Below, piece after piece: positions 1 through 64,000 of a stretch of 64,000 nt of DNA (position 1 is the stretch's first letter; every line of letters starts with the position of its first letter). The DNA lies in the NCBI GenBank assembly GCA_951406725.2, contig OX597818.1, forward strand, positions 80,972,001-81,036,000, given 5' to 3'. The translations under genes and the position numbers were made by a program. Below the pieces are notes generated by a model. The model had not been told where the DNA came from. It worked only from the letters and a program-made list of their open reading frames with translations, and searched no databases. This DNA comes from Octopus vulgaris (Eukaryota).

Positions 1-157
1 GAACCATTGCATTTTTAGTCTTCATGGTACTTTTTGGGCAGAGAAGGAGGAGCTCCAAGAGCCTGGGTATATGTAATGAGCTCACCAAACAGAACTGCAT
101 TAGCTTTGTTGCTCATCCTCTTCATATGATCAACCTAGCACAGCCCACTCAACGCAA

Positions 158-410
158 GTGGAGATATGTAGTTTAGTGGTTAGGGTGCTGGGCTCATGAT
201 TGTAAGATTGTGGTTTCAATTCTGGGACCAGGCAACACATTGTGTTCTTGAGCAAAACACTTCATTTCACATTGATCCAGTCCACTTAGCTGGCAAAAAT
301 AAGTAATCCTGTGATGGACCAGCATCCCATCCAGGTAGAGAATTTATACGCCATGGAAACAAGGAAACTGGCCCTTATGAGTTGCTATGACTCAAGAAGG
401 TAACCTTTAC
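158..410 (+). mobile_element. tRNA-derived SINE family A (head tggaggcrcatggcttagtggttaggg). Other copies at about 5037-5400, 10412-10600, 22820-23200, 24442-24640, 26653-27400 (+) and 9775-9930, 11772-12058, 23410-23720, 24010-24347, 26060-26568 (-)
   Basis: A-box-like TGGCTTAGTGG, B-box-like GGTTTCAATTCC, and a conserved body ttgtgttcttgagcaaaacactt...cagtccactcagctg repeated across the window. Confidence 0.8.
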
Positions 411-837
411 CTCAACTTTATACCCAATGCATAGCAGGCCTTTCAAAAGAGATGGCAAAAAGTAAAAATTTTATGAGAATAAGCGAGCTGGCAGAGCTGT
501 TAGCATAACAGACAAAATGCTGCTGTGTATTTTGTTTGTCTTTATGTTCTACATTCAAATTCTGCATTCAAATTGCCTTTCAACCCTTTGGGATTGATAA
601 AATGAATAACAGTTATGTAGTGGAGTTGATGTAATCGGCTTCCCACTTCTCTCAGAAACCGCTGGCTCTGTGCCAAGATTTGAAACCAGTATTATGAGGA
701 TGGTGAACTGGCAGAATTGTTAGTATTGGAATGAAAATGCCTTGTGACATTTCTTCTAGTTCTTTAATTTTGAGTTCAAGTCCAGCCAAGGTCAACTTTG
801 TCATTTCTCTTATTATATAATATTACTTAATAGTACT

Positions 838-880
<43 letters not shown>

Positions 881-1144
881 CAGGCAATAATGCTAATAAA
901 AAAATCAGATGCATCAAATATATTAGATATATTAAAACTAATATATTTAATGTATTTGATATATCTAATTTGTTTATCCACATAATTGCCTCTGTACCTG
1001 CTCAACTCGATAGCTTTTCACTACCTTGTGGAATGATCCCATGTAAAGATATTGGAATCTAAGTTTGATGTTTTGAGTACAACTAAGTGTCTTCTCTATG
1101 GAGAATCTCTAGATCTCATCTGTGACCCCACCACACACACACAT

Positions 1145-1590
1145 AAACTGTGTGTCATCTAAATTATGCAAATATGAAAATAACACATATAATTTTAATA
1201 AGAAATATTTAGCAAGATTACATAAAAATATCTTGAAATACTAAAGAGTACGTTTATTCAATAAAATTGACACTGGCTTCAATCACATTCCCCCAGACAA
1301 CTTTGGAATCTCCTGCAACTCTTCTGAATGGTCTCCTTGTTTAAGTTGGTGAATGCTGCCATAATCCTTGCCTTCAGTTCATTTTTGTTGTTGCAAAGAG
1401 TTTTGTTGGTTTGTCACTCAACTGTACCCCACACAAAATAACCAAGGGGGTTGCAGTCTGAAGAGTTAGGTGGCTAGATGTTAAGTGTGATGTGGTCACA
1501 GAAATTGTCTGACAGCCATGACTGGGTTCTCCTGCTTGTGTGACATGGTGCTGAGTCCTGTTGCCAGACATAAGATCTTCTAGCAGCCCC
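1145..1590 (-). pseudogene. Decayed Tc1/mariner-superfamily (maT/DD37D-like) transposase C-terminus with right end
   Basis: Minus strand reads YVWQQDSAPCHTS...WLSDNF...PPNSSDCNPLGYFVWG.VE...ELKARI, with stop codons. Confidence 0.75.
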
Positions 1591-1596
1591 CCCCCC

Positions 1597-1631
<35 letters not shown>

Positions 1632-1700
1632 CCAGAGTAAGCACATAAATGTGAAACAAGGTGGAAAATAGAGTACTCAAATACCAGAGGTAGAGTAATA

Positions 1701-1817
1701 TGCTTTATTTAAAAGCAGCAGAAATATAACAAAAGCTGTTACTCAGCGTTTCACGAACGAGAACGGGAAACTCTGAGTAACAGCTTTTGTTATATTTCTG
1801 CTGCTTTTAAATAAAGT
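1701..1817. repeat. Near-perfect fold-back (about 46-bp arms), probably an inverted PLE end with an HHR remnant
   Basis: ctttatttaaaagcagcagaaatataacaaaagctgttactcag pairs with ctgagtaacagcttttgttatatttctgctgcttttaaataaag. The centre reads ACGA-ACG-agaa-CGG-GAAA-CTCTGAG-TA. Confidence 0.75.
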
Positions 1818-1914
1818 ATATATATATAGATATATGTATGTACAAATATACGTGTTTGTAAATATATGTGTATATATATAGATATATGTATGTACAAATA
1901 TACGTGTTTGTAAA

Positions 1915-1955
<41 letters not shown>

Positions 1956-2307
1956 ATAAGACGGTAAGATAACAAAAGAAAGAAAGAGACCTCAATATTA
2001 TGTAAATAGAGGAAATTTATCTATACAATATGTTACATTACTCGGTAGTCAAGATAAAACTCTGAGTTTCAGATGCCGAAGTGGAAATCCACAACACCAT
2101 CTCTTCGGTTATCTGGCTATTTGAAAACGTTATGAAAAAATACCGTTAAATAAAGGGAAATTACTCTGTTATAACTCTGCTTGCCTGCGTACTTATACAT
2201 CGCTCGCATTTTTCGTCATAAAAATTATATAAAAATACGTAAAAAATATATAAAAAATATATAAAAATATATAAATTCTTCTTGGGACATAACATAGAAA
2301 GCATGTT

Positions 2308-3360
2308 CTATCTGTTTTCTTTAGGGGACCAAAAACGTAACAGAAACTTAGTCACATGTGGGCATGATCCGAAAAGCTCTGTCCTTGTATTTAGACATGT
2401 AGTAGGGTCTAAGCTGCTTTTCCAGATAAGCCATCTCTCCATGTTGCGTAGACCGCACCTTCCGCTGCCGTTAGTATAGGGCTTACATCTGGCCAAAATC
2501 TTCCATTGTATGTTATAGTCGACACCTTTATCTCTTAAAGACCAAATATGATTAGACAATTGTGTCGCTTTTCTTTTGTTCCAGTGCCTAAAGCTCAAAG
2601 TGTGGTTATTGAACCTGGCCTTGAAATTACCCTCTGTAAGGCCCACGTATTTCTTCGTCGAAACAGTGTCTTTAGTGGTTATAGAGTTTACGGTAGCTTC
2701 ATATATGATGGTCTTGGACATGCAAGCTCCATTTAGCGGGCACAATTCTTTATTCCTGCATGAACAGCTGTTTTCTTCTTGTGTTTTTTGTATGTTATGT
2801 TTGATTATGTTTTTAAAATTGGTAGTTGAACTAAAACTAATTTTTAAATTGTGTCTATTGAAGAGTTTCCTATAAGTATGATTAACTGGAAAATGTCTAT
2901 CTATCAGTGCTAGGAAATATTTACCTATATTGAAGGCCACCTCGGGTGAGTAAGGGGCGTAAACCAGATGACCTTCCTATTTCTATTATTCCTTTTCTTT
3001 ACTGTTGGGCTAGTGATAGGTGTATATTTTATTTTATCGCTAAAGCCACTATCTTTTAAAGCCTTATTATAAACTGGGGCAACGCTATTGAAGATGTCCT
3101 CATCAGATGAGAGGCTAGAAATCCTCTTACTAATATTTTTAGCTAAATTTTTGAATACTATAGGGGGATGGCATGAACCTACATTAATATAACTTAGTCT
3201 ATCATTGGGCTTCCTATAAGGCTTATAAATATTCTTATTAAGATCTAAGGAAACGTCTAAGAAATTGACAACCGTCAAGTTAGTATCTATAGTTATACTA
3301 AGTCCGAAGTGCTTCATTAACTGGATAATATCCTTCCTAAAACGATCTTGTGCTGGTCCA
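2308..3360 (-). pseudogene. PLE reverse transcriptase C-terminus plus GIY-YIG endonuclease (frameshifted)
   Basis: Motifs as in the parent element; the WFxPP..S...NIGK motif is broken across frames. Confidence 0.9.
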
Positions 3361-3622
3361 TTTCGCCATCTACAAAGATGATGCCCTCGCCTTAACAGCT
3401 AATACATGTGACTAAGTTTCTGTTACGTTTTTGGTCCCCTAAAGAAAACAGATAGAACATGCTTTCTATGTTATGTCCCAAGAAGAATTTATATATTTTT
3501 ATATATTTTTTATATAATTTTTATGACGAAAAATGCGAGCGATGTATAAGTACGCAGGCAAGCAGAGTTATAACAGAGTAATTTCCCTTTATTTAACGGT
3601 ATTTTTTCATAACGTTTTCAAA

Positions 3623-3696
3623 TAGCCAGATAACTGAAGAGATGGTGTTGTGGATTTCCACTTCGGCATCTGAAACTCAGAGTTTTATCTTGACTA
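3623..3696 (+). ncRNA. Type I hammerhead ribozyme motif in the PLE pseudo-LTR (mirror copy at 2046-2119 on the minus strand has a CCGAAGA core)
   Basis: agataa-CTGAAGA-GATG..gtgga/tccac..CATC-t-GAAA-CTCaGAG-TT-ttatct. Stems I, II and a palindromic III are all present, with one extra nucleotide before GAAA. Confidence 0.7.
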
Positions 3697-3778
3697 CCGA
3701 GTAATGTAACATATTGTATAGATATATATATATATATATATATAGATATATGTATGTACAAATATACGTGTTTGTAAA

Positions 3779-3818
<40 letters not shown>

Positions 3819-3920
3819 CAAATATGTGTTTGTACATATATGAGTGTATATATATATATATAGATATATGTATGTACAAATATACGTGTTTGTATATATA
3901 TATGTATGTGTATATATATA

Positions 3921-3972
<52 letters not shown>

Positions 3973-4578
3973 GTGTGTGTGTTTGTTTGTGTGTACCCTT
4001 ATCTTGACATCATGTGATGAATGTAAACGAGCATTACTGTTATATAAGCAATGTTTTTCATTTTGCATCTTCCAAAGAAAACTTGTCCGGCTATGGAGAA
4101 ATATTACCCTTTTGGGTACAGTTGAGGGTTGGCAGCAAAAAGGACATCCAGCAGTAGAAAATCTACTTCAGCAGCTTCCATCTGATCTATGGAAGCATTA
4201 GAAAGTGGATAACTATTCATTACTGCTCTTCCCTTAATATAGAGCTGGGGTTGCATTATATTCAAGATCAGATTGGAAGCAAGTAAATATAGTGAGAAAA
4301 GAACAAAATAAAAAGGTTGTTCATACTAAAGGTTGTTCACCTGGGCTGTTTTGTCGAGGTTGTTTAACTCAAAAGCTGATATGGAAAACAACTATTAAAA
4401 TTACAATTCGGCTATAAGTTGTTTTTTGTTACTTACTGTACTGTGAAAGAAGGATTGAAAATAGACTTGATTGAGGTTAAAAGCTAAACAGGGGGAAAAT
4501 AAATGTAAACAACTAAAATAAGTGATAAGTAAACGATCTAAAGTTTTACTTTCGTGTCTATGGAAATGAGTTCATATC

Positions 4579-4807
4579 TTAACCCTTTAGTATTTAAGCT
4601 GACCATATCCAGCCAGCCCAAATATTCTACCTGTTTTATGCTCAAATCAGCCAGATACCATCTTGCACACCTACCCTACAATGTCACTAAAAATATACAA
4701 TCATATCATCAAAATCTTGGAGCTATGAGATAATACATGATTACTGAAAATAATGTGTATAAATAAGGATTACAGTTGATAGAATAATATGAAGGCTAAA
4801 AGGTTAA
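4579..4807. mobile_element. piggyBac-type MITE (TTAA-CCCTTTAG...CTAAAAGG-TTAA). Related copies at about 6525-7097, 22070-22140, 61150-62625 (interrupted) and 62626-62833
   Basis: TTAA flanks, short terminal inverted repeats (TIRs) starting CCC, and a shared internal sequence (cacacctaccctacaatgtc...). Confidence 0.7.
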
Positions 4808-6680
4808 TGGAGTGTCCATAGCTGCTTTGGGCAAAAAAAATTCCAAGCAGGAATTTTTGTCTGGAATGAGCCGTTGTAGAAGGTTGTACTGTAGTATAGG
4901 TCAGGGCACTAGTACACTGTTGCACCTTGTTTGAGTTTTATTTGTCATCTAAACAAATTTTGAATTTGACCTCTCTTTGCTGTTAAAAGTTCGAAATTTT
5001 TTTTTAAACGACAAATGAAACTTACCCCTCTTTAAGTGGAGGCACATAGCTTTGTGGTGAGGGTGTTGGACTCGCGATCATAAGATTGTGGTTTTGATTC
5101 TTGGACCAAGCGATGCATTGTGTTCACTTCATTTCACGTTGCTCCAGTCCACTCAGCTGTAGAAATGAGTACCACTAGTGGAGGTGTGTCATATCATGGT
5201 GAGGGTGTTGAATTCATGACCGTAAGATTGTGGTTTCCATCCCTGAACTGGGTGATCCATTGTGTTCTTGAACAAAACACTTAATTTCATATTGCTGTAG
5301 AAATGAATTTAGCCAGGAGAGCGATGGGCTCCACCAGGCTCTCTCACCTTACGTACACTGCATGGCTGCAGCACCCCCAACGACCCCCAAGGGGTTAAGA
5401 GGCTTGTCATTGTCACCCCTCTTTAACCATTCTTTCACAGTGTTACTGCTTTGCAAAGAGTAAATATAACAAAATGTGGTCTGACTACTTTACCAAATTT
5501 ATAATAATTTGGATATTTGGTGATGAAACAATTTTCAATATTTGGCCTTAGTTGTCATTGATCTTTTTTTTTTCATAACATTGTTTTATTTGTATTTAGT
5601 AATTGCATAATATTTTCTAATCTAATATTTTCTAATCTAATGATATCAAAAACCTTGGTGGTTGTTTTGCAAGTTTTATTCAAATCAAGTTACAGTTCAG
5701 AATATCATATCATTGCATGTGTTATATATTACTATGGCCACCAAAACTACATCTGTTTGCAAGTATAGAAACACATACATTTGCATAAGGTAGCAGTTTT
5801 AGAAGAGGAGGAGATGAGTTGATTACATTGAGCCTCAGAACTTGACTGGTGTCTTATTTTAAATTGAACCTGAAAGTGTGAAATGCAAGATTGACCTCTG
5901 TGGGATTTGAACTCAGAATGTAAAGAGCTGGAAGAATTGTTTGCTAAGCATTTTGTCCAATGCACCATCTCACTGCCTTAATATACACATTAAATAACCC
6001 TTTAATCCTATCAATTATTTTTTTTTTCTAAACCCTTATTTATACGAGATGAAGGCCCAAGTAGCCCTCTTTAGAATTTTAAAATGAAGTGAAAATTTTC
6101 CAAATTGGGTATTTTGATGTAATTTTCCACATTGAATCTGAATTTTAGATTCATATATTCCCAGAAAAAAAAAATTAGGAAAATGTTACAATGGTTCAAA
6201 GTTTGATAAAGTCCCCTAAAATATTTAAAATCAGTTATTAAATTATATTACAAAACTTGTATACAATTTACTTATGATGGCATTATATATAAGAAAAATT
6301 CTCTTTTATTCTAAGTAAGACAATGAAAGACTAAATTTAAGTCAATTATTTATTGACAATACATAATTCATATAGACTGAAAACACCTTAACATAGTGTT
6401 GCAGCTTTACATGTATGCTCAGTATTTTTATTGTTGATGACTAAAATGAATATTCCAGTAACTTTTTTTTCTGGATTCATTCCTCCCTGTTACCTTTTTT
6501 ATTTTCGTCCCATTAAATAAATGCATTTAAAGTGGCTGTATATTCTACCCATTTTATGTTCAAATCAGTCAGATCCATCCTCTCACATCGGCCTTACAAT
6601 ATCTTTCCAAATATAAACAATCAAACCATTGAAATCTCAAAGCTACAAGAAAATGCATGATTAATTTAAAAACAATATGA

Positions 6681-7049
6681 ACAAGAGCACTCAGAGAAGC
6701 AAACCTCTGCCAAAGCAACACCAATGTCCTCTCAATGATTAACCAGAGATGAATTTTAAAATGAGAATATCTGAAATAAACTCAACTGCTCTCACAAATG
6801 AGAATACTAAAAATGAACCTGACCACTCTCAAAAATTAAGTAAAAAAACTGGAAAAATAATCCAGAATCCTTTTCCGGCATCAGATTGATATCAAAATCT
6901 AATCAGTTCATGCCAGTCACAAGGCCAAACATCCCTGAGAGTTTCATCTGAATCCATCCAGTGGTTCTTGAGATATCTTGTCCATGGACAAACAAACAAA
7001 CACACACAACTGAAAACAATACCTCTGGCTTTGCTAAGGTGGAGGTAAT
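6681..7049 (+). mobile_element. Helentron-associated non-autonomous element (HINE-like) nested in a piggyBac-type MITE
   Basis: Subterminal acctctgccaaagc near the 5' end and a 3' terminal hairpin acctc..gaggt. No TSD, and the host MITE resumes at aaataagcatagcatttgac. Confidence 0.5.
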
Positions 7050-9699
7050 AAATAAGCATAGCATTTGACAGAGTAATCTGAATGCTTAAAGGTTAATTTA
7101 ACTATTATTACAATTTAATTACCATTATTACAATTAACTATTATTACAATCTTGATTTTTTTTTTATGGAAAAAAAAGTGAAAAATTTTTATGTTTAAAA
7201 GGTGCTGAAGGAGTTTCTAACTCTACTTGCTAAAAGTTAATGCCAAATTCTCCCTCAAATCACGCCCTTAATATCTTTATAAAAAAAACAGGCATGTAAG
7301 ATAATTGAATCTGGCTTTCCTACACACATAAAACAGATGGGATGGTGATAGCTACAATGCCTTTGATTATATAGGCCTACTTGGGTATGGCTGATCTACT
7401 CTTTTACTTGTTTCAGTCATTTGACTGCAGCCATGCTGGAGCACTGCCTTTAGTCAAGCAAATCAACCCCAGTACTTATCCTTTGTAAGCCTAGTACTTA
7501 TTCCATTGGTCTTTTTTGCCGAACTGCTAAGTTACGGGGATGTAAACACACTAGCATCGGTTTGTCAAGCAATTCTAGGGGGACAAACACAGACACACAC
7601 ACACACACACACATATGTATATATATATACATACATATATATACGATGGGCTTCTTTCAGTTTTCGTCTACCAACTCCACTCTGAAGGCTTTGGTCGGCC
7701 TGAGGCTATACTAGAAGACACTTGCCCAAGGTGCCACGCAGTGGGACTGAACCCGGAACCATGTGGTTGGTAAGCCACCTACTTACCACACAGCCACTCT
7801 TGCACCTATGAAGATTCTTCCAACAATTTGAAGTATTACAATTTTTCACCAGATATGAAAAATATTTTGTGTTCTGGTGATGAAAATCATGTTAATTTTT
7901 TTGTTTCTATTAACTCATAATAACCAATTTAAAATTTTGTAACTTTAGCCAATTGGAAACCACCATTGTCCACATGCAGAATACCTGAAATACCTCAAGT
8001 GGTTGGAAGAATTTTAAAATGATCCTTTCCTTCTTTTTGTCTGAGAAAGAAAACTTTTATTTAATTTACAGACTAACCCTCATACCTCAAGTTATTTCTC
8101 TGCTTGTTATTCGCCATATATAAAATGGGAGGAATGTGAGTGGTTTACTGTGGCTTTGAAATACTGCCTGCTTGTTGTAGTGGTTGATGTCCCTGTGAAT
8201 ATAGTTCACCCCTCCTCTCCTTATATTGTCCTTAGCATGTTATTGTTATTATTATTATTATTTTTGTTTTTGTTATTTGTTAAACCCAGACAAGGGTTAT
8301 AAGGTGTAGTTTAGCTTGAGTTAGGTCACGTTCCTTCTTTGTCCTCATGCCAACACAATGCATATACTATTTTAATTAGACGGTCTACACAAACACTCAC
8401 ACGTGCTTGATTAAATATACACTCACAAACAAGCAAAGTCAAGTACATACTTCTCTTTAGAAGCCCCCACACACATGTAGATGCACATGCACACACACAC
8501 ACACACACATGCACACGCACACACACATGTATGCATGTCAACTACATATGGAAAAAATCCAAAGGTTTTCCATCAGTTTCTGTGATGTCCGGTTGTTCAA
8601 TCAACTGGACTGTCCCTTCAAGGAATTTTAATATTGGTGGCTGAATATTTCTAATACCTTTGTAAAATTAACATAATATTTAAGCAGAATCACCATAATA
8701 CTGTGTCTATCAGAGGATGACCCATTTCAGTTACTGGTACAGCTCTTCTGCTGCCCAATTTCACTTACAAAACTTGTTGTTGACCTGAGTCAGTGCTAAA
8801 AGATATGTGTCCAGTAGCCACACAGGGAGATCAAACTCAACACTTACCTACTTTAGATTTTATTTGTTTCAGTCATTGAACTGTGGCCATGCTAGCCTCC
8901 AACACTTCAACACTTCAGCACACTGTGTTGAAGGGTTTAAGTGGATGAAATTAACCCTAGTATTTCACTCTTTTACTTGTTTCAGTCATTTGACTGTGGC
9001 CATGCTGGAGCACCATCTTTAGTTGAGCAAATCAACCCCAGGACTTATTCTTTGTAAGCCTAGTACTTATTCTATCGGTCTCTTTTGCCGAACCGCTAAG
9101 TTACGGGGACGTAAACACACCACCATCGGTTGTCAAGCGATGCTGGGGGAACAAACACAGACACACAAACATATACATACAGTTTCCGTCTACCAAATGC
9201 ACTCACAAGGCTTTGGTCGGCCCGAGGCTATAGTAGAAGACACTTGCCCAAGGTGCCACACAGTGGGACTGAACCCCGGACCATGTGGTTGGTAAGCAAG
9301 CTACTTACCACACAGCCACTCCCGCGCCTTATTTATTTATTATTTATAATTTTCTTTGTTTTTACTTTTGGTACTTCTTCTATTGGTCTCTTTTGCAGAG
9401 CTGCTAAATTATGGGGGATATAAACAAACTAACATTGGTTTTCAAGTGGTGAAGGGGACAAATTCAAACATCAAGATACACACACACGCATACACATAGA
9501 TGGGATTCCACACAGTTTCCATCTACCATATTTACTAGCAAAGCTTTGGTTGACTTGGGGTTGTAGTTGGAGACATTGCCCCAAGGTGCTGCACAGTGAG
9601 ACTGAACCTGAAACTATGTAGTTGCAAAGTGAGATTCTTAACCATACAGCCATATATGTTAATCATAATTTTTTTTAGTAACTTGGCTATGTAGGTATG

Positions 9700-9731
<32 letters not shown>

Positions 9732-11160
9732 GTTTAAGCTCTTGAGCTGTGGCCATGCTGGGGCACCGCCATTGTGGTGAAAGAGTACAGCAGGGATCAC
9801 CACCCCCTGCCGGAGCCTCGTAGAGCTTTTAGGTGTTTTCGCTCAATAAACACACACAACGCCCGGTCTGAGAATCGAAACCGCGATCCTGCGACCGCGA
9901 GTCCGCTGCCCTAACCACTAGGCCATTGCGCAGAAGTTTATTTCTCAACCACAAGGTCATCGGTTCAATTCCACTGTGTAGCTTCTTGGATAATTGTTTT
10001 TTTTTTATCACAGGTTCCAGTGGACCCAAACCTTGTGAGTAAAATTTGATGGAGGGAAACAGTAGAAGCCTGTTGGTTGAATTGTACTGGGTGTAGCAAA
10101 AAACAAAAAAAAAACCAAAAAAACAAAGCAACCCTCAGATTAACCATTCTTGATAAACATTTTAATAACAAATGCACAATATGCACTGATTCAAACTGGA
10201 AAGAAAATGGTGAACTGTTAACTACATGGAAATACTAGCACTGTCTGCCTGACATCATTGGTGCCACACCAATGTCTGGGAGGTTTTTCTGCCTCACAGT
10301 ATGCCTGTAAACCGAAGATACAGCTTTGTCAGCCACTGTGTCATCTGATTCTGGTACCTGTTAAGGGTATATGTACCTATAAAATATTCAGTCACTCATA
10401 TGCTTAATCACAGAGGTGCATGGCTTAGTGGTTAGGGTGTTGAACTCCTGATTATAAGATTGTAGTTTCAATTCCTGGACTGGGTGATGCATTGTGCTCT
10501 TGAACCAACTGCTTCTTTCATTCTGCTCCAGTCCACTCAACTGGTAAAAGAGAGTAATCCTGGGTGAAACAGCATCCTGTCCAGGGAGCAGCATAAACTC
10601 ATCCATGCTGATGGCACGCAAAAAAGCACTCAGTACATTCTCTTAAGTGGTTGGCATTAGGAAGGGCATCCAGCCATGGAAACTATACCACAACAAACAA
10701 TTGGAGTCCGGACAACTCCCTGCTAGCATGGAAAGCAGACATTAAACTCTGATGTGGCTGTGTGGTAAGAAGCTTGCTTCCCAACCACATGGTTCTGGGT
10801 TCAGTCCTACAGCATGGCACCTTGGGCAAGTATCTTCTACTATAGCCTTGGGCTGACCAAAGCCTTGTGAGTGGATTTGGTTGATGGAAACTGAAAAAAG
10901 TCTGTTGTATATATAAATATGTATATATACATACACACACAAATATATATATATGTGTGTGTTTGTGTGTCTGTGTTTGTCCCCCCACCATTGCTTGACA
11001 ACCGATGTTGGTGTGTTTATGTCCCCATAATTTAGCGGTTCAGCAAAAGAGACCAATAGAATAAGTACTAAGCTTACAAAGAATTAGTCCTGGGGCCGAT
11101 TAGTTTGACTAAAGGCGGTGCTCTAGCATGGCTGCAGTCAAATGACTTAAACAAATAAAA

Positions 11161-11199
<39 letters not shown>

Positions 11200-12908
11200 A
11201 CCCGGAAACTGGCTCTATTCTCCTAACTATGGATTAACTGTATGCTTATTCACTGAATAGAGACTTCAGTCGATTGAATGACTGAATGTCCGTCATTGAA
11301 GCTAAAGAGTGCTTATTGCATGCACATATACATACACACAGGGCGTGAGGGAATGTCTACATCTACCTCAATTCAGGACAGAAAGGTATGATTGCAGAGG
11401 AAGCATAGGAAGTGGGCTGTTGATGGGATGGTCATGATGTCCTTGTTTATCCTATTTTTCTCTTATCTGCATGGATAATCCTGTGGGTGTCTTCATTGAC
11501 ACACCCACCTACATGCACCTCCTACATATATTTTTATCAACAGAATGTTACAGAACTGACTCAAAGGATGGGAGTTTTGTAGATGGCATTTATATCGAAC
11601 ACATCCCTATCTTTACTTTTCTTTTTTTTCTTTTACTTGTTATAGTCATTAGACTAGTGGCCATGTTGGGGCACCACGTTGAAGAATTTTAGTGAAATGA
11701 CTTGACCACAGTACATAATTTTTGAATCCTAGTACTTATTCTATCAGTCTTTTTTGTCAAACTACCAAGTTCTTCTTTTTCTTCTTAATCCTTTTTGCTC
11801 CTTGTGGAGCATAGGGCTAGTTTCCTGGTTTCCTTGGCGTATAGGTTCCCCACTTGGACGGGATGCCAGTCTGTCGCAGGTGAGCTGCAAGATGCAGGAG
11901 GAAAGAGTGGGAGAAAGTTGTGACAAAAGAGTCAGCAGAAGTTCGCCATTACCTTCTGCCGGAGCCGCATAAACACACACATTGCCCAGTCTGAGATTCG
12001 AACCCGCGATCCCTTGACTGTGAATCCGCTGTTCTAACCACTAGGCCATGTGCCTCCACAAACTACCAAGTTAGGGGGATGTAAAGAAACCAACACTGGT
12101 TGAAAAGTGTAGTGGTGATGGACAAGCACAGACACAAACAGATACACACACACACATATATATGATGAACTTCTTTCAGTTTCCAATCCTTACGAGACTT
12201 TGGTTGGCCTGAGGCTATAATAGAAGACACTTGCTCAAGGTGCCACACAGTGGGATTGAACCTGGAACCTTGTGGTTGGGAAGCAAACTGCTTACTACCC
12301 AACCATGCTTTTATATATATGTGTGTGTGTGAGTATATATATATATGTGTGTGTATCTATATATGTATATATATGTGTGTGTATCTATATATGTATATAT
12401 ATGTGTGTGTATCTATACATGTATATATGTGTGTGTATCTATACATGTATATATGTGTGTGTATCTATACATGTATATGTGTGTGTATCTATACATATAT
12501 ATATGTGTGTGTGTATCTATACATGTATATATGTCTCTATTAATGCATGTATATATGTGTGTGTATCTCTATATGTATATGTGTGTGTATCTCTATATGT
12601 ATATATGTGTGTGTATCTCTATATGTATATATGTGTGTGTATCTATATATGTATATATGTGTGTATATATATGTATATATGCGTATGTATGTATATATGT
12701 ATGTATATATACATATACATGTATATATACATATGTATGATGTATACATCCATACATTAAAAGAGATTAATAAATCTGGGCTGATATCTAGAAAGCATTC
12801 AGTGTTAAATGAACTTGGTTAACTATATGAAACAATAAAATTCCTCTAAAATTGGATAGAAGTAACGCCCAAAACAATTACTTATATATGATAGATAAAT
12901 CTAAATAT

Positions 12909-12943
<35 letters not shown>

Positions 12944-13519
12944 GTGTGTGTGTGGGTGTGTTGTAGTGATGTTCATGCTTTTGGAATGTCAGTTTACATA
13001 TTAAAGCTAAAATAAAGGTGAGTGGCTTATGACTGATTGTGACTAGGTGGTTTATGATGGTCTGTGACTAAATGCTTCTCATTCATGCATGAATTTTGGT
13101 CTTTGTAATGAAATCCTTATCGAGGCATCAACACCCTCATAATTTACACACTTGATGACTCCTCTACCAATTATTAGAAATTCTTAAAATTATACAGTGA
13201 GTTTTTGTTTGTTTGTCTTTTATTCTGTTATTCTGTTGCTTGTTTCAGTCATTTGACTGTGGCCATGCTGGAATACTGCCCCAAACGGTTCTTTTTTTCA
13301 GTTGAAGAAATTGACCACAGGACTTACTCTTTGTAAGCCTTGCATCCACTCTATCAGTCTCTTTTGCTGAGCTGCTTGTGTATGGGGATGTAAACACACC
13401 AACACATTCTTTGTGAGCAAAGATTTGCTGGGGCACAGCGAATGTCTACGTCTATCCCTATTCAAAACTGAAAGGCATGATTGCAAAGTCTGCATGGGAA
13501 GGTGGGCTGGTGTTGGGTT

Positions 13520-13940
13520 GGTCATGATGTCCTTGTTTTTTCTTCTTTTGTCTTGTTTGTGAGGATAATGTTGTGGCTGTCTTCAAAGGAAGTTGTTGCT
13601 TGAGGGAGTGTGATGCCAGGCTTCATGGTCATTGGCAAGAACAGTGGTGATCAATCTGGTAGCCATTGAGGTGTTTCTTTAGTATGTCCTTGTACCACAT
13701 CTTTGGATCTCCTCTACCACCTTGATCAGAGGAGGGTTCACCATACAGTGTGATCTTAAAGTCAATGATCCTCTATCCTGGTATGTCTTGTCCAACATAG
13801 CTGTATCTTTTAGTAGAGTTGCTTTGATGCTGGTGACTTTCATCAGCTCCAGAGCCTTGGTGTTAGTGATGAATTCACTCCAAACGATACTGAGGATGAT
13901 GCAAAAGTAGTTCTGATGGAATCACTCAAGGAGTAAGTTT
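13520..13940 (-). pseudogene. RTE-clade LINE ORF2 C-terminal fragment
   Basis: Minus strand reads ...YVGQ...KITLYGEP...GRGDPKMWYKDIL, like the RTE LYGEL...RG.P..RYKD motif. Confidence 0.55.
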
Positions 13941-14526
13941 CTAGTTACTCATTGATGAAAATAATAAATTACTATCATTATCACTATCCTCACCATCATC
14001 ATCATTTAACGTCTGTTTTCCATGCTGGCATGGGTTGGACGATTTGACCAGAGCTAGCAAGCAGGTGAGCTGCACCAGGTTCCAACCTGATTTGGTCTGG
14101 TTCCTATGGCTGGATGACCTTTCTAATGCTAACTCTACAGAGTGTACTGGGTGCTTTTCACCTGGCAAAGGCATTGGTGTTATTACATTGTACTGACATG
14201 GGTGCCTGCTACATGGTACTGGCATAGGTGTTATGTAGTGCTAGCATGGGAGCTTATTGTGTGGCACCACCATGGGGTTCCTCTTAATGAATCAGTTTAT
14301 GTATATTATACTTTACTCTTTTACTTGTTTCAGTCATTTGACTGTGGCCATGCTGGAGCACTGCTTTTAGTCGAAGAAATCAACCCCAGGACTTATTTTT
14401 TGTAAGCCTAGTACTTATTCTATCGGTCTCTTTGCTGAACTGCTAAATGATGGGGATGTAAACACACTAACATCGGTTGTCAAGTGATGTTGGGGGACAA
14501 ATACAGACTCACAAACATACACACAA

Positions 14527-14578
<52 letters not shown>

Positions 14579-15281
14579 TACATACATACATATATACACA
14601 CACACACACACACGCATATATATATACGACGGGCTTCTTTCAGTTTCCGTCTACCAAATCCACTCACAACGCTTTGATCGGCCTGAAGCTTTAGTCGAAG
14701 ACACTTGCCCAAGGTGTCACGCAGTGGGACTGAACCCAGAACCATGTGGTTGGTAAGCAAGCTATTTACCACACAGCCACTCCTGCGCCTATATATATTT
14801 TATTAATATAGATGTTCTTTTCTACTCTAGGCACAAGGCCTGAAATTTTTAGGGAGGGGACCAGTCGATTAGATCGACCCCAGTACACAGCTGGTACTTA
14901 ATTTATTGACTCTGAAAGGATGAAAGGCAAAGTTGACCTCGGCGGAAATTGCACTCAGAATATAGAGCTGGAAAAAATACCACTAAGCATTTTTCCCGGT
15001 GTGGTAACGATTTTGCCAGTTTGCTACCTGAACTCGGATTGTAGAGACAGATGAAATACTGCTCAGTATTTTGCCTGACATGCTACCATTTCTGCCAGCT
15101 TGCCACCTTATTGATATAAGTATTATAGGCACAAGCATGGCAGTGTGGCAAGAAGCTTGCTTCTTAACTGCATGGTTCTAGGTTCAGTCCCACTTTATGG
15201 CACCTTGGACAAATGTCATCTGCTATGCCCTCAGGTTGATAAAAACCTTGTGAATAGATTTGGTAGACAGAAACTGGAAGG

Positions 15282-15509
15282 TGGTGAGCTGGCAGAATCG
15301 TTAGCATGCCGGCGAAATGCTTAGTGGTATTTTGTCTGCCCTTATGTTCTGAGTTCAAATTCCGCCGAGGTCGACCTTGCCTTTCATCATTTCGGGGTCG
15401 ATAAATTAAGTACCAGTTACGCACTGGAGTCGATGTAATTGACTTAACCCCTTTGTCTGTCCTTGTTTGTCCCCTCTGTGTTTAGCTCCTTCTGGGCAAT
15501 AAAGAAGTA
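15282..15509 (+). mobile_element. SINE family B (ggtgagctggcagaatcgttagc...gagttcaaattccgccgagg...gcctttcatcctttcggggtcgataaattaagtaccag). Many other copies, e.g. 480-810, 14815-15110, 26251-26480, 26803-27024, 31740-31940, 33320-33770, 47310-47535, 49630-52670, 63230-63400
   Basis: tRNA-like head with B-box GAGTTCAAATTCC and a Nin/Deu-like central domain. This copy has a 13-bp TSD agaaactggaagg (15269-15281 and 15510-15522). Confidence 0.85.
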
Positions 15510-15533
15510 AGAAACTGGAAGGAGCCCACAGAG

Positions 15534-15576
<43 letters not shown>

Positions 15577-16060
15577 CTTTGTCTCTATCCTGCACCACTA
15601 CTTAACTACTGGTGTCTGGTATGTTTATGTCCCTGTAACTTAGCAGTTTGGCAAGAGAGCTCGTTAAAATAAATACCAGCCTTTAAAAAAAAAAAAAAAA
15701 TGTACTGTGGTTGATTCATTTGACTAAAACTTCTTTGAGGCTGTCCCCCAATATGGCCGCTGTCGATTGAAACAAGTAAAAGATAAATGATAAAAAATAT
15801 AGTTGGAAAGCAAGATTCTTAGCCATAGAGACATGTGTTCTTATCACCATACCTGTGCCTTGCAAGGTTCTTATAATATTCTTACAGTCTTCATCAATGG
15901 TCAACTTCCAATTTGAATGTGATCATTCACTTGCCTTTACTTTACATATTCACTACTAGGCATAGCAGCTAAATCTCCATCGTAATATACATTATTATAC
16001 AAGCTCCTGAAACTATACATACTTCGTATCAGATAGTGTATGAAAAAAAAAATAGTTGAA

Positions 16061-16133
16061 GGAGTCAAGTGGAACTTGAACCCATATTTGCCAGTTAGAG
16101 TCTATAAGTGCTTTGCTGATTAACCTACTGACC
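16061..16133 (-). pseudogene. Degenerate tRNA-like sequence (tRNA pseudogene or isolated SINE head) followed by oligo-T
   Basis: Minus strand GGTCAGTAGGTTAATCAGC...GGGTTCAAGTTCCACTTGACT followed shortly by a T-run. The anticodon arm pairs poorly. Confidence 0.3.
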
Positions 16134-16720
16134 ATTCAAATATTTTCCTGTCTCCTTTATTATCTCATATAAACATAGGTTTATGAGGTTATCAAGAATG
16201 CCACCCTCCTCCTGAGCATGTATGTGCAGGATTTGCCTCTGTGTGTGTGTGTGCGTGTGTGTGTGTGTGTATGTATGTATGTGTGTGTGTTTTGACATAA
16301 CTCATTTTCTCTCTCTCTTTCTCTCTCTGATGTGTGTCATATGTACGTATATGCATATATTATGCATACATACATACACAAATACGTATGCACGTGTGTG
16401 TCTATGTACACACACATATATACTGAGATAATGTATAAATATATATATATATTAATATTAAAGCAAACATATGTACACACATGTATGCATACACGTGTGT
16501 GTGTGTATATAATATATATATATACATATATGTTATTTATATATATATTAGATAGATAATATATATAAATAATATATATAATACATATATAAGTAACATA
16601 TATATATATATATTATATACACACATATCTATCTATCTATATATATATTATATAATACATGTATACATATGTGTATGGTCATATACATATTCATACATAT
16701 GCATGCATGTATGTGTGTGC

Positions 16721-16764
<44 letters not shown>

Positions 16765-16927
16765 ACACACACATACATATATACATATACGTACACACTC
16801 ACACACAGACAAACACATATATAATAGATATATATATATATTATACATACATATATATACATACACATATATACAAATAGTATATATATATACATATATT
16901 ATATATATACATACAGATATATATATT

Positions 16928-16959
<32 letters not shown>

Positions 16960-17034
16960 CATACACATATATGTACATGTATATACATATGCATATAATA
17001 AATATATATATACACACATACACATGTATATGTT

Positions 17035-17095
<61 letters not shown>

Positions 17096-17729
17096 GTTTG
17101 GAGACAGGAAATTAGTATGTAACTAGTAGTTTAATAAGAGAAAGACACTTTGGGGTTGCTCTTGACAATGTGGTAATTAAAGACCTGTCTTCTCCTTCTT
17201 CTTGTGGTCATTATAAGACCCGTTTCCTCCTCCAGCAGATGAAATAGAACAAAACAGACTCTGTACCTAACCTTGACAGGCGTTAACCACTACAAGAATA
17301 ATGAGAAAAATATGGAGAGTAGTACTCCCTCTGCTCCCATTGCTGCTGGTGCCGTTGCCACCTCCGCCGCCACCACCACCACCGCCACCACCACCACTAC
17401 TACAGCTGATACCATCAACTCCAGCACTTGACTGGTACTTTATTTTATCAAGCACCGAAAAGATGAAAAGGAGAGTTGACATTGGTGGGATCTGATAATA
17501 ATAATAATAATAATAATTTCAAGTTTTTGCCATGAGGGCAGCTGGAGGAGGTGGGGATAACTGAAATACATTGACCACCAGTGTTCAACTGGTACTTATT
17601 TTATCGAATCTGATAGGATGAAAAGCAAAGTCAACTTTGACAGAATTTGAACTCAGAATGTAGTGATGTGCGAAATACTGCTAAGAATTTCGTTGAGCAT
17701 GCTAACGATTCTACCAGCTTGCCTCCTTC

Positions 17730-17763
<34 letters not shown>

Positions 17764-17765
<2 letters not shown>

Positions 17766-18794
17766 GATGTGTAATGTCAGTTGGATGTGTAATGTCAGTG
17801 TGCATACTCGTGGATGTGTAATGTCAGTGTGCATACTCGACAGAGCGTTAGTACCTTGAGAGAAATGTTGGATTTAAGAAGCATCAGTTGTGGTGTGCAA
17901 GAGAGACGATTGCGCTGGTATGGTCATGTGGCGAGAATGGATGAAATTAGGTGTGTGAAAAAGTGCCAATCCCTAGCAGTTGAGGGAACCTTTGGAAGAG
18001 GTAGACCCAGGAAAACCTGGGACGAGGTGGTGAAGCACGACCTTCGAACTTTAGGCCTCACTGAGGAAATGACCAGCGACCGAGACCTTTGGAAATATGC
18101 TGTACGTGAGAAGACCAGGCAGGACAAGTGAGTCCAGCCCACTTATGCATGCCTTTCCTCCCTTGGACACACAAAGACCTGTTGAGGCAAGCGAAGTCGA
18201 TATCGAACCTCATCCGACGACAGGCACCCATGCCAACCCCACTTTGCTTGTGAAGACCTGTTGGGGAAAGTGAAATTGAAATCGAAATCGGAATCGAAAT
18301 AATCCTATGACTGGCGCCCGGCAGATGCCAGGACCCCTGGACTGGTGGTATGTAAAAAAGCACTATCCGAATCATGGCCGATGCCAGCGCCGCCTCGACT
18401 GGCTTCCGTGCCGGTGGCACGTAAAAAGCACCATCCGAATCGTGGCCGAAGCCAGTGCCACCTCGACTGGCTTCCGTGCCGGTGGCACGTAAAATGCACC
18501 ATCCGAATCGTGGCCGAAGCCAGTGCCACCTCGACTGGCTTCCGTGCCGGTGGCACGTAAAATGCACCAATCTGACCGTGGCCGTTGCCAGCCTCACCTG
18601 GCACCTGTGCAGGTGGCACGTAAAAAGCACCCACTACACTCACGGAGTGGTTGGCGTTAGGAAGGGCATCCAGCTGTAGAAACATTGCCAGATAAGACTG
18701 GAGCCTGGTGCAGCCTTCTAGCTACCCAGATCCCAGGTCGAACCGTCCAACCCATGCTAGCATGGAGAACGGACGTTAAACGATGATGATGATG
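17764..18794 (+). mobile_element. 5'-truncated RTE-clade LINE: ORF2 C-terminus (to stop at 18131), 3' UTR with 68-bp internal repeats, and (GAT)n tail
   Basis: RRLRWYGHVARMD...GRGRPRKTW.E.V..DL...DR..W motif; ends ggacgttaaacgatgatgatg. UTR-only copies at about 10600-10745, 13994-14160, 27400-27775, 36725-37035, 42650-43078, 51370-51655 and 59430-59800. Confidence 0.9.
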
Positions 18795-20114
18795 AATAAT
18801 TCTTTTCTAACTTTGCTCCAAGGCCAGTAGTTTTGAGTGTTAGGGTAAGTCAGTTATAACAACTCCAGTGCTCTGTTGGTACCTAGTTTAGCAACCCCAA
18901 AAGGATAAAAGGCAAAGTTGATCTTGGCAACATTTGAACTCTGAAAATAAACAGCTGGAAGAAATGTCACTATGCATTTGTCTGGTACTATAATGATTCT
19001 ATCATCTTGCCACCAGGGTCCATGTCTTTGAGCACAATAAGAAGGCAAAATATAAACATGCTAAAATGGGGTTTACTCTGATTAAAAAAAGTCAACAGAA
19101 ACAAAACTTTTGACAATAAAAGTTTTCCCAGTTGAGAAGAAGACTGCCTAGGGCAGTGTTTCCCGGCATATTTTCCCCTTGGCTCCACTGTAACTCTCAA
19201 GAGAAATATATGCCACACTAGTGGTTGGAAAAAAAAAAAACGACTTCACTTTTAATATCTTATAACAATTATTTAATACAAAAGGATCTACCGGTAGCTC
19301 TTTTATGAAATAATGAGTACAAAAAAAAAAGTACATTATTGACTAAGAAAGGAAAGTGAGTCAATTTAATGAAAATCTTGTACCTGGTGATTATGGCAGA
19401 TTTCCTTGATTTGAGGAGACAACTTTGTTAGTTTCACTACATTTTGTAGTTTCAAGTTTGTTTCTCTTGGCTCAAAGCAAATCATCAGCAGCATTAAAGC
19501 CACATTTAAACAAATAAAACATGGGGAAATGAATCAAAAGTTCCCTTGCTGAAATGGCAGTGTTAGGGTATTTTCTTTCCAACATCTTCATATAGCCACA
19601 TCTTGGTACCTTTCATTTTGAAAAAAAGGTGTTCATTGATTCTTTTTGTATTAAATAATGGATCCCATTCTCCACCACAACTTTCCCAGGCTCCACTGGC
19701 AGAGGTGTATGTCCCACATTGGGAATGATTGGTTTAGGTTATTTTGAAGAAACTCCATACAAAGGTGCCAATGTTTTCGGTCAGAAGTTGGAAGGAAAAA
19801 CTGAGAGAGTGTATTCTACTAGTTTTTTACTTCCTGCCTAGAAAATCTATTCAGTCTTGCCCCGTTGAACCTAGTCTGGACACTCTCACCCACCTTTTGT
19901 CAAACACACAAGATGGAAGCACCTCTCTCTCTTACCTTTGTCTTAGATGAGAGCTTGACCAAATAAGAAAATATCTGTCTACAAGCCATTTGGAAGATTT
20001 CAACTCACAAACTCTTTGACCATTACCATCTAACAGACTAAGACTTGCTGGACATCTCTATCAAAAGTAGGTGGCTGTGTCAGTCTTCTCTAAATCTAAG
20101 TGAAAGAAACGTTC

Positions 20115-20275
20115 ATGCTACATGTCACTGTAGATGCATGCATCCTACATGTTGTAGTAGCTGCATACATCATATATGTGACAGCAACTACAGTCACTGT
20201 ACATGTGGCAGCAGTTGCATTCATCCTACATGTGACAGCAACTGAATTTTCTCCTACCTGAGGCAGCAGCATGCA
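20115..20275. repeat. Degenerate ~21-bp minisatellite (catcctacatgtgrcagcarc-like)
   Basis: Recurrent acatgt..cagcag/cagcaac units. Confidence 0.5.
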
Positions 20276-20592
20276 TTCATGTTTGTGAAGCATCCGATCT
20301 CAATTATTGAATGTCCAGCACACCTTTCTGAAGCAGCTGATCTTACTTAATTATTGTCTTTAAACCAGAGGTCTTCATGTTGTGTCCCTTTATGCTTTGT
20401 AACTTAGCAGTTTGGCAAATAGGTTACAATACAATACCTACCCTCTACCATACTGGAGTATATACTGGGATTGATATGATTCACTGGACCCCCTAAGGTT
20501 GGTTCCCCTCTATTGCTGCAGCACAATAACAAATTGGTAAAAAAAATTATTTCTGCTTATGAACACAGGTGTGGCTGTGTGGTATATACACA

Positions 20593-20633
<41 letters not shown>

Positions 20634-20981
20634 GTGTATAGATATATTTGTGTATATGCATATGTATATACATGTATGTATATGTATAGATGTATATATA
20701 TGTATATAAATAAATATGTGTATATATATATATGTATGTGTATATATGTATGTATATATTTTTGTGTGTGTGTGTCTGTGTTTGTACCCCCCCATCATCA
20801 CTTGACAACCGATGCTGTTGTGTTTATGTCCCCTTAACTTAGTGGTTCAGCAAAAAAAGATTGATGGAATAAGTACTAGGCTTACAAAGAATAAGTTCCT
20901 GGGCAAGTGTCTTCTACTATAGCCTCAGGCCGACCAAAGCCATGTGAGTAGATTTGGTAAACAGAAGCTGAATGAAGCCTG

Positions 20982-21027
<46 letters not shown>

Positions 21028-21237
21028 CACCTTCGTTTTGAGAGCCCCAATACTTTATTATCTCCCCTTCTTTCTACCTCTCCTGTGAAATCTTTTTCTC
21101 CCCAACCTATGGCCATGCTTGATTGCTAAATCCACAGGTTTTTTAATATTCTCTCTCTGTTTATTTTCTCTTATTTCTTTCTGTTGAAGAGTGTAGGCTC
21201 AAAACGTAAAAGATTTTCTCACTTTCCCAAATGCCAA

Positions 21238-21640
21238 AACCTAGCATGGTGGTATTGCTAAAGCTAGATAGATGTTGTTGCTAAAGTTAGCAAGGTTTTG
21301 TTGATAAATGTAGCAATGTGTTGTTGCTAAACTGAGCAAGGTGGTGCTACTAAACCTAGTAGGAAGGTGTTGTTAATCCTTGCATGATAATGTTGCTAAA
21401 CCTAGCAAGGTGTTGTTGCAAAATCTAGAAGATGCTACTACTAAGCATAGCAAGGTAATGTTGCTAAAACGAGTAAGGTGTTGTTGTTAAACCCAGCAAA
21501 GTGGCATTACTAAAATTAGCAAGGTGTTGTTGCTAAACCTATGAAGGTTCTGCTGCTAAGCCTGGAAATGTGTTGCTCAACCTAATAGTGTAGTGTAGTA
21601 TTGTTAGATCTAATTGAAGGGTGTTACTAAAACCAGCAAT
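21238..21640. repeat. Degenerate ~22-23-bp minisatellite (gtgttgttgctaaacctagcaag)
   Basis: Many imperfect tandem units visible. Confidence 0.75.
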
Positions 21641-22144
21641 TGTTAGGCTGACTACCTGTTGGTTTATGAAATTCCCCCCACCCATTATAGCTCATAAATT
21701 CATGTTATAACTCCCATCATAGATTAGTCACTTATCCTGCTCCAATGAACCAATATAATATTTACCCTATATTTAGTTATTTTTCTCATGTGTTTAGTTA
21801 TATGATTATCATGTATTAACCATTAAGTATGAATTGGGACTTTTTATATAGAAAATCATAACTGAGCGAGTTTTGATTTTATTAGCCTTACAGATTAGAA
21901 ATATCAGTTCCTGTCATTAGTTCTTCATTTTTGTTCTGGTAGATTGTTTCCTTTGAATTGTCTGTGATTATAAGCAATGGGAACATAGGATTGAAAATTA
22001 CAATGCTGAACTGAAATAGTTTTACAAGTTTAGGGAAAATAAAAGGAAATCTTTCTTAAGTATCTTCTCTAAACCCTTTAGCATTCAAATTACTCTGACA
22101 AATGTAAAGTATATTTATTCATATTATTTTGACTTAATCATAGC

Positions 22145-22800
22145 TGGCTTGTTCCACTGTTCCCGCCCACGCTGCCACACCATCCTTACAGGCATTCATC
22201 ACCATCCCTATCATCACCAACTCCTTTACCTGCACTTCTAGCAACATCATTTACTGCATCTCCTGCTCTTTCTGTCCTTCTCTGTACATTAGTCAAATGG
22301 GATGCCACTTGACTGACCAGTTCCTGGAGCACCTCCGAAACATCAGACTTGGCAATGACACCCTAATCTCATGCTATTTCTGCTCTACCGGTCGTTCACT
22401 ACAATACCTGTCCGTGTTTGGATTGTCTTTGCACAGGAGCCATCCAGACTCCCACCTTCACCATGAACAGGAATTAATCTTCTTCTCTCTTCACTCCTCT
22501 GTGTCACATGGGCCCAACTTCCCTCCTCTCTTCATCTGACTCCCCTCCTCTCCTCTCTTCATCTGACACCTACTTCCTCTCTTCACTCCTACCCACCTCT
22601 CCTCTCTTCCTCTGACACCTATTTCCTCTTTCCACTCTTACCCACCTTCTCTCTTCATTGACACATTTTATTCTCTCTGTTTATTTTCTCTTATTCCTTT
22701 CTGTTAAAGAGAGTAAGCCCAAAATGTAAAAAATTTTCTCACTTTCCCAAGCATCAAACTCATACACCTGCTTTTGTCTTGTTTTTCTGTAAATTTCAAC
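22145..22800 (+). mobile_element. Neptune-type PLE 3' fragment: GIY-YIG remnant plus 3' UTR with decayed HHR. A second 3' end lies at about 21030-21238
   Basis: Reads NSFTCTSSNIIYCISCSFCPSLYISQMG..L.DQF.EH...I. The 3' UTR is shared with 21150-21235, including ctgttgaagagygtaggctcraaacgtaaaag. Confidence 0.75.
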
Positions 22801-23353
22801 TATATATATATATATCTAAGTGGAGGCACAATGGCCCAGTGGTTAGGGCAGTGGACTCGCAGTGATTGGATTGCAGTTTCAATCCCCAGGCTGGGCGTTG
22901 TGAGTGTTTATTGAGTAAAAACACTTAAAGCTCCATGAGGCTCCAGCAGGGGGTGGAGGCAAACCCTGCTGTACTCTTTCACCACAACTTTGTCTCACTC
23001 TTTCTTCCTGTTTCTGTTGTACCTGTATTTCGAAGGGCCGGCCTTGTCACACTGTGTCATGTTGAACCTCCCCGAGAACTCCATTAAGGGTACACATGTC
23101 TATGGAGTGCTCAGCCACTTTCTTGTTAATTTCCCGAGCAGTCTGTTCCGTTAATTGGATGAACAGGAACCCTTGTCGCCTTAACCAATGGAGTGCCATA
23201 GCTACAATATATATATATATATATATAAAACTATAATAATATATCATGATAATGTTTATTCTCTTATTTGAAGTGACAATTTTTAAATACAAGCAAATGA
23301 CAGAAAAATGATGAGCTAACCTCAGGCAGAATTGAACATATATATATGTTATA

Positions 23354-23407
<54 letters not shown>

Positions 23408-25542
23408 CTAAATGGTAAAGACCCCCTTCGGTGAAGAATGATCATGGGATTGCACCTAGAAAGTTCCCCTCCGAGGCACAAGTCTGGCCAAGATCAGCAG
23501 TCAACCATGCATACCTCCTCCTCTCACCACATCGCTGATGTTATCCAAGGAAAAGGCAAAAGCTTATACAACTTGGTACCAGTGATGTCGCAACTCATTT
23601 CTATAGCTGAGTGAACTGGAGTAACGTGAAATAAAATGTCTTGCTCATGAATGCATCACACAGCCTGGCTCAGGAATTGAACTCTTTACTTCATGATTAT
23701 GAGCCCAACGCTCGTTCCACTGATACATATATAAATAAATATATATGTCTCTCAAACACACACTTTTACCTAGAATAAGTGTCAGATATATGGAGGTTTT
23801 TAACTCATTTTGGCATATTAACACACTTAGATTTGTTATTGATAAAAGTTCTCTGACCTTTTTTGATAACCTATTTAATGTACTTCAGTAATTGAAGAAG
23901 TTGGCTGGGGACATAAGTTACAAAACATTGATCGATTATCTAATTGTTTATTTTCTTTAACCTAAAGTTGATCCCAGTTCAGCACACTCATCATGAAACA
24001 CATTTCCACATTGAGACCCCCTTCGGTCATGAATGACCATGGGATTGCACCTAGAAAGTTACCCTCCCAGGCACAAGTCCAGGCAATGATGTTTATGGAA
24101 GACCTGCAGTCGCCCATGCATGTCAGCCTCCCCTCCTCATGCCACCAATGTTATCTAATGGAAAGGCAAAGATCAATACAGCTTGGCACCTATGATGTCG
24201 CAACTCATTTCTACAGCTGAGTGAACTGGAGCAACGAAATAAAATGTCTTGCTCAAGAACACAACATGCAGCCTGGTCCAGGATTCGAGCTCACAACCTC
24301 ACGATCGTAAGCTCAACGCTCTAAGCATTGAGCCATGCACCTTCACATGCGCATTTCTACATTGACAATCTGATATTATATTAAATGAAATATAATATAA
24401 TATTATATGAAATATAATTATATTATATACCTATATATATATGGAGGCACAATGCACAATGGCCCAGTAGTTAGGGCAGTGGACTTGCAGTCATAGGATT
24501 GTGGTTTCAATTCCCACACAGGGCGTTGTGTGTGTTTATTGAGTGAAAACACCTAAAGCTCCATGAGGCTCCAGCAGGGGGTGGTGGCGAACCCTGCTGT
24601 ACTCTTTCACCTCAACTTTCTCTCACTCTTTCTTCCTGTTATGGTATATTATATTTTCTGGTTCTTTACATTCTGAGTTCAAATTCCACTTAGGTTGATT
24701 TTTACCTTCCATCCTTCCAGGATCAGTAAAATAAGAACCAGGTGAGCATTGGTGTTGATGTAATTGATAACTCCTACAATTGCTGGCATTGTGCCAAAAT
24801 TTGAAACAATTATATCAATTATCTAACTTGTCCCTCCTTTTTAGGCCTTGAAGATTTAAGCCTTAAGAGTTGTTTCTTTCAGTTTTCACAAGATTTCTTG
24901 TGAAAAGACAGTATGATGTGTCTTGAGGGAGATTTAACTGCTATTATTAGCTGGTTGAGCAGCTGTGTAGAGACTTTTACATTGGCTTGTGTATCTAGTA
25001 ACACACATCATATTTGATTTCTTATGAGAGACCCGAAAATATATGGCATGTTTTAATTTTGGCAGTCCATGTCATGACCCCATCATTTCCTACTAATCTA
25101 AACTTTGACTTGTTTTCATAAGATTCTGACTGATTTCCAAGAGGCATTTTAAGGTGTAAGCTGGGGAAATTGCCATCAAATATATGTAGTATATTGAATA
25201 TAATATATAGTATATTAAATGCAGTATATATATATATATATACACACACACACGTACATGCCATGGAACATGGTACATATGATATGTGGTATATCAGATG
25301 TAGTATCTGATATATTGTTTTACTTGTTTCAGTCATTTCACTGCAGTCATGCTGAAGCACCACCTTGAAGGGTATTTTAGTTGAACAAATTGACCCCAAC
25401 ACTTATTTTTAAAACCTAATACTGATTCTGTTGGTATCTTTTGCTGAACCACTAAGTTATGGGTATGTAAACACACCAACACTGGTTGTCAAGCGGTGAT
25501 AGGGGGACAAACACAGACACAAAGACACACACACATAGATAT

Positions 25543-25589
<47 letters not shown>

Positions 25590-28500
25590 ACTGGCTTCTT
25601 TCAGTTTCTGTCTATGAAATTCACTCACAAGGATTTGGTTGGTCTGAGGTTATAGTAGAAGACACTTGCCCAAGGTGCCATGCAGTGGGACTGAACCTGA
25701 AACCATGTGGCTGGGAAGAAAATTCCTTACCACACAGCATGCATCAAACACAGTGTATAATATATAATATCTAGCATATCAAATACAGTTTATAATGCCA
25801 TTTCCTCCCCCTTCTGGTCCTTTTGTGACCTCACTTCTCCTCCCTTCTGGTCGCTCATCCTTCCTCCACATATACTAATGTATCAGCTCCAGCATTCAGT
25901 CCTCAGAAGAGAAGTTGGTATGAAAACTAAATTCGACTATTTTCAAATTTGGTTTACACATCTCTCCTCACTCTATAGCCATGAATTTTGAGTAATGACT
26001 GAAAGAGTATGATCATGAATACAAGCAGCTAAAATGGTGGGATGTTCCTCTGAAGGTAAAAAGGGTAAAGTTACCTTTTTGAGTTATACTGATTCATAAG
26101 GGCCAGTTTCTCGGTTTCCATGATGTATATATTCTCCACCTGGATGGGACACCTGTCAATCACAGGGTTTACTCATTTTTGCCAGCTGAGTGGACTGGAG
26201 CAAAATGAAATGAAGTGTTTTGCTCAAGAACACAACACATCAAGAACACATGGCGAGCTGGCAGAAACGTTAGCATGCTGGGCGAAATGCTTAACAGTAT
26301 TTCGTCTGCCATTACATTCTGAGTTCAAATTCAGCCGAGGTAGACTTTGCCTTTCATCCTTTCAGGGTTGATAAATTAAATACCAGTTACGCACTGCGGT
26401 CGATATAATCGACTTAATCCCCTTGTCTGTCCTTGTTTGTCTCCTCTATGTTTATCCCCTTGTGGGCAGTAAAGAAATAAGAAAACAACACATTATCCTG
26501 TCCAAAAATCAAAATCACAATCTTACAATCATGAGTTCAACACCCTAACCACTAAGCCATGTGCCTCCAAATTCCTCTCAAGGCTCTTTGGATTAATGTT
26601 ATTTGAGAGATGAGGGAGTCTCTTCAGGTCAAGCTGTTACTTTGCTGCACTGTGGAGGCACATGGCTTAGTGGTTTGGGTGATGGACTCACGATTGTAAG
26701 ATGCAGTTTCAATTCCTGGACTGGGCAATGCATTGAGTTCTTGAGCACAACACTTCATTTCACATTGCTCCAGTCCACTCATCTAACAAGAATGAATAAT
26801 CAAGGTGGTGAGCTGGCAGAAACGTTAGCATGCTGGACAAAATGCTTAGCGGTATTTTGTCTGCTGTTATATTCTGTGTTCAAATTCCGCCAAGGTTGAA
26901 TTTGCCTTTCATCCTTTTGGGGGTCAATAAATTAAGTACCAGTTATGCTCTGGGGTTGATGTAATCGACTTAATCTCTTTGTTTGTCCCCTCTATGTTTA
27001 GCCCCTTGTGGGCAATAAAGAAATAAGAATGAATAATCCTGTGACAGATTGGTATCCCATCCAGGTGGGAAATAGATTCATCATGAAACTGAGAAACCAG
27101 CCCTTACGAGTCAGCATGACTTGAGAAAGAAACTTTATCTTTTGTGGAGGCATGTGGCTTAGTGGTTAGGGTGTTGGACTCATGATTGTAAAATTGTGGT
27201 TTCAATTCCTGGACCAGGCGATGCTTTGTGTTCTTGAGTAAAACACTTTATTTGATGTTGCTTCAGTCCACTCGGCTGGCAAAAACGAATAATACTGTGA
27301 CTGACTGGCGTCCCACCCAGGTGGGGAATATATATGCCATGAAACTGGGAAAGCAACCCTTATGAATCAGTATGACTTGAGAAAGAGACTTTACCTTTAC
27401 ATCATCATCATCTTCATCATCATTGTTTAACGTCCGTTTTCCATGCTAGCATGGGTTGGGCGGTTCAACCGGGGTCTGGGAAGCCAGGGGGCTGCATCAG
27501 GCTCCAGTCTGATCTGGCAGTGTTTCTACAGCTGGATACCCTTCCTAACGCCAACCACTCCATGAGTGTAGTGGGTGCTTTTTACGTGCCAGGGGAGGCT
27601 GGCAATGGCCACGATCGGATGGTGCTTTTTATGTGTTACCAGCATGGAAGCCAGTCAAGGCGGCACTGGCATCAGCCATGTCGGATAGTGCTTTTTACGT
27701 GCCACTGGCACAGGTATCACAACTACAATTTCCATTTGATTTTTTGATGTTGATGTACTTGACTCAATAGGTCTCATTTACCTTTTTTTGCTGCACTGTG
27801 AAGTCACAGCTCCAGTATTACACACATATGATTAGAATGTTGCAGGGAGATTCTTGAAACTGAACCAACTAGCAGGAGACCTAGTGGTTAACCAAAAAGG
27901 AGATGGTTAGATAATAACCATAGTTTCACAGTTGGTCACTCTTGAGGATCCAGCTGGAAAGTGTAATGGCAGTTGCTTCTGATAGGACCTTATGGAGGAG
28001 GTGATTTAGAGTTCTATCCCTGTGACATTCCCAGGAATACTAAATGGAGGACATTGATGGATGAATGAAAAAACTTGACAGAAACATTTAAAAAACACAG
28101 AAGTGAATATCATAGTCTGTGATTTTGGTAGATGGTTACAAATATTTTGGCAGGGTATTTTTGATGCCCCTGATTCCGGAAGTTGAAAGGTAAAGTCAAC
28201 GTCAGCAGAAACTGATCTCAGAGAATGTAGAGACATGTTATTGAATGCTTCAAAATATTTTGTGTGTTTGTCAATACTGGAGCCTACATGTAGTTCTTTG
28301 ACCTGCTAGAAATAACAGCTAAATCGCCCCCTCCCCAATCCATATTGCACTGATTCATTTTAACAAAAAGTAAGACGCATTGATATAGTCTTGAATATTT
28401 GTTTAAAAAAAAAACACAATGACACCGAATGGTTATGGCTGGAAAACCTTTGATTATTGTTGTGATAAGACTAAAATAGGTCAGTCCTGATTGTGCAAAC

Positions 28501-29189
28501 AATCAATATTATTTACTGACAGTATACTAACATGATCCACAACAATGTGTCTATATGTATGTATGTATGTGTGTGTAGGCACATATGTATGTGTGTATAT
28601 GTGTGGTTATATAGTTTCTTTTCTGCTCTTCAATTAATGTTTACTAAGTCTTGCCCAGTGACAATCTTATACACAAACACATACATGTTTACTTTTACAC
28701 GTGTACTTCTTCACACACTTGTACACACTTATGCCCACACATACACAATTATACTCACACACACAGACTTATATATGCACATACACACACACACACACAC
28801 TTATACATGCACACAAATGTTGGCTTCATTTTTATTTATATATTATCATAATTTACTCTCTTGTGACAAACTTATACACAAACTTACATGCATGCTTTTA
28901 TACATCCAAATTTCTATGCATGCATACTTCTTGCATGCATGCACACATGCATACAAATATGTGCTTCTTTCAGTTTTGGTCTACCAAATCTACTTATAAG
29001 GCTTTTGTCTGCCTGAGACTATAATAAAAAAGAAAAACTTGCCCAAGGTGCCACACAGTGGGACTGAACCTGAAGTCACGTGGTTGGGAAACAAACATCT
29101 TATCACACAGTCACACCTCCATCTAAGAGATTTTTCAGTCCTCATCCAATCAAAAGCAATATATTGACATTTTATGGATAAAAAAATAT

Positions 29190-29497
29190 CTTTTTTGTTT
29201 TTGGATTTGGTTTGCAAGATTCTTTATATGAGTTTGTGTGTTGAAGCATATTCTGTTGTGTCTGGGGAAAGTCATTTTCCGTTTTTTTGCCTTATAATGT
29301 AACACACTCACCGGTAAAATTTCCACTTATTTCTTATTTTTATATTCCTAAAATTTTTGTTGTGTCTTATTGAAAAGGTTGCAAGACGCAACGAAAATTT
29401 TAGAAAATAAAAATAAGAAATAAGTGGAAATTTTACCGGTGAGTGCGTTACATTATAAGGCACAAAAAGAAAATGACTCTCCCCAGACACAACAGAA
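29190..29497. repeat. Asymmetric fold-back repeat with an HHR-like centre. Second copy at 36295-36622; related half copy at 32132-32260
   Basis: Arms of about 115 bp (tgttgtgtctgggga...ttccacttatt / aataagtggaa...tccccagacacaaca) plus a one-sided ~60-bp extension. Confidence 0.8.
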
Positions 29498-29704
29498 AAT
29501 ATTTTTTGTTTGTTTGTTATTATATCCATCTCCAATGCCATCCCAGCTTTTCTCTCAGAATGGAGCATTAGTTATTTAGTCCCAGGTCAGTCCTGATTGA
29601 GTTGACTTATGATGAAAAGATGTTCCAGCTGTGATCATCCTGTCATTTCGTATAGTTGAGAGTACATTAGCTTAGCTGTCCTTTCTAAAACAGCAAGTTG
29701 TGAC

Positions 29705-30120
29705 AAGTAATTTGAAGTAGATTAGGCTGCTATTTCTAGCAGTTTGACGAACCACATAGAGACCCAAAGTGTAATTTGAAAGAGATTTGGCTTCTATTTC
29801 TAGCTGGTTGGTGGAACAGAACCCAAGGGTGTGAGTTGAATGAGATTTGGTTGCTATTTCTAGCAAGTTGATGAATCACATTTGAAGGAGATTTGGTTGC
29901 TATTTCTAGCAAGTTGATGAATCACATTTGAAGGAGATTTAGCTGCTATCTATTTCTTGTAGGTTGAGGGACTACACAGAGACCCAGGTTATGATTTGAA
30001 GGAAATTTGGCTGCTATTTTTAGCAGGTTGATGGGCCACAAAATGATCCAGGTGTGATTTGAATGAGATTAGGCTGCTATTTTTAGCAGGTTGATAGACC
30101 GCAAAAGAGACTCAAGGTTT
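29705..30120. repeat. Tandem array of ~40-60-bp units (ttgaaggagatttggctgctatttctagcaggttgatg..) derived from a dispersed repeat also seen at about 24920-24990 and 28280-28330
   Basis: About 8 recurrences of gagattt(g/a)gctgctatttctagc. Confidence 0.7.
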
Positions 30121-31444
30121 GATTAAAGTTGTGTGGGATGTTGTTTTGAGTCACAGGTTTCTCCTTGTTCTTATTAGCTTGTTGGTTACCAAGCAACTAA
30201 GGACTTCTGTGTCTGTGCAAGTGCTGTGTGCGTGGATGGTCTCTTTGTTGCTAGGTTACCAAAACTTTAGCCCAATCTTTTTCGGTGAACGACTTTTCTT
30301 TCATCATGTTTAATCATCACTCATTATGCATCCATTACTTCTCCTTCACTTTTGCTTAATCACTCATTCTCTCCCTCTCTCTCCCCTCTCTTTCATTTTT
30401 TCATTCGTCCTTTCAGACCTATGTTCACTCATTCATTTACAAGCGCACGCACACACACACACTCACACAACACATACAGACATACAAATACACACATACA
30501 CACAAACATGCATATAGAAACACACACATAAATGCACACATTCACACACACACCCATACACACATATGTGTGGATATGCTGCGGGTTGTGAATACACTGT
30601 CTTCAGCAATCTATGATACCACTACTGCTGCTACTGCTACTGCTACTACCACCACCACCACTACCACCACCACCACCCCCACCACCACCACCACCATCCC
30701 CACCATTACTACAACTATCATTACCATCATTGTCTGATCTATACAAGCATGGAATAATGGACATTAAAACAATAATAATGATGATGATGACGATGATACT
30801 CACACAAGTGCACACACACACACACATACACATACACACATGCACATATAGTTATTCTTGTCTACACTTATATATTTATACTCAGATGCATCTACATATA
30901 CATTTACTTTTAATCATACATGAACACACATACATACATACACACACACACACACTCATGATCCCCGCCCACTCATACACATATGCACACACTTATACAC
31001 ATGCATTCACATATGCACAAGCAATTTTATGTAAACCCTACACCCCTGACACCCTCTGAAATGTATACCTACCTGAGATTATAGTTGTATCATTATGTGT
31101 GTAATAAATTGTTTGTATAGATTGTTTACATAGTAATATCATATTGCATGGCTGAATGGTTAAGGAGGTGACTTTGTGATCACAAATCTCTGAATTCAGT
31201 TCTAATGCATGCCATTTTGGACAATTGTCTTTAGTTATATCTTTGAATGAATCCAGGTTTTGAAAATGAAATTGGGAGGAATGGCTGTGTGGTAAGTAGC
31301 TTGCTTACCAACCACATGGTTCCGGGTTCAGTCCCACTGCATGGTACCTTGGGCAAGTGTCTTTTACTATAGCTTCGGGCCAACCAAAGCATTGTGAGTG
31401 GATTTGGTAGACGGAAACTGAAAGAAGCCTGTCATATATATGTG

Positions 31445-31479
<35 letters not shown>

Positions 31480-32579
31480 ATATGTTTGTGTGTCTGTGTT
31501 TGTCCCCCCCCACACACATCGCTTGACAACCGATGGTGGTGTGTTTACGTCCCCGTCACTTAGCAGTTCAGCAAAAGAGACTGACAGAATAAGTCCTGGG
31601 GTCAATTTGCTTGACTAAAGGCAGTGCTCCAACATGGCCATAGTCAAATGACTGAAACAAGTAAAAGAATAAAGAGAGGATGGGAACAGGGTGTGATTGT
31701 CTGTCAGATGGATTGCTCTTCTAATATTAAGGTTCAATTTAAGGCAGTGAACTGGGAGAATCAATAGCATGCCAGGCGAAATGCTTAGCAGCATTTCATC
31801 TGTCTTTATGTTCTGAGTCAACTCTGCCATTCTTCCTTTTGGGGTTGATAAAATAAGTACCTGTTGAGCACCGGGGTTGACATAATCAACATGTCCCCTC
31901 CCTTGAACTTGCTGGCTTGTGCCAAAATTGGAAATCCATATTAAGGTCCAGCTTTTCTACATTGTATTGTGCTGACCCTTCTTGTCCCCAATATGAATGT
32001 ACTCTTATCTATGAAATGGTTAGTATGTTGCATGTTAATGTGACGGTAGTCTGGTTGATCAAACAACTGGATTACTTATCATTGCTAACTCATAGAGCTT
32101 CATTATTTATATTAAGGTTACTTACCATTTCTTGTGTCTGGGGAGAGTCATATTACCTTGATATATTTAACACACTCACCAGTTCGATTTCCACTCATTT
32201 ATTTTTGTCTGTTTGTTCCAAAAAGCCTTTTCATTGCCTTTTCAACCTTATCAATGAATATTGACTCTGTCCGTTATCAAAGCTGTGTGCCTTTTGTCTG
32301 TTTGAGATTTTGTTGCATGCGTGTGTGCTTGTGTATGCACACATGTAAGTATGTGTGTATGTACGTCTGTATGTACTTACCATATTTTCCAGCATACAAG
32401 TTAATGTTGTACATAGTGTAAATATGTGGGGCAAACATTTAAGTCATTGTCACTATGTTTTCAAATATTATTGCATATCACACAGAACTTTTGGTCATCC
32501 AAAGCTGACTTGGTGTATAAGTCAACTGACTAGTTTTTTGGCCTGAAAATTATGACTTTTATGCCAGAAAATACAATAT

Positions 32580-33000
32580 TTATTGGTGAACAGTCATTGG
32601 CATTGGAGAACTCAAAGATTAAAATTGGAGGACAGGAAGCTATTTGAAAACTGGAAAAAAGTTTCTTGTATCATGATTTGTGCTGAGTATCAAAATGCTA
32701 ACATTATGGACAGCTGCAATGGACACTACAAAGTTGTGACCAGCAGGAAGCTGGACTTCAACTCCACACTTTTGAACAGGGTTTTAGGCTCAATTCAGAC
32801 AGCTATGTGAAGCTGTTAGAGACTGGTCAATCCCTAACGAGAGAGGGTTGTTACTGGAAAGCCATATCTGTGGAAGTAGGATTTGGCTCCATGTTAAACC
32901 ACTAGAAAGAGTCAGAACTGGTTGTCATAGAATTTCTATGGCTTTACCAGCCCTGATAGCTGACCTCCTGATTCCTCTGATTGTAATCCCTTGTGGGGTC
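32580..33000 (+). pseudogene. Second decayed fragment of the same maT/mariner-like transposase
   Basis: Reads KPYLWK*DLAPC*TTRKSQNWLS*NF...PPDSSDCNPL, homologous to 1145-1590. Confidence 0.6.
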
Positions 33001-34934
33001 ACCAAATAGTTTACAAGACATGACCCCCTCAACAGAATGGCAATGTGGCGTTAAAGGAGGTAAAAGTATGATAGGACAGAAGCAGGTGCCTTACCAAAGA
33101 GGAGATACATAGTTTCTCCAGCTGGAAGGAGAGAGAGAAAGATGGTGAAGGTGTACTTCAAGACATGAAGCGAGTATAAGAGTGGGTATAGGGTTTGAGA
33201 AATAGAAAGACTGGATGGATAGGTAGGTTTGCATGAGTGTAAAAGGACTGTGATAGATGGTTAGAGATAGTTATTGAGGTGGACACAGTGAATGTTTTAA
33301 TGTTTATTACTATCAATAAGGTGATGAGCTGGCAGAATTGTTAGTAGGCCAGGCAAAATGTTTAGTGTCATTCATGTTCCGAGTTCAAATTCTGCCAAGG
33401 TCAACCTTGACATTCATCCTTTTGGGGTCGATAAAATAAGTACTAGTTGAAAACTGGGGTCAATGCGATTGACTCATCCCTACCCCAAAATTGCTGCCCT
33501 TGTGGTGAAATCTGAAATCCTTATTATTATTATTGTTATTATTATTATTGATAAGGCAGTGGACTAGCAGAATCGTTACCACGCTAGGCAAAATACTTAG
33601 TGGTATTTCATTTGTTTTTACATTCCAAGTTCAAATTCCTCTGAGGCTGACTTTGTCTTTCATACCGTTTGGGGTTGAAAAAATAAGTATCAGTTGAGCA
33701 CTGGGGTAGACGTAATCAATTTTACCTCTCCCATAAATTGCTGGCCTTGTGTCAGAATTTGAAACCAGTATTCATTTCCAGCATTGGTGAAGGGATTCAA
33801 AATTAGGGGATGGCCCCCGCAGGACTCGTCTGCTATACATTTTATTGACCCCCAGAATGATAAAAGGCACAAGTCATGACTAGATCTTGTGAGATGTTTT
33901 TGAATCACATTGAAAATTCTTTCTTCACCTGTTGAACATAATTTAAATAAAGTTTATCCTTCCCCCTGTAAATTGGGATCAGAGTTTGGGTAAAGGTGAA
34001 ACCGAGGCCCACCTTCCTTTCCCACAGTTCCATGCATCTATTATACTTTTCTGTTGTGTTTTTCAAAAATCAAGACAGTTAAGTGGCATGTGGGGTGAGA
34101 TCTGTTTTATTGAAAAAGACCGCCCAACTATTACTTGATGTACTGGTTATACCTATGTTTATATGTTTAATAAAATTGTATTTGCTTTCACTGTGTCAGC
34201 GCTATTTGTAACCCAAATGATTTCTTAACAGGAATATCAAAACCTATTTAAAGAATGTTAAATATGAATTCTCTCCCTCTGTTCTCCTCTCTTTCTCCCC
34301 CACTCCCTGTTTATGTATATATACATGCATACATATATGTGTGTGTGTTACTCATTCATGCAAAGAGTAAATCTTATGGGAATGTGTCTTTGTGTGAATA
34401 GCATGTCAAGTATTTATTGCCTGCCTGTCCTTGAATGTATGCATGTATTCATATATAGATATGCATGTGTGTGTGTATATTATATTGTAGGTGTAGTTGT
34501 GGCAAGCTTCCATCCCAACCTATTTACTACTGGGTTCAGTCCGACTGCGTGGCACCTTGGGCATGTGTCAAGATGATCTGGTTCCTGACTGAAGATTAGA
34601 GGCTTCGAATGACCTGTCTGTTTTTTTGTGTCGTCTCTTTGTGTAGTTTGCGTTCTTGTCCCCTTTTGTACATTTTATATATAAGTTTTATACATATATT
34701 ATTGTGGCGTAACGTACCCCTTTCTCCTATGTATGCACATTCTACTATATACTTGGGGCAACCAAAGCTCTGTGTGTGTGTATTGTATATATTGCACTTT
34801 AAGTTCAGTGTGTGTGTGTGTTAAATACTGTATTTCAGAATGTGTGTACATATTGTATAGTGTGTTTTTAAATTGTATATATTGTATGTCAATCTTATTT
34901 TAAAATTTACGCAGTTTTTATCCCAATTTTTAAT

Positions 34935-35001
34935 TTGTATATATATGTATATATATGTAAGTATATAAATATATGTGTTATATATATGTGTATAAATATG
35001 T

Positions 35002-35034
<33 letters not shown>

Positions 35035-35111
35035 GTGTATATATATGTGTGTATATATATATGTGTGTATATATATATGTGTATATATGTGTGTGTATAT
35101 ATATATATGTA

Positions 35112-35166
<55 letters not shown>

Positions 35167-35750
35167 GTATATATATATGTTTATATATATATGTTTATAT
35201 ATATATGTATATATATATGTATATATATATGTTTATATATATATGTATATATATATGTTTATATATATGTGTATATATATATGTGTGTATATATATATGT
35301 GTGTATATATATATGTGTATATATATATATGTGTGTATATATATATGTGTGTATATATATATGTGTATATATATATATGTGTGTATATATATATGTGTGT
35401 ATATATATATGTGTATATATATGTGTGTGTATATATATATGTACACATATATATGTACATATATGTATGTATATATATGTATGTACATATATATATGTAC
35501 ATATATGTATATGATATATATATGTATGTACATATATGTATATGATATACATATATGTATGTACATATATGTATATGATATATATATGTATGAACATATA
35601 TATATATGATATATATGTATGTACAGATATGTATATGATATATATATGTATGAACATATATATATATGATATATATGTATGTACAGATATGTATATGATA
35701 TATATATATATATGTATATATATATATGTGTGTATATATATATATATGTA
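34935..35750. repeat. Complex (TA)n/(TG)n microsatellite. Similar tracts at 3720-3990, 12310-12750, 16330-17092 and 37550-38270
   Basis: Directly visible low-complexity sequence; source of the YI/CV-rich spurious ORFs. Confidence 0.95.
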
Positions 35751-36066
35751 GGGCTATTAGACAAAAGAAACAGGCTTGGAGGGACTGGAAGAACGGAGGT
35801 AGAAGGGAATTGTATTAGGCTGCCAGAAGAGAAGCTAGGAGGCAGGTTTATTTAGCCAGAGGGGAAGCAGATAAGAAAAAAATTTGCCAAGGTTCTGTAC
35901 CGTGAGGACCAAAGACTTGAAGTATTTCGTGTTGCAAGACCATGCGTGAGAGAGAATCGTGATGTGGTAAGATAGAAATGTGTCCGTATGGATGATGGTT
36001 CATTTGCACTAAATGAGGCTGCAAAGAGAGAGGTTTGGAGATGCCACCATGAAAGGTTGCTCAATA
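35750..36066 (+). pseudogene. RTE LINE ORF2 internal (pre-RT) fragment
   Basis: Reads EVFRVAR.CVRENRDVV..KCVRMDDG...W..HHERLLN. Confidence 0.65.
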
Positions 36067-36145
36067 TATATATACCTGTATATATGTGTCTATATATATA
36101 TGTATATATATAGACATATATATGTATATATATAGACACATATAT

Positions 36146-36188
<43 letters not shown>

Positions 36189-36294
36189 ATTGCTCTGATA
36201 ACATGGGGATTTGGATGGCTATGATCATAAGTCTTCTTAATCAAGTTTGACCTGTGGCTAAACAAAGTCACTGATAGGCTGACCATTAACCCAA

Positions 36295-36622
36295 CTGTTG
36301 TGTCTGGGGAGAGTCATTCTCTTTTGGTGTCTTATAATTTAACATACTCACTGGTAAAATTTCCACTTATTTCATTTTTATTTTTCTAAAGTTTTTGTTG
36401 CATCTTGCAACCTTTTCAATATTTTTGACGGAAAACTATTGAAAAGGTTGCAAGACGCAATGAAAATTTTAGAAAAGTAAAAAAGAAATAAGTGGAAATT
36501 TTACCGGTGAGTGTGTTAAATTATAAGGCACCAAAAGAGAATGACTCTCCCCAGACACAAGAGAATATGCTTCAACACACGAACTCACATAAAGAATCTT
36601 GTAAACCAAATCCAAAAACGAA
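36295..36622. repeat. Second copy of the fold-back family seen at 29190-29497
   Basis: Arms at about 36298-36422 and 36437-36560, with the extension on the right. Confidence 0.8.
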
Positions 36623-38027
36623 ATTAACCCAACCGTTTAACTCAAAATTCTATGTTAATTGCTGACTAAACACATTATCATTGTTTCAGCATCTACTTTT
36701 CTGTGCTTACACTGATCAGACATGTCTACATCATCCTCATCAACATTTAACACCCACTTTTCATGCTGGCATGGGATGGATGGCTTGACAGAAGCTGGCA
36801 AGGGCGGGGGCTACACAAGGTTTCATAGTCTGTTTTGGTTTGGTTTCTATGGCCAGATGCCCTTCCTAATGCCAACCACTCCACAGAGTGCACTGGGTGC
36901 TTTTTATATGACACCAGCACCCATACCAATGCGTTTTACATGGAACCTTGGTTTTAGGATCTCAATTCTGTTGTGGTGGGCAGGTTGTCTTGAGTACAGC
37001 AATGTACCACAAATCTTGGTCCTCTGTCATCTCCTTTGTACAAATTTATATATCATACCTTGTTTATATCACACTGCTATCAATTATTCCTAGATTGTCT
37101 TATCTTTGTTATCTCTCTTACATGATACAGATGTAAATATATTTCAATTGTTCCAGTAGCTAACAAAACCTATAAATGAACTTTTGACTGGGTGGTATGA
37201 AATTTTGTAATCAATTTATCTTTTAACGTTGTTGAGGTCAAATTTGCCTCTCATTCTTTTGTAATCCATTAACCATGAAATAAGGACAATTTGAGCACTG
37301 GAACTGATGTAATTCACTGGCGCCTTCCCTCAAATTTTTATGCCTTATGCCTTGAGTGGGAAGGATTATTTATTATCTTTTATCATTTACTTGTTTCAGT
37401 CAGTTATCTGTGGCCATGCTGGAGTTTATTCGTCAAACAAATTGACCATTGTACTTTTTTTTCCTAGGCTTGGTACTAAATCTATCTGTCACTGTTTGTC
37501 ATACAGCGAGATAATGAGGACATAAGCCAGCCAATACTAGTTGTTAACTTGTATATATATACATATGTGTGTGTGTGTGTGTGTGTGTATGCGCGCGTGT
37601 GTGTGTGTGTATGCATGTGTGTATATGTGTATATGTGTGAGCGTGTTTGTATATATATGTGTATATATGTGTATATATATGATATATTTGTATATATATA
37701 TATATATATATATATGTATTTGTATATATGTGTATATATATGATATATTTGTATATATATATATATATGTATTTGTATATATGTGCATATATGTATATGT
37801 ATATATGTGCATATATGTATATGTATATATGTGCATATATGTATATGTATATATGTGTATATATATGATATATTTGTATATATATATGATATATTTGTAT
37901 ATATATATATGTATTTGTATATATGTGCATATATGTATATGTATATATGTGCATATATGTATATGTTTATATGTGTGTATATATATGTACTTTTATATAT
38001 ATACATATATATGTATATATGTATATC

Positions 38028-38075
<48 letters not shown>

Positions 38076-38956
38076 TTATGTTTATGTATATATATGTATT
38101 TATGAATGTATATATGTATGTATATATGTATTTATGAATGTATATACGTATGTGCATATGCATTTATGTGTGTGTGTATATATATATATGTATGTATTTA
38201 TGAATGTATATATATATATGTATGCATATATGTATTTATGTATGTATATATGTATTTATGTATGTATATATCACAGTGATTACCGTGGCTGACCAGGCTA
38301 TCAGATGTTGCTATATATCGCTGGTCACAATGCGCTTTGCATTGTTTAACCTTCAAATGATGCCACCCTGCTGTTACCTGTTTCAATCATTCGACTGTGG
38401 TCATACTGGAGCACCACCTTGAGGGATTTTAGTCAAACAAAACAACCCCAGGACTTATTCTTTGTATGAGTATCTTTCTGTTTTGTGTTCATCACCACTT
38501 GACAACCAGTGTTGGTGTGTTTACATCCCTGTATCATAGCAGTGCGACAAAAGACACCAGTGGAATAAGTACTAGGCTTAAAAAAATAAGTCACAGGGTT
38601 GATTTGTTCAATTAAAATCCTTCAAGGTGGTGCTCCAGTATTGCAGCAGTCAAATGCCTGTAGCAAATAAAACACACACACACACACACACACACACAAT
38701 ATTGAAGGCAACTATATGCAATATTAAATGAGAAGGGAAAAATTCAATTACCACTAATTGTGACTGAGTGTGCCAGGTAGTACCTTTATTGCTAGAAATA
38801 AGAGTTAAAAATAAGCAGTGGGCTTCTTTTTTTCAGTTTCTGTCTATCAAGTTCGCTCACAAGGCTTTGGTTGGCCCAAGGCTGTAGTAGAAGACACTTG
38901 TCCAAAGTGCAACACAGTGGGACTGAACCCAGAACCTTATGGGTTTGGGAAATGCA

Positions 38957-39000
<44 letters not shown>

Positions 39001-39799
39001 AGGACGGCTATCTGGTGAGGAAGCTTGCTTTCCAACCAACAATCTGTGGCTTCAGGTGGAATTTCCATCATACACAAACTTGAGCATTATGTCCTTGAGT
39101 AAAGCACATCATTTCACATTGTTTCAATCTACTCAGTTAAAAGAAGCAACAACTGAGTACTGGTACAGTCCTCCCTCCATCTTTGTATCTGCCACATCCT
39201 GGATGTTCTACAAGTCTAAAATGTGGAGGGCAAGAGAATGTCTGTGTCTCCTTGAAACTACATAGGCACCTAAAACAACTAGCAAAAGCATGATACCTGC
39301 TACCAGGTCATACTTCACATTTTTTACATTCAGCACTTCACTTCTTTTGGAGCATAGGCCATTGGCAACTTTTCTCTCCTGCTCTTGACTCTGGGTTGTC
39401 TTCATAGCTTCTCTCCAATCAGATTCCTGCTTTTTCTTGCAGCTTGCTTTTGTATTTTGCCGCACTGCACCACGTTTCCCTAGGAGAAGGTTATCTTCTC
39501 CCAAGTCTTGTTGGTTTTGAATTTTCAGTGATGCTTCTGTAACTTAGCTTTTATCTAGTTAGAAATGTTGGCCCTAAGCAAACCTGTTTTTACCTCTGGA
39601 AAGAGTTGGTTCATTATTAGTATAACCCCTAGATTTTGACCCATCAATGGGTGGCCCTATGAGGATCTTGCACTCTGCTGGCATCACTCTCAGGGTCATT
39701 GAGGCACCCAAACTACCATACCACAAAAAAGTGTAGACCTTGTGGTGGAGGTCACTTTTTGTTTTTTTTTTCTCTTAGGAGAGAGTTCCAAACAAAGTA

Positions 39800-40340
39800 A
39801 GAAGCCACTTACTATAAATGAATTTGAAGAAGGAGAAATTAGGAGAAAAAGAATGAATTTCCTTTTGACTTGAAAAAGTTTAGGTCATAAGGAAAAGGAA
39901 AACAATGACATGGAAGAGAGTTCCTAAATCTGGCTGTTCAAGAGAAAAAAAGCCATGAATGTAGAAAGACTTCCTTATTTGTGGAAGCACAACAGCATTT
40001 GGATGAAGATGCTGTGATGTCAAAATAAGGTGAGATGGCACAAAGCGATCTGGAACTAAGGGAGACAAAGTTCATCAGAGAACTTCCCATGACAATATTG
40101 ACAAAAAAGACCAAGACTGGCTACGTCACAGTGATGTGACAAGGGTTGCAAAGTTGAAGCTAAAGAGAGACTAATCAAATTAGAAACTTACTTCTGAACC
40201 TGGTCGAGGAGTTCCAAGCAACTAGGTAGTGCCCTTGCCCCAGTATGACAACAGCATGGTGGCTGTGGTCTGTGTACAAACTTTTAGAAATTAAGACATG
40301 CAGTTTTACATGTTCTTTGTGTGCAATTTATTGTGCAGGA
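39800..40340 (-). pseudogene. CR1/Jockey-like LINE ORF2 C-terminal fragment
   Basis: Minus strand reads FFS*TARFRNSLP..CFP.PYDL..FKSK, like the FFPRT.RLWNSLP...YDL..FK motif. Confidence 0.55.
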
Positions 40341-40900
40341 ATTGTCAAGGAGAGCTGATGTAGACTGTAATAAAATTTATATATTATTGTAGTTTCTTTG
40401 TAGAGTTAAATGTTGTTGATATGCCTGCTTTGCAGTAAATTCATGCTTTATTTTGCTTTCAGTACAACCTTTTATGTACATTGTGAATGGTATAGAGGCA
40501 CCACTACTCTCTTTTATATCTTATACTTGTTTCAATCATTTGACTGTGGCCATGCTGGAGCACTGCCTTTAGTTGAAGAAATCGACCCCCAAGACTTATT
40601 CTTTCTAAGCCTAGTACTTATTCTATTGGTTTCTTTTGCCAAACCACTAAGTTACGGGGACATAAACACCCCAGCATCAGTTGTCAAGATATGTTGGGGG
40701 ACAAACGCAGACACACAAACATACACACATACACATATATATATATATATATATACATATATATGACAGGCTTCTTTCAGTTTCCTTCTACCAAATCCAC
40801 TCACAAGGCTTTGGTTGGCCTGAGGCTGTAGTATAAGACACTTGCCCAAGGTGCCATGCAGTGGGACTGAACGCAGAACCATGTGGTTGGTAAGCAAGGT

Positions 40901-41078
40901 ACTTAGCACACAGCCACTCCTGCGTCACTTACCACACAGCCACTCCTGCGTCACTTACCACACAGGCACTCCTGCGCCACTTACCACACAGGCACTCCTG
41001 TGCCACTTATCACACAGCCACTCCTGCGCCACTTACCACACAGCCACTCCTGTGCAACTTACCACACAGCCACTCCTG
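40901..41078 (-). repeat. Seven tandem 26-bp copies of the SINE family C 5' end
   Basis: Units acttaccacacagccactcctgcgyc start at 40901, 40927, 40953, 40979, 41005, 41031 and 41057. Confidence 0.9.
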
Positions 41079-42510
41079 ATAAGTACCACAGCCTGGTACT
41101 TTTTTTTTTAAACTCATACTTATTCTATTGATCTCTTTTACTGAACAGCTAATGTTACAGAGTTATTAAAAATAAACCCAACAACTCTTGTCAAACAGTG
41201 AGGGCAGGAGAACATGAATATGCACATATGCACATACACACATACACACACACACAGAAGCACACACACGTAAATTCACACATGGCTGTTGGAGCAGGTG
41301 TGACCAAGTACAGTTGTGACCGAATGCAGATATGGGTGTGAGAAAAAAAGTTTGCTTCCATAAACCACAGGGCTCTGGGCTCAGTCCCATTGTGTGGGTG
41401 GAATCTTGTCTTCCACTACAGCCCTGGGCTGAGCAAAGCCTACTGAGTGGATTTGGTCGATGGAAACTGAAAGAAGCCTATCCAGTCATATGTATGTGTG
41501 TGTGTGAGCGAGGCCTTGCCTTGACATTACATGATCACTGTAAATGAGTGTCAGTCATATAATATTCTGTGAAAACATGTCTAGCCACAAAGATATATTT
41601 ATTACCTTGCTTGTAAACAAGTGAAACTTGACAACAGGAGAGGAAATCAGGTGTAGAAAATCTACCCACACAAATTTCACTCAACCCATACAACCATAAA
41701 AAAAAAGCATTAAAATGATGATTACAATGCCAATGACATTACTGATATTTATAATTTTGACCGTAAAAATCACATCTGGGTAACCATGTCCCAAATGAAT
41801 AAACCAAACACATTAACGCAATGAAATACTGCATAAGAACTTGGTTGTTGTTCTGGTTATTCACAGCCATGACAGCTGCATATTCCCAACCTCCCTTTGT
41901 TTTTACTTCCCTTTATTTCCATGTCCCCTTTACAACTCTAACTCTAGGCTCAGGACCCCATATCTGATAGGGAAATAGCTTTGTTTATTGTCATACTTTG
42001 TTATTTACACAAACTAACCTGATCAATCATTTTCTATAAGAATACTCTGACCTACATTCTCATACAACAGATGGAATTTTTATTGAGTTTTCTATTATGT
42101 ATTATTATTTTTAATTGTATCAAATGAAAAAAAGTCTCTAGACTGAGACAGACAGAAACAAGGTATATGCTCCTTGTATTTGAATACTATTCAAATGTCC
42201 TTTCAAAATACTTTTCATTCAATTTTTCCAAAATTTAATTGTTTTCCATACTTACTGTTGAAAAAGTCTCAATGACCGAAACCAGTACTGAAATGTTTTT
42301 TGTAAAATTATTTTAGCATTTCCTACTTTGACTTTTTCTCCATATACACACGCACACACACAGACACACACACATGTACACACACATATATGTACATTAT
42401 TATGTGCTTATATATTCATATATATATTCAATATATGACTGCTGTGTATCGATGGCGATTTTTTTTTTTCCCCTCCATCTTCCTTTCCTTGGATCTTTCC
42501 TTTTTCTATG

Positions 42511-42543
42511 TTTCTGATGAAGAGCTCCGCTTGAAACGTTAAA
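42511..42543 (+). ncRNA. Minimal type I hammerhead motif (PLE/Neptune style, CUGAUGA-A)
   Basis: ttt-CTGATGA-A-GAGC-tcc-GCTT-GAAA-CG-TT-aaa within a pyrimidine-rich PLE-like 3' end (about 42430-42640). Confidence 0.6.
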
Positions 42544-42794
42544 TCCTTCTTTCTTTCCTTTCCTGAGCATCCAATAACACTATACTTGTTCCATGTCCTT
42601 GTGTTGTTGTGTTTTCTCTTTCTGTTGTCATATTTGGATTAACTTCAAAACGGAGTGGTTGGCGTTAGGAAGGGCATCCAGCTGTAGAAACATTGCCAGA
42701 TAAGACTGGAGCCTGGTGCAGCCTTCTGGCTTCCCAGATCCCCGGTCGAACCGTCCAACCCATGCTAGCATGGAGAACGGACGTTAAACGATGA

Positions 42795-42832
<38 letters not shown>

Positions 42833-43573
42833 TTATCATCATCTTTTAACGTCTGTTTTCCATGCTGGCATGGGTTGGACGGTTTGACTGGGGACTGGCA
42901 AGATAGGAGGCCACACCCACTACTCTCTTGGAGTGGTTGGCATTAGGAAGGGCAACCAGCTGTAGAAACTCTGCCAGATCAGATTGGTGTCTGGTGCAGA
43001 CATCTGGTTCGCCAGACCTCAGTCAAATTGTCCAATCCATGTTAGCATGGAAAGCGGACGTTAAACAATGATGATGATGTATATATGTGTATATATGTAT
43101 ATGTATGTCTATATATATGTGTATATATATGTGTATATAGGTATATATATATATATATATATATGTTTATATATATGTGCGTATTTATTTATATGCGTAT
43201 ATATATATTCTTTTATTCTTTTACTTGTTTCAATCATTTGATTTGGCCATGCTGGAGCACCGTCTTTGGCTGAGCAAATCTCTGTAAGCTTAATACCTAT
43301 CCAGTTGGTCACTTTTGCCAAACCGCTAAGTTCCGGGCACGTAGACACACCAGCATCAGTTGTTATGTGATACTGGGGGGCAAACACAGATACACATACA
43401 TATATATGTATGACAGGCTTCTTTGAGTTTCCGTTTACCAAATCCACTCACAAGGCTTTGGTCATCCCGAGGTTATAGTGGAAGACACTTGTCCAAGGTG
43501 CCATGCAGCGAGACTGAACCCAGAACCATGTGGTTGATAAGCAAGCTACTTACCATACAGCTGCTCCTGTGCC

Positions 43574-43616
<43 letters not shown>

Positions 43617-43679
43617 ATATGTATATATATGTGCATATATGTATATATAAAGTGCACACACACTGGATACATATATAAA

Positions 43680-43684
<5 letters not shown>

Positions 43685-43742
<58 letters not shown>
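43685..43742. repeat. (GA)n microsatellite
   Basis: Directly visible. Confidence 0.95.
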
Positions 43743-43747
<5 letters not shown>

Positions 43748-44740
43748 AAGAGAAAGAGAAGGAGAAAGGAAGAAAAGAAGGAAATAAAGAAGAAAAGATT
43801 ATTGATTTATGTCATTGACACAAATGATCATATGACTTGCTGTGTGAGCAGTATGTTGTTTTCACAAAAGAAAAAGGTTGAAGGCACCAAATGGTGGCAC
43901 AACTGTTTTGAAATATCTATTGAATGTCCAGCCAGTCACAAAACTTAATGTCTGAAATAAGGAAAGGCCACATTGTATAAGCCCTGTGGTGTAGTGGTTA
44001 GTGTGTTGCTCTCATGAGAGTAACATCTTGGTTTTGATTCCCAGTCTAGACAGTACATTGTGTTCTTGAACTAAACGCTTAATTTCACGTCGATTTGCTC
44101 GACTAAAGGCGGTGCCCCAGCATGGCCGCAGTCAAATGACTGAAACAAATAAAAGAATAAAAGAATAGATATTCTATAGAACTTATAACCAGAACCAATT
44201 TTTGTTAAACTGTTTCATATCGAGACATCAGATGTAAACAAACAATGATATTGAAGACAAAAATTGGTATGCCCCTTCATCAAAACCCCTGAAATGCGGC
44301 ATGTACACTCATTACCCATTTTTGGGTAATTTCTATAGAATATCTGTAGAAATGACTTTAACAAAATAATTGGTAGAATAAGCACCAGGCTTTAAAAAAT
44401 GGAAAAAGTACTGGGGTTCGTTTGACTAAGAATTCGTGAAGGCGGTGTCCCTGCATGGCTGCTGTCTCATGACTGAAACAAGGAAAAGATAAAAGGTATA
44501 TATTTCCCACCCGGATGGGATGCTAGTCCATTGCAGGATTACTCATTTTTGTCAGCTGAGTGAAATGGAACATCGGGTTTTGTTGAAGAGCACAGTGTGT
44601 CACCCAGTGCACCTGGGAAACTGGCCCCTGTGAGTCTTGAGTCAGGAAGGATCTTTATCCTCTTTATCCTATATATTTATTACAAGGCCATCAAAGCCTC
44701 ATGTGAGTGGATTTAGTAAAAGGAAACTGAAAGAAGCCTG

Positions 44741-44787
<47 letters not shown>

Positions 44788-45103
44788 TGTATGTTTGTGA
44801 GTTGTTGTTTTCTTGTCTTGACAGCGTATGATTGGTGTAAAGAAGTGTCACTATCATACAAGATATGTAAAGTCAGTTACAGTATTCTGTGGAAACAGAT
44901 TTGGCCATGGGCGAAATATTGCCCTGCTTGGAAATAAGGTGAGGGTTGGTGACAGGAAGGGTGTCTGGATGTAGTGTAGACAATCTGTCTCAACAAATTC
45001 CATCTGACCCATGCAAGTGAATGTTAAAACAGTGATGATGATGATGATGATAATTTATAATTGATTTATATTATATATATATGTATGTTTCTCTCTCTTC
45101 CAG

Positions 45104-45179
45104 AACCTAAATGACAATTTTATACCAAACATGAAACAACTCAGTTTGTCTGCTCGAAACTACTATAAAGCCTTAACAA
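45104..45179 (+). CDS. BAIAP2: Internal coding exon (76 nt, phase 0 to 1) of an IRSp53/BAIAP2-like IMD (I-BAR) domain protein: NLNDNFIPNMKQLSLSARNYYKALT
   Basis: Polypyrimidine acceptor (ttctctctcttccag) and GTAAGT donor. The peptide aligns by eye to IRSp53 TIMEQFNPSLRNFIAMGKNYEKALA and splices in frame to the exon at 58753. The symbol denotes the family; orthology is untested. Confidence 0.85.
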
Positions 45180-46044
45180 GTAAGTAACCATTTTTTTTTA
45201 CTCTTCCTACACTTTCTCTTATCTCTTATTTCCCTTGATCTCATCATTTAACTCACAGCAAAACACAACTGGGTTATAAATGAAATAACATGGAGGACAG
45301 ACTAAGACATGTACAAAAGATGTAAAAAAAGATGTCAGGGTCTCTGGACTGAATGATAAAAATGGATGAGTCATGAGGAGAATGGGAAAAATATATGAAA
45401 TGAAAAAGGAAGGATAGTAACAAAAACATTTAGTAAGCGACAGAGATATTTGTAAGCTAAATAAGCAAACAAAAGGTAGAAAGGTAGACAGAAATGTAGA
45501 AAAAGAATGATAGAGGGAGAGAAAGATTGGAAATACAGAAGGAAGAGTGCACAATCAAGGAAAAGGAGAATAGAGAGATTGTCAAGTGAGAGGGGGTAGA
45601 TAGAAAGAATAACATAATAGTGATGAAAGGTAATGAAGGAAAAAGGACAGATAGATACTTAGAGAGAAGTTGTCTCAAGAAATGGGAACCACAAGCAGTG
45701 GGGTCAGAAAAAAGTGCATAACATTACAATGATTGGTAATAGTAAAATCTGGCACAAGAGGACTACAGGAGTTATACGTGAGATATTTCAAGTTTCGTGT
45801 TTGGTTAGTGCAATAAGCATATAGAGTTGTATAGCATATCATGCCTGAATGATTGCTTGATTGCTCATGATCTGCTATGCAAGCACATCTGATCACTGCA
45901 TTATCTAAGCATGAAACTTGAGGTAGCTCAGGTATAACTCCAGTATTCATTCAGTCATATTTATTTCTCACAGGATTTAGTACTTTTTTCCACTGATCCT
46001 AACAAGCAAACATCATACTGTGAACCTGTCTGTCTGTGTGTGTG

Positions 46045-46090
<46 letters not shown>

Positions 46091-46733
46091 CACACACACA
46101 TATATATACACACATATATATGTGTGTTTCTCCCCTCCCTTAGTACTCCCTTCTCTCTCTCTCTCCCCCTATTGCCTTCGTCCCTTTCTTCCCCTCTCTC
46201 TTTGATTCCTTGCTCCCTGCCTTCCTTTTTCTTTCTCTTTCTTCCGTCCTCTCACGTGACTGCGTTCAAACCGCCACTTCGGCCTGACCGCAGCCATGTT
46301 GTCTTCGTTTGAGCCATTGAAGGCCTTTTTCATTTACGCCGCCAGATAAGTTAATAATTGTCTAAAGTCGTATGACGCTTCTGTCCTTTGTACTGTCCAC
46401 CTTCGTATTTTTTATTTCTGTTTTATATATATTTTTGTTTCTTGTTTTTACATTCGTGTGGCATCCTGTCCTTGTTCTGTGTACATTCGGCCCTCTGGCC
46501 AGGGAGTCCAATGCCTGTGGCTTGGAGTGTCCTTGGGGCTGGCCGTTTCGGAGTGATATCGAGATTAAACAGCCGAAATCACTAAGATGATCCGGTTCCC
46601 GACTGAGGATCAGAGGCTTCGAGTGACCTGTCGTTTTTTTGTGTCGTCTCCTTGTGTTCTTGTCTACTTAGTAATTTATATTTTATGTTAAATTGCATAT
46701 ATATATCTATACACATCTACAAAGACATATATG

Positions 46734-47017
46734 CAGGGTGTGGTGAATAAATTGTTGTCTAAATTAGGCAGAAATGAAAATAACACTGACATTTCATTTT
46801 AACAAATATTTACCAAAATTACATAAAAGTATCTTGAAATATATCCAATAAAATTGCCTTTGGCTTCAGCTACAGCCTCTAAGCAACTTCGGAATCTCCT
46901 TCAACTCTTCTGACAGTCTCCTTGTTTAAGTTGGTGAATACTGCCATAATCCTTGCCTTCGTTTCATCTTTGGTGTTACAAGGAGTTTTGTTGCTCTCTT
47001 GCTCAACTGTACCCCAC
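46734..47017 (-). mobile_element. Right end of the maT/mariner-like element (terminal inverted repeat starting CAGGGTG) plus transposase C-terminus
   Basis: Homologous to 1150-1430; starts cagggtgtggtgaataaa; minus strand reads WGTVEQESNKTPCNTKDETKARIMAVFTNLNKE. Confidence 0.7.
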
Positions 47018-49576
47018 ATAAGTGTTGGTGGCATGAAAAGAGCTCTTTGGACATACTGTAAAGTGGTTGGCATTAGAAAAAGTATCCAGCCACAGAAACC
47101 ATGCCAGAGAAGACATTGGCAAACCATGGTTAGATGATGCTGATGATAATGAATGCCTTGGATTTATAGCAGAGTATGATGCATCGAAAATGTCCCAATT
47201 GTTGAATTGAGGGTGTACTAGATAAGCAGCTGGAAGTGTGTCTGTGTGAAGGTTAGGGCTTAAATTATGAAGGATGCAAAGAATTTAGAGAATCCCAAGG
47301 ATGGTATTTCCTATTTCTTTACTACCCACAAGGGGCTAAACGCAGAGGGGACAAACAAGGACAGACAAACGGATTAAGTCGATTACATTGACCCCAGTGT
47401 GTAACTGGTACTTATTTAATCGACCCCGAAAGGATGAAAGGCAAAGTCGACCTCAGCGGAATTTGAACTCAGAACATAGCAGCAGACAAAATACCACTAA
47501 GCATTTCACCTAGCGTGCTAACCATTTCTGCCAGAGATGTGAGAGGTCTTGGGTTTGCAACCAGATCCACTATGGCCTCACCTGGCTGGCACTGGACTTA
47601 AGAAAATTAGTGGCTCTTGAATTATACAGGTAAATAGAATATACATCATTATGGATATAACAGGCAGGTGCAAAAAAAAAAAAGCAAAAAAGATGAGAGA
47701 AAACAACAGATACATGCTGCATGGTTGGAGTTGTTACAGCTGTCCCTTGATTTGGGTGTGGCAGTTGCATGGATGATGGAGGGGGAAATGTGTTGCAGTA
47801 TGGTCCAAAAATGTTAGCATGCCAGGTGAAATGCTTAGTAGTATTTTGTGTGTCTTTATATTCCGAGCTCAAATTCCACCAAGGTCAACTTTGCCTTTCA
47901 TCCGTTCAGGGTTGATAAATTAAGTACCAGTTGCATACTGGGGTCGATCTAATTGACTTGCCCCCTCCCCCAAAATTTTGGGCCTTGTGCCCAGAGTAGA
48001 AAAAATATTGTAGTTATGTATCAAAGCACAGGTTCTGATAGCTTCATGTGTGTTGGAGCATTCTCTTCTGAAGATGAAGGCAAATGTTTGATAGATGGAT
48101 AGGGTTAATGAATATGTATTGGATTCAAAATTAGATAGAGACACAAAGTAGGGAGGTTGTAGTGAGTGGTATAAATATAGGTTGGTGGGGAGTACTCAGA
48201 AGAGAAAGGAGAAGTTGGTGTGTTAGTGAGGCAAGGTCAGGTATAGCTAGAGGGGTGGTAGAGATATTGGAGAAGGACTGAGCAATCTAAGGAATGGTAA
48301 AGAGAGAGAGAGAGAGGAAGGAAAAGGTAGGTTTGCTAAGAGTGAGTCATTCAGTACAAAGTTATAAACAATAGTTATAAGTTTAATTAATGAGAAATAT
48401 GGTGAGGTGGACCTGTTCAAAGGAACCACATTAATTATATTGGATGGCGGGTGGGGGAGTAACAAAATATAAACTAGCCCTATCAAAGTAGAGTGACAAG
48501 CATTTTATTTGCATGCGTGTGTGTGTGTGTGTGTGCATGTGTGCATGCGTGTGTGTGTGTGTGTGTGTGCATGTGTGCATGCGTGCGTGTGCGTGTGTGT
48601 GTGTAATGCAGTGTTGGTTGTGTCAAGTATAAGTATCATATATAAGGAAGTGGGGAAGGTAGGTAGAAGATATGACCGTGAACTCCTAACTAGAGGGAAG
48701 AGAAGGGGAAATAAGTGAGAATGTGTAATAGCCATGATTTCCCTCAAGTCAGAGAACAGACCTGAGTGCATCATAAAAAGAATGTAGAGTTCAAGAAAGA
48801 GAAAGGAGTGATGTAACCATGGATAGGAGACAAAAGAAAAACAAAGTAGGAAACAAATGTTTTGGGGAAAGTAGAAAGGTGCCTGAAAGACAGAACACGA
48901 TGAATTATCTAATTTGGTTGGAGAATAATGATTTATGCTAATATGAAAACGTTTTGTAATATCAGTGATTACAGAATGTAATTATGTCAGAGAACCAATT
49001 ATTTGTTCTCATGTAATATTTCTAGGAATTCTCAGTAGCATAGATTATATGCTAGTCAGTTTCCTAAATATGGTATTACAGTATTGATAGACTGGGAGGT
49101 TATAAGGTATACCTTCAGCTCTCGGGTGGTGGACATAGGTTACCAAGGAGGTCAAGAATTTTTCATTTAGTGCTTGAGAATGAGCTAATGTGTGCAAAGT
49201 ATCAGCACTTAAAGTTGATTGTTGTTCCAGTGTAAACTCTGATGGGCTTGGAGTGTATTCTGATAACTCTATATTTATACCCAACATTATAGTGCAATAA
49301 TGAAACAGTAGGCCTCTCAAAAGACAATTAGTTTGTATTTTGGAGTTGCATGTCCTCCTATCTTGAGTTACATCGGGTGCTCTATTTGTCTTATCAGGAT
49401 TATTGGATGGCTTATTGTCAGTCTTATTATAAATATCACTAAAGTGGTGAGCTAGCAGAATTGTTAGCTTATTAGGCAAAATGCTTAGTGGTACTTGGTC
49501 CATCTTTAAATAAGCATGGAAAAATAAGCATTAATACGATGATGATGATAGTTTTGCTACCATTAACCTTAACTGT

Positions 49577-49611
<35 letters not shown>

Positions 49612-49753
49612 TATTATATATATATAAAAGCAGCAAATTGGCAGAATTGTTAGTGCACTGGATGAAATGCCTAGCGGTATTTTGCTTGTTCCTATGGTCT
49701 AAGTTCAAATTCTACTAAGGTCAACTTTGCCTTTCATCCTTTCAAGTTAAGTA

Positions 49754-50535
49754 TTCATGTTAACTGGAATGGCTCATGTACTGAGAAGAGCATTATCGCT
49801 GTGAAAACAACATCCATTCATGAATTTATTTATTCATTAATTTTTTAAATACATATTTTACCTGTGAATTTGTGTGTGTAATCTGGGAATGCATACAATG
49901 AGCTTCTCTGCCCTAGGTGTACGGAAAACACTCAGCGAGAAACGGAAGAAAATTTGAAGAAAGAAGGAAAAATAATAATAATAATAATAATCCTTTCTAC
50001 TATAGGCACAAAGCCTGAAATTTAGAGGAGGGAGCTAGTCAATTTCATCAACCCAAGTGTGTAACTGGTACTTATTTAATCGACCCCAAAAGGAAAAAAA
50101 AACAAAGTCGAACCCGGAGGAATTTGAACTCAGAATGTAGCGGCAGACGAAATACCACTAAGCATTTTTCTCGGTGTGCTAATGATTCTGCTAAGATCAC
50201 TGCAATAATAATAATAATAATCCTCTCTACTATAGGCACAAGGGTTGAAATTTTGGAGGAGAGGGCTAGTTGGTTACATTGATCTCAGTATTCAGTTGGT
50301 ACCTGTTTGATTGATTCGAAAAGCATGAATAACTGAGTCAACCTCAGAGAAATTTAAACTCATTGAGCCAGAAGAAATGACATTAAGCATTTTGTCTGAC
50401 ACATTAACGATTCTGTCAGCGCATTATATTACTACTAATAGTGATAATAATCGATTTTGCTATAAGCACAAAGCTTGAATCTTTGGCCAAAAAAGCAAGT
50501 AGGTTACACTGACCTCAGTACTCAGTTGGTACCTA
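49754..50535 (+). repeat. Local duplicate of about 52175-52905 plus 54493-54565, flanked by 14-bp direct repeats
   Basis: Near-identical text. tttcaagttaagta occurs at 49740-49753 and 50536-50549, and the copy interrupts a family B SINE. Confidence 0.85.
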
Positions 50536-51927
50536 TTTCAAGTTAAGTAGCAGTTACACACTGGGGTCAAATTTCAGACCTTGTGCCTATTGTAGAAAGG
50601 ATCATCATCATTATTATTATTATCATTATTATTATTTGAGTTGAAATTCTGCCAAGGTCAACTTTGCCCTTCATCCTTTTGGGGTTGATAAAAGTAAGTA
50701 CCAGTTGAACACTGGAGTTGATGTAATCTACTTAATCCCTCTCCTGAACTTACTGGCCTTGTGTCAGAATTTGAAACCAATATCAGTTTCAAATTTTGGC
50801 ACAAGGCCAGCAATTTCAGGGATGGGGTTAGTTGATTACATCAACCTCTATCCTCAACTTGTACTTGTTTTTATCAATCCCGAAAAGATGAAAGGCAAAG
50901 TCGACTTCAGTGGAATTTGAACTCAGAACATAAAAGTAGACGAAATGCCACAGCATTTTGCCTGGCATGCTATCAATTTTTCCAACTTGTTGCCTTCAGT
51001 TTTAGCAGTATTAGAATCAATATTGCTGTTATTATTAACATTATTCACGTTTCCCATTAAATTTCTGTTCATTTTTATTTATGTTTTTGACACTATTATT
51101 GTTGTTCCCATGGTTATTGTATTCCCTGTTGCTTATTATAGTTCTTATTGTTACTGGAGCTGTCATTTTTATTATAAGTGCTGATTTTTCTTAGTCATTA
51201 TTATTTTTATGGGAACATGTATGATAATTATAGCTGGAATAACTACAGTAACAATAACAATTGTATAAGCAACTTGAACAACTACAAAGAAAACCATGAA
51301 AATAATAACTATGATAGAGCTAAAAATAAAAATTACTTGACTGTTGAGTCAAGTAAAGCTTAATTTGTACCTGTGACCAGCGATTCCTGAGTGGTTCCTC
51401 TTCTGGTGACATGTAAAATGCTTCATCTGAATGTGATTGATGCCAGGCCCGCCTGACTGGCTCCTGTGCTGGTGGCACATAAAAAGCACCCACTACTCTC
51501 TCAGAGTGGTTGGTGTTAGGAAGGGCATCAAGCTGTAGAAACATTGCCAGATCAGATTGGAGTCTGGTGCAGCTGCTGGCTTCCCAGAACTCAGTCAAAC
51601 CGTCCAACCCATGCCAGCATGGAAAACGGATGTTAAACAATGATGATGATGATGTTATAAAAATAGAAACTTAAACAAAAGGGTGAATAATGCTAATAAT
51701 AATTATTATAATCTTTTCTACTATAGGCATAAGGCCTGAAATTTGTTTCACTGGTACTTAATTTATCGAACCTGAAAAGATGAAAGGCATAGTCGACCTC
51801 AGTGGAATATGAACTCAGAACGTGAAGATGGACGAAATATCGCTAAGCATATCACTCAGCATGCTAAGGATTCTGCCAGATAACTGCCTTAATAATGATG
51901 ATAATAATAATAATAATAATAATAATA

Positions 51928-52390
51928 AAGATCAGACAAAAAGGATGTGTTTATTAATTAACATGAGTATTCCTGGCGATCACAATATAGCGGCGAAAGA
52001 ATTTGACAAGATTAGTAAATATAAAGACTTGCTAATAGAAATTGAAAAAAATGTGGCATCTCAAGGCGACTACAGTACCAGTGATTGTAGGATCTCTAGG
52101 AATTATAAAAAAAGGTACTGAAACCGATTTGAAAATGATACCAGGCTTACCATCCCTACAGGAAGTGCAGAAAATCATGTTAACTGGAATGGCTCATGTA
52201 CTGAGAAGAGCATTATCACTGTGAAAACAACATCCATTCATGAATTTATTTATTCATTAATTTTTTAAATACATATTTTACCTGTGAATTTGCGTGTGTA
52301 ATCTGGGAATGCATACAATGAGCTTCTCTGCCCTATGTGTACGGAAAACACTCAGCGAGAAACGGAAGAAAATTTGAAGAAAGAAGGAAA

Positions 52391-52391
<1 letters not shown>
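51928..52391 (+). mobile_element. 5'-truncated R4/Dong-clade non-LTR retrotransposon (restriction-like endonuclease C-terminus plus 3' UTR) inserted in (TAA)n
   Basis: Reads CLLINMSIPGDHNI..KEFDKISKYKDL.IEI/KMWHL....VPVIVGSLG...L.EVQK..L (one frameshift). (AAT)n flanks both sides. Confidence 0.85.
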
Positions 52392-52423
<32 letters not shown>

Positions 52424-52680
52424 TATAATCCTTTCTACTATAGGCACAAAGCCTGAAATTTGGAGGAGGGAGCTAGTCAATTTCATCGACCCGAGTGTGT
52501 AACTGGTACTTATTTAATTGACCCCAAAAGGATGAAAGACAAAGTCGACCCCGGAGGAATTTGAACTCAGAATGTAGCGGCAGACGAAATACCACTAAGC
52601 ATTTTTCTCGGTGTGCTAATGATTCTGCTAAGATCACTGCAATAATAATAATAATAATAATCCTCTCTACTATAGGCACA

Positions 52681-54492
52681 AGGGTTGAAATTATGGAGGA
52701 GAGGGCTAGTTGATTACATTGACCTCAGTATTCTGTTGGTACCTGTTTGATTGATTCGAAAAGCAAGAATAGCTGAGTCAACCTCAGAGAAATTTAAACT
52801 CATTGAGCCAGAAGAAATGACACTAAGTATTTTGTCTCTGATACATTAACGATTCTGTCAGCACATTATATTACTACTAATAGTGATAATAATCGTTTTT
52901 GCTATAAAAGGGTTGAAATTTTGGAGGAGAGGGCTAGTTGATTACATTGACCTCAGTATTCAGTTGGTACCTGTTTGATTGATTTGAAAAGCATGAATAA
53001 CTGAGTCAACCTCAGAGAAATTTAAACTCATTGAGAAAGAAGAAATGACACTATGCATTTTGTCTCTGACACATTAACGATTCTGTCAGCACATTATATT
53101 ACTACTAATAGTGATAATAATCGTTTTTGCTATAAAAGGGTTGAAATTTTGGAGGAGAGGGCTAGTTGATTACATTGACCTCAGTATTCAGTTTGATTGA
53201 TTCGAAAAGCATGAATAACTGAGTCAACCTCAGAGAAATTTAAACTCATTGAGCCAGAAGAAATGACACTAAGTATTTTGTCTCTGATACATTAACGATT
53301 CTGTCAGCACATTATATTACTACTAATAGTGATAATAATCGTTTTTGCTATAAAAGGGTTGAAATTTTGGAGGAGAGGGCTAGTTGATTACATTGACCTC
53401 AGTATTCAGTTGGTACCTGTTTGATTGATTCGAAAAGCATGAATAACTGAGTCAACCTCAGAGAAATTTAAACTCATTGAGCCAGAAGAAATGACACTAA
53501 GCATTTTGTCTCTGACACATTAACGATTCTGTCAGCACATTATATTACTACTAATAGTGATAATAATCGTTTTTGCTATAAAAGGGTTGAAATTTTGGAG
53601 GAGAGGGCTAGTTGATTACATTGACCTCAGTATTCAGTTGGTACCTGTTTGATTGATTCGAAAAGCATGAATAACTGAGTCAACCTCAGAGAAATTTAAA
53701 CTCATTGAGCCAGAAGAAATGACACTAAGTATTTTGTCTCTGACACATTAACGATTCTGTCAGCACATTATATTACTACTAATAGTGATAATAATCGTTT
53801 TTGCTATAAAAGGGTTGAAATTTTGGAGGAGAGGGCTAGTTGATTACATTGACCTCAGTATTCAGTTGGTACCTGTTTGATTGATTCGAAAAGCATGAAT
53901 AATTGAGTCACCTCAGAGAAATTTAAACTCATTGAGCCAGAAGAAATGACACTAAGTATTTTGTCTCTGACACATTAACGATTCTGTCAGCACATTATAT
54001 TACTACTAATAGTGATAATAATCGTTTTTGCTATAAAAGGGTTGAAATTTTGGAGGAGAGGGCTAGTTGATTACATTGACCTCAGTATTCAGTTGGTACC
54101 TGTTTGATTGATTCGAAAAGCATGAATAACTGAGTCAACCTCAGAGAAATTTAAACTCATTGAGCCAGAAGAAATGACACTAAGTATTTTGTCTCTGACA
54201 CATTAACGATTCTGTCAGCACATTATATTACTACTAATAGTGATAATAATTGTTTTTGCTATAAAAGGGTTGAAATTTTGGAGGAGAGGGCTAGTTGATT
54301 ACATTGACCTCAGTATTCAGTTGGTACCTGTTTGATTGATTCGAAAAGCATGAATAACTGAGTCAACCTCAGAGAAATTTAAACTCATTGAGCCAGAAGA
54401 AATGACACTAAGTATTTTATCTCTGACACATTAACGATTCTGTCAGCACATTATATTACTACTAATAGTGATAATAATCGTTTTTGCTATAA
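52681..54492. repeat. Young tandem array: 8 copies of a 228-bp unit derived from a family B SINE (minus orientation) plus flank
   Basis: Units start at 52681, 52909, 53137, 53355, 53583, 53811, 54038 and 54266 (one 218-bp and one 227-bp variant). Confidence 0.95.
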
Positions 54493-56027
54493 GCACAAAG
54501 CTCGAAACTTTGGCAAAGAAGGCAAGTAGGTTACACTGACCTCAGTACTCAGCTGGTACTTATTTCACTGCCTCCCCCCCCCATCCCCGCAAAGGACAAA
54601 TAGCAAAGTTGACATTGGTAAAATTTAAATCCAGATCCTGAACTGCCAGAAGAGATTGCTATGCATTTTGTTCAACACACTAATGATTCTCCCAGCTCAT
54701 TGCCTTATTGTTAATGATAATAATGATTTCAAATTTTGGCGCAAGGCCAGCCATTTCGGTGGAGGGGTTAAGTTAATTACATTGACCCCAGTGTTCAACT
54801 GGTATTTATTTTATTGACCTTGAAATGTTGAATAGCAAAGTTACCATGGCAGCATTTGAACTCAAAATGGAAAGACATGAAATGCTGCTAAGCATTTTGC
54901 CTGGTGTACTGACTTCTGCCTGCTCACTGCCTTAGTAGTAGCAGTAGTTGTAATAATAATAATAATAATTAGCAGGATCCATGAACATTTCACAGAATTA
55001 ATGGTAAATTTATTGGGTTATTTCTGAAAACTTCATCCCAAAATTAGACATTTCACTCACTACCTGACCTATTTTCCATTACATTTCAGACAGATTCACT
55101 GCTGAGTTGTTGAAGCAGAAATATCATCACAGCAAATATTCTGCTCAATACCACAGATATGCTTGTCAGTTGTATGATCTTAACCACTTGAGCATGTCCT
55201 TTAGTCTCTGACAATATGTGCATCTCTGATCATGAGCAGGAGTAGGTGGGGAGCATCATAGCCTTGTGTTGAGAGGGCTTCTTTGGGGTTTGAATAAATA
55301 TCATAACCAAAGCAAAGTTTGAAGGAAATATTAACCAATTTTCATACTGTGTGATGGCAAGCAAATATGAATTAACGCTTGCTACCCAAGGACAAAAATC
55401 ATGTTACACATTGTTATAGGTTTGCTTGATCAGAGCTGATCTAGAACAAAACAAAAACATGTTTACAAGTAGGATGGGTTTCACTACCAATTGAAAACTG
55501 ACTCGTGTCTGTGACAAGAACACATGAAATCAGGATTGAGGACTAGAAGCAATTGATTCATGTGCTGGTTTCCTCCCCACTCCCATGTTCTATCAACTTG
55601 GGTCTAGCATATTTTAACTAGTTTTAATTGCTTGCCTTGGATAAGACTACCAACCCACCAATCTGTCTTCTCAAAGTTATAAAGTCCCTCCCTCTTGTGA
55701 TATGAATGTCAATCAAATACATACTTAATGGCAACTTTGAATTCATTGCATAGATTTAGTTGTGACAATAGCTAAGGCATAATTCTTGTCAGTTTAGTTC
55801 AGCTTGTCAAAGAAATGAGGTTGTTGTCTGGTAGAATGTATAATGCATGATCATGTAACTCATTATTTATAGGTTTTGGCTAACCTAGATTAAAATTTTC
55901 CATTGTGCTTTCCTTTAATGCTAATGATGTGTTTTAATTAATTTTGAGGATAATCATGTTTAGTGAGTTAGTAAACAACTAAATTGTGATGATTAAATCA
56001 GTGTTTAGCACAAAGCTCTTACATATA

Positions 56028-56936
56028 CAGTAAGCGAGCAAAAGAAAGAGAACAATTAATATTTTTTTTAAATGTCGGAAAAGCTAGTAAATGCACAAAT
56101 TCGCAATTGGTTTTGTAAATATGGTTAACAATTAGCTAAATTCTGCAAAAAATTTAAATCTGTACAATGGTCTTAATAAAAGTTAATAACATTAACATTA
56201 ATTTTGTCCAAATGTCTCATGTGCAAAATAAGAGAATGATTAGATTCCTTCAGAAATTTCTGGAAATTTCAAACATTTGCAGGCTCAACATTACTACCAT
56301 CTCAGTATCGTGCTAACTTCCAAAAATGGCACAGCATGCTAAAGTTACTCCCAACCTTCGAAAAGAAATTCTCAGAATGAAACTTTCAGGAATGATTCGC
56401 TCGGCTATTTCATGAAATGTGAGGAGATCTAAGAGTGTAGTTTCATTTGTTCTCAAGCTCTGTGGAGAAACTAAAGTTTTGAACTGAAAAAGGCAACTGG
56501 TAGACCATGCCAAACCACCATGCGAGATGATCGAGCTATGAAACAGTATGTATTGAAGGATCCTTTCGAGACTGTGGCTGGAATTTCTAAGAAAATAAAA
56601 GAAGTGAGCTGCCTTACAGAGTCTCGTCGTCTGAAGGAATTTGGATGAAAGACTTATTCTCCAGCAACAAAACCTACCATCAGCAAGAACAAATTGGAAG
56701 ACCATCATTTGCAGAAGCTCGTGTGATCTGGAGGGATGAAAATTGGTCAAAAGTTTGTTTTAGTGATGAAAACAAATTCAATTTAGTTGGTTCAGATGGT
56801 AGACAGTATGTTAGATGCTTCACAGGAGATCGGCTAAAATCCAAGTGTCTGAAGAAATCTATCAAGTTTGGAGGAGGAAGCGTCATGGTGTGGGGAATGA
56901 TTTCTTCTGAAGGAGTTGGCCTTCTAGTGCAGATTA
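56028..56936 (+). mobile_element. Truncated, decayed Tc1-family (DD34E-type) transposon
   Basis: TA|CAGT left end; ATG at 56326 opens an HTH-like region with stops; WSKVCFSDENKFNLVGSDG..YVR...KFGGGSVMVWGMIS..GVG.L contains the first catalytic Asp. The C-terminal half is missing. Confidence 0.88.
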
Positions 56937-57283
56937 AATTAGTAATGAACCACAATCCTTTACAAGCTATGACCCCAGTGGGCTTCATGCTATTCTTGGA
57001 AGTGTAGTTTATTCTTAGCTACAATAGCAACAACATGAATTTCTTCCATCTTGCTCTGTTAAAGTACTTGAGAAAAATTATATTAATGTATCCAACTGGT
57101 TAAAATTCTATTTATTTATGCAGCTGAGGATTGCTCTGCATTTAACTTGATGTAATGATTGCATTGTTCAATTAAATGGAGTTGCTTGAAACAGTTGTAC
57201 TGCATTACCTCTGGATATTCTTGTTGCTTATTTTGATTATATGTATGTTTATATTATATATCTGTCTGTCTGCATGCATACAT

Positions 57284-57316
<33 letters not shown>

Positions 57317-57451
57317 GCAACAGGTTATCAAGAAGTGATGCAGTATGACCATTTCAAGCAACTCCATTTAATTGAACAATGCAATCATTATATCAAGTTA
57401 AATGCAGTGCTATCATCAGCTGCACAAAGATACACACACATGCGCACACAC

Positions 57452-57716
57452 AAATATTTATATGTTTCTATGGATGTAGTAAAACCATCTCGCATAGACT
57501 TAAGTAACTGAAAAGTATCTATTTACGATCAAGAAAGATAACAACATATAAGGGATAAGAGGTTAATAGGTTATGCACATATATGCATATATACACATAT
57601 ACAAATATTTATACGTTTATATGGATATAGTATAACCATCTCGCATAGACCTAAGTAGCTGAAAAATATCTATCTAAGAACAGTAATAACTTATAAGGGA
57701 TAAGAGGTTAATAGGT
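57452..57716. repeat. Imperfect tandem duplication of about 150 bp
   Basis: aaccatctcgcatagac and ataagggataagaggttaatagg each occur twice. Confidence 0.7.
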
Positions 57717-58316
57717 AAGGATATCAAAATAAGAAAACAAAATAATAAGAAATATATATAAACTACATTTAAAGAGACAGGGTATTAAAATTTGAGGTAG
57801 GGAAGAGATAAAGGTAACCCCAAAAGAGGAGGTAGGAGGTATGGGTGTAGTGAGGGCAGTTAGAAGTATTCAGACCGAAGAGATTTTATAAGTTGGAATG
57901 TTACAGCTGCTATTTTATATATGATTTTATAGTTTCTAGTGGGTATATATATATGTAATGACTTTTATATAAGTAAGTCTCCTAATTATTCTTAAATGAG
58001 ATACCACAAGCAGTCATGTAGAACTCACACTGAAACCAAAACAATAAGGATTAAAGTGAAAGAAAAACTTGATTATTTGCTTCATAACTAAGCAGAATGA
58101 GGCAGCAATACAGTCTAATCACCACTGATGTCTTATAAATGCTAAGAATTTATTGAAAGCCAAGAGTGCTATGCAACCTTACCCATATTCAGACAAGTTT
58201 TGCATAAGAATACAAACATGGATTCAGTGATTACCTATTTTAAAAAATTGCTTGAAAGTGAATTCACTTTAGTTATTTATGCATAAAAGTATATTTAAAT
58301 ATGATATGGGAAATTA

Positions 58317-58611
58317 GAAATATTAAATTTCTCAATATCTCAGAGAGATATTAGCGGTGGTGGAACGATAGAGCGGTTGTATACTGCCAACTGCATCCAG
58401 AGGCATGACATGCTTCTGAGTCTTGCTCGTGGTCAGTCTGGAGTAGCAAGGCCTTCTAGCTGAAGATACCTGTCTAGGCCTTGTAAACATAAGGACACAG
58501 GAAATGTGTCAAGGCCGACAACAGGAAGTGTTGATGCTTCCTAGGGCTAAATAGCGGTGGTGTAATTCCCTCTATGGGACTGTCACATTAAGTTGGCAGT
58601 ATACAACCGCT
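58317..58611 (+). mobile_element. Unclassified highly structured non-autonomous element, copy 1 (candidate retrozyme-like)
   Basis: TSD atatRggaaatt (58304-58315 and 58612-58623); inverted repeat agcggttgtatactgccaact / agttggcagtatacaaccgct; motifs shared with 62188-62572. Confidence 0.65.
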
Positions 58612-58752
58612 ATATAGGAAATTGTTTTTGAGGAAAAAAAAATTTTAATGTTGTATCTCTAATGTACGTATGTATACATACACATGATATAGTTATGATG
58701 AAGCCTTTAAATGTTTATGCTTTTCAGTTCTGTATTCTTTTCTCTTTGACAG

Positions 58753-58845
58753 ATGTTTCGTCTGCTGCTCGGTCCTATTCTGAAGCCTTGGTGAAGATAG
58801 GTCAAACTGCTATAAATAGATCTACAGGACCCACACAAAATATTG
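58753..58845 (+). CDS. BAIAP2: Next coding exon (93 nt, phase 1 to 1) of the IRSp53/BAIAP2-like gene: (N)VSSAARSYSEALVKIGQTAINRSTGPTQNI(G)
   Basis: Acceptor ttctttttctctttgacag and donor GTATAG. The peptide matches IRSp53 GVTYAAKGYFDALVKMGELASESQGSKELG, and its phase is compatible with the upstream exon (A+AT = Asn). Confidence 0.85.
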
Positions 58846-58988
58846 GTATAGTAAATTTTATTGGTTGCATTCTTGTATTCTTTTATTGGTTTAATCCAGT
58901 GTTTTTCAACCATTTTTTTTATCTTTGATTTCTATTTTGCTCAGATGGACCTGCCTAGTCATTCAATCTTTAAAAAAATCCTATTGTT

Positions 58989-59389
58989 GGCATAGGAGTG
59001 GCTGTGTGGTAAGTAGCTTGCTTACGAACCACATGGTTAGGGGTTCAGTCCCACTGCGTGGCACCTTGGGCAAGTGTCTTCTACTATAGGCTCGGGCAGA
59101 CCAAAGCCTTGTAAGTGGATTTGGTAGACGGAAACTGAAAGAAACCTGTTGTATATATGTATATATATGTGTATGTGTGCGTATATGATTGTGTGTCTGT
59201 GTTTGTCCCCCCAACATTGCTTGACAACCAATGCTGGTGTGTTTACATCCCTGTAACTTAGCAGTTCGGCAAAAAAGACTGATAGAATAAGTACTAGGCT
59301 TACAAAGAATAAGTCCTGGGGTCAATTTGCTCGACTAAAGGTGGTGCTCCAGCATGGCCACAGTCAAATGACTGAAACAAGTAAAAGAG
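58989..59389 (+). mobile_element. SINE family C (ggcrcaggagtggctgtgtggtaag...ggttcagtccc...accttgggcaagtgtc...[microsatellite]...cagtcaaatgactgaaacaagtaaaaga). Other copies 10752-11163, 31282-31670 (+) and 7400-7806, 8968-9328, 14313-14789, 25317-25740, 40525-40926, 43217-43573 (-)
   Basis: Near-identical ~400-bp copies in both orientations with an A-box (TGGCTGTGTGG), a B-box-like GGTTCAGTCCC and an internal TA/TG microsatellite. Confidence 0.9.
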
Positions 59390-60047
59390 TATTTTTATAG
59401 TTAACTACTATTAGGAATTGTATAAAAATAAGCCAAGTGAAATTGTAGTTGTGGATGATGCCAGTGATGCGTAACTGGCACCCATACTGGTGGCTGGTGG
59501 CACGTAAAAGGCACCCTTCAAACTTTGGGTCACATGGAGACAGTGACAAGTGACTAAGACCTTTGGCAATATACCTTGCTTGAGAAGCCAAGTGAGATTG
59601 TAGTCATGGCTGATGCCAGTGTTTCATAATTGGCACCTGTGCTGGTGGCACGTAAAAAGCACCCACTACATTCTTGGAGTAGTTGGTGTTAGGAAGGGCA
59701 TCCAGCTGTAGAAACTTGTCAGATCAGATTAGAACTTGGTGCAGCTCCCTGGCATATCAGTTTTCAGTCAAACCATTCATGGAAAACAGACATTAAATGA
59801 TTATTAATACTATTATTACAGAGATGTACTTGCATAGCAAGTGATTTGATCTGAGATCGTGTGCTGAAACGAAAACAATTGCAGCGTGGAAGGTGTTTGT
59901 AAGCCATTTAAGAAACACACAATGCAGCACAGATTTTTGTCAGTGAACAGGTCGCGGTCTTAAAGCGACGAAAATATTTTGACAAATTAAACTTAAATGT
60001 TGAAGTGAATCGAACGGCTTTTGTGTGTTTCTTAAATATTATTATTG

Positions 60048-60049
<2 letters not shown>

Positions 60050-60086
<37 letters not shown>

Positions 60087-60142
60087 CATTATTATTATTA
60101 TTATTATCATTATTATTATTATCATAATTATTATTATTATTA

Positions 60143-60188
<46 letters not shown>

Positions 60189-60291
60189 CATTATTATTAT
60201 CATTATTGTTATTATTATCATTATTATTATTATCATTATTATTATTATTATTATTATTATCATTATTATTATTATCATTATTATTATTATT
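60050..60291. repeat. (TAT)n/(CAT)n trinucleotide tract
   Basis: Directly visible. Confidence 0.95.
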
Positions 60292-60928
60292 AAAATATTT
60301 TGTGTATTGTAGAAATATAACCAATATATTGGAGATAAATTTTAACTACAAAATCTTATATGGGCCCCCAAAGGTTATATAGACCCTAGTTTAGAACCAC
60401 TGGTTTAATCCATTGGATTGAAACCATACAGGGTCACTGCATTGCATGGGGCTCTTGTCTTGTCTCATAATGGCATTCACTTGGGAGGGGTTAAACCAGC
60501 TCGATTTGGGTTTATGTGTGAGTTCATAGGAATTTCAAGGGATGATCAAAGTTCTTGCAAACAGTTCCTGTCTGTATTTGTAAGCCACTGTGCATGCCTG
60601 GTGGCAGGTCATCCTTGTGTTATGCCTTCTTGCTGCTGGATAGCTGCTGATGTGATCCAATGCCTCCAGGAAACTGCTAGATTCTGGAACAGATGCTGCC
60701 TGGAATACACCATTATCTTCCAGTTAGCTGGGTTGTGGCCCCAGCATTGCTGGTATCAGACCTGTTTGCCTTGGGTGATCCTACTAGATACTCGAAGTCC
60801 CCAATAACATAGCTCTGGCACACATTCGTTTAACCTTCCCACCTTGATGGGGTCAAGGGTTGGATTTTGCGGAAGGTGTGTGTGGGGCACAGCTTGATTT
60901 TACTAAATTTATGTCTCTTTACGGATAC

Positions 60929-61154
60929 AACCCTTTCATTACTGTATTTATTTTGAGATGCTCTGTGTTTCTTTCAATTACTTTAAATATAACAAAGAAT
61001 TTAGTAAAATAACTTAGTTATCATTCAACTAGTGTTAGGAACATAAATTGTGACTAAGGTTTGGTGGAAGATTTTAATTCAAAACTTACGAAAACAAGAC
61101 ATTTGTACTCAGAGCCAGAGCTGGTTTCAGCCGGGTTGGTAACGAAAGGGTTAA
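60929..61154. mobile_element. Second piggyBac-type MITE family (ccctttcattac...gtaacgaaaggg-ttaa)
   Basis: 12-bp TIRs with one mismatch, starting CCC; TTAA on the right side. Confidence 0.6.
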
Positions 61155-61184
61155 ACTGGCCATATCTGGCCCAAACATTCTAGG

Positions 61185-62035
61185 AAGATTAGGCCTCTCC
61201 AAATTGGTCAGATGAATCAAAATCAAGCTGTTCATTGCAACTGTTGAATCAGTGCTATTATATGGCAGTGAAACCTCTTCTATCACCTCTGTCTACATCG
61301 CATCACTTTGTCTCCATCAATTCAGTGTGACACCAGTGCAAAATCACCTCCCTCTGACAAGTCATCCTAACGAGACGTCTGCATTGGCTGGTCATGCCCT
61401 CTGTTGTCAACCAGGAGAATTCATCTATGAAGCAATTGCCCCAGCTCCCCTTCAGGGTTGGTGAAAGTAATGTGGTGGACAACGAAAAACCTGGCTGATG
61501 ACAGTCAAGGTTGATCTGGAACCCAACCATGGCTACGGCATTTGCCGCTGGAATAAGGAGTGGTTGGAGATCACATGGTCATTAGCCTCAAATCACCAGG
61601 CCTGGTCGGCACTTGTGAGAGATGCCACAATGAGGATGAATGAAGCCAGCTCAACCCACCCCGGTGAATGCTGTCTCATGACAAGACAAGAAGTAAAACA
61701 TGGATACTGAGAAGGAAATTATCAAACAGGCTAAATGGATGCTACACAAAGATGTTACGAATGGTCCTAAATGTGAAACGGCAGCAACATATGACAAATG
61801 AATGCCTTTATGGAGACCTGCCGAAAGTTAGCGAAAAGATCAGGCAAAGATGGCTGCTACTATCTGGACACTGCATGTGCCACCCTGAACTGGAAGCGTC
61901 TGAATTAAACTTGTGGAACCCACTTCATGGAAAATATCATGATACACTGACAACTTGATCAGAAACACTGGCCTGGAATGTATCCAGGACCTTGAGGCAG
62001 TATGTTGGACCGAGAAGTGTGGTGGGTAGTCTTTG
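61185..62035 (+). pseudogene. Two decayed RTE/RTE-X LINE ORF2 C-terminal fragments
   Basis: Reads KIKLFIATVESVLLYGSET and LNGCYTKMLRMVLNV..QQHMTNE.LYGDLPKVSEKIRQR.L.L.GHC..HPE. Confidence 0.7.
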
Positions 62036-62187
62036 TTGCTGTAGCCTTGGCTGGAACCCAGCCATAAAAACAAAATAAGGCTTCTCACATGTATCCTGCA
62101 ATGTCATTCTAAAAATAAAACAATCACATCATTGGAATCTTGAAGCTATAAGATAATGTGTAATTGATTCAAAATAATGTTAATTAA

Positions 62188-62572
62188 TATTAATACTTAT
62201 CGCCAAGCTAATATGGTAGTCCAGAAATATAGGACGAATGCTGCCATTGATTAGCTCCAAGAGGCCATCACCTCTAGCTAGGTATGTGACACATGAACCT
62301 GTGTCCATTATAACCTTCGAACAGGGGAGGTCAGCCATTTCCCCTTGTTGGTCAGGCATCTGCAGATTAGTTTCAGGGTATTTGCCCTTTATCAATGCAG
62401 AGCAGCCGAACCCAGCAGGCATCACTACTGACTGTCTGTTCAATGGATTATTTACCTAAATTCAGCATTCGTCCTATATTTCTCGACTGCCATATTAGCT
62501 TGGCGATAACTATTAATATCCAGTGCCACTGCTGTAGTCTCCTTTAGAGAGACTTAGAAATATTAATATTTC
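62188..62572 (-). mobile_element. Unclassified highly structured non-autonomous element, copy 2, with a degenerate hammerhead (62360-62400, minus strand)
   Basis: Perfect 13-bp TSD taatgttaattaa (62175-62187 and 62573-62585); ~56-bp inverted repeat at 62188-62243 and 62463-62518. It interrupts a piggyBac-type MITE. Confidence 0.75.
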
Positions 62573-63705
62573 TAATGTTAATTAAGCGTTACATTTGATG
62601 GAGCAATCTGAATGCTAAGGGATGATTAAACCAGCCACATCCAGCCCAAACAGTCTGCCTGTTTTATGTTCAAACAAGTCAGATCTGGCCTCTCACACCT
62701 ACCCAACAATGTCATTTAAAAAATAAACAATCATATCATCAAAATGTTGAAGCTATGAGATAAAGAATGATAAATTTAAAACAATGTGAATGAATATTAC
62801 ATTTGATGAAGTTATCTGATTGCTAAAGGATTAAATATGACAAAGTATATACACAGATTTTACAAGCACGTGTGTGTGATATTGGCAGTATTTCTGTGTG
62901 TGTGTCTCATATCTACATTATATGTGCGTATGCAATAGCTACACATATACATGTGAATATGTGTGTGTTTGCACAATATCTATACTATATATGTGTATGA
63001 TATCTGCAGTGTATGTTGGGTATCTATAGTATGCATATGTGCATGTGTGTGATATCTATGGTATACGTTTGTATATGTGTGTGTGTGTCATATCCTCTGT
63101 ATATGTGTGATATCTACAGTGTGTGTGTTGGATGTGTATAGTATGCATGCGTATGATGTCTACAGTAAATGTGTGTATATATCCGTCTGATATCTACAGT
63201 GTGTGTGTGTATACATATGTATATATATATTTCTTTATTGCCCACAAGGGGCTAAACATAGAGGGGACAAACAAGGACAGACAAATGGATGCAGTCGATT
63301 ACATCACCCCCCAGTGCATAATTGGTACTTATTTAATCGACCCCGAAAGGATGAAAGGCGAAGTCGACCTCGGCGGAATTTGAACTCAGAATGTAGCGGC
63401 ATGATGATGACTGCCTTGTTGTAATACACAAACACACACACACACACACGCGTGGTTTGTACACCCGTGTCTATAAAGAGATTTTCTCGCAGGTGAAAAT
63501 CACATATTATGTTTACACTGATGTATATACATTAAATATAGTATACAGATAGCTATTCTAATGAATGATTAATTTCACAAATGAATGCTATTAGATTATA
63601 ATGAATCTTATTAAATTACTGTTTTAGTCTGAGAACTTAAACTAAATTATTGTTTGCATGTAATACAGGAAGTTCTGGTCTTGCTCCAAGTAACCAAAGC
63701 AATAC

Positions 63706-63751
63706 CTATCACTGAAGAGGTGAAATCGCACTGAAACAATGTGTTTGGTAG
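63706..63751 (+). ncRNA. Apparently intact minimal type I hammerhead ribozyme
   Basis: CTATCA-CTGAAGA-GGTG-aaatcg-CACT-GAAA-CA-atg-TG-TT-TGGTAG. Full core, 6-bp stem I (one G-U pair), stems II and III, and a GUU cleavage triplet. Confidence 0.65.
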
Positions 63752-64000
63752 TCTGCTGATATCACTTGAAGCTTGGCTTAATGTGTTTTTAGACACAAAT
63801 TCTACAAAGAGACAATTTTCCTTCCATGACAACAAAATTCCATAGCATATTCCTTTCATATTTTAGTGTAGAGTAACATGTTAAAAATAAACGTACACAT
63901 TTTTTATTTTGATCCTAACTGCTTCATGTGTGCATAAATCATCATCATCATTATCAGCAGTACATCTGTTTTTCTATGCTTGCATCAATTGCATGAGTTC

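What the first reader, a model, noticed from the sequence alone, without database searches (positions are those of the whole stretch)
58304..62585. Candidate undescribed retrozyme-like family: two diverged, TSD-flanked, end-paired structured elements, one with a hammerhead
Seen: 58317-58611 (+) and 62188-62572 (-) share little overall identity but have the same architecture in sense orientation. Each starts with a hairpin GAAATATTAA(T)ATTTC, then a second hairpin (atatctc/gagatat versus gtctc/gagac), then AGCRGTGG. A long inverted repeat (21 versus 56 bp, unrelated in sequence) follows, and its partner forms the 3' terminus. Internal motifs recur in the same order: CTGMAGATRCCTG, GGACACAGG-n-ATGTGTCA (a gacaca/tgtgtc hairpin) and TAGMGGTGRTG. 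Both have 12-13-bp TSDs. Copy 2 contains CTGCA-ttgataa-AGGG-caaata-CCCT-GAAA-ctaa-TC-TGCAG, a type I hammerhead fold with a core decayed from CTGATGA. Copy 1 has other hairpins at this position and no recognisable HHR. Known: metazoan non-LTR retrozymes are short non-coding HHR-bearing retroelements with TSDs and are linked to PLE machinery; Helentron HINEs have asymmetric inverted repeats but no TSD. Inference: conservation of structure rather than sequence points to a mobile structured-RNA family, possibly with an exchangeable ribozyme module.
Basis: partly seen in the sequence, partly recalled or inferred. Interest (0 to 1): 0.8.

Follow-up and report, generated by a model that had tools for sequence, protein, structure and literature searches.

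The report
Truncated fold-back Penelope retroelement ends
The two short hairpin-shaped insertions are real and related, but they are most likely the ordinary truncated tail ends of Penelope-like jumping genes (an inverted end piece plus a direct piece, one carrying a small hammerhead ribozyme motif), not a new family of structured RNAs.

Summary
Both elements exist, are homologous (alignment score 16; best of the window controls -32) and carry 12-13-bp target duplications; a paralogous empty site confirms element 2's. The anatomy fits the published insertion pattern of endonuclease-positive Penelope-like elements (PLEs): a 5'-truncated direct copy of the 3' end, preceded by an inverted copy of the extreme end plus a one-sided 'tail'. 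The 'unrelated' inverted repeats are homologous and differ only in length. Reads from four runs show element 2 belongs to a high-copy family whose inversion junction differs between copies. Its hammerhead core is probably not decayed: the majority keeps U3-A8, a variant published for PLEs, and restores the GUC site within a palindromic helix III. Element 1 has no hammerhead; its family was not sampled. No protein-coding parent was found, so a non-autonomous master remains possible. A coding Hydra-clade-like PLE elsewhere in the window shows the same asymmetric inverted ends. Verdict: new member of a known kind, low interest.

The parts
58304..58315 (+). element 1, left copy of the 12-bp target duplication, ending in ATT
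   Evidence: aligns to element 2's tail, score 40, 0 of 2000 shuffles; lengths
58372..58392 (-). element 1, inverted copy of the last 21 nt of the body
58393..58611 (+). element 1, direct 5'-truncated body (pLTR-like 3' end); imperfect palindrome at 58398-58418 next to the inversion junction; no hammerhead found
   Evidence: body aligns to element 2 body, score 47, 0 of 2000 shuffles; fold; scans
58612..58623 (+). element 1, right copy of the target duplication (11 of 12 identical)
62175..62187 (+). element 2, target duplication copy at the tail-less end
62188..62462 (-). element 2, direct 5'-truncated body; its last 56 nt (62188-62243) are the repeat arm
62359..62401 (-). type I hammerhead motif: helix I 6 bp (62401-62396 with 62364-62359), core U3-A8 variant (62395-62389), helix II 4 bp, GAAA (62374-62371), minimal palindromic helix III, predicted cleavage after 62365; the window copy has a private change at 62367
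   Evidence: variant described in PMC4209133
62463..62518 (+). element 2, inverted copy of the last 56 nt of the body; family contigs match the body up to 62465, so about 3 nt of microhomology at the junction
62519..62572 (+). element 2, inferred PLE tail (54-55 nt) ending in a perfect palindrome
   Evidence: (depth falls after 62572)
62573..62585 (+). element 2, target duplication copy at the tailed end (reads ...ATT-A on the minus strand)

Best explanation
Both elements are likely short, dead-on-arrival insertions of the 3' ends of two related Penelope-like retroelement families, each built from a 5'-truncated direct copy joined head-to-head to an inverted copy of the extreme end that carries a roughly 55-nt tail. 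Shown: target duplications, homology of bodies, arms and tails, high copy number of the element-2 family, and junctions that differ between copies. Inferred mechanism: the PLE GIY-YIG endonuclease cuts both strands of AT-rich DNA about 12 nt apart; each 3' end primes cDNA on the element RNA, one at the distal start site (tail end) and one at the proximal start site about 55 nt upstream; both cDNAs stop early and are joined by microhomology, which leaves an asymmetric inverted repeat with a one-sided tail between 12-13-bp duplications. The long end-pairing stem is then a by-product of insertion, not a selected RNA structure. The hammerhead is the usual pLTR motif, of the minimal type thought to work as a dimer, and is predicted to be inactive as a lone copy.
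For: Architecture as published: inverted pLTR plus optional 31-bp tail inside a 9-bp TSD (PMC3846280); 30-40-bp tail at either end, on one end only; inverted repeats that vary in size by copy (PMC2377424); anole PLE protein cuts and extends both strands, prefers 5'-ATT-3', and starts RT at two sites whose interval is the tail (PMC11167929). Here both TSDs end in ATT beside the tail (ATT frequency 2.6% per position and strand), tails are 55 and 54 nt and homologous; summed depth in run X1 about 240,000 at 62258-62278 against 17.6 for the contig identical to this locus; depth falls towards the body's 5' end (about 60,000 at 62384-62404, 12,000-19,000 at 62405-62467); of 32 pieces shown (of 24,303), 8 reach 62457-62467, 4 of them go on for 29-42 letters unlike the window and none runs on into the inverted arm; of 15 joints shown (of 131), 3 join the body to the inverted end piece at other places (62314/62539, 62403/62485, 62407/62486) and 1 (62374/62571, opposite strands) reads as a partial tandem. 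Majority letter at 62367 (98% in X1) gives GAAAC-UA-GUC; 62368 and 62369 both change in about a third of X1 depth (37 contigs each), which keeps the helix III palindrome; palindromic helix III and a U3-A8 core are published PLE hammerhead traits (PMC4209133). A predicted ORF from an unnamed contig (P0002) matches the body frame to its last residue and continues with IQ, as the tail frame does, which suggests body-arm-tail in direct order there. Internal control: a coding PLE remnant at about 1945-3725(-) has the same asymmetric inverted ends and hammerhead-like motifs on both strands.
Against: No RT/GIY-YIG ORF was linked to either family: no genome was available, and protein searches with the body frame found no PLE protein. 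The tails (54-56 nt) and TSDs (12-13 bp) are longer than the 30-40 nt and 8-10 bp in the passages read. Element 1 has no recognisable hammerhead and its family was not sampled. The depth gradient can also come from subfamily divergence below the 80% cut-off, and contigs break at inverted repeats, so the lack of a bridging piece alone proves nothing. The three alternative junctions are one contig per run each and could be internal deletions. The ATT could be microhomology with the tail palindrome (which extends over the TT in element 2) rather than nuclease preference. Helix II closes with A-U, not the conserved G10.1-C11.1. In the anole PLE the region after the hammerhead codes for the ORF start; here the majority letter at 62282 puts a stop in the only open frame.
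Confidence: 0.84

Rival explanations
1. One reading: a non-autonomous retrozyme-like family whose master RNA is the whole end-paired 300-400-nt unit, copied as a unit by PLE proteins, with structure under selection and a ribozyme module that can be swapped or lost.
For: High copy number and sharp outer boundaries; no coding parent found; several contigs leave the window sequence at 62372-62374 or 62391, inside the hammerhead (table 8); retrozymes are reported as PLE derivatives with many monomers (10.64898/2026.07.22.740005).
Against: Junctions differ between copies and 4 shown contigs continue upstream with non-arm sequence; arms of the two elements are homologous ends of different length; no tandem unit at either locus; internal folds of the two bodies differ; majority changes are 15 of 16 transitions, 9 of 16 at CpG, and show no compensatory pairs in the predicted body fold.
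Confidence: 0.09
2. Helentron-derived HINE or Helitron2-type non-autonomous rolling-circle element read on the other strand: terminal repeat, sub-terminal partner about 55 bp from the end, then hairpins.
For: HINE sub-terminal repeats lie 38-60 bp from the 3' end with a palindrome near the end (PMC4067079), which resembles the layout.
Against: HINE repeats are 12-15 bp, define families, and insert at TT with variable T runs; here repeats are 21 and 56 bp with variable junctions, and a 12-bp duplication is confirmed by an empty paralogue; a hammerhead motif is present.
Confidence: 0.03
3. A MULE- or Foldback-type miniature DNA transposon with long terminal inverted repeats and long TSDs.
For: Long inverted repeats and a long TSD; MULE TSDs of 9-11 bp are recalled, not tested.
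Against: One arm is 54-56 nt from the end, arm length varies, coverage is biased to one end as in 5' truncation, and a hammerhead motif is present.
Confidence: 0.03

Closest known systems
Complex insertions of endonuclease-positive Penelope-like elements: inverted 5'-truncated pLTR plus one-sided tail (Adineta Pen2a, Drosophila Penelope, anole Poseidon PAc)
   Same: Asymmetric inverted repeat of variable length, tail on one end, TSD, AT-rich/ATT target, type I hammerhead upstream of the end, palindrome next to the junction in element 1.
   Different: No ORF in the inserts; tail about 55 nt rather than 30-40; TSD 12-13 bp rather than the 8-10 bp in the passages read; the sequence after the hammerhead is not an ORF start in the family majority; clade unknown.
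Minimal PLE hammerheads, including the U3-A8 core variant of Schistosoma Cercyon (Cervera and De la Pena 2014, PMC4209133)
   Same: Type I, U3-A8 core, tiny palindromic helix III, mostly single motifs tied to truncated PLEs.
   Different: Helix I 6 bp and helix II 4 bp as in canonical metazoan motifs; A-U instead of G-C at 10.1-11.1.
Metazoan non-LTR retrozymes (PMC7229834; 10.64898/2026.07.22.740005)
   Same: Short, non-coding, type I hammerhead, long TSD, PLE-linked.
   Different: Defined as tandem repeats of 150-450-bp units processed to circular RNA; these loci are single fold-back inserts with an inverted end copy and tail.
HINE / DINE-1 (Helentron derivatives, PMC4067079)
   Same: Asymmetric inverted repeat with terminal hairpin.
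   Different: Short family-defining subTIRs, TT insertion, no long TSD, no ribozyme.

Membership tests
EN+ Penelope-like element insertion | RT plus GIY-YIG ORF upstream of the pLTR | not testable with these tools
   No genome held; inserts are too short; searches with the body frame found no PLE protein.
EN+ Penelope-like element insertion | Adjacent inverted 5'-truncated end copy of copy-specific length | tested here: met
   21 and 56 bp homologous arms; three other junctions and four contigs with other upstream sequence.
EN+ Penelope-like element insertion | Tail extension on one end only | tested here: met
   54-56-nt homologous extension on the inverted end of both; longer than the published 30-40 nt.
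EN+ Penelope-like element insertion | Target-site duplication in AT-rich DNA | tested here: met
   12-13 bp, both ending in ATT; empty paralogue for element 2.
EN+ Penelope-like element insertion | Hammerhead motif in the pLTR | tested here: inconclusive
   Met for element 2; not found in element 1, whose family was not sampled.
EN+ Penelope-like element insertion | Partial tandems and 5' truncation gradient | tested here: inconclusive
   Depth falls towards the 5' end and one joint reads as a partial tandem, but divergence can mimic the gradient.
Non-LTR retrozyme | Tandem repeats of hammerhead-bearing units | tested here: not met
   Single inserts at both loci; no unit-length tandem joint among the 15 of 131 joints shown.
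Non-LTR retrozyme | Self-cleavage and circular RNA | not testable with these tools
   Only contigs were laid; no run on record as RNA holds the stretch.
HINE / Helentron | Insertion at TT without long TSD; 12-15-bp subTIRs | tested here: not met
   12-13-bp TSD with empty paralogue; arms 21 and 56 bp.
TIR DNA transposon (MITE) | Terminal inverted repeats at both ends, fixed length | tested here: not met
   One arm is 54-56 nt inside; junctions vary.

The most novel reading that the evidence does not exclude
The element-2 family is a non-autonomous, ORF-less PLE parasite with a conserved U3-A8 dimer-type hammerhead and an unusually long (55-nt) double-hairpin tail, and its thousands of tiny fold-back copies, some truncated just upstream of hammerhead helix I, are a genomic record of two-strand priming at the two RT start sites.
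Probability: 0.2. Interest if true: 0.45.

Novelty: new member of a known kind. Interest (0 to 1): 0.2.

Why it matters
Mainly as a correction: short fold-back PLE stubs look like structured RNAs or MITEs and are easy to misfile. As data, the family offers many natural insertions to test two open points of PLE biology: whether inverted ends come from priming on both target strands at the two RT start sites found in vitro, and whether the pLTR hammerhead (here U3-A8, with a palindrome-preserving double change in helix III) is selected to cleave as a dimer.

Tried and rejected
Whole-genome search: no genome held. Rfam: no ribozyme match in 56000-64000 (23 weak hits, all below gathering scores) or in 62300-62460 (0 hits). 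BLAST of both elements against the window: no third copy. Pattern scans: viral contigs 0 hits twice; metagenomes 2 hits, both chance matches in bacterial-looking DNA with no further likeness. Earlier findings by sequence, place and first word search: nothing. Expression: no RNA holder listed; run X10 is RNA only by guess, its contigs carry family pieces but cannot show transcription. The 89-codon open frame at 62455-62189(-) as a PLE ORF start: rejected, the majority letter at 62282 (99.6%) makes a stop; phmmer gave 5 hits, 3 unrelated low-complexity bacterial-type repeat proteins and 2 short unnamed ORFs from Logan contigs; the longer-protein search found none; the profile search returned only the 2 inputs. 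A hammerhead in element 1 around CTGAAGA (58460) or GAAATGTGTC (58502): no helix II/GAAA arrangement fits. My first scan also missed element 2's and the Hydra-like motifs because it was too strict; the relaxed scan was written knowing the motif, so its 4 hits against 0-1 in 10 shuffles are not a blind test. The window-wide inverted-repeat scan recovered only element 2, missing two known cases, so it says nothing about others. Tail and body motifs were not in the octopus Naiad/Hydra consensus supplement (0 hits for 3 tail motifs; line breaks can hide matches). tRNA-type Pol III boxes were considered by eye and are not shared by the two elements. Whether the family is in Repbase or Dfam could not be checked; six paper searches showed no description of it, but TE libraries are not in the searched text.
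Full report
Observation. They are homologous: global alignment score 16, against at best -36 in 500 shuffles and -32 in random window stretches. Element 1 has a 12-bp duplication (11 of 12 identical) and element 2 a 12-13-bp one. Element 2 sits in a host repeat, and both of its flanks align to the same 12 bases of an uninterrupted paralogue about 200 bp away; 4 of the 15 joints shown also skip the element. The inverted repeats are 21 and 56 bp. Both strands fold far better than shuffles, as any long inverted repeat does. The host looks like an octopus: the PLE peptide at 2925-3398 resembles Hydra-1_Obim as printed in a supplement (compared by eye), and the SINE-like repeats are recalled as octopus types; this was not tested further.

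Several details do not hold. The arms are not unrelated: element 2's arm aligns to the end of element 1 (score 27, 2 of 2000 shuffles). The third internal motif lies on different sides of a shared hairpin in the two elements. The AGCRGTGG match relies on three letters private to this copy.

Family data. No genome was held, so I laid contigs of four public runs (three coded organisms; 4 of the 24 listed) on 62090-62690 at 80% likeness. Element 2 belongs to a high-copy family in 4 of 4 runs: summed depth in X1 is about 240,000 in the body against 17.6 for the contig identical to this locus. The tool warns that this is no copy number; I read it as hundreds to thousands. Depth drops outside 62187 and 62572, confirming both ends. 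Inside, it falls towards the body's 5' end and is lowest at the junction with the inverted arm. Of 32 pieces shown (24,303 in all), 8 reach 62457-62467; 4 go on for 29-42 letters unlike the window and none continues into the arm (for minus-strand records this uses my reading of record coordinates, cross-checked on X4 record 22 and X5 record 31, probably one locus). Of 15 joints shown (131 in all), 3 join the body to the inverted end piece at other positions and 1 reads as tail end followed by a truncated body, a partial tandem. So the fold-back is put together differently in different copies. The window copy differs from the majority at 16 of the element positions shown, 15 by transitions and 9 at CpG, which marks an old, decaying insertion.

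The hammerhead. The majority letter at 62367 gives GAAAC-UA-GUC; 62368 and 62369 each change in about a third of X1 depth with 37 contigs each, which would swap one palindrome for another (co-occurrence inferred from equal counts). No change is listed at 62395 or 62390. Only 40 of 106 rows are shown, but each shown row reaches about 40% in some run, so the majority core is probably UUGAUAA: U3-A8 in place of C3-G8. Cervera and De la Pena report this covariant, a palindromic minimal helix III and dimer-dependent low activity for PLE hammerheads, and say most motifs are single and probably tied to truncated PLEs (PMC4209133, parts 1-2 of 4 read). Against full canonical status, helix II closes with A-U and Rfam does not score the motif. 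Element 1 has only CTAG-CTGAAGATACCTG, which resembles the sequence from helix III onward; no complete motif was found, and its family was not sampled.

What it is. Read in the hammerhead's sense, each insert is [inverted end + tail][direct truncated body without tail]. That is the published PLE pattern: an inverted pLTR with an optional 31-bp tail inside a 9-bp TSD, and palindromes at inverted junctions (PMC3846280, passages); a 30-40-bp tail at either end but usually one only (10.1101/2021.04.23.441226, passages); inverted repeats that vary by copy (PMC2377424, passages); also PMC8969392 (passages). The anole PLE protein cleaves and extends both strands, prefers ATT, and starts RT at two internal sites whose interval is the tail (PMC11167929, parts 1-2 of 4; its supplements gave no term hits and the GenBank file was unreadable). 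Here the tails are 55 and 54 nt, homologous (score 40, 0 of 2000 shuffles), and both TSDs end in ATT next to the tail. P0002, a spurious ORF from an unnamed contig, follows the body frame to its end and continues with IQ as the tail frame does, weak support for body-arm-tail in direct order. The window also holds a coding Hydra-like PLE remnant with the same asymmetric inverted ends and hammerhead-like motifs on both strands (Pfam GIY-YIG E 0.011, below cut-off). PLEs cover 6.83% of Octopus vulgaris in 190 families (PMC13282606, passages and one supplement row).

Mechanism. Shown: duplications, homology, variable junctions, conserved motif. Inferred: a staggered cut about 12 nt wide, both 3' ends priming at the two start sites, early stops, and joining by microhomology (about 3 nt in element 2). 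The long stem is then a by-product. The hammerhead is predicted to need a partner copy and to be inactive in this lone, mutated insert.

What stays open. No coding parent was linked, and the one open frame is broken in the majority, so the template may be a non-autonomous PLE derivative; retrozymes are argued to be such derivatives (10.64898/2026.07.22.740005, parts 1-2 of 5; PMC7229834, passages), but these loci lack tandem units. Tails and TSDs are longer than in the passages read. Two of the three alternative junctions (62403, 62407) and a threefold depth fall lie just upstream of helix I, in line with unchecked earlier notes from other genomes; two contig-level cases are only a hint. HINEs resemble the layout but have short subTIRs and TT insertion (PMC4067079, passages).

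Verdict. A real but ordinary object: truncated fold-back ends of two related PLE families. New member of a known kind; interest 0.2.

Noticed in passing
window ~1945-3725 (-): Hydra-clade-like PLE remnant in a (TA)n tract: RT end and GIY-YIG frames (2925-3398, 2308-2976), near-identical inverted copy of its 3' end (~3404-3723), one-sided tail of about 65 nt, hammerhead-like motifs at +3634 and -2108.
   Followed up: partly
window ~63704-63760 (+): A third hammerhead-like motif (CUGAAGA core, 4-bp helix II, 6-bp helix I with wobbles), possibly another PLE stub; no inverted partner seen within 63300-64000.
   Followed up: partly
window 58755-58847 (+): Probable exon just downstream of element 1; the peptide recalls I-BAR (IRSp53/MIM) proteins, from memory only. 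The elements would then be intronic.
   Followed up: no
window ~50350-54430: Tandem repeat with a period of about 228 bp, seen as regularly spaced short matches.
   Followed up: no
window 56313-57018: Frame 56591-57007(+) looks like a Tc1/mariner transposase fragment by recall; Pfam gave no hit at E 0.1.
   Followed up: partly
window 62524 (loose ends): 15 contigs in X1 leave the tail at 62524 with a related but diverged continuation, pointing to further subfamilies with their own tail versions.
   Followed up: no
window 62372-62374 and 62391 (pieces): Several contigs stop matching inside the hammerhead at the same positions in different runs, suggesting subfamilies with different helix II or upstream core.
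   Followed up: no
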